From the sequence record DRR723986_16076: DNA of 35,227 nucleotides; one strand, written 5' to 3'. The notes below the pieces were generated by a model that had not been told where the DNA came from, did no database searches, and saw nothing but the letters and a program-made list of their open reading frames with translations. A program made the position numbers and the translations under genes. Positions 1 to 35,227 of the stretch are shown piece by piece (the first letter of the stretch is position 1; every line of letters begins with the position of its first letter).

Positions 1-35
1 AAAGGGAGATGCTCTACCAACTGAGCTACCAGATC
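1..35 (-). tRNA. tRNA 5' half, truncated by window edge; most likely tRNA-Lys(UUU)
   Basis: Reverse complement reads GATCTGG-TA-GCTC-AGTTGGTA-GAGC-A-TCTCC-CT-TT: acceptor strand, complete D-arm, 5' anticodon stem. Anticodon begins TT; third base is outside the window, so Lys is inferred. Confidence 0.9.
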
Positions 36-93
36 TACCTTGTTTAACGTGCTTAACACGGCTTCAGAAAGATATTTCCCTCCTTTGCGGGTG

Positions 94-124
94 CAAATAT
101 ATATGGTTTATTTTAATCTACAAA
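94..124 (-). promoter_or_regulatory. Bacteroidota sigma-A promoter of the tRNA
   Basis: Minus strand TTTG (124-121), 19-nt spacer, TATATTTG (101-94) matches the -33/-7 TTTG-N19-TAnnTTTG consensus. Confidence 0.75.
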
Positions 125-173
125 CAATTCAAATAAAAATTATGCGAATAATCTATATCCGCTTAATTCTCAA

Positions 174-181
174 TAAATTTG
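174..181 (+). promoter_or_regulatory. -7 box (TAnnTTTG) of aroK
   Basis: TAAATTTG ends 3 nt before ATG 185. Confidence 0.5.
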
Positions 182-184
182 ACC

Positions 185-709
185 ATGAATATTTTTGTAA
201 TTGGATTCATGGGATCGGGAAAATCATCCCTCGGAAAGCGTCTTGCTTCTCATATGGACCGACCATTTATTGACTCTGATAAAGCCATTGTCAATGAATT
301 GGGCATGTCCATCCAAGAAATATTCGAGCAAAAAGGAGAAGATTATTTTAGAACGTACGAAACTGAATGGCTTAAACGAGTCCAAGATAAAGACGCCGTG
401 ATTGCACTTGGCGGCGGAACTCCTTGCTCAGATGAAAACATAGAAATTATCAAATCAAAAGGGCTTGTGGTTTATTTAATTGTGAGCACACCGGCTTTGG
501 CAACCCGTCTTGCTGTGTCCAAATCTATCCGTCCGCTAATTGAAGACTTTAGAGATGATCCCGAAAAATTAAAGGAGTTCATCAATCTTAAAGTTACCGA
601 GAGAGAAGTGTATTATAATCAAGCCAGTATTAAATTTGATGGAGAAAGTGTAGATTCTGAAAAGCTGAAACGCCTTGCTGAATTGATTTCAATGTCTGCT
701 CAGCTCTAA
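185..709 (+). CDS. aroK: Shikimate kinase
   Basis: GFMGSGKS P-loop, DSD, GEDYFR and LGGGTP motifs, RPL lid. ATG 185 preferred over TTG 179. Confidence 0.93.
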   Translation: MNIFVIGFMGSGKSSLGKRLASHMDRPFIDSDKAIVNELGMSIQEIFEQKGEDYFRTYETEWLKRVQDKDAVIALGGGTPCSDENIEIIKSKGLVVYLIVSTPALATRLAVSKSIRPLIEDFRDDPEKLKEFINLKVTEREVYYNQASIKFDGESVDSEKLKRLAELISMSAQL

Positions 710-1423
710 TTATTTTTCTTCACAGTTACAATCTGCTCCCTGCCTGTTAATTCGAGCAATTCTTGTTCGGTTATCTCCAATGATATACTGAATGAAATAC
801 ACCTTGTTCTTGATTTTACCTTTCATCCAATAATACGGATTCGGTTGTAAACGCGGTTCAGAATTCTTCATATCCGTTTCAGCTGAATAATGGAAGTTTC
901 TGACTTGAGCCTCAGTCAATTTATACTTCTTCATATCCGCTTCGGCTTGTTCCAAAATTCGAATTTCTTTAGATTCGATAATTGCGATTACTTCATTATC
1001 TGGCAATGAAACCACGCTCAGTTGCTTATTACTCAAATGGGTTTCACAAGTTGGTTCACCAAATTCAAAAGCAATAACTTCGGCAGTAGAATCGTATAAG
1101 GCATAGGTGATGGTGATGTCCTTCTTATCTTTATATCCTTGAAAAAGATATTTTTTAGGATGACCATCTGTTTTACTTCTGGTAAAATCCACGTCTCCAT
1201 CTTCATTCAGTAAACGGTAAACATCATTGTTGTCAACACCTTGACAATCCATCATATAACGCACACTATCACCAACCAGAATTTCTTTTTCAGCAATCAT
1301 GTTTTTTACTCGATTTTCAGGTAGCCAAGAACATGCTCTATTCCCGAAAATAAAAAACATAAAAACCAGTCCTAGCCCGAATCCTATGAGGTAATATTTT
1401 AATCTGTTTTTGAATTTATGCAC
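710..1423 (-). CDS. Membrane-anchored DUF4258-like protein with two tandem domains
   Basis: N-terminal TM (YYLIGFGLGLVFMFFIFG) then CSWLPENRV, typical of flavobacterial DUF4258-like proteins. GTG 1423 chosen because a TAGTTTTG box lies at 1449-1442, inside the longer ORF. Confidence 0.6.
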   Translation of the reverse strand: MHKFKNRLKYYLIGFGLGLVFMFFIFGNRACSWLPENRVKNMIAEKEILVGDSVRYMMDCQGVDNNDVYRLLNEDGDVDFTRSKTDGHPKKYLFQGYKDKKDITITYALYDSTAEVIAFEFGEPTCETHLSNKQLSVVSLPDNEVIAIIESKEIRILEQAEADMKKYKLTEAQVRNFHYSAETDMKNSEPRLQPNPYYWMKGKIKNKVYFIQYIIGDNRTRIARINRQGADCNCEEK

Positions 1424-1441
1424 CGAAGCAGAATTTTCGTG

Positions 1442-1481
1442 CAAAACTAAGGATTTTGTTAAACTCAAAACATTAAATTTG
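1442..1481. promoter_or_regulatory. Divergent sigma-A -7 boxes (DUF4258-like gene / hisS operon)
   Basis: TAGTTTTG on minus strand at 1449-1442 and TAAATTTG on plus strand at 1474-1481. Confidence 0.55.
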
Positions 1482-1499
1482 TTCAACATTTAAATCCTC

Positions 1500-2873
1500 A
1501 TGAGTAGTAAACCATCAATCGTAAAAGGAACAAGAGATTTTTTGCCTGCAACCATGGCGAAACGGAATTATATTTTTGATACCATAAAAACTGTTTTTCA
1601 GAAATACGGCTTTTTGCCTATCGAGACGCCGTCAATGGAGAAAACAGAAACCTTGATGGGTAAATATGGGGAAGAGGGAGATCGACTCATTTTTCGAATT
1701 TTGAATAATGGAGATCAGGTGAAGAAAGCAGATATGGAGGCCTTACAAAATGATCAATTAGGGCGTTTTGCAAACTCAATTTCAGACAAAGCATTACGTT
1801 ATGATTTGACTGTACCCTTTGCACGATTCGTAGTGCAGAATCAAAATGAACTTTCTTTTCCATTTAAACGATACCAAATTCAACCAGTTTGGAGGGCAGA
1901 TAGACCCCAAAAAGGCCGTTATCGTGAGTTTTACCAATGTGATGCTGATGTGGTAGGATCTGATTCATTGATCTATGAGGTTGAGTTAGTACATATTTTT
2001 GATGAAGTACTTTCAAATTTAGGATTGACAGATTTTTCGATTAAAATCAACAATAGAAAAATTCTTTCTGGAATTGCAGAGGTTTGTGGTGAAGCTGAAA
2101 AAATTGTTCCAATTACAGTAGCCATTGATAAGCTAGATAAAATTGGAAAAGAAGGGGTGGTTAAAGAACTGCGTGAAAGAGAAATCAGTGAAACTGCGAT
2201 TGAAAAAATAGACCCTTTATTTTCTTTAGGAGGAAGCAATCAAGAAAAATTAGATCAATTGAAATCGTTTTTAGCTGATTCTGAAATAGGACTTAAAGGA
2301 ATTGAAGAATTAGAATATGTGATTTCAGAGGCAGAGTCTTTAGGAATTCGCAAAGCGAAAGTTGAATTTGAAGTGACCTTGGCCAGAGGATTAAATTATT
2401 ACACTGGTGCAATTTTCGAAGTGGCAGCAAATAATGTTAAGATTGGGAGTATTTGCGGCGGTGGAAGATATGATGACCTTACTGCTTTATTCGGATTAAA
2501 AGGAATGTCTGGTGTAGGAATATCGTTCGGTGCTGACCGTATTTATGATGTTTTGGAAGAGTTGGACTTATTTCCAGATTCAGCCTTAACGTCTACGAAA
2601 GTATTGTTCATCAATTTTGGCGAAGAAGAACAGAAAAGGTCAATGATTTTGGCTAAGAAATTGAGAGATAAAAACATTTCAACAGAAGTTTATCCGTCAG
2701 CAGCCAAATTGAAAAAGCAAATGAAATATGCCAATGACAGAGGGATTCCTTATGTCGTGATGATTGGTTCTGATGAATTGGCTTCAGGAAAATTAGCATT
2801 AAAAAATATGGATTCAGGTGAGCAACGAACAGTTGAGGTAGCTGAATTAATAGCATTAATAGAAAAAGCATGA
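1500..2873 (+). CDS. hisS: Histidine--tRNA ligase
   Basis: [52 protein letters not shown] motifs and C-terminal anticodon-binding domain. Confidence 0.98.
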
Positions 2874-4351
2874 GTGAACATTTGATAAGCTCTAAACATC
2901 TTACTATTGCTCAAATAAAGCAGATTGTAGATTCAAAATGTGAGGTGAAGTTAAGTGAAGAGTCGCGAAAAAAGATTGCAGACTGTCGCGCTTATTTAGA
3001 TAATAAATTGGCCTCTGGGCAAGAGGTTTTCTACGGGATTAACACCGGCTTTGGTTCCTTATGTAATACGGTTATCTCGAACGAAGATTTAAGTAAACTT
3101 CAAAGCAATTTGGTAAAATCGCATGCTTGTGGAGTAGGAGAAGAAGTTCCAGCTGAAATTGTAAAATTGATGCTGCTCCTCAAAGTTCAAGGCCTTTCAT
3201 ACGGGCATTCAGGTTGTCAATTGGCTACCGCTGAACGTTTATTGTATTTCTATAATAACGAATTAATTCCAGTAGTTTATCAGCAAGGATCTCTAGGCGC
3301 TTCGGGTGATTTAGCACCATTGGCTCATATGTCTTTGGCTTTAATTGGTGAAGGAGAAGTGAACTTTAAAGGAGAACGCATGATGGCGAAAGAGGCACTT
3401 CAAAAGTGTGGACTTGAACCATTAACACTTCAATCTAAAGAAGGCCTTGCATTATTGAACGGTACGCAATTCATGAGTGCATATGCGGTATGGTCGCTCA
3501 TTAAATCACATCAGCTAGTTGCAGCGGCAGATAAAATTGCTGCGGTATCGCTTGAAGGTTTTGATTGTCGTATCAGTCCTTTTTCAGCAAATGTGAACGA
3601 AATAAGAAATCAAGTCGGACAGATTAATACAGCTAAAGTCTTCAGAGAATTATTAGAGGGATCTGAAATTATAGCTCAAAAAAAGGTACATGTTCAAGAT
3701 CCGTATTCATTCAGATGCATCCCCCAAGTGCACGGTGCAAGTAAAGATGTGGTGGATCACGTAACCGCAGTTGTTGAAAGAGAAATCAATGCTGTGACCG
3801 ATAATCCAACCATATTTCCAGAAACAGATGAAATCATATCCGCAGGAAACTTTCATGGTCAACCCTTGGCAATTTCTCTGGATATGTTAGCCATTGCCCT
3901 TGCAGAATTAGGGAATATCTCTGAAAGAAGAACTTACCAATTGATTGGTGGTAACAGAAATTTGCCTGCTTTCTTAGTGGCGAATCCTGGTATTAATTCT
4001 GGATTTATGATTCCTCAGTATGCTGCAGCTTCTGTTGTTAGTCAAAATAAACAATTGTGCTCTCCAGCTTCGGTAGATTCAATCGAATCATCAAACGGAC
4101 AAGAAGATCACGTAAGTATGGGAGCCAATGCCGCTACCAAATGTTACCGCGTTGTTGAGAATCTCGAAAAGATTTTAGGAATCGAATTGTTCAATGGTGC
4201 ACAAGCTCTAGAATTTAGACGACCTTTAAAATCTTCAACAATTTTAGAGCAATTAGTGGCTGATTATAGAAAAACTGTACCTTTTGTACAAGAAGACAAG
4301 CTCATGCAGCCTGAAATAAATAAGTCCATATCATTCATTAAAACCATTTAA
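2870..4351 (+). CDS. hutH: Histidine ammonia-lyase
   Basis: [11 protein letters not shown]-forming [48 protein letters not shown] overlap with hisS stop. Confidence 0.96.
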
Positions 4352-4352
4352 C

Positions 4353-4850
4353 ATGTCAGAAGTTTTAGATTCAAAAGAAGAGTTGAAAGAAAGAAGAGGC
4401 AGAATGCTACAAGTGCTGTGTATCCTTTCTTGGATATATGTAGGAATTGTTTTCGTTTTCAATTTGCTTGCTTTTACAAATGGCCAGGCTTCTCCCGAAG
4501 AAATGGAGAATCGCCAAATCAGTTTAATTGATTTCTATGACGGAATGGGGATTGACAAAGAAACCATTAAAGAATTAATGGTGATTGATGAACGTACAAA
4601 TGACAATTTTTACTTGAATTACAGTTCTAAATTGGTGTTTTGTTTGATTGGATTCTTCGCCGTTTTGCAGATGTGGAAATTGCAAAAAACAGGTTTCTGG
4701 GTGTACATTGCGTATTCCATCATCCCAATTGGCATCATGTATTACATAATGGGTGATCTGCCAAGCACCATGCAGAGTGTAGTATGGGAATTGGTTTGGG
4801 CGGCCCTGTTCATAGGACTGTATGCTTCTCAAGTAAAGCGAATGGAGTAA
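4353..4850 (+). CDS. Hypothetical membrane protein (about 4 TM helices)
   Basis: Four hydrophobic segments; starts 1 nt after the hutH stop. Confidence 0.75.
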   Translation: MSEVLDSKEELKERRGRMLQVLCILSWIYVGIVFVFNLLAFTNGQASPEEMENRQISLIDFYDGMGIDKETIKELMVIDERTNDNFYLNYSSKLVFCLIGFFAVLQMWKLQKTGFWVYIAYSIIPIGIMYYIMGDLPSTMQSVVWELVWAALFIGLYASQVKRME

Positions 4851-4851
4851 A

Positions 4852-4877
4852 CTAACCTTCAAGGTTTATTTGCGTTA
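4852..4877 (+). promoter_or_regulatory. Candidate ECF sigma promoter (CTAAC-N16-CGTTA)
   Basis: AAC 4854-4856, 16-nt spacer, CGT 4873-4875, upstream of ATG 4888. Confidence 0.45.
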
Positions 4878-4887
4878 TTACTATTGT

Positions 4888-5559
4888 ATGAAGTACATCA
4901 TCTTTTCTTCAATATTCATTATTCTCTTTGCCTCTTGCAAAAAAGACGACAAGAGTATCATTTATGGATACCAGTATTTTCCTTACGAAGAAGGGGCTTT
5001 TGTGGTGTATGATGTCGTGGATATTATTCATGATGATCCCTCAGCTGTTCACGATACTTCGCATTATCAAATTAAAGAACAAATAGGTGAAGAGGACGTT
5101 GATGGAGAAGGGGAGCCTTTTAGATTGATGTATCGATATATTAGAGATAATGATAGTCTGCCTTGGTCATTGAAAGATGCTTGGGTAGTGAAAAAAACGA
5201 ATCGATCGGTTGAGCTTGTTGAAGAAAACGACCGGATGATCAAATTGGCTTTTTCAATTTCATACGATCAGTTTTGGGATTGCAATGCGCTCAATAATGA
5301 AGATGCTGAAGAGTGTTACTATGCTAATATTTACGAGCCTTTATCAATTGGAGGCTTCGACTATGACTCAACTGTAGTTGTTAAGCATCAGGACTTTGAA
5401 ACCTTTATTGAAAAGATTGAAATCTTTGAAGTGTATGCGGCCAACGTTGGTAAAATTCATTCTTATAAAAAAGAAGTTCGTATCAATAATGGTGATACCC
5501 TAGATATTGAAAAAGGAACGGAACTGTATTATACGGCAACTGATTTCGGAATTGAATAA
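4888..5559 (+). CDS. Hypothetical lipoprotein
   Basis: SPII signal MKYIIFSSIFIILFAS-C followed by KKDD, resembling the Bacteroidota lipoprotein export signal. ATG 4888 preferred over TTG 4870. Confidence 0.8.
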   Translation: MKYIIFSSIFIILFASCKKDDKSIIYGYQYFPYEEGAFVVYDVVDIIHDDPSAVHDTSHYQIKEQIGEEDVDGEGEPFRLMYRYIRDNDSLPWSLKDAWVVKKTNRSVELVEENDRMIKLAFSISYDQFWDCNALNNEDAEECYYANIYEPLSIGGFDYDSTVVVKHQDFETFIEKIEIFEVYAANVGKIHSYKKEVRINNGDTLDIEKGTELYYTATDFGIE

Positions 5560-5630
5560 ATGAATGACCAGAGCGCTTTATTGTCTTGGAAAATTCAATT
5601 TATATTCGGATAAACAAACTTAAAATTGTC

Positions 5631-6236
5631 ATGAAGAAAATTATATTGTTAAGCTCGTTAATTGGTTTGTTTTTTCTGTCTTGCAAAAAGAAAAACCCTG
5701 AAGAATTAACTACACAAGATTTAATCAATCAGGGAAAAAATATCATTGATCTTTTAGAATTGCGTCCGGCAGATTCATTGATCGGGAAGGATTATAAAGG
5801 CGGGATACTGTTCTATGTTGATACCACTTCAAAATCAGGTTTGGTAGTATCAAAAGAAGATATTTCTGAAAATGCTTGGTGGGGTTGTAATGGTCAGTAT
5901 ATCAGTGGTGTACAAGGTACTGAGTTTGGTGTAGGAGATTCCAATACCTATAAGATTTCAACGCAATGCACAGATGCCACTTCTGCTGCAGCCTTGTGCT
6001 ATTATTCGAGCTTGGAAAATTATCAAGATTGGTACTTGCCAAGTGAGGATGAAATGACCATGGTTTATTCAGTTCTAAAACCTAAAAATGTCGGTTCATT
6101 TGCTGATACTTATTATTGGACTTCAACTCAAGAAAACGAACATTATGCACGTTATTTATTGTTTTTAGATGGTTCAACTGGATTTGCTACAAAGTCAGAC
6201 CCTTTCAGGGTTAGAGCGATTCGAAACGTGGAGTAA
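5631..6236 (+). CDS. DUF1566 (Lcl C-terminal-like) lipoprotein
   Basis: Signal MKKIILLSSLIGLFFLS-C; GGILFYVD, DWYLPSEDEM, YWTSTQ and VRAIR motifs. TATATTCG box at 5601-5608 supports ATG 5631. Confidence 0.8.
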   Translation: MKKIILLSSLIGLFFLSCKKKNPEELTTQDLINQGKNIIDLLELRPADSLIGKDYKGGILFYVDTTSKSGLVVSKEDISENAWWGCNGQYISGVQGTEFGVGDSNTYKISTQCTDATSAAALCYYSSLENYQDWYLPSEDEMTMVYSVLKPKNVGSFADTYYWTSTQENEHYARYLLFLDGSTGFATKSDPFRVRAIRNVE

Positions 6237-6300
6237 TTTTTTAGAATGATCTAAATATTCTGAATCCCTTAATTTTCCTGAATTTTTACTTGAAAAATAA

Positions 6301-6328
6301 GCAACTTAATACTACGTATTAACGTATT
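6301..6328 (+). promoter_or_regulatory. Candidate ECF sigma promoter (GCAAC-N17-CGTATT) with palindromic spacer
   Basis: GCAAC 6301-6305, spacer TTAATAC-TAC-GTATTAA 6306-6322, CGT 6323-6325, upstream of GTG 6364. Confidence 0.5.
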
Positions 6329-6363
6329 CAAATAAAAACGCTGAAGTTGCGTTTAGTAAAAGA

Positions 6364-9300
6364 GTGCGCATAATTTACCTTTTCATATTGTTTTTATCGC
6401 TTACATTTTCTAATGTGGGTAGGGCTTCTCATATCATGGGAGGTGAAATAACATGGATGTGTTTAGGTTCTGGTCAATACCAGTTTGACCTCGTTTTATA
6501 TCGTGATTGCAACGGACTAGACATTGTTGATCCATTTTTGAATATTGAAGTTTGGGGGCATCCAACTGTTTCAAGCATTCAATGTGATTTATTTGCTACA
6601 ACTGATTTGTCACCAGATTGCTCAGAAATTCCAACATTCCCTATTGAATTGGAATGTGGTACGGGGTCTCAAAGCGGAAATGGAGCAGGGGCCGTTCAAA
6701 AATATTTGTACAGATCCAATCCAGTTGTATTAAGCGGAACACCACCCGCTGGAGGCTGGGCTTTCACGTATGATTCGTTTTCAAGAAATTGGGGGTTATC
6801 CAACATTTCAAATCCACCTTCATATGGAATTACTTTATCTGCGATCATGTATCAAGTGCCAGGTGCTACAGCTAATCCATGTACCGACTCATCACCGCAG
6901 TTTGCACAAGATCCATACATGTTGCTTTGTGCGGGAACAGATTTTCAATACAATTCAAATGCTTACGATCCTGATAACGATTCATTGGCTTATAGTTGGG
7001 GTGTTCCTTTAGATCATTTTCCAGCTGGGACATTTGATCCTCCAACCAATCCAGCTCCTGTTCCTTTTGTTGCGGGATTCTCACTTTCAAACCCAACTCC
7101 AGATCAATCTTTCGATCCAGGAAATATTCCTGCGAACATGGATCCAACTTCTGGTGATATTACTTTTTTATCAAATACGACTGGGAATTTTGGATTGGTA
7201 CAGAAAATCGATTCTTACCGCAACGGCGTATTGGTATCTACCATCAATAGAGAAATTCAAATGATCGTAATCCCTTGTCCCGGATATGTGAACACAGCTC
7301 CTGATATTACACCGCCATTTAATGGAAACACCCAATTTGATGCAGAGTTTTTTGCTGGTGATTTAATCAACTTTGATATTATAATTTCAGATGTTGAAGT
7401 CTTGCAAGACGGAAGCCCTCAAACTGTTACACTTCATCCTTCAGGGAATTATTTTGGAACCAACTTTACCAACGCAGGCGCAGGATGTGATTATACGCCA
7501 TGTGCAACTCTAGATCAACCGCCATTGATTCAAGGTGTACAAGGATTAACTACAACTTTCAATTGGCAAACCTCCTGTGATCATTTGTTAGATGCTGATG
7601 GTGTGCAACAATCTGAGCAGATTTACACCTTTGTGTTGAATGCCCAAGATGACTACTGTTCCGTGCCGGGAAGGACTTTTGAAACCATTCGAATAAAATT
7701 GAAGAATCAACCTGTTGTTCAACCAGTAGATTTGCACTGCGTTGATGTTTTACCAAATGGTGATGTTGATTTGACTTGGACACAAACTACTGACCCAGGT
7801 GCTTCTTTTGTTGAATATCAAGTTTGGTCAGTGCAAGACGGGTTTATAGCTGCTGTACCAGGAATTACGACAGAAAATTATACCGTAGTTGGAGCAGGTG
7901 CAAATGTAGTATCAAAAGATTATTTTATTCGTACTCGACACGGTTGTGGTGGAAACAATTTGACCCCATCAGATACACTTTCAAGTATTTTATTGGATTT
8001 AAATGATTTGGGTGATGGTAGAGTACATTTAACGTGGAACAGCACACATGTACCGAAAAATGGAGGTGATAATACCATTGAAGAAGTTTGGAGAGAATAT
8101 CCAGTTGGAACATGGACATTAAGAGGAACTGCGAATTATGGGGTGAATGAATTTTTGGATACGATAGATGTTTGCAATGACCTGTTAACCTATGAGATTC
8201 GAATTCCCAATGCAGCAGGTTGTAGTTCAACCTCAAATGACGAAGGAGCTGTGCTTTCAGACATCATTAACCCTTATATTCCACTGTTAAACTGGGTGAC
8301 TATCGATACTACTGATGACTACGTGGACTTAAGTTGGAATCTAAATCCTGCCCCAGATACTTATGGATATGTTGTTTACGGGTTAATCGGTGGATTCTGG
8401 ATTCCAATTGACACAGTTTGGGGGATCGGAAATACGAGTTATACATATACCGCAACGAATTCAGCAAATGTTCCAGAATCATTCAGGATAACGGCCTTTG
8501 ATTCTTGTTTAACGAATGCTGTTCCACCTACTTATCAAACTTCAGCCTTGAGTAATCCGCATACAACCATTCATGTCGATAACGAGCTAGAAATTTGCGA
8601 AAAAAACGTAACGCTTGAATGGACACCATATGAGGGATGGACAGAAGGTGTTAACCGATACGAAATTATCGCAAGTGTCGGTGGATCTGCTTTTGACGTC
8701 ATAGCATCCGTTGATCCTAATATTTTTACTTATACGCATGAGAGCTTAATTTATGATCTAAATTATTGCTACTATATCAGGGCGGTATCTAATAACGATT
8801 CCATTTCCTATTCTAATCGCAATTGTAGGTTTATACAACGTCCTAGCCAGCCTAATTTCCATTATTTGGCAACGGCCAGTCATAACCTAGCAAATGAAAT
8901 AGAGGTGGTGTTGTTTACAGATGCGGCTGCAGCAGTGAATTCATATGAAGTTGAGGTAAAAGGTCCACTAGATTCTGATTTTTCAATTGCAGGATTTTTA
9001 GATCCGTCAACTTCAAATTTCATTACTTATTATGACGGTGAAGTATTTCCTGAGCGTGGGGCATATGAGTACAAGGTCAACTTGATTGATTCATGCGGTA
9101 ATGTGGGAGATATTTCAAACATTGCAAGAACGGTTTATTTAAAAGTAGATATCGACCATATCAACATGGTAAATGTCTTAAGTTGGTCAGCTTATCAAGG
9201 ATTTGATGGTAACATTGTGCAATACAATATTTATCGTGGCGAAGATGGTATATTTCCGGCAACCCCAATCGCTACTACATTGCCTGGGGTTAGATCTTTA

Positions 9301-9717
9301 GAAGATGATGTGTCTGCTTACTTCAGTTCTTCAGAAGGACAATTTTGTTATCGAGTAGAGGCGGTAGAAAGCGTCAATTCTCATGGATTTTCAGAAACGG
9401 CGTTTTCAAATACGGTCTGTGCAACTCTTGAACCTGTTGTATACATTCCGAACGCATTTTTTATCAATGGTGAAAATCCAATTTTTAAACCTATCTTGAA
9501 TCTCTATGAGTTTGATTCATATGAGCTCAATATTTTTGATCGTTGGGGAGGAATCATCTTCACAACAGATGATAGAGATGAAGGTTGGAATGGTACTGGT
9601 AAATTCGGAGATCTAAAATCTGAAGGAACCTATATTTACTTTGTAAGTTTCGAGGACAGAGACGGTAAAGAGTATGAGTATCGCGGTACAGTAACCATGC
9701 TGATAGATAAAGATTAA
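6364..9717 (+). CDS. Large T9SS cargo protein with Fn3/Ig-like repeats and type-B (gliding-motility-associated) CTD
   Basis: Signal peptide, ASHIMGGEITW..YRDC N-terminal motif, repeated LTW/LSW..Y Fn3-like modules, C-terminus VYIPNAF..IFDRWGGIIF..GWNG..GTYIY..GTVTML. Confidence 0.85.
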   Translation: MRIIYLFILFLSLTFSNVGRASHIMGGEITWMCLGSGQYQFDLVLYRDCNGLDIVDPFLNIEVWGHPTVSSIQCDLFATTDLSPDCSEIPTFPIELECGTGSQSGNGAGAVQKYLYRSNPVVLSGTPPAGGWAFTYDSFSRNWGLSNISNPPSYGITLSAIMYQVPGATANPCTDSSPQFAQDPYMLLCAGTDFQYNSNAYDPDNDSLAYSWGVPLDHFPAGTFDPPTNPAPVPFVAGFSLSNPTPDQSFDPGNIPANMDPTSGDITFLSNTTGNFGLVQKIDSYRNGVLVSTINREIQMIVIPCPGYVNTAPDITPPFNGNTQFDAEFFAGDLINFDIIISDVEVLQDGSPQTVTLHPSGNYFGTNFTNAGAGCDYTPCATLDQPPLIQGVQGLTTTFNWQTSCDHLLDADGVQQSEQIYTFVLNAQDDYCSVPGRTFETIRIKLKNQPVVQPVDLHCVDVLPNGDVDLTWTQTTDPGASFVEYQVWSVQDGFIAAVPGITTENYTVVGAGANVVSKDYFIRTRHGCGGNNLTPSDTLSSILLDLNDLGDGRVHLTWNSTHVPKNGGDNTIEEVWREYPVGTWTLRGTANYGVNEFLDTIDVCNDLLTYEIRIPNAAGCSSTSNDEGAVLSDIINPYIPLLNWVTIDTTDDYVDLSWNLNPAPDTYGYVVYGLIGGFWIPIDTVWGIGNTSYTYTATNSANVPESFRITAFDSCLTNAVPPTYQTSALSNPHTTIHVDNELEICEKNVTLEWTPYEGWTEGVNRYEIIASVGGSAFDVIASVDPNIFTYTHESLIYDLNYCYYIRAVSNNDSISYSNRNCRFIQRPSQPNFHYLATASHNLANEIEVVLFTDAAAAVNSYEVEVKGPLDSDFSIAGFLDPSTSNFITYYDGEVFPERGAYEYKVNLIDSCGNVGDISNIARTVYLKVDIDHINMVNVLSWSAYQGFDGNIVQYNIYRGEDGIFPATPIATTLPGVRSLEDDVSAYFSSSEGQFCYRVEAVESVNSHGFSETAFSNTVCATLEPVVYIPNAFFINGENPIFKPILNLYEFDSYELNIFDRWGGIIFTTDDRDEGWNGTGKFGDLKSEGTYIYFVSFEDRDGKEYEYRGTVTMLIDKD

Positions 9718-9825
9718 CGTGTCAAAAATCCAAATTATCGTTTGGAAGTGATCTTCGACCTTTAGGAAAATCTGAAGAAAAGAAGCCAGGCTTGTCATGT
9801 AATATTGCTCTAAAAAAGCAAATAC

Positions 9826-11895
9826 ATGAAATCTTTCGCCCTTGTAAGTCTAGTTCTTGTAACTCAATTCAACTTTGCTCAAAACAAAGAAACAATTTGG
9901 GTAACTCAACTCACTGAAACTGCTTTTCCGCAGCAGTTTATTGAAGATTATCACATCACATCAATAGAAAATGCGTTTCCAGCTTCTAAAAATGAAGAAC
10001 TAAAAAATGTGGTTGAAGTAGTTTGTACTTGCAATGTAGATGTTCTCATGCAAAACATGAATGAAAACAAAAGAGATTTCAATGTAGCAGTTAGAGCTCC
10101 TCAACCAGAATTATTGTCGGTTCCTAATGATTATAATTTAGAATTCAGTAATGATTATGCACTAGATCTTATCAATGCATCAGAAGCATGGTTATTTTCA
10201 ACAGGTGATTCGTCCATTCAAATTGCGATTTCTGATTCTAATTATGATTTGAATCACGAAGAACTTCAAGGAAATATTTCACATACAGATACAAGTTTTG
10301 GTTCAAGCAATTATTACCATGGTACTGCGGTTGCCATAACCGCAGCAGGAGATACGGATAATGGTTTAGGAAAAAGTGCTATCGGTTACAACAGTTCATT
10401 ACAGCTGAGGGGAATGAGTTTTAACAGTATACTTGAAGCTACTTATAGTGGAGCTAAAGTCATCAATTTAAGTTGGTCATCAGGATGTACAAATAACCCT
10501 TATAGTCAGATGGTAATTTCAGAGGCCTTTAACAATGGTTCAATAGTTGTAGCGGCTGCAGGCAACGGCTTTACCTGTGGAAATTCAACTGCTTTAGTTT
10601 ACCCAGCGGCTTATGATCATGTTATAGCTGTTTCAAGTGTAGGTCCAATGGATAATCATGAGCAGATAATGGGAGATCCAAACACCACTCATCAACACAA
10701 CTCTTCCGTGGATATTTGTGCACCAGGATATGATGTAGCGTTATCAGTTTCCAGTGGATGGTATTTAACCGGAAATGGTTCTTCATTTGCTGCGCCTTAT
10801 GTTAGCGGAACAATAGCTTTAATGTTAGATGTTAACCCATGTTTAACATTTCAGGACATAGAATTTATTCTACAAGAAACGGCTTTTAACTTGGATTCTT
10901 TGAATCCTCAATATGCGGGAGAACTTGGTGCTGGGAGGTTAAATGCAGGGTTAGCCGTTGAAATGGCAACTACGTATAACAAACCAATGTTTACTTTATA
11001 TAGCACTTATAATTGCAACGAAACAATGAACGCAGATGTGTTATTAGATAGCTCATCATTTACGAATGCTGTAGCCGTTGATTGGAATACTGGAGCGACA
11101 GGAACTCACTTAGGTAACTTAGTTGCTGGCGAATACATTTGTACAGTGACGAATGAAACAGGATGTTCGACTTCGGATACAATTCAAATAGCTCCCGTTC
11201 AAAGCATAGCAATAAACGGAACAATAGCTGGAGTGGCTTGTAATGGAGAATCCACTGGTGAGATAGAGATACTAATCAATGGAGGCTCTGGAGCTTATGA
11301 TATCGTTTGGAGCACAAATGATACGGTAACAGTTATTACGGATTTATTAGCAGGAGTTTATGAAGTGCTGGTAGTAGATGATATGGGATGTATTCAGGTT
11401 GAGTCTTTTCAGGTAGATGAAAATCCTGCTTTGGAGATAGATTTATTAACTAAAAATTATTTTTCTGATCAAGATGCAGGTGCTATTCAAGCCAATATAG
11501 AAGGAGGGATGCCTGATTATACGCTCGAAATTAATGGGATAGCTGCGGATTTAAGTATTTCGGATTTGGCTGTAGGTTTTTATCAAGTTAAGGTAACGGA
11601 TCAAATGGGGTGTTCAGCTGAAGATACAGCAGTGATTGAAGATGGTGGATCTTTATTCATTGTAGAAGAGGCCGATAATCAAGTGTTAGTTTATCCCAAC
11701 CCTTCATCAGGTCAGTTTCAAATTGATGCGCCAACAGGAACTGCATTCAAAATAATGAACAGCCAAGCTAAGATTGTCGAAGTTGGACATGTATTGGATA
11801 GCGCCGAAAAAGTTTACTTAAGCCCAGGAGTTTATATAATTCAACTGAACATGTTGGACGGAACAGTTCAAACCGAAAAAATGGTCATTCGCTAA
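9826..11895 (+). CDS. S8 (subtilisin-like) serine peptidase with SprB-like repeats and T9SS type-A CTD
   Basis: Triad IAISDS / YHGTAVA / GSSFAAPYVSG, oxyanion AAAGN, SprB-like L.AG.Y.V.V.D..GC repeats, CTD VYPNPS..GVYII..K. Confidence 0.9.
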   Translation: MKSFALVSLVLVTQFNFAQNKETIWVTQLTETAFPQQFIEDYHITSIENAFPASKNEELKNVVEVVCTCNVDVLMQNMNENKRDFNVAVRAPQPELLSVPNDYNLEFSNDYALDLINASEAWLFSTGDSSIQIAISDSNYDLNHEELQGNISHTDTSFGSSNYYHGTAVAITAAGDTDNGLGKSAIGYNSSLQLRGMSFNSILEATYSGAKVINLSWSSGCTNNPYSQMVISEAFNNGSIVVAAAGNGFTCGNSTALVYPAAYDHVIAVSSVGPMDNHEQIMGDPNTTHQHNSSVDICAPGYDVALSVSSGWYLTGNGSSFAAPYVSGTIALMLDVNPCLTFQDIEFILQETAFNLDSLNPQYAGELGAGRLNAGLAVEMATTYNKPMFTLYSTYNCNETMNADVLLDSSSFTNAVAVDWNTGATGTHLGNLVAGEYICTVTNETGCSTSDTIQIAPVQSIAINGTIAGVACNGESTGEIEILINGGSGAYDIVWSTNDTVTVITDLLAGVYEVLVVDDMGCIQVESFQVDENPALEIDLLTKNYFSDQDAGAIQANIEGGMPDYTLEINGIAADLSISDLAVGFYQVKVTDQMGCSAEDTAVIEDGGSLFIVEEADNQVLVYPNPSSGQFQIDAPTGTAFKIMNSQAKIVEVGHVLDSAEKVYLSPGVYIIQLNMLDGTVQTEKMVIR

Positions 11896-12602
11896 TTGCC
11901 CATTTCAATAATTTGCTGTCTCAGATCTGTTAAAAAGTCCTCTAATTCGCGGTCTTTGTACGCTCTGTATGGAATTGGTTCACCAATAATTACTTCCACT
12001 TTACTTGAGCGAAGATTAAAATAGTTGTTACTAGGCCATAGGCGCCTGCTGCCTTTTATTCTTACTGGTAAAATGGTTGATTCAGAAGCTAATGCAAGAT
12101 GCATCCCACCTTTTTTGAAGGTTCCAATTTCACCATCTTTTGAAGTCGTCCCTTCAGGAAAAATAACAACGCTTTTTCCCTGTTTTATAAGTTCACCAGC
12201 ATCAGCTAATGATTCTCTTGATTTGGTTTTATTTTGTCTGTCAATGAATATCATACCTGACATGGCCATGTACCAACCTAAAAAAGGAACCTTTCTAAGT
12301 TCTGCTTTGGCTATGAAGTGTAAATAAAAATCAACGGATCTAAACAGTGCAGGGATATCAGAGTAAGATGCATGATTGGCCATAATTAAATAATGCTCTC
12401 CTTTTTTCAAGTTTTCTTTGCCATACACTTTAATTCGGCCTAATAAAATCATAATCACGGGTCGTGCCCAAAGGTGTTTAGCCAAATAGAGCATTACGTT
12501 TGGCTGAAAACACAGAAAATAGGTAAGTGTGGCTATGATAATTGAAGTCATAGACCAAACTATTACTAACAATAGCTTTATTATTGAACTAAGCGCATAC
12601 AT
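11892..12602 (-). CDS. plsC: 1-acyl-sn-glycerol-3-phosphate (lysophospholipid) acyltransferase
   Basis: NHASYSD (HX4D), FIDR and FPEGT motifs; start overlaps the priA stop (TAATG). Confidence 0.88.
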   Translation of the reverse strand: MYALSSIIKLLLVIVWSMTSIIIATLTYFLCFQPNVMLYLAKHLWARPVIMILLGRIKVYGKENLKKGEHYLIMANHASYSDIPALFRSVDFYLHFIAKAELRKVPFLGWYMAMSGMIFIDRQNKTKSRESLADAGELIKQGKSVVIFPEGTTSKDGEIGTFKKGGMHLALASESTILPVRIKGSRRLWPSNNYFNLRSSKVEVIIGEPIPYRAYKDRELEDFLTDLRQQIIEMGN

Positions 12603-15085
12603 TATTGTGGGTCAACATCTATATCTACACGAATTGATCTGAAATCATGATCAGATAAAAAGACTTCTATTTTTTGTTTAATAATATCTTTCACCTTTTT
12701 AGGAGAAGCGTCTCGTTCAAATTTAAGCGTAATATTTTTTAGATAAAAATTTCTTACCCTTCCAACAGAAGGAATTTCTGGTCCTAATACTCGATCTTTA
12801 AAAACAGCCTGTAACGATTTTGCAAGAGTTGCAGCCCCAATTTCTAGGACATCCTGTTTTCTGTGTTTCATTTTTAAGACAATTATTCTAAAAAATGGAG
12901 GGTAATGAAAATTTCTTCGTTCTAGTAGCTCTTGTTTATAAAATCCGAGATAATCATGTTGCATCACTTTTTGAATAATCCAGTGATTTGGTTCGTAAGT
13001 TTGAATAATAACCTTTCCTCTTTTTTTATCCCTACCAGCTCGTCCAGCAACTTGCGACATCAAGTGGTATGATCGCTCAAAGGATCTGAAGTCTGGAAAA
13101 TTTAATAGCTGATCGGCCGATAAAATCCCTACCAATCCCACATTATCAAAGTCTAAACCTTTGGTCACCATCTGAGTTCCTATTAAAATATCAATCTCTC
13201 TGTTCTCGAATTTTGAAATAATGTTTGAATAGGCATTTTTTGCTCTAGTTGTGTCCAAGTCCATTCGTTGCATTTTGACCTTGGGCAGATAAATAGCCAA
13301 TTCATCTTCTATTTTTTCGGTTCCAAATCCAATCATTTTGAGCTTCCTTGAGCCGCAAGCACCGCAAGAAGATGGAGGTGAAATGTGGTATCCACAATAA
13401 TGACATTTTAAAACATTGGATGACTTGTGATAAGTCAAAGACACGTCACAGTTTTTACATTGTGGTGTCCAACCACACATTTCACAAGTCCAAACAGGTG
13501 TGTACCCCCTTCTGTTTTGAAATAAAATAATTTGCTCACCTCTTTCTAACGCCTCTTCCATACCGTGCAATAAGAAAGATGAAAAGTGAGACTTCATGGT
13601 TTTTTGCTTGGTTTCTTTTTCAATATCTGCGCATTGAATTTCTGGCATTTGAACACCGCCGTAGCGATCAAATAATTCCACCAAACCGTATCTTCCTTCT
13701 TCAGCGTTGTAATAAGTTTCTATAGCAGGTGTTGCCGATCCCAGGAGTACTTTAGATTTATGGAGGTGAGAGAGGACAATTGCTACATCTCGGCCATTGT
13801 ATCTTGGAGCAGGATCGTACTGTTTGAATGAGTTTTCGTGCTCTTCATCAACAATGATTAATCCTAGATCTTGGAAGGGTAAAAAGACTGAGGAACGGGC
13901 TCCCAAAATGATTCTAAATTGATCAGGGTCGTTTTGTAAAACCTTGTTCCATATCTCTATCCGTTCATTTTGATTAAAACGACTGTGATAGACCCCAACT
14001 TGGTCGCCAAAATACTTCTTTAAACGGTTAATAAGTTGCGCGGTTAAAGCAATTTCTGGAAGTAGAAACAGTACCTGCTGTCCCAGTTTTAGTGCTTCCT
14101 CAATTTTTTTGACATAAATCTCAGTTTTACCTGAAGAGGTGACACCATGTAACAAAACAACACTTTTATCCTCAAAATGAGCATCAATTTCTTCAAGTGA
14201 CTTTTGCTGTGATGGGGATAATGACTTACTTTGAGCCAAATCTTCATCTCCCTGAATCAACCTAGAAACTTCAGCTGAATAAAGTGTAATTATTTCTTTT
14301 TTAGCCAATGAATTTAATGATGATTCAGAGGCACCTTCTGCAAGAACAGACTTTTTGGTTACGGGATTTTGATTACCGTTATTCCAGCGAGTCAATTCAA
14401 TTATTTTTAATAATGCATTGACCTGTTTGGTGTTCTTTTTTTGCCCTTCAAGTAAGTTTAACAATTCAGTCATTTCAGACTCAGTGGCAATATGCTGATC
14501 TATTTCTACAAAGGTTTGGTATTTAGGACTGTATTTTGCGTTCAGTTCTTCTGAAACGATAGCCCGTTTATTCTCAATTAATTTTTTAACCAAAGGCTGG
14601 ATCGTTTTGATACCAACAATTTCTGCAACTTCTTTTAAGGTCAATTCTTCCTGAACTTGAAGTGCTTCAAGAACTAAAAACTCTTTGTCTGTTAATCCGG
14701 TATCAGATCGGTCAAATTCTGGATGAAGTGATAATTTAGTTTCACTCGCTAATTTAAAATTAGAAGGCAAGGCAGCATTCATCACATCCCCAATGTCCGC
14801 CATGTAGTATTCAGAAATCCAATCCCACAATTGAAATTGTTTTTCTGTTACAATACGTTGGTCGTCTAATATGGCTTCAACATATTTTACCTGATAGTTT
14901 TTAGGAATTTCTTCGTGAAGTTTTCTTACGATTGCCGTGTAATACTTGGCTTTACCAAAGGGAACGATTACTCGTTTTCCAACACCAACATCATCATTTA
15001 ACTCATACGGAACCCGATAAGTGTAAGTATTTGGAATGCTTAGTGGGAGAATTACGTCAACAAAATAAGTAATCCGTTCTGCCAT
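12602..15085 (-). CDS. priA: Primosomal protein N' (replication restart helicase)
   Basis: GVTSSGKT Walker A, DEEH, GSATP, NRRGY, four CxxC motifs, GTQMVTKGLDF, QVAGRAGR, DVDP C-terminus. Confidence 0.98.
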   Translation of the reverse strand: MAERITYFVDVILPLSIPNTYTYRVPYELNDDVGVGKRVIVPFGKAKYYTAIVRKLHEEIPKNYQVKYVEAILDDQRIVTEKQFQLWDWISEYYMADIGDVMNAALPSNFKLASETKLSLHPEFDRSDTGLTDKEFLVLEALQVQEELTLKEVAEIVGIKTIQPLVKKLIENKRAIVSEELNAKYSPKYQTFVEIDQHIATESEMTELLNLLEGQKKNTKQVNALLKIIELTRWNNGNQNPVTKKSVLAEGASESSLNSLAKKEIITLYSAEVSRLIQGDEDLAQSKSLSPSQQKSLEEIDAHFEDKSVVLLHGVTSSGKTEIYVKKIEEALKLGQQVLFLLPEIALTAQLINRLKKYFGDQVGVYHSRFNQNERIEIWNKVLQNDPDQFRIILGARSSVFLPFQDLGLIIVDEEHENSFKQYDPAPRYNGRDVAIVLSHLHKSKVLLGSATPAIETYYNAEEGRYGLVELFDRYGGVQMPEIQCADIEKETKQKTMKSHFSSFLLHGMEEALERGEQIILFQNRRGYTPVWTCEMCGWTPQCKNCDVSLTYHKSSNVLKCHYCGYHISPPSSCGACGSRKLKMIGFGTEKIEDELAIYLPKVKMQRMDLDTTRAKNAYSNIISKFENREIDILIGTQMVTKGLDFDNVGLVGILSADQLLNFPDFRSFERSYHLMSQVAGRAGRDKKRGKVIIQTYEPNHWIIQKVMQHDYLGFYKQELLERRNFHYPPFFRIIVLKMKHRKQDVLEIGAATLAKSLQAVFKDRVLGPEIPSVGRVRNFYLKNITLKFERDASPKKVKDIIKQKIEVFLSDHDFRSIRVDIDVDPQ

Positions 15086-15122
15086 GAAACGAAAATACAG
15101 TTATTTTAAGAAATTGGTATTT

Positions 15123-15572
15123 TTATTTATCCCAATTTCCGTATCCATTTTTAAGATTGTAAACTTCTAAAAAGTTTCTGTCTTTTAGGATATCTCTTGC
15201 TTTTCCGCTTCTTCCGCCAGCTTGACAATAAACAAAAACGGGTGAAGTAACATCTAAAGAATCTACGTAGGATTCGAATGCACCAGAATTATAATCTAAA
15301 TTCATTGCTCCTTCAATGTGTCCTTCATTGTATTCTTCAGGTGTTCTAACGTCAATTAGAATTCCTTTTACTTCACTCATTTTTGAAGCAAATTCTTCGT
15401 TTTCTAAATCTTGGATAATTGCAGGCTCAAGTTCCGATTCAATTTCATCAATAACTTCATCAGATGTATTCTCAATTTGCTCTGTAACTTCTTCCGCAGA
15501 CTCACTTGATTCACCGCATGCAACGGCTAAAAATATAATGGTTGTAATACTAAATAAATTAATCGTTTTCAT
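15123..15572 (-). CDS. Rhodanese-like domain lipoprotein
   Basis: Lipobox LAVA-C, acidic linker, IDVRTPEEY..GHI.GA, active-site loop YCQAGGRS. Confidence 0.88.
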   Translation of the reverse strand: MKTINLFSITTIIFLAVACGESSESAEEVTEQIENTSDEVIDEIESELEPAIIQDLENEEFASKMSEVKGILIDVRTPEEYNEGHIEGAMNLDYNSGAFESYVDSLDVTSPVFVYCQAGGRSGKARDILKDRNFLEVYNLKNGYGNWDK

Positions 15573-15573
15573 A

Positions 15574-16188
15574 TTATTTTCCTTTTAATCCCCTTAATGC
15601 TTTAGAATAAAATCTGTAGGTAATTCCGGCTGTTATAAATTCCGGTGACCAAACCGAAACTTCCATATTAAATCCTAGATTTTTAGCAAATAAAAAGTCT
15701 AATCCAATAAGGGTAACGCCTGTGAATACATTTGCTTTCTCAGGCATGAATCTTCGTGCTGGCTCTGGGATAATACTTGGTTCATGAAAATAAAAAACAG
15801 CTCCCGCCTTCAATTTCATGTAGTATTCAAAGTTGAGTCGGTGAATCAACGTTGCTTTAGGCGCAACAGAGAAATACATAAATGAACCGCCGTATTTTTG
15901 AGTTCCGTAATTCATGTTCATATACTGATAGCCCAAGTTTCCACAAACGCTAATAACGTTTCCAAAGACAAATTCATGTGTATATGAAATTGATGGCGAC
16001 CAGCCTTTGAAGTCTAAAGCTACCGCACCTGTATCATTAATTCCGTTTTTTAAAAGGTAATGATCAAGGTGTTCACTTGAATAACCTAAACTTAATTTTG
16101 AAACTTGGTTATAACCTCCTGATTCAATATTCTGAGTGAATCCTACAATAGTAGAAACTGAAATAATAAAAGTGAAAAGCAATTTCAT
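15574..16188 (-). CDS. Hypothetical exported protein, probable small outer-membrane beta-barrel
   Basis: Signal peptide, alternating aromatic/hydrophobic strands, AGITYRF near the C-terminus. TAATTTCG box at 16200-16193. Confidence 0.65.
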   Translation of the reverse strand: MKLLFTFIISVSTIVGFTQNIESGGYNQVSKLSLGYSSEHLDHYLLKNGINDTGAVALDFKGWSPSISYTHEFVFGNVISVCGNLGYQYMNMNYGTQKYGGSFMYFSVAPKATLIHRLNFEYYMKLKAGAVFYFHEPSIIPEPARRFMPEKANVFTGVTLIGLDFLFAKNLGFNMEVSVWSPEFITAGITYRFYSKALRGLKGK

Positions 16189-16295
16189 GCCGCGAAATTA
16201 AGGATTATTTCTAGTATTTTATACCTAGTCAAACTAAGTATTTAATTATCAGTTGTTTTATTAATCATTTTGAGAGATTATTTATATTTGATAAG

Positions 16296-16985
16296 ATGAA
16301 TCAGCACATGTCAATCAAAAAACTATCAAAAGACGACCGCCCTCGTGAAAAGTTATTGGAAAAGGGTAGGGGGGCATTATCAGACGCAGAAATCATTGCT
16401 ATTTTAATAGGTTCTGGAAATAGGAACAAAACAGCTGTTCAATTGAGTCAAGAAATCCTACAAAACGTAGATAATGACCTGAATAAATTAGCGAAATTAT
16501 CTGTTCATGAATTGATGAAGTTTAAGGGAATTGGAGAAGCAAAGGCAATATCGATTGCTGCGGCGCTGGAACTAGGAAGAAGAAGAAAATCTGAAAACTT
16601 TGATAAAACTCAAGCAATTAAGAGCGCGGCTGATGTTCATGTATTAATGTCGAGCATTTTTGAAGATCTAGAACATGAAGAGTTTTATGCCATATGTTTA
16701 AGTAGAGCCAACAAGGTAAAATCAATTGAGTGTATTTCAAAAGGAGGAGTTAGTGGTACCGTTTCTGATGGGAAATTGGTCTTTAAAAAAGCACTTGAGA
16801 ATACGGCCTCGGCAATTATTCTTTGCCACAATCATCCATCAGGGAACCTGAAACCAAGTGCTGCGGATAAGGCTTTGACGGACAATTTAAAACAGTTTGG
16901 GAAGTTTATAGATTTACCGATCCTGGATCATGTTATAATAACGAATGAATCTTACTTCAGTTTTGCTGATCAAGGGCTAATCTAA
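16296..16985 (+). CDS. radC: RadC-family JAB domain protein
   Basis: DDRPREKL, GIGEAKA HhH motif, HNHPSG..PS..D, LDHVII. Alternative start at 16308. TATATTTG box at 16283-16290. Confidence 0.95.
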   Translation: MNQHMSIKKLSKDDRPREKLLEKGRGALSDAEIIAILIGSGNRNKTAVQLSQEILQNVDNDLNKLAKLSVHELMKFKGIGEAKAISIAAALELGRRRKSENFDKTQAIKSAADVHVLMSSIFEDLEHEEFYAICLSRANKVKSIECISKGGVSGTVSDGKLVFKKALENTASAIILCHNHPSGNLKPSAADKALTDNLKQFGKFIDLPILDHVIITNESYFSFADQGLI

Positions 16986-17015
16986 ATTGCTATTTTTGCA
17001 ATACAGACCATTTGA

Positions 17016-18158
17016 ATGAAAATCATCACGATCATAGGGGCGAGACCTCAAATCATAAAGGCTGCGGCAATCAGTAGGGCTATCCTGAACAATCATCAAA
17101 ATCAAATTGATGAGGTTATAGTGCACACAGGTCAACATTATGACGAAAACATGTCGAAGGTTTTTTTTGAAGAACTGGGCATTCCTAAACCGAATTATAA
17201 CTTGAATGTTGGTTCTGGTAGTCATGGGAAACAAACAGCTAAAATGCTTGAAGGAATTGAAGAGATAATTCTTGCTGAACAACCAAATGCGGTTTTAGTT
17301 TATGGTGATACGAATTCAACCGTAGCTGGCGGATTAGCGGCAGCTAAACTTCATGTACCACTAGTACATATTGAGGCGGGTTTAAGGTCGTTTAATAAAG
17401 CAATGCCAGAAGAAATTAACCGTATTGCTTGTGACCATATGTCAACACTATTGTTTTCACCAACCAAACAGGGGATTGAGAATTTAAAAAATGAAGGCTT
17501 TGACTTGAATAATGGAGCTCCTTATACTATCGATAATCCAAAAGTCTATCATTGTGGTGATATCATGTATGACAATTCATTGCATTTTTCTACCATTTCT
17601 GATGAAAAGTCAAACCTTGTAAACAAGTTAGATCTTAAAGGCAAGTTTATCCTGTCTACCATTCATAGAAATAACAATACTGATGAACCTGTAAGATTGA
17701 ATTCCATTTTTAGTGCTTTGTTGGATATTTCGAATCAAGATGAAATTTACGTGGTGCTGCCTTTGCATCCGCGTACTAAAAAAATGATGGACCTTCATTT
17801 ATCTGATGACATAAAAAGCAAAGTTGAACAATCTAACTGGTTGAAAATCATACCTCCTGTTTCATTTTTAGATGTCATTGCCTTAGAAAAATCTTGTGAA
17901 ATGATCATTACGGATAGTGGAGGAGTTCAAAAGGAAGCCTTCTTTTTTAAGAAACCAAGTTTGGTGTTGAGATCTGAAACAGAGTGGGTTGAAATTGTAG
18001 AAAACGGTTCTGCTATCATTTGTGATGCAGATTATGATCGAATTGTTTCGGCCTATAAACACTTGAAAAACCATAATGATCTGGAATTTCCAGAGTTATT
18101 TGGTGATGGGAAATCTGCTGAATTTATTTGTCAAGAAATTTTGACGCATATTGGATGA
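17016..18158 (+). CDS. wecB: UDP-N-acetylglucosamine 2-epimerase (non-hydrolysing)
   Basis: GARPQIIK, HTGQHYD, YGDTNST, HIEAGLRS, PEEINR, TDSGGVQKEA motifs. TATTTTTG box at 16991-16998. Confidence 0.95.
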   Translation: MKIITIIGARPQIIKAAAISRAILNNHQNQIDEVIVHTGQHYDENMSKVFFEELGIPKPNYNLNVGSGSHGKQTAKMLEGIEEIILAEQPNAVLVYGDTNSTVAGGLAAAKLHVPLVHIEAGLRSFNKAMPEEINRIACDHMSTLLFSPTKQGIENLKNEGFDLNNGAPYTIDNPKVYHCGDIMYDNSLHFSTISDEKSNLVNKLDLKGKFILSTIHRNNNTDEPVRLNSIFSALLDISNQDEIYVVLPLHPRTKKMMDLHLSDDIKSKVEQSNWLKIIPPVSFLDVIALEKSCEMIITDSGGVQKEAFFFKKPSLVLRSETEWVEIVENGSAIICDADYDRIVSAYKHLKNHNDLEFPELFGDGKSAEFICQEILTHIG

Positions 18159-19405
18159 TCGCAATTTACTCCGAAATATTATCACCGCGATTAGACTACA
18201 TTATTGATTTCTTTTTTAGATCTAAAGACCTTGAAGTAGATGTATTCAATGATGTAGAAGGCTTCAAACTATCTGGCTTAAAAAAAATTAATTACTCTGC
18301 CAATAAAATGGCGGATGTCCATAATATACTACCGTCAGGAGTCCTTTTCGAATCAGATATTGACAATAATTTAAAACTTGAAAAAAGAGGTGAAAACCTA
18401 TATTTAAGAGATGTTTCTGATCCGTTCTCAGTAGCATTTTACCTGTTGTCTCGATACGAAGAATATCAGCCCCACACGAAAGACGCCCATGGCAGATTTG
18501 GTGCTCAACAGAGTCAACAAAAACAGTTGGACGTACTTTACAGGCCAATTGTTGATGAATTGGTTAAAGAAACCTGGGCTTCATTAGGAATTAGCTTTGA
18601 TTCGGAGCTCGCTAAGTTTGATTGTGTTCCTTCTTTTGATATTGATGTTGCCTGGGCTTATAAAGGACGTCCAGTTTGGCGAACGGCAGGCGGTTTTTTA
18701 AAAGGAGATATTGGATCACGGCTAAAAGTCATATTGAAGCGTAAAAAAGACCCCTATGACACTTATTCTGAAATAGTAAACATTTCTACTCAGGTAGATC
18801 GAATTATCTGTTTTGCTTTATTAAGCGATTGGGGGAAATATGATAAGAATATTCATTGGGAAAATAATGAATATCAATCTTTGATTAGAGGCTTAAATGC
18901 TAACGGTGGAATGGGGATTCATCCCGGATATGAGTCTCATTTACAGCCAGATAAGCTAGAGATTGAAATTGATAGACTTGCTCAAATAGTGGGTCATGAA
19001 GTCACAAAATCTCGCTTTCATTTTTTAAGATTTGAGCTGCCTAAATCATATGAAATATTGCTTGAAAAAGGAATTATAAAGGATTACTCAATGGGATACG
19101 CAGATGATGTTGGTTTCAGAGCAGGAACATCAATTCCTTTTTACTTTTTCAACCTGAATAAAAACGAAAAGACAAATCTCCTTGTATTTCCTTTTGCCTA
19201 CATGGATAGTGCATTTAAAGATAATTTGAAAAAAACGCCTGAAGAAGCCAAGACAATGGTTGATGAGATGATGAAGTTAGTTGCTAATGTTGGTGGTTTA
19301 TTCATGTGTATTTGGCACAATAGTTCAATTACGGATGACGGTGAATGGCTTGGTTGGAAAGGCGTTTTAAATTATACGGTTAAAAGAAAAAATGAGCTGA
19401 AATGA
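18155..19405 (+). CDS. Polysaccharide deacetylase-like protein (DUF7033-type N-terminus)
   Basis: LSRYEEY..D.HGRF, SFDID, GIHPGY, RFHFLR, DYSMGY..GFRAGT, WHN motifs. ATG 18155 overlaps the wecB TGA (ATGA). Confidence 0.8.
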   Translation: MIAIYSEILSPRLDYIIDFFFRSKDLEVDVFNDVEGFKLSGLKKINYSANKMADVHNILPSGVLFESDIDNNLKLEKRGENLYLRDVSDPFSVAFYLLSRYEEYQPHTKDAHGRFGAQQSQQKQLDVLYRPIVDELVKETWASLGISFDSELAKFDCVPSFDIDVAWAYKGRPVWRTAGGFLKGDIGSRLKVILKRKKDPYDTYSEIVNISTQVDRIICFALLSDWGKYDKNIHWENNEYQSLIRGLNANGGMGIHPGYESHLQPDKLEIEIDRLAQIVGHEVTKSRFHFLRFELPKSYEILLEKGIIKDYSMGYADDVGFRAGTSIPFYFFNLNKNEKTNLLVFPFAYMDSAFKDNLKKTPEEAKTMVDEMMKLVANVGGLFMCIWHNSSITDDGEWLGWKGVLNYTVKRKNELK

Positions 19406-20505
19406 GATATTTTCTGCCATTATTGATTTTTATTTCGAGCTGCATTAATCATCAGCCCCAAGAATCAGACAATAACTTTATTCCTTCCCCAAAAAGCGAG
19501 TTGGAAATTGAGTATGCCAAAGGCTTTGAAATTAATTACACAGCCAATCACACCGTATTAGTTTCAAAATCTATAGCAGGCAATGATTATTTTAGAGACA
19601 GTTTGATTTTACAGCATGCTGATAACGAAAGTTGCAGTGCTTTCAAGAGTTTCTTCGAAATGCCTAGGTCTTTGAATTGTCAATCAAGCACGCATCTTGC
19701 CTATATCGATTTTTTTGATCAACTAGGAACCGTTAAGGGTTTGTGCGGAATTGAATATGTTCATCCTGGAAAAATTAATGATGAGCTAGTTATAAATGGA
19801 ACGCAAGAGGTTTGCTTAGCTGAAAACATCCAAATCGAATCAGTGCTAAAGACGAACCCAGATTTATTTATGGTCTATCCCTTTGCAATAAGCCAGGTCG
19901 AATCACTTGAATCCAACGGAGTTAAAACTTTTATGATTGCGGAGTATCTTGAAACACATCCTTTGGCCAGGTTAGAGTGGCTCAAACTTTTTGCGGTCAT
20001 TTTTGAACAAGAAGAAAAGGCTAATGCTTATTTCAATGAGGTCGAAGAAGAATACAATTCGCTCACTCAGATGGAAGCAGACAGTAATAAAAAATTCATT
20101 TTTAATTTACCCTATGGAGAAAACTGGTTTACTCCCTCTGCGAATTCACTTATTGTAAGACTATTAGAAGATGCAGGTTTGTATTATTTCTATCAAAACG
20201 AGGTGGGCACTGAGAACATAACGCATCCACAAGAGCAGGTGTGGAGTGATGGAACGAAAGCAGATTATTGGGTGATCATTGCTGACCGACCTGATGATTT
20301 TACTCTAGCTCAACTGCAAGAAGAGAATTCGGTATATACCAGTTTTAAAGCGGTGAAAAATCACCAGGTAATTTTTTGTAATTCAAGAACTTCAGATTAT
20401 TTTCTTACAGGCGTAATTGAACCTCACCTGATGTTAAAGGACATCTTGTATGCCACCCATAAAATTGACAATTACACACCCAAGTATTTTCGATTGTTGA
20501 AATAA
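19402..20505 (+). CDS. ABC substrate-binding lipoprotein (BtuF / iron-complex type)
   Basis: Lipobox ISS-C, YAKGF, SSTH and EYLETHPLARLEWLK motifs typical of Bacteroidota BtuF-like proteins. Confidence 0.82.
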   Translation: MRYFLPLLIFISSCINHQPQESDNNFIPSPKSELEIEYAKGFEINYTANHTVLVSKSIAGNDYFRDSLILQHADNESCSAFKSFFEMPRSLNCQSSTHLAYIDFFDQLGTVKGLCGIEYVHPGKINDELVINGTQEVCLAENIQIESVLKTNPDLFMVYPFAISQVESLESNGVKTFMIAEYLETHPLARLEWLKLFAVIFEQEEKANAYFNEVEEEYNSLTQMEADSNKKFIFNLPYGENWFTPSANSLIVRLLEDAGLYYFYQNEVGTENITHPQEQVWSDGTKADYWVIIADRPDDFTLAQLQEENSVYTSFKAVKNHQVIFCNSRTSDYFLTGVIEPHLMLKDILYATHKIDNYTPKYFRLLK

Positions 20506-20532
20506 CTTAACTTTAAAACTAAATCAACAACA

Positions 20533-21543
20533 TTGAACAAGAATAAGGATATCATTGTACTAATAGGGCTTGTCCTTGTAGTGTTTGTTTTAGCCTTATT
20601 GAACCTCACTACAGGAGTTGTTAAGATCCCATTTTCTGATGTATTTGATGTGTTGACTGGAGGTAGTGTTGAAAATGAATCATGGTCGTACATCATTGAG
20701 AATAGATTCAACAGATCCATAGTAGGTATTGTTGCAGGAGGAGGGCTGGCAGTTGCCGGTTTATTGTTACAGGTCTTTTTCCGAAATCCGTTGGCTGGCC
20801 CGGGAGTTCTCGGAGTGACTTCAGGAGCTTCATTGGGTGTTGCGCTAATTATTCTAGGAGGTATCACTTTAGAGGGGATTGCTGGTGGATTGGGATTATT
20901 TACTGCCGGAGTAATCGGAGCATTTCTTGTGTTGCTGTTGTTGTTATTCATTTCTCGATACGTAAAAAATCAAATTACCCTTCTTGTTGTAGGATTAATG
21001 TTGGGATATTTCGTTTCGGCTCTTTTGAATGTGTTATTTCTCTTTGCAGACCAATCAGAAACTCGAGAATATGTAATATGGGGACTCGGCAGTTTTAGTG
21101 GATTGAAGAATCTTGAAATGATTGGTTTTGTTTTAGTAGTAGGAATTTCTTCTTTCGGCGCAGTTTTGATGGCTAAAGGATTAAATGGCTTAGCACTGGG
21201 GCAAGAATACGCCAAATCACTTGGGATCAATATCCGTACTTTAAGAGTTGGAGTGATTGTAGTTACTAGTGTTATTGCCGCTATAGTAACTGTTTTTTGT
21301 GGTCCGATTAGTTTTATAGGGATAGCAGTTCCGCAATTAATTCGGTTGATTTCAACTTCTAAAAACCACGCTTTTCTAATTCCATTATGTTTTGTTGGTG
21401 GATCTGTTTTAGGGATTTCTTCAGACTTATTGGTGCGGCTTTCAGCTAATTCTTTACCATTAAATACAGTTACAGCAATGATCGGGGCGCCCATCATTAT
21501 TTGGACAATTATTAAACTAAACAAATCTTTTGCTAAAATTTAA
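20533..21543 (+). CDS. FecCD/BtuC-family ABC permease
   Basis: FRNPLAGPGVLGVTSGASLG, A.SLG EAA-like loop, GPISFIGIAVP; multiple TM helices; TTG start. Confidence 0.9.
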   Translation: MNKNKDIIVLIGLVLVVFVLALLNLTTGVVKIPFSDVFDVLTGGSVENESWSYIIENRFNRSIVGIVAGGGLAVAGLLLQVFFRNPLAGPGVLGVTSGASLGVALIILGGITLEGIAGGLGLFTAGVIGAFLVLLLLLFISRYVKNQITLLVVGLMLGYFVSALLNVLFLFADQSETREYVIWGLGSFSGLKNLEMIGFVLVVGISSFGAVLMAKGLNGLALGQEYAKSLGINIRTLRVGVIVVTSVIAAIVTVFCGPISFIGIAVPQLIRLISTSKNHAFLIPLCFVGGSVLGISSDLLVRLSANSLPLNTVTAMIGAPIIIWTIIKLNKSFAKI

Positions 21544-22237
21544 AAACATATCCTTAAGTGTAAATGAGCGGCTTTTGTTTAATCTTCAGCAATTAGATAT
21601 TTCTGAAGGATTGGTGGCTTTAGTTGGTCGAAATGGCTCTGGTAAATCTAGTTTTATCCGATCTATCTTAAATGAATTTGAAGAGTGTTCAGGAGAAATT
21701 TATTTAAAATCTGTACCACTTCGTCAATTTACAAAGAGCGAATTGGCCGAGAAGATTGCGGTTGTTTATTCTAAAGTAGATGTGTTTGGTGATTATACAG
21801 TTGAGGATATTCTCAAATTAGGAAGATTGCCTTATCAAAACCGTTTTGCTATGACTTCAGATCAGGATAATGAAATTATTGCCAGAGTGGCGAATGATCT
21901 AGGGATAAAAGATTTTTTATCTCGCAAATTTACTGAGCTGAGTGATGGAGAAAAGCAGCTAGTAATGATTGGAAGGGCCTTTGTGCAAGATACAGACCTC
22001 ATTTTAATGGATGAGCCAACTGCCTTCTTAGATTTGGTGAACAGAAGTAAATTGATCAAACTTTTGAGTGAATGGGCTAAGAATCAGAACAAATTAATTT
22101 TGTTTTCCACTCATGATATTGATTTGTTAGACCGCTATTGTTCTTCAGTTCTATTAATTGACAATAATGAGCTAATTGAACTGCAGTCGAATGAAAGCTA
22201 TATCAATCAAATAAAATCGGCATTTAAAATTACGTGA
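21530..22237 (+). CDS. ABC ATP-binding protein (BtuD/FecE type)
   Basis: GRNGSGKS, LSDGE signature variant, LMDEPT, STHD. Confidence 0.9.
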   Translation: MLKFKNISLSVNERLLFNLQQLDISEGLVALVGRNGSGKSSFIRSILNEFEECSGEIYLKSVPLRQFTKSELAEKIAVVYSKVDVFGDYTVEDILKLGRLPYQNRFAMTSDQDNEIIARVANDLGIKDFLSRKFTELSDGEKQLVMIGRAFVQDTDLILMDEPTAFLDLVNRSKLIKLLSEWAKNQNKLILFSTHDIDLLDRYCSSVLLIDNNELIELQSNESYINQIKSAFKIT

Positions 22238-23169
22238 TGAAATTGATGTTAAAAACTAAGCTGCCTGCTGATCCTAATTATCTCACTTATTCATCAAAAA
22301 TATTGAGCATTGGTTCATGCTTTTCAGACGAGATTGCCGCGAAAATGAAAAATGAACAGTTTGAAATTGAGGCGAATCCTTGCGGGGTTATTTTCAATCC
22401 AGAATCAATTCTGAATGTTTTAGAAGATGCTTTCAGTTTTACGATCAATGAAAAACACATTATTGATCGAGACGGGTTGTGGTTGAACTATGATTACCAT
22501 TCTTCAATTTTTGGAACATCTAGACAAGAACTGTTGACTTCGATTTCAGATTGTCAAGAAATCCTTAATGATCAATTAAAAACAAGCAGTCATATTTTTG
22601 TGACATTCGGTTCTGCCTGGGTATATAGTTTAAACGAGACAAAACGAAAAGTTGCCAATTGTCACAAAATGCCTAACGGAATATTTGAAAAGAAATTAAT
22701 TGAGTTAGAGCAATTGTATGCAGGTTGGCAATCCTTTATCGATCGCTTAAATAAACTGAATCCTGCTGTTAAAATACTGTTCACTGTAAGCCCTATTCGA
22801 CATTCAAAAGACGGACTACGAGAAAATAACCTCAGTAAAGGAATTCTCCATCAATTGGTGTATCAATTAGAAAAAAATAATGCGCAGGTATCTTATTTTC
22901 CATCTTACGAAATAATCATTGATGAGTTGAGAGATTATCGATTTTATAAAAATGACATGGTGCACCCATCTGGTCTGGCTGTGGATTATGTCTACGATAA
23001 ATTCAAATCGGCTTATTTTTCTGATAAAACAAAAGAACTATCGATATTATGTGGAAAGCTTCAAAAAGCGAAGGGACATCAGTTTATCAATGCCTCTTCA
23101 CTGCAAATTCAACAGCATGAATCTTTGATTCAAAATTTAGAAGAACAGATTTCAATTTTAAGGAAATAA
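22237..23169 (+). CDS. GSCFA-domain protein (SGNH hydrolase-like)
   Basis: GSCFS, VANCHK, TVSPIRH, YFPSYEI..DELRDYRFY, DMVHP motifs. TGATG coupling to the upstream gene. Confidence 0.88.
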   Translation: MKLMLKTKLPADPNYLTYSSKILSIGSCFSDEIAAKMKNEQFEIEANPCGVIFNPESILNVLEDAFSFTINEKHIIDRDGLWLNYDYHSSIFGTSRQELLTSISDCQEILNDQLKTSSHIFVTFGSAWVYSLNETKRKVANCHKMPNGIFEKKLIELEQLYAGWQSFIDRLNKLNPAVKILFTVSPIRHSKDGLRENNLSKGILHQLVYQLEKNNAQVSYFPSYEIIIDELRDYRFYKNDMVHPSGLAVDYVYDKFKSAYFSDKTKELSILCGKLQKAKGHQFINASSLQIQQHESLIQNLEEQISILRK

Positions 23170-23203
23170 AAAAACCTCTGAGTTGATCTCAGAGGTTTTT
23201 TTT
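23168..23203. terminator. Bidirectional intrinsic terminator
   Basis: A7-CCTCTGAG-ttgat-CTCAGAGG-T8 between convergent genes. Confidence 0.92.
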
Positions 23204-23228
23204 GCAAAGAAAATAAACCAAACTTGAT

Positions 23229-24629
23229 TTATCTAATGATGATCACTTGCCCTTCATACATTTCAGGTTCACCATTACTGTTAGTTAGAACTACTCTCCA
23301 AATGTAGGCAGCTCCAGCTGGTGCAAGTGTATTGTCTTTTGTGATTAATCCATCCCAAGGCTCATTAGCACTTTGAGTGCTGTATACTAAATCTCCAGCT
23401 TTATTCATAATGTTCATTGTGAATGGCACATCCATTAATTTCAGTGCTTCTGGAATAAATGTTTCGTTCTTGAAATCTCCGTTTGGTGAAAATGCTGTTG
23501 GAGCAAGTAGGTTGTAATCTTTCTCAATAGTAATCGTCTTTTGAGTAGTTTTTTGACAGCCATTTTCATTTTCAGCAGTCAGTTCAACCATATACTTTCC
23601 AGCTTTTCTGAAGGTATACTCGAATTCATTTCGTTGAGATTGCTTCAATCCTTTGATATTCCATGCCCATTTAACAGCTTCATCAGTTAAGTTGATGAAA
23701 TCTACTGTTGGAATGATTTCATTAGATTGCTCCCATCCGAAATTGGTTTCAGGTAAGGCATTTATTGTGATTGTTTCTTTAGAGCTTGCCAATGTTTTGT
23801 TTGTTTTAGGATGCTTAATTTCTAAAGTAACTGAATAGTCTCCAGATTTCTTATAAGCATGATTCCCTAACATTGAAGAGCTAATTTCACCGTCTCCGAA
23901 ATTCCAAACATAAATAAGATCAGAATTCATTACCTGAGGAGTGAAAATGCATTTCTCTTTAACACATACACTAGAAACATTTGCACTAAATGATGCGTCT
24001 GCATGGTATTCAATAACTTCTGGTTGGTGAACAACATGATTGTTTCCGTTACCATTGTTATTAACAACATTGTTATCTGGCAGATTCACAACTGAACCTC
24101 CGTTATCATTGTTGTTGTCGCTGTTGTTATTGTTATGATTTCCGTTATTCTCTACAACATTTCCATTCTCTTCAGAATTTTCAATGTGTGAATCCCCGTT
24201 ATTTGTAACAATCCCATTGTTTTGATCATTTTCAAAATTTTGGTTCTCGTTTTGACCAACAACATTACTAGAACCGTTTTCAGCAATTGAATTGTTGTCA
24301 TTAATGGCAACTTCAGTTGACTGATTCTTGTCGTTAATCGCAGTTTCAGAAGAATCTTGATTGTAGATATAAACAGAACTCACAACAACAGCAACTGCTG
24401 CAGCCGTACCAGCAATCCATTTCCAAGCCGAATTAGCAGCTCCTAATTGTCCACTAACAGCTTCCCAAGCCGCAGGGTTGTAAGGCGCTTCATATCCACT
24501 TGTGGATTCCTTCATCATTTGATCAAATGAATCACCAAGCTCATTGCTCACGTTCTCCCACGCTTGCGGATTGAACGGCATTTCGTGCCCCTCAACTGCT
24601 TGTTTCATTATTTTTTCAAACTTGTCCAT
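23229..24629 (-). CDS. Putative anti-sigma factor: duplicated cytoplasmic motif, TM helix, Asn-rich linker, 2 PKD domains, T9SS type-B CTD
   Basis: No N-terminal signal peptide; TM at about aa 71-89; WNFGDG PKD motif; CTD LLAPTAFSPNGD..N..F.P..WDG..Y.W..GQVIIIR. Lies 9 nt downstream of the ECF sigma gene. Anti-sigma role is inferred. Confidence 0.75.
   Translation of the reverse strand: MDKFEKIMKQAVEGHEMPFNPQAWENVSNELGDSFDQMMKESTSGYEAPYNPAAWEAVSGQLGAANSAWKWIAGTAAAVAVVVSSVYIYNQDSSETAINDKNQSTEVAINDNNSIAENGSSNVVGQNENQNFENDQNNGIVTNNGDSHIENSEENGNVVENNGNHNNNNSDNNNDNGGSVVNLPDNNVVNNNGNGNNHVVHQPEVIEYHADASFSANVSSVCVKEKCIFTPQVMNSDLIYVWNFGDGEISSSMLGNHAYKKSGDYSVTLEIKHPKTNKTLASSKETITINALPETNFGWEQSNEIIPTVDFINLTDEAVKWAWNIKGLKQSQRNEFEYTFRKAGKYMVELTAENENGCQKTTQKTITIEKDYNLLAPTAFSPNGDFKNETFIPEALKLMDVPFTMNIMNKAGDLVYSTQSANEPWDGLITKDNTLAPAGAAYIWRVVLTNSNGEPEMYEGQVIIIR
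24441..24626 (-). repeat. Tandem 31-aa repeat in the N-terminus of the putative anti-sigma factor
   Basis: DKFEKIMKQAVEGHEMPFNPQAWENVSNELG versus DSFDQMMKESTSGYEAPYNPAAWEAVSGQLG. Confidence 0.85.
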
Positions 24630-24638
24630 TTACTTTTA

Positions 24639-25205
24639 TTAATGTCGTTGAAACTTTAAGCTCAACTCTGCTTTTAATTTTTGTTTAGCCTTCGCTAAGT
24701 TAGATTTTGAAGTTCCTTCACTGATTCCCAGATATTCCGCAATTTCTTTATGCGTAAATCCTTCCATCACATACATGTTAAATACCGTTCTGTAAGCTGG
24801 TGATAAATTACTTATCGCCTTAATCGCTTCCTCAGCTTGTATCTTAGTTTCGTACTCATCCTCTTCTGAGAATGGAACATCTTCTTCGATATTCTGAATT
24901 CGGCTATCTTCTTCAATCGAAAAAGGATCACGTTTGTTTTTCCTTATTTGATCGATAGCGGTATTCACCATTATCCTTCTAATCCAACCTTCCAAAGAAC
25001 CTTCAAAATTGTAAACATCCAGTTTCTTAAATATTTTGATGAATCCATTCTGAACCATGTCCTGCGCTTCGTCTTGATCTTTGGCGTAGCGCATGCAAAC
25101 AGCCATCATTTTTCCGTAAAACATTTCAAAGAGTTGCTTCTGATACTTGCGCTTGCCTTTAATGCAGCCATCAACTATTATCTGAAGTTCTTCTTTAGTT
25201 TCCAC
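24639..25205 (-). CDS. ECF RNA polymerase sigma-70 factor
   Basis: Region 2 (AQDMVQNGFIKIF..GSLEGWIRRIMVNTAID) and region 4 (LSPAYRTVFNMYVMEGFTHKEIAEYLGISEGTSKSNL). GTG 25205 chosen because the candidate promoter overlaps TTG 25232. Confidence 0.95.
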   Translation of the reverse strand: METKEELQIIVDGCIKGKRKYQKQLFEMFYGKMMAVCMRYAKDQDEAQDMVQNGFIKIFKKLDVYNFEGSLEGWIRRIMVNTAIDQIRKNKRDPFSIEEDSRIQNIEEDVPFSEEDEYETKIQAEEAIKAISNLSPAYRTVFNMYVMEGFTHKEIAEYLGISEGTSKSNLAKAKQKLKAELSLKFQRH

Positions 25206-25220
25206 TGTGTTTTCAATTAA

Positions 25221-25248
25221 TAAACGAATCAATTATTGGGGGGTTGCC
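25221..25248 (-). promoter_or_regulatory. Candidate autoregulatory ECF promoter (GGCAAC-N16-CGTTTA)
   Basis: Minus strand GGCAAC-CCCCCAATAATTGATT-CGTTTA, ending about 15 nt upstream of GTG 25205. Confidence 0.65.
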
Positions 25249-25419
25249 AATATTAGCGAAAAAAAATACGCTCGTTAATAATTCGTGCATATTTATTTAG
25301 GACAATATCCTTAAAGGGATTTAAAAATTATTAAATTCGTTGTCCGTTCATTGAACATAAGAAATTATTAAAATGGACTGATAATTAATCTCTTATTAAT
25401 CTTAAACAATTAACACAAT

Positions 25420-26352
25420 ATGAAAGTTACAGTTGTAGGTGCTGGGGCAGTTGGAGCAAGTTGCGCTGAGTACATAGCAATGAAAAATTTTGCTGAAGAA
25501 GTAGTTTTATTAGACATCAAAGAAGGATATGCTGAAGGAAAAGCAATGGATTTGATGCAAACTTCTTCATTGAACGGGTTCGATACAATGATCACTGGTT
25601 CAACAAATGATTATAGTAAAACAGCCGGATCTGATGTAGCTGTCATAACTTCTGGTATTCCTAGAAAACCAGGAATGACTAGAGAAGAGTTAATTGGTAT
25701 TAATGCTGGAATTGTGAAAACAGTATCATCTGCTTTAGTTGAAGCTTCTCCTAATGTTATCATCATTGTAGTTTCAAACCCAATGGATACCATGACTTAC
25801 TTGGTACACAAATCAACTAATCTTCCAAAAAATAGAATTATTGGAATGGGTGGAGCTTTAGATTCTGCTAGATTCAAATACAGATTAGCAGAAGCTTTAG
25901 GTTGCCCAACTTCGGATGTTGATGGAATGGTAGTAGGAGGACACTCTGATAAAGGAATGGTTCCGTTAATTGAAAAAGCAACTAGAAATTCTGTTGCAGT
26001 TTCTGAATTTTTAGATGCTGCTAGAATGGACCAAATTGTTCAAGACACGAAAGTAGGTGGAGCAACTTTGACTGGATTATTAGGAACATCAGCTTGGTAT
26101 GCACCAGGCGCTGCTGTTTCAGAATTAGTTAAAGCAATCGCTTTAGATTCTCAAAAAATGTTCCCTTGTTCTGCTTTATTAGAAGGAGAATACGGATTAA
26201 ATGATTTATCAATCGGTGTACCATGTATACTTGGAAAGAACGGAATCGAAAAAATTGTAGAGGTATCATTAAGTGATGCAGAAAAAGCGCATTTAGCTGA
26301 GTCTGCTGAAGGAGTTAAGAAAACAAACGGATTGTTAGAAGTTAACGCATAG
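25420..26352 (+). CDS. mdh: Malate dehydrogenase (LDH-like)
   Basis: VVGAGAVG, SGIPRKPGMTREEL, VSNPMD, LDSARF, GGH and SAWYAPG motifs. Confidence 0.96.
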   Translation: MKVTVVGAGAVGASCAEYIAMKNFAEEVVLLDIKEGYAEGKAMDLMQTSSLNGFDTMITGSTNDYSKTAGSDVAVITSGIPRKPGMTREELIGINAGIVKTVSSALVEASPNVIIIVVSNPMDTMTYLVHKSTNLPKNRIIGMGGALDSARFKYRLAEALGCPTSDVDGMVVGGHSDKGMVPLIEKATRNSVAVSEFLDAARMDQIVQDTKVGGATLTGLLGTSAWYAPGAAVSELVKAIALDSQKMFPCSALLEGEYGLNDLSIGVPCILGKNGIEKIVEVSLSDAEKAHLAESAEGVKKTNGLLEVNA

Positions 26353-26378
26353 AACGATTCTAAATATTATTGAATATT

Positions 26379-26408
26379 GCCCTGCTTCGATTGAAGTGGG
26401 GCTTTTTT
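26379..26408 (+). terminator. Intrinsic terminator of mdh
   Basis: GCCCTGCTTC-gatt-GAAGTGGGGC (two G-U pairs) followed by T6. Confidence 0.85.
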
Positions 26409-26410
26409 AT

Positions 26411-26462
26411 TAATTTACGGTAATCTACGTAGTTCAATTTATCTATTCTAAATATAATTTTG
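26411..26462 (+). promoter_or_regulatory. Promoter region with 10-bp direct repeat and -7 box
   Basis: TAATTTACGG-TAATCTACGT (8/10 identical) at 26411-26430; TAATTTTG at 26455-26462. Confidence 0.45.
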
Positions 26463-26486
26463 AACTAACAGATTGTACGAATTATT

Positions 26487-28289
26487 ATGAAACTGATTGG
26501 AACACTTTTAGTGCTAATTTCTTTTCAACTCATGGCCTTTTCGCAAGAAATCGACTTTAGTGAAGACGAAAAAGAATGGATTAAAAACCATGACACCGTG
26601 TATTTCGGTTATGATCCAGGATGGAGACCGCTTGAATTTATTAATGAAAAGGGTGAGCACTCAGGCGTAACTGCAGATTATTTGCGAATTATTGAAGAAA
26701 AATCGGGAATTAACTTCGAACCATACCCGAATATTAAGGATTGGGCTGAAGCAGAACAGTTAGCAAAGGACAAGAAAGTCAATTTTTTACCAGCATTGGC
26801 TCAAAATAATAGAAGAGAAGAGTTTCTTGATTTTACAGATGCCTTTTTTTCATATTCGTTTGTCATAGTTTCAGCAAAAGAAGGAGATTTCATAGGAGGC
26901 GTTGGTGATCTTGAAGGAAAAAAAGTTGCAATTGTTGAAGGGTATCAGATAAGTGATTTGTTGAAAGCGGATTCTATTGGTATGAATTTTATTAAAAAGA
27001 ATACCATTAATGATTGCCTCCTAGCCGTTTCAACCGGTGAGGCGGATGCCACCGTTACTAATGTTATTGTTGCAAGTCATTATATGAATTACGGAGGTTA
27101 TGATAACTTGAAAATTGCCTCATCAACACCCTATCCTGCGATAGAAATAAAAATGGGAGTAGTTGAGGGTGATTCAACTTTGATTAGCATCCTTGAGAAG
27201 GGGATGGACGCTATTTTACCAAAAGAAAAAAGCAACATCATGAATAGCTGGATTACAGTTCAGTATGAGCATGGTGTGGATATGAAGAAAGTCTCTAGAA
27301 TTGCTATGATTTCGGCTTCGATAGTTCTGTTCATTTTCGGCTCATTTTATTATTGGAACAGAAAATTAAAGAAAGAGGTAAGTCTAAGAAAAGAAGCAGA
27401 AGAGCAATTAAGGAATTCTTTTGATGAGATTTCAGAACAAAAGAAAATCATTGAGCATAAAAATGAAGAGGTATTGGACAGTATCAAATACGCTAAGCGT
27501 CTACAAGAAGCTATCCTTCCGCCGTTAAACTTAGTGAACCAAAAGTTCGAGAAGAATTTTATTCTCTATAAACCAAAAGATATAGTCGCGGGTGATTTTT
27601 ATTGGCATGAATCGTTTAATTGTGAAGAGGCTGAAAATGAAGTGAACTTCATTGCCGCAGCTGATTGTACAGGACATGGTGTTCCAGGCGCAATGGTGTC
27701 GGTTGTTTGTTCAAATGCCTTGAATCAATCTGTTTTGCAACATAAGTTGTGTGATCCAGGTGCGATTCTCGATAAAACAACAGACCTTGTTGTCGAACGA
27801 TTTGAGAGAAGTGCTGAGGAAGTTAAAGATGGTATGGACATCTCTATGGTTTCAATTGAAAAGTTGAACAATGGCAAATCCAAAGTAAAATATGCAGGAG
27901 CACATAATAATTTATGGGTGGTTTCGGCTAGAGATGGAATTGGCACAGAAGCTATCATTACTGGGAATGAAAATTTTAATCACAAAATTTTTGAAATCAA
28001 AGCCAGCAAACAGCCAGTAGGAAAACATGATAGAAGAGAACCTTTTAAGACAACTGAAATGTTATTGGAGAAGGGGGATAAAATTTATCTTTTCACAGAT
28101 GGCTATGCCGATCAGTTTGGTGGTGAAAACGGTAAAAAGTTTAAAAGCAAAAACTTCAAAGATTTGATCATTAGAACTTATGAAATGAATTTGAACGATC
28201 AAAAACAAGAATTAAATCGAGTTTTTGAAGAGTGGAGTGAGGGATACGAGCAATTAGATGATGTTTGCGTAATAGGAATCGAAATATAA
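26487..28289 (+). CDS. Sensor PP2C phosphatase: periplasmic PBP2 (BvgS-like) domain, TM helix, SpoIIE domain
   Basis: FSEDEKEWIK..DPGWRPLEF..G...D PBP motifs, TM then YWNRKLKKE, GDFY, ADCTGHGVPGA, DGMDI, FTDGYADQFGG, DDVCVIG. Confidence 0.9.
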   Translation: MKLIGTLLVLISFQLMAFSQEIDFSEDEKEWIKNHDTVYFGYDPGWRPLEFINEKGEHSGVTADYLRIIEEKSGINFEPYPNIKDWAEAEQLAKDKKVNFLPALAQNNRREEFLDFTDAFFSYSFVIVSAKEGDFIGGVGDLEGKKVAIVEGYQISDLLKADSIGMNFIKKNTINDCLLAVSTGEADATVTNVIVASHYMNYGGYDNLKIASSTPYPAIEIKMGVVEGDSTLISILEKGMDAILPKEKSNIMNSWITVQYEHGVDMKKVSRIAMISASIVLFIFGSFYYWNRKLKKEVSLRKEAEEQLRNSFDEISEQKKIIEHKNEEVLDSIKYAKRLQEAILPPLNLVNQKFEKNFILYKPKDIVAGDFYWHESFNCEEAENEVNFIAAADCTGHGVPGAMVSVVCSNALNQSVLQHKLCDPGAILDKTTDLVVERFERSAEEVKDGMDISMVSIEKLNNGKSKVKYAGAHNNLWVVSARDGIGTEAIITGNENFNHKIFEIKASKQPVGKHDRREPFKTTEMLLEKGDKIYLFTDGYADQFGGENGKKFKSKNFKDLIIRTYEMNLNDQKQELNRVFEEWSEGYEQLDDVCVIGIEI

Positions 28290-28348
28290 AATTCTCTTAA
28301 CCTGAAGCGCTAAATATTCACTATTTTTGTGTTTCAGTTTAATATCCT

Positions 28349-29863
28349 ATGAAGCATTTATTCTTAAGCATTTCAGCGATTATTTTATTAACCTCATGTG
28401 GTTCTGAGCAATCCGAAGAATCAAATACAAATACTGACCTAGATTCAGTGCAGGTAGAAGAAATTGAAGTAGATACAACTCCTTTATTTGAGTCTATTAC
28501 AACTGAGTTTAACGAAACAGATTTAAAACTTCCTGAAGGGTTCAGTTATAAAGTGCTGTTTTCAGAATCTAGAGATCTTGTTACTAGAGCTGACGGAGAA
28601 AAGTTTCCTGCAAAAGGCAAACATGATTTATCAGTGTTTATTCCAGATGATGAACTTCCTGAAACAAAAGGAATCCTTTATATCTCACATGAAACTAGTG
28701 AGGCGCATCCTGACCTAGGAGATGGAGGAGGTGCAACCGTTTTTGATCTTGAATTAACTGAGAATGGATGGGAAGTGACAAGTGAATTCCATCACATTGA
28801 TTTTAGTTCAGTAGGGTTTACTGATCGGAATTGCGGTGGATCATTAGCGCCCAATGGTAATGTCCTAACGTGCGAAGAAACTTGGGGATACAACAATGAA
28901 TATTTCACCAAGAAGGGATTGAAAGATCGAGATTTTGGAAATGGTAGACCAATGTGGCAGAATATGGGCTATGTAGTTGAAGTTGATCCAAGAGAAAGAA
29001 AAGTCGTGAAAAGACACATGAGCATGGGTAAATTGGTGCATGAAGATGTTCACGTAACACCAGATGGAATGACTGCTTATATTACAGATGATTACAGTCC
29101 AGGTGTATTTATGAAATTAGAGATGACTGAAGCCAATAATTTTAGTTCTGGTCAATTATCAGCATACAAACAATCTGAAGATGGTGAGTCTGGAGAATGG
29201 TTAGCAATCCCAATGGATACGACTTCTTTAGTGAATTGTAGAAAGATAGCGGTAGAGATGGGTGCTACATTGATTATTAGACACGAATGGCTTGAAGAGA
29301 TTGATGGAGATTTATACATCTGTGAAACTGGTGAAGATTATTTCAATTGGGATCAGTCTATTGCTTTGGGTGGAACAGTTCCGAATTGGGTGAAAGATGG
29401 TTTAATCAATGAAGAAGGGAAATATGATGATGTCTACGGAAGGATATTAAAATTTGACCCAGAAACAAATAAAATGTCGTCTTACCTTGAAGGAGGTGTT
29501 TTTTCTGATTCTAGTGGCGTATTTTCAAATCCTGATTGCAACACTTCTGTCAGCTTTAACGGTAAAACTTATTTAGTAATGAGTGAGGATATTAACTGGT
29601 GTGATAGAGGCAGAGTGAGTAAAGAAGCAGAAATTGCGAAAGCATTTTATAATGAAGTTTATTTTTTAGATATGTCCATTGAAAATCCTACAGTGGATGA
29701 TCTATTAAGGTTTGCAGTAGCACCAGTTGGTGCAGAAACTACAGGGGTTATTTTCCTACCCAATGGGGATATGATCATGAATGTTCAACATCCAAAAGCT
29801 TCTAATCCGGCGCCTTTTAATAAATCATGTACAGTTTTGATTGAGGGATTCCGTAAGTCTTAA
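28349..29863 (+). CDS. phoX: PhoX-family alkaline phosphatase (DUF839), lipoprotein
   Basis: NCGG..TCEE, HE, NPD, SED, AETTG and NVQHP motifs; lipobox LTS-C. TATTTTTG box at 28322-28329. Confidence 0.82.
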   Translation: MKHLFLSISAIILLTSCGSEQSEESNTNTDLDSVQVEEIEVDTTPLFESITTEFNETDLKLPEGFSYKVLFSESRDLVTRADGEKFPAKGKHDLSVFIPDDELPETKGILYISHETSEAHPDLGDGGGATVFDLELTENGWEVTSEFHHIDFSSVGFTDRNCGGSLAPNGNVLTCEETWGYNNEYFTKKGLKDRDFGNGRPMWQNMGYVVEVDPRERKVVKRHMSMGKLVHEDVHVTPDGMTAYITDDYSPGVFMKLEMTEANNFSSGQLSAYKQSEDGESGEWLAIPMDTTSLVNCRKIAVEMGATLIIRHEWLEEIDGDLYICETGEDYFNWDQSIALGGTVPNWVKDGLINEEGKYDDVYGRILKFDPETNKMSSYLEGGVFSDSSGVFSNPDCNTSVSFNGKTYLVMSEDINWCDRGRVSKEAEIAKAFYNEVYFLDMSIENPTVDDLLRFAVAPVGAETTGVIFLPNGDMIMNVQHPKASNPAPFNKSCTVLIEGFRKS

Positions 29864-29869
29864 GCAAGT

Positions 29870-30820
29870 ATGACATTTTTAGAAATACAAAATGTATCAA
29901 TCGCCTATGACTCGAAAACCGTTGTTAAAAATGTGGATTTCACCGTTGAAAGAGGTGAGATAATTGTACTTCTAGGTGCTTCTGGAGATGGAAAAACATC
30001 TTTGTTAAAAGGAATTGGAGGATTTCTTCCCTTAAAAACCGGTAAAATTTATTTGGAAGGTAATGGGCTAAAAGATGCGTCCGAAAAACTTATCCCAGGA
30101 CATGAGAAAATTAGATTGGTGAATCAAGACTTTAATCTGGATGAGCATCACACAGTTGAAGAAAACATCCGATTAAAGCTATTAGCTTTCAACAAGGAAT
30201 ACCAGTTGGCAAGGATCAAAACACTGTTAAACCTGACTGGATTGAATGAGGTTAAAGATCAAAAAGCTATTTTATTGTCTGGCGGACAGAAGCAACGTTT
30301 AGCAATTGCTCGAGCCTTGGCAGATGAACCTGAAGTTTTGCTGTTAGATGAGCCCTTTAACCAATTAGATTTTCAAACTAAATCCAGAATTTCAAAACAC
30401 ATAAAGGCTTATTTGAAAGAACATGAGATTGCAGCAATTATGGTAACCCATAACGGTGTTGAGGCAATTGAATGGGGTGATAAAGTGGTGTATTTGCAGA
30501 AGGGTAAAGTAAAACGGATGGATACACCCATGAATTTTTTTGAGAAACCCGAGAGTCTAATAGAGGCCAGCTTTTTCGGAAAAGTAAATTGCCTGGACTT
30601 GGATGGCAAAAAGCATTATTTCAGACCGAGTTTTTTTTCGGACACTACTTCAAGACTATTTAATCAAAAAATTAGAGCAAACTGTGTTTCAATAGAATTT
30701 TTGGGATGGTATTCGGCTTACACCTTTTTTTATGAAGGACAATGCTTTGAGCTATACTCTACACACGACATTTCAGAGTTGAAAGAAATTTATTTGAAAA
30801 CATTTCAATTAAATGCTTAA
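29870..30820 (+). CDS. ABC transporter ATP-binding protein with no adjacent permease
   Basis: GASGDGKT, LSGGQKQR, LLLDEPF, VTH motifs. Confidence 0.88.
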   Translation: MTFLEIQNVSIAYDSKTVVKNVDFTVERGEIIVLLGASGDGKTSLLKGIGGFLPLKTGKIYLEGNGLKDASEKLIPGHEKIRLVNQDFNLDEHHTVEENIRLKLLAFNKEYQLARIKTLLNLTGLNEVKDQKAILLSGGQKQRLAIARALADEPEVLLLDEPFNQLDFQTKSRISKHIKAYLKEHEIAAIMVTHNGVEAIEWGDKVVYLQKGKVKRMDTPMNFFEKPESLIEASFFGKVNCLDLDGKKHYFRPSFFSDTTSRLFNQKIRANCVSIEFLGWYSAYTFFYEGQCFELYSTHDISELKEIYLKTFQLNA

Positions 30821-30838
30821 AAAATCATCTTTTTGTTT

Positions 30839-30862
30839 TATATTTGACTAATTATTAATCAA
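30839..30862 (+). promoter_or_regulatory. -7 box overlapped by a palindromic operator candidate
   Basis: TATATTTG at 30839-30846; TTGACTAAT-T-ATTAATCAA at 30844-30862 (8/9 pairs). Confidence 0.55.
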
Positions 30863-30890
30863 TTTGAACTTTGGTAGAGGGCTAATTTGA

Positions 30891-31703
30891 TTGAACATGA
30901 TTGGAGATAATCTAAAATTATTGAGAAAAAGACGAAAAGTTTCTCAAGAAGAAATTGCACAAGAGTTGGGTTTAACCCGTTCGTCTTATAGTGGCTATGA
31001 AAATGGAGTTGCTGAACCAAATCTCTCAACTTTAATAAAATTCAGTGCTTATTATAATTTGTCTTTAGATAAACTAATCAAGCGCGACTTGACTAAGATT
31101 TCTGAGCTCGAATGGGATAAAATCGATAAAGGAATTGATGTTGATGTAGAAGGAAAGAATGTGCGAATCATTGCAATGACGGTAGATGGTGACAATAATG
31201 ATAATATCGAATTGGTTTCTGAAAAAGCACGTGCAGGATATACTACTGGATTTTCTGATCCAGAGTTCATTTCGGTGTTACCTACCTTTCAATTGCCCTT
31301 TCTAAAGAAAGATCGTAAATACAGAACTTTTCCAATCAAAGGAGATTCTATGCCTCCTGTTTCAGATGGATCTTATGTAGTTGGTGAATACGTAGACAAT
31401 TGGAGCAATATTAAAGATGGATATCCGCATATTGTTGTGACCTTAGATGATGGAATCGTTTTCAAGAATGTCTATAAACGCCTATCTGACAACCAGTCTT
31501 TTCAGCTTTGCAGTACCAATCCAGCTTACGAACCCTATGAAGTTCATGCGAACAATATCGTAGAGATTTGGAAATTCGTCAACTATATTTCTAGCGATAT
31601 GCCTACACAAGAATTTCAAGAAAGCGAATTAACCGCAGCAATTTTAGACCTTCAAAAAGATGTTAAGCATCTTAAGAATGTTTACGTGCCGAGAAAATCA
31701 TAA
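30891..31703 (+). CDS. XRE/CI-type HTH plus S24 peptidase repressor (non-canonical LexA-like)
   Basis: NLKLLRK..SQEEIA..YSGYENG.AEP HTH; Ala-Gly site ARAGY; catalytic Ser GDSM and Lys VFK. Alternative start ATG 30897. Confidence 0.88.
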   Translation: MNMIGDNLKLLRKRRKVSQEEIAQELGLTRSSYSGYENGVAEPNLSTLIKFSAYYNLSLDKLIKRDLTKISELEWDKIDKGIDVDVEGKNVRIIAMTVDGDNNDNIELVSEKARAGYTTGFSDPEFISVLPTFQLPFLKKDRKYRTFPIKGDSMPPVSDGSYVVGEYVDNWSNIKDGYPHIVVTLDDGIVFKNVYKRLSDNQSFQLCSTNPAYEPYEVHANNIVEIWKFVNYISSDMPTQEFQESELTAAILDLQKDVKHLKNVYVPRKS

Positions 31704-31766
31704 TTAAATAACAGAAATCCAGGTATAAGTATTTCAGGTTTTGATAAATCTGATATCTTTAAGACT

Positions 31767-34700
31767 ATGTTCAGGATACTCTGTTTCTTGTCTTTATTAA
31801 ATTTTGTAGTTTTCGGATATGCTCAATCTGAGAAACTAGCGAATTTCAAACATTTTAAGTGTTCTGATTTCGGAGTAGATAAGTTGATTTATCAAAATTG
31901 GGATTCAGATGGAAATTTTTGGGCGGTATCATCAGAAGGATTGCTAAGACACAATGGCGTAAGAAAAAAAATATTCCCTTATGATTCTACGGCAACTGAA
32001 TCTATTTATTTGGTGAGCCCTAACATTCAAAACTTCATGGAAACCAAAACAGATGAATTTTGGATAACATACTCCGATACCAACTTAATCACCCAGATTA
32101 ATGCTCAAACAGAGAGATTCATTCATCATAGAATTGACAGTTTAAATACCAACGGAGAGTTGACTGCCCTTGGCGTTGAAGTTGAATTAGATAAAAATGG
32201 GGATTATTGGCTAGTAACATGGAACAAAGGTTTGATGAAACTAGACTTGGAAAGCGAAACCCAAGAGATTTTTGAATTCGGTTTTAAAGATGGTGAAAAC
32301 CCACGCAAATGTAGAATGAAGGACCTTTATCAGTTGGAATCTGGAGAGTTTTTGGTCACCTTCTTTAATGAAGCAGCGCGTAAAAAAAGTTTTCCGGTCA
32401 TTTTTAATCCCGATACCAAAAACTATTCAAGACTAGATATTGAATCATATATCAGCCATCATGATGAATTATTGAGAAAGCAAATAAAAGTGGCTATATC
32501 AATTGTCCATTTTGTAAAGGTAGATATGAATGGCAATTATTGGTTTGGGACATACAGTGGTCTACTTTTTATGGACAACGAAAAACACACCTTAGAAAGA
32601 GTAAGTACTCAAGGAGTTGATAAAGCCGTTCAAAATCAGGCCAATGCTGGAAGTGGAATATTAATCGGAGATGAATTATGGGTAGCAACTCCTAATCTCG
32701 GAGTTCTTGTAGTCAATATTAATACGCGCCAAATAACAGTTTTAAAAAATAACCCAAAAAACACAAGTAGTCTGACGGATAATCAAGTGAGCAGTGTTTC
32801 AGTGGACCCACAAAATAACATTTGGGTATGTAATGGCCCATCTAACTTAAGCGTTTACGTACCCTTTGTTCACAATTTCAAAATAATGTATTGGAGTGAT
32901 ATGGAGCTAGCCTTTACCAACAGTTCTGTGCAAAAAATACCAGTTAGTCAAATTGTAGTTAAGAATTCACGTCAAATTTATATTGGTTCAAAACCGGGTA
33001 TTGACGTTTATGACGGAAATAGTCTAAAAGTCACTGAAAGTTATCACTTTGAAAGTTTTGAAGGTGACTATAAAAAGCGAAGGGGGGTTGAGAATTTTAA
33101 AGTGACGAAAGATAAAATTTATTTAACTCTAGATGGAAAGCCTCATACCTATAATCTAAAGACAAAAAAACTACAAAAACATATGCAAGGAGGTAGGTAT
33201 ATTGCTTTTAGACATGATTCTTCTATGACTGATTACTACTCTCAGTCGCCTACTTGGTATGGTGCTAGTATTTGGGATATGAAAGATCCCAATAATACCA
33301 GAGAAATGATTCGGTTTCCAAAAGGTATCGATATCAATGAAACCTTTTCGTTTGTTACTCCAAAAGGAAATTGGATCAATTCTGAGGCAAAAGGTCGATT
33401 TTTATTGATTAAACCAAATGATTCTATTTACCATTTGTTCAGCCCATCTCAATCAGAAAGTTATTTTCCGGACAGTACTGTTAAATGTGTTTATGTTGAA
33501 AAGGGGAGAGACATACTCATTGGTACGGGTTCTGGTCTGTACGAATTTAATGAAGAGACTTGGGAGTATAATAACATCTCTGAAGATATTGGATTGAATA
33601 ATGATGTGGTGAATTCAATTGTTAAGGATGAAACTGGGAGGTATTGGATGGCATTGAACACGGACATATTGTGTTGGAACAGAGAAGAGAATACAACCAC
33701 AAGATATGGAGCAAAGGTGGGATTCAATGCATCTAAATTTTTACCCGCTATAGGACAAAGAGATGAGTTGGGAAATATATATTTCGTATCCATGTTCGGA
33801 ATAATCAGATTTCACCCGGACCAAGTTAAGTTACCACGGCATCCAATTTTTGTTCAACTTGATCAGCTTACTGTTAATGATGAATCTGTAAATGAAAAAG
33901 ATTTAGCTGAATTTCTAAAAGGAGGTTTTGAATTCAAATACGATCAAAATTTCCTAGAATTTGAATTTTTTACGAATCAGGTATTCGAATTAACCCCCCA
34001 TCAATACGAGTATAAATTAGAAGGCCTAAATAGTCAATGGATTGATAATGGTGCAAACAATAGTGTCAGATTTGACAATTTGCAGGATGGTGACTATATC
34101 TTAAAATTTAAGGTAACGAACGCTTACGGAACCAGCAGCGAGGTGTTTGAAGTGCCATTTACAATTGCAAAACCGTTTTGGCAAACATGGTGGTTTATTA
34201 TGTTGATTTCACTTTGTGGAATAGGCTTGATTTACCTCCTGGTCAAAGGAAGAATGAAGGCTTTGAAAAAACGTTCAGAGTTATTAGAACAAACCGTAAC
34301 TGAAAGAACTGCAGAAGTTGTTGAACAAAAGAAAGAGGCTGAGAAACAAAAGGAAGAAGCAGAGCATCAGAAAGAAATTGTTGAAGAAAAGCAAAAAGAA
34401 ATTACAGACAGTATTACTTATGCGAAAAGAATTCAAGATGCCATTCTGCCTTCTGATGAATTGATTCAGCATCATCTTCCGAATTCTTTTGTGATGTATC
34501 GTCCAAAGGATATTGTTGCGGGAGATTTTTATTGGTTGGAACCTTTGTCAGATGACGAAGTGGTATTTGCAGCAGCTGATTGCACAGGGCATGGTGTTCC
34601 TGGAGCAATGGTAAGTGTGGTTTGTAACAATGCTTTGAATAGAACAGTACGCGAGTTTGGAATAAGTGAACCCGGAAAATTGCTTGATAAAACAAGGGAT

Positions 34701-35168
34701 TTGGTGATAGAACAATTTGAGCAAAGCGCCAATCTTAGCTTGGATTCTGAAGGTCAAACAATCAAAGATGGTATGGATATCGCCGTCTGCAAATTGAATA
34801 AGAAGTCACAAGTCCTTCATTATTCAGGAGCAAATAACCCTCTATGGATTATCCGAGACAACGAACTGATAGAAACAAAAGGAGATAAACAGCCAGTTGG
34901 AAAATTTGAACCTTCTAATAAATTCACCAATCACGAAATAGAAATGAATTCGGGTGATTTGGTTTATATTTTTTCTGATGGATATGCGGATCAGTTTGGT
35001 GGGGAGAAAGGAAAAAAATTCAAATCATCTTCATTGAAAAAACTACTATTAAGTATACATCAACTTCCATTGTCAGAGCAATTAGCAGCACTAGAAACTA
35101 ATTTTGATCAGTGGAAAGGAACCTTTGAGCAATTAGATGATGTTTGCGTGATAGGATTTAAAATATAA
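31767..35168 (+). CDS. Sensor PP2C phosphatase: two-component-regulator propeller, Y_Y_Y domain, TM helix, coiled coil, SpoIIE domain
   Basis: Repeated D..G.YW propeller blades, YEYKLEGL..W..F.NL..G.Y, KPFWQTWWF TM, E/K-rich coil, GDFY, ADCTGHG, FSDG, DDVC. Confidence 0.9.
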   Translation: MFRILCFLSLLNFVVFGYAQSEKLANFKHFKCSDFGVDKLIYQNWDSDGNFWAVSSEGLLRHNGVRKKIFPYDSTATESIYLVSPNIQNFMETKTDEFWITYSDTNLITQINAQTERFIHHRIDSLNTNGELTALGVEVELDKNGDYWLVTWNKGLMKLDLESETQEIFEFGFKDGENPRKCRMKDLYQLESGEFLVTFFNEAARKKSFPVIFNPDTKNYSRLDIESYISHHDELLRKQIKVAISIVHFVKVDMNGNYWFGTYSGLLFMDNEKHTLERVSTQGVDKAVQNQANAGSGILIGDELWVATPNLGVLVVNINTRQITVLKNNPKNTSSLTDNQVSSVSVDPQNNIWVCNGPSNLSVYVPFVHNFKIMYWSDMELAFTNSSVQKIPVSQIVVKNSRQIYIGSKPGIDVYDGNSLKVTESYHFESFEGDYKKRRGVENFKVTKDKIYLTLDGKPHTYNLKTKKLQKHMQGGRYIAFRHDSSMTDYYSQSPTWYGASIWDMKDPNNTREMIRFPKGIDINETFSFVTPKGNWINSEAKGRFLLIKPNDSIYHLFSPSQSESYFPDSTVKCVYVEKGRDILIGTGSGLYEFNEETWEYNNISEDIGLNNDVVNSIVKDETGRYWMALNTDILCWNREENTTTRYGAKVGFNASKFLPAIGQRDELGNIYFVSMFGIIRFHPDQVKLPRHPIFVQLDQLTVNDESVNEKDLAEFLKGGFEFKYDQNFLEFEFFTNQVFELTPHQYEYKLEGLNSQWIDNGANNSVRFDNLQDGDYILKFKVTNAYGTSSEVFEVPFTIAKPFWQTWWFIMLISLCGIGLIYLLVKGRMKALKKRSELLEQTVTERTAEVVEQKKEAEKQKEEAEHQKEIVEEKQKEITDSITYAKRIQDAILPSDELIQHHLPNSFVMYRPKDIVAGDFYWLEPLSDDEVVFAAADCTGHGVPGAMVSVVCNNALNRTVREFGISEPGKLLDKTRDLVIEQFEQSANLSLDSEGQTIKDGMDIAVCKLNKKSQVLHYSGANNPLWIIRDNELIETKGDKQPVGKFEPSNKFTNHEIEMNSGDLVYIFSDGYADQFGGEKGKKFKSSSLKKLLLSIHQLPLSEQLAALETNFDQWKGTFEQLDDVCVIGFKI

Positions 35169-35190
35169 ATTTGAAATTCCTATCTAAGCA

Positions 35191-35227
35191 GTTTATCCTG
35201 ACCTCGTGCGCTAAAGCTACAGAGGCG
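35191..35227. repeat. Possible REP-like imperfect palindrome, truncated by window edge
   Basis: GC-rich patch CCTC..GCT-AA-AGC..GAGG after the last stop codon. Confidence 0.25.

Follow-up and report, generated by a model that had tools for sequence, protein, structure and literature searches.

What is a type IX secretion system (T9SS) sorting domain doing on a membrane-anchored protein encoded directly behind an ECF sigma factor? This question is raised by a two-gene operon in a 35,227-nucleotide stretch of DNA (sequence record DRR723986_16076; "the window" refers to this whole stretch). A sequence-only reading had proposed that the second gene product is an anti-sigma whose C-terminal domain (CTD), of type B, engages the secretion machine and thereby controls sigma release. 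We followed up this proposal with profile searches, structure models, comparison of homologous loci, and promoter analysis, and the features concerned are listed in Table 1.

Table 1. Positions of the operon, its parts, and a candidate target gene in the window
Feature	Position	Strand	Basis
ECF sigma ORF	24639-25232	(-)	ORF from TTG at 25232
ECF sigma factor, ECF21-like, 188 aa	24639..25205	(-)	Pfam r2/r4_2, TIGR02937; sigma tree
Putative anti-sigma, 466 aa (P0001)	23229..24629	(-)	ORF, profile matches, homologues, linkage to sigma
Cytoplasmic module, aa 2-63, putative sigma-binding domain	24441..24626	(-)	Two tandem 31-aa copies
Single transmembrane helix, aa 71-89, N-in	24363..24419	(-)	Hydropathy, AF2 helix, positive-inside charge 68/70
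Asn-rich acidic disordered periplasmic linker, aa 90-205 (116 aa)	24015..24362	(-)	pLDDT <50
Two PKD domains, aa ~211-369	23523..23999	(-)	PF18911/PF00801; AF2
Divergent type-B T9SS CTD, aa 371-466	23232..23519	(-)	PF13585; cargo-CTD alignment; profile match; AF2
Intrinsic terminator-like hairpin ending the two-gene operon, common to the convergent GSCFA gene	23168..23202	(-)	
ECF21-type autoregulatory promoter, GCAACC-N15-CGTTT	25222..25247	(-)	Sole window match, 0.02 expected
Near-consensus promoter before type-B cargo gene, GCAACT-N16-CGTAT	6301..6327	(+)	One of just two relaxed-motif window matches
Type-B T9SS cargo gene, 1117 aa, candidate sigma target	6364..9717	(+)	PF13585 41.6 bits

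The first gene product scored above the cut-offs of Sigma70_r2, Sigma70_r4_2, and TIGR02937. We rejected the TTG at 25232 as its start, since this codon lies within the conserved promoter, between the -35 and -10 boxes, and the GTG at 25205 is probably the true start. The ORF boundaries reproduce the 9-nt gap between the two genes that had been noted before. In a quick tree built without Das1 or EcfO sequences, the sigmas clustered with 13 barrel-partnered sigmas (SH-aLRT 99), and FecR-type sigmas fell outside this clade. On the 3' side, the terminator is followed in the window by the convergent GSCFA gene with no adjoining PorP/SprF gene, and in the loci inspected, judging by N-terminal sequence, none of the genes directly downstream was recognised as PorP/SprF-like.

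The architecture proposed earlier (hydrophilic N-terminus, one transmembrane helix, linker, two PKD domains, and type-B CTD) was confirmed by profiles, hydropathy, and AlphaFold2. The hydrophobic segment at residues 71 to 89 is the only one (KD 1.73, compared with 0.78 for the top window beyond residue 150). Since a conserved segment of 39 to 115 residues precedes the sole transmembrane segment in 70/70 homologues, with positive-inside charge in 68/70, the protein is predicted to have no cleavable signal peptide, as had been claimed. We also rejected a later start, by which the helix would become a signal peptide, given that homologues conserve both Met1 and the N-terminal motif. In the AlphaFold2 model, four short helices precede a helix at residues 68 to 89, pLDDT is below 50 for residues 89 to 198, and the three beta domains are mostly above 90 (93.7 for the CTD). 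Across the 70 homologues, the linker ranges from 90 to 146 residues (median, ~115) with a column conservation of just 0.16, and conservation peaks in the CTD (0.55, versus 0.16 to 0.41 elsewhere in the protein). PKD_4/PKD models pass in the 466-aa protein and the PDB matches of these domains are collagenase PKDs; with Foldseek, the whole protein gave generic Ig-like matches only, and the CTD by itself gave nothing informative.

Synteny of the pair, a check suggested by the sequence-only reading, proved invariant: the sigma gene lies immediately upstream in 95/95 homologous loci examined, comprising 71/71 loci (the near-identical L001 and L005 included) plus another 24/24 loci, 21 of these spread over 13 further families in the order. 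Besides, we found that the cytoplasmic part carries a motif, F/LE..xK..LE.yE.PY...AW..l...L, which the earlier reading had not described; its two 31-aa copies are identical at 16/31 positions, indicating a tandem duplication, and Trp-24 is invariant across 70 homologous sequences. A word-based search with residues 1 to 95 found close kin only and a single-protein genome scan found L001 only; the N-terminal profile A2 retrieved 3740 proteins. Among 98 of these that were scanned, 13 end in an OMP barrel, 4 in a PorP/SprF domain, and 23 in CHU_C, and the remainder carry PKD domains only (29) or another or no family (29). The module thus tops barrel-, PorP-, and CTD-ended proteins encoded behind ECF sigmas, several barrel-ended A2 proteins among them having been shown to sit in this position. 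In a phylum sample, an ECF sigma gene was upstream of the module gene in 28/29 loci. A second paralogous sigma/anti-sigma pair likewise bears a CTD. A search of five phylum genomes with the sigma profile yielded distant sigmas only and no partner bearing the module.

The N-terminal module has no named family in Pfam, NCBIfam, or the ESM Atlas, nor is it matched by any anti-sigma model of Pfam or NCBIfam, as might be expected if the protein were a T9SS-related membrane protein that is merely the first regulon member of the sigma. However, in essentially all contexts found, whichever C-terminal domain follows, an ECF sigma has the module at its +1 position, and ECF21 sigmas have been described with a one-transmembrane anti-sigma at +1, so we regard this reading as highly improbable. 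Strong inferential support for an anti-sigma role comes from the invariant linkage, the module common to barrel-ended proteins in anti-sigma position, and the ECF21 promoter.

Among known systems, the closest kind is one that the earlier reading had not named: Dma1/Das1 (BT_4721/BT_4720) and Dma2/Das2 of Bacteroides thetaiotaomicron, Reo/EcfO of B. fragilis, and M0N98_03760/61 of Phocaeicola vulgatus (ECF21). Common to these and the window protein are the position at +1 of an ECF sigma, a short cytoplasmic N-terminus, one transmembrane helix, and a long disordered tether (PMC10927553, PMC13088901, PMC9308784), together with an ECF21-type promoter as far as the supplement of PMC7826278 indicates. 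This kinship runs through the module of the barrel-ended relatives, Dma1 and Reo themselves being compared by description only. In Dma1, the N-terminal 40 residues bind Das1, and the protein is proteolysed (PMC10927553). Dma and Reo end in an 8-stranded outer-membrane barrel, whereas the window protein ends in PKD-PKD-type-B CTD; lacking the C-terminal barrel, it is not a strict Dma member. Furthermore, its cytoplasmic motif is duplicated, unlike that of Dma/Reo, and the predicted targets are T9SS cargo genes instead of NigD, vesiculation, and O-antigen genes. Given that barrel-ended (Dma/Reo-type, ECF21) anti-sigmas begin with this N-terminal module too, the 466-aa protein is most likely a Dma variant in which the barrel has been replaced by PKD-PKD-CTD. 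These comparisons point to a modular Dma chassis, with a barrel, a short tail, a CTD, or a PorP shuttle mounted on one cytoplasmic module.

The assignment of the C-terminal domain held in part: PF13585 (CHU_C) passes with 35.8 bits against a cut-off of 27 over residues 376 to 460, whereas TIGR04131 reaches 28.5 and stays below its cut-off of 35. The CTD is therefore real but divergent. When anti-sigma and cargo CTDs were combined in a profile, it matched the C-terminus of GhpA (E 1.6e-13). Secretion of type-B cargo needs motifs A to E (PMC12618676). The Trp of the cargo NRWG motif is absent from 16/16 aligned anti-sigma CTDs of this group, which show a family-specific YNLLAP...FxPxAL signature, and the CTD falls below Pfam detection in many relatives. 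These features speak against the checkpoint scheme set out below and agree with another account, in which PKD-PKD-CTD was taken from a cargo gene, lost its engagement with the T9SS, and became a periplasmic sensor of unfolded cargo, a chaperone, a ligand, or wall state, the sigma still running surface-protein genes. The short-tailed version of the module, with neither barrel nor CTD, is also common (12/29 loci of the phylum sample), so outer-membrane contact is not obligatory. On the other hand, PxFxPNGD, WxG, YxW, and the terminal strand persist in closer homologues, the relatives L002 and L299 exceed the TIGR04131 cut-off, and such a sensor sits poorly with the CTD being the most conserved region, with its recurrence on the second paralogous pair, and with the PorP-fused mirror form described below. 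We consider the co-opted sensor unlikely.

In addition to the protein, we investigated the promoter, which the earlier reading had missed. GCAACY-N15-CGTYW was found upstream of the sigma gene in 67/67 anchored homologous loci, where shuffles averaged 0.018, and the window promoter agrees with the ECF21 promoter predicted in the supplement of PMC7826278 (GCAACC/CGTCT). Genome-scale counts were made in the nearest genome, G001, and in relatives. Raw motif totals did not exceed the reversed control (113 versus 121 in 10 genomes), and we therefore rejected the count alone as evidence. Location differed, however: 55/76 examined motif sites were intergenic, compared with 1/27 reversed-pattern controls, and in the two genomes having both sets the figures were 11/16 and 1/27. 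Among intergenic sites not belonging to the sigma gene, 25/46 head Pfam-confirmed T9SS cargo genes (18 type B and 7 type A), against a background of 33 to 74 type-B CTDs per genome. The exact motif stands before some cargo genes only, and no core T9SS gene was preceded by any of the sites examined. The candidate target in the window has no adjoining PorP/SprF gene, and the gene next to it encodes a type-A CTD subtilase. From these sites, we predict a regulon consisting of T9SS cargo genes, which further ECF21 sigmas may have in common, since a near-consensus promoter also precedes the barrel-type paralogue L088. The machinery that such cargo would use appears to be at hand, since SprA and PorP/SprF were each found in 5/5 genomes tested (G001 in both sets), with 15 to 30 PorP/SprF matches per genome.

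The PorP/SprF proteins also appear on the anti-sigma itself. In rare relatives, the module is fused to a PorP/SprF barrel and followed by a CTD-B lipoprotein gene, the latter being next in both fusion loci having downstream DNA; in 4/4 fusion loci, the sigma is a close relative and the promoter is the same. No fusion occurred in 301 phylum or 301 order genomes (0/301 each). A link of the pair to the T9SS is thus supported indirectly, via the predicted cargo regulon and this mirror form.

We propose the following scheme. The cytoplasmic motif very probably holds the sigma at the inner membrane, and free sigma would probably transcribe its own operon and a T9SS cargo set from GCAACY-N15-CGTYW promoters, as predicted from sequence. 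Being ~115 residues long, the tether may allow the CTD to extend to the outer membrane and to be handled there as cargo by SprA and a PorP/SprF shuttle, a step to which we give slightly better than even odds. With the N-terminus anchored, a free, energised translocon or shuttle that captured the CTD would pull on the tether or lay it open to cleavage; intramembrane proteolysis would come next and release the sigma, so that cargo genes would be on when the secretion machine has spare capacity. Cargo most likely binds PorP/SprF at the cell surface, past SprA (PMC9143113), and an anchored protein would therefore need cleavage to complete that route. As a whole, an ECF21-type Dma/Reo variant acting as an export-capacity checkpoint, that is, a tethered T9SS-substrate anti-sigma whose capture turns cargo genes on and whose PorP-fused relatives run the circuit from the receptor side, remains tentative, with a probability of roughly 0.4.

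Closer still to Dma would be a static envelope tether, in which the CTD forms a stable dock with the translocon or a PorP/SprF barrel, the protein stretches uncut across the envelope, and loss of docking or outer-membrane stress leads to proteolysis and sigma release. Dma1 does cross both membranes as one polypeptide, the Dma-type pair of P. vulgatus responds to envelope stress (PMC9308784), the linker is conserved in length and not in sequence, and the PorP-fused form fixes a shuttle-type barrel permanently to the tether. Yet a chain threaded through SprA would presumably occupy the translocon, the operon has no dedicated PorP gene behind it, and making more cargo upon export failure would be hard to rationalise; we thus rate the static tether as rather improbable.

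The checkpoint scheme has partial counterparts elsewhere. As in the type-B cargo proteins SprB (with SprF), PG1035 (with PorP), and the orphans Fjoh_1123/1720/4934 (with Fjoh_1677), a PF13585 CTD follows Ig-like PKDs (PMC12618676, PMC9143113), and the absence of an adjoining shuttle gene matches the orphan cargo, such a neighbour being usual, not obligatory. Such cargo, however, has a Sec signal peptide and keeps the NRWG Trp, in contrast to the uncleaved anchor, cytoplasmic domain, and divergent CTD found here. Control by an ECF sigma is likewise tied to the T9SS in PorA-PorXY-SigP of Porphyromonas gingivalis (ECF228) and at the SM6 CGT-box promoters of Flavobacterium psychrophilum, and PorA resembles the window protein in bearing a CTD and in its place upstream of a sigma (PMC7712824, PMC9723704). 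That route is a two-component one with targets including the machinery genes porK-N, porU, and gldN, whereas here CTD and anti-sigma would be parts of one polypeptide, with cargo as the predicted targets. FecI/FecR/TonB-receptor signalling (ECF240-243) also combines a sigma with a one-transmembrane anti-sigma reaching an outer-membrane partner, but it involves a FecR domain and a neighbouring TonB receptor, and our profile search of the window proteins found neither a FecR domain in the anti-sigma nor a TonB-dependent receptor adjoining the pair. FlgM is a small, soluble anti-sigma, itself a substrate wholly exported by a type III system, that gates late genes; the likeness to FlgM/FliA is one of logic only, and no homology is claimed.

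We found no paper on a CTD-bearing or PorP-fused anti-sigma, and those parts of the text and supplement of the ECF reclassification (PMC7826278) that were covered make no mention of PKD, CHU_C/PF13585, or a sorting domain, although its tables may list such proteins. T9SS regulation in the literature found mainly concerns machinery genes (SigP, SM6 promoters). The pair described here is a candidate regulator of cargo genes for which a specific promoter and a predicted regulon can be named, and it offers a physical link by which the secretion machine could act on transcription. The modular chassis bears on the signals to which Dma proteins respond and on their assembly, and cultured relatives, including Paracrocinitomix mangrovi and Putridiphycobacter roseus, make each step testable. 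Given cargo-gene promoters and a CTD on the anti-sigma, the cell may tie cargo production to the state of its secretion machine; if true, this would be a type IX secretion checkpoint, with the CTD-shuttle pair placed on one anti-sigma chassis, in most of a Bacteroidota order.

The two minus-strand genes proposed by the sequence-only reading are present, 9 nt apart, and domain models confirmed the upstream one as an ECF sigma. In the 466-aa product of the downstream gene, domain search recovered both expected PKD domains, and one hydrophobic helix (aa 71-89) agrees with the single TM helix noted. The type-B C-terminal sorting domain (CTD) claimed for this protein held up in part, since PF13585 scored above the Pfam cut-off and TIGR04131 below its cut-off. 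In an AlphaFold2 model, short helices at the N-terminus and a disordered stretch (aa 89-198) precede three beta domains of high confidence; the N-terminus is made up of two copies of a 31-aa motif. A single contig from one metatranscriptomic run bridged both genes, which fits with co-transcription, although contigs are no proof. A convergent GSCFA-family gene often adjoins the operon across the family, but this adjacency is probably merely positional.

Coordinates of the operon and of features discussed in the text
Sequence	Positions	Strand	Feature
Window	23229-24629	-	Putative anti-sigma, 466 aa
Window	24639-25205	-	ECF sigma
Window	23261-25193		Metatranscriptomic contig
Window	23168-23202		Terminator-like hairpin at operon end
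Window	22234-23169		GSCFA-family gene
Window	26487-28289, 31767-35168, 30891-31703		Two SpoIIE-type phosphatase membrane sensors and an HTH plus S24 (LexA/CI-like) regulator, near the operon
Window	6301-6327		Near-consensus promoter site before the window's own type-B cargo gene
Window	within 6301-9717		Type-B cargo gene, orphan, 1117 aa
Window	9826-11895		S8 peptidase with type-A CTD, next to the cargo gene
L085 (genome G101)	1381-1662		Second-paralogue anti-sigma ORF, cut short at 93 aa by a frameshift or an assembly error
L120 (genome G001, contig C181)	1373-5286		Predicted regulon cargo gene in two pieces (ORFs of 640 aa and 635 aa); unbroken in L118 and L221, where the homologues have about 1310-1320 aa

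Among 8000 candidates scored, we found 195 homologues of the 466-aa protein, the named ones mainly from Crocinitomicaceae. One homologue (P0013, 55% identity) comes from a metagenome-assembled genome labelled Arenicella (Gammaproteobacteria), probably through mis-binning. The linkage to a sigma, for which a synteny check had been proposed, proved constant: a related ECF sigma lies immediately upstream on the same strand in 71/71 loci, comprising L001, the top 30 loci and 40 selected full-length matches obtained by searching 151 genomes of the family, with L001 and L005 near-identical to the window. The sigma was likewise upstream in 24/24 loci of a second sample, to which 13 further families of the order contributed 21 loci, and an HMM built from our own alignment found a CTD-like tail in 23 of the 24. 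These counts come from related loci and thus measure conservation, not statistical independence. Among 70 homologues, 39-115 aa precede the TM helix, the linker spans 90-146 aa without sequence conservation, and 68 obey the positive-inside charge rule. The N-terminal profile was matched in 170/201 genomes of the order.

A profile of motif plus TM helix retrieved 3740 representatives. Pfam scanning of 98 of the 150 profile matches listed, namely the longer new ones, assigned the C-termini to outer membrane barrels (13), PorP/SprF (4), CHU_C (23), PKD only (29), another family (1) or nothing (28). In a phylum sample the module was matched in 52/251 genomes, with an ECF sigma upstream in 28/29 loci; the remaining match is a FecR protein. 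The partners there included barrel-ended proteins (11 called by Pfam with E no higher than 0.01, and 2 by inspection), 12 with a short helical tail and 3 with PKD/CTD, all within this order. According to the supplement to PMC7826278, ECF21 sigmas have at +1 an anti-sigma with one TM helix and in most cases, though not always, a barrel; the module-bearing partners match this pattern in having an ECF sigma upstream and a barrel or short tail, and are set beside the barrel-ended anti-sigmas Dma1 and Reo by description. The putative sigma-binding motif occurs in tandem, from one copy up to seven matched stretches (P0123, P0129, P0162, L026, L031, L090 and L094), an expansion common to the forms ending in a CTD, a barrel or PorP; with the extra copies, such a protein may hold more than one sigma or have a longer cytoplasmic arm.

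A quick tree was built from 67 sigmas. The 29 whose partner carries a CTD group together (SH-aLRT 94) within a clade (SH-aLRT 99) that also contains the 4 sigmas of the PorP fusions and 13 paired with barrel proteins. A second paralogue with a CTD-bearing partner lies beyond this clade. Its sigma/anti-sigma pair, with 0-1 PKD and a type-B CTD, was seen as a second pair in genomes G110, G089, G005 and G001 (L083, L084, L086 and L087, respectively), and its promoter (L083-L086) has the -10 box AGTCT in place of CGTYW, which suggests a separate regulon.

Besides, a mirror form places the repeated module, TM helix and linker before a barrel in a single reading frame. It was found in five representatives (P0134, P0143, P0200, P0247 and P0260) and four metagenomic loci (L096-L099), with a module match probability of 97%; Pfam names the barrel PorP/SprF in 4/5 proteins and 3/4 loci, P0260 and L099 being counted by alignment. 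All four loci have a close ECF sigma and the GCAACY-N15/16-CGTY promoter described below. In both loci with downstream DNA (L097 and L099), a lipoprotein-like ORF comes next; its C-terminal type-B CTD scores above both cut-offs in L097 and under the Pfam cut-off in L099. Type-B CTDs have PorP/SprF proteins as their cognate shuttles and anchors (PMC12618676, PMC9143113); thus, one anti-sigma chassis carries the CTD in one form and a shuttle-type barrel in the other. Such barrel fusions are rare (0/301 phylum genomes and 0/301 order genomes).

Immediately before the sigma, 67/67 anchorable loci carry the pattern GCAACY-N15/16-CGTY (3/70 unanchored; shuffle mean, 0.018), which matches the motif predicted for ECF21, GCAACC/CGTCT (PMC7826278 supplement). 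By count the exact pattern is not enriched in 10 genomes (113 versus 121 for the reversed control), but site position differs: among sites returned as loci, 55/76 motif sites versus 1/27 control sites are intergenic, and 11/16 versus 1/27 in the two genomes having both sets. Nine of the 55 head the sigma itself. Pfam-confirmed T9SS cargo follows 25 of the 46 others (18 type B, of which two count by way of a second ORF, plus 7 type A), with p about 3e-7 at an assumed 20% background, kinship ignored; genomes carry 33-74 type-B CTDs each. The remaining sites precede secreted proteins (2 cut at contig ends and 9 without a CTD evident by inspection), one small CTD-like protein outside the Pfam scan, 5 other genes or nothing (4). 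The site is kept before orthologous cargo genes across genomes (e.g., L100/L110/L151, L105/L109/L150 and L146/L152). A cargo regulon of the sigma is therefore predicted as probable, a reading weakened by the absence of the exact motif from most cargo genes, by the lack of any core T9SS gene behind the sites examined and by a similar promoter before one barrel-type paralogue. Small secreted proteins (110-190 aa) with no evident CTD recur behind the promoter (L126, L141, L142, L145, L154, L173 and L179) and right after the anti-sigma (L290, L294, L295, L299 and L303-L305). Two genomes of the genus (L102 and L136) share a conserved 175-aa protein immediately behind the promoter; it has neither a Pfam match nor a signal peptide.

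At the level of sequence, architecture, linkage, promoter and cargo bias of the promoter sites are established, and the 466-aa protein very probably sequesters the sigma. In PMC10927553, the sigma was pulled down with the N-terminal 40 aa of Dma1, whose full-length form is later proteolysed. The 466-aa protein would work in a way like the Dma/Reo anti-sigmas but has no C-terminal barrel; it shares the sorting tag of T9SS cargo but not the signal peptide. Engagement of its CTD with SprA or a shuttle is somewhat favored. Proteolysis would then set the sigma free; Dma1 and RseA-type cascades are the models for this step. Activation on capture of the CTD would be the favored direction, since the targets are cargo, not machinery. 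What chiefly stands against this is topology: shuttle and cargo most likely come together at the cell surface (PMC9143113), so an anchored substrate would have to be cut or stall. Because of this, and because the CTD is divergent, lacking the NRWG Trp of cargo in 16/16 aligned members of this anti-sigma group, a static tether and a co-opted sensor both stay live as alternatives to capture-driven release. We give the export checkpoint, with release driven by capture, a probability of about 0.4.

The literature searched, in which subscription journals were mostly outside coverage, yielded no description of a CTD-bearing anti-sigma. The sigma and CTD-anti-sigma pair is a real and widely conserved variant of the ECF21/Dma design for anti-sigmas, apparently without an earlier description. 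There is good circumstantial evidence that, through the operon, transcription of T9SS cargo is coupled to the secretion system itself, and the gain to the cell would be that large adhesins are made while translocon and shuttle are free.
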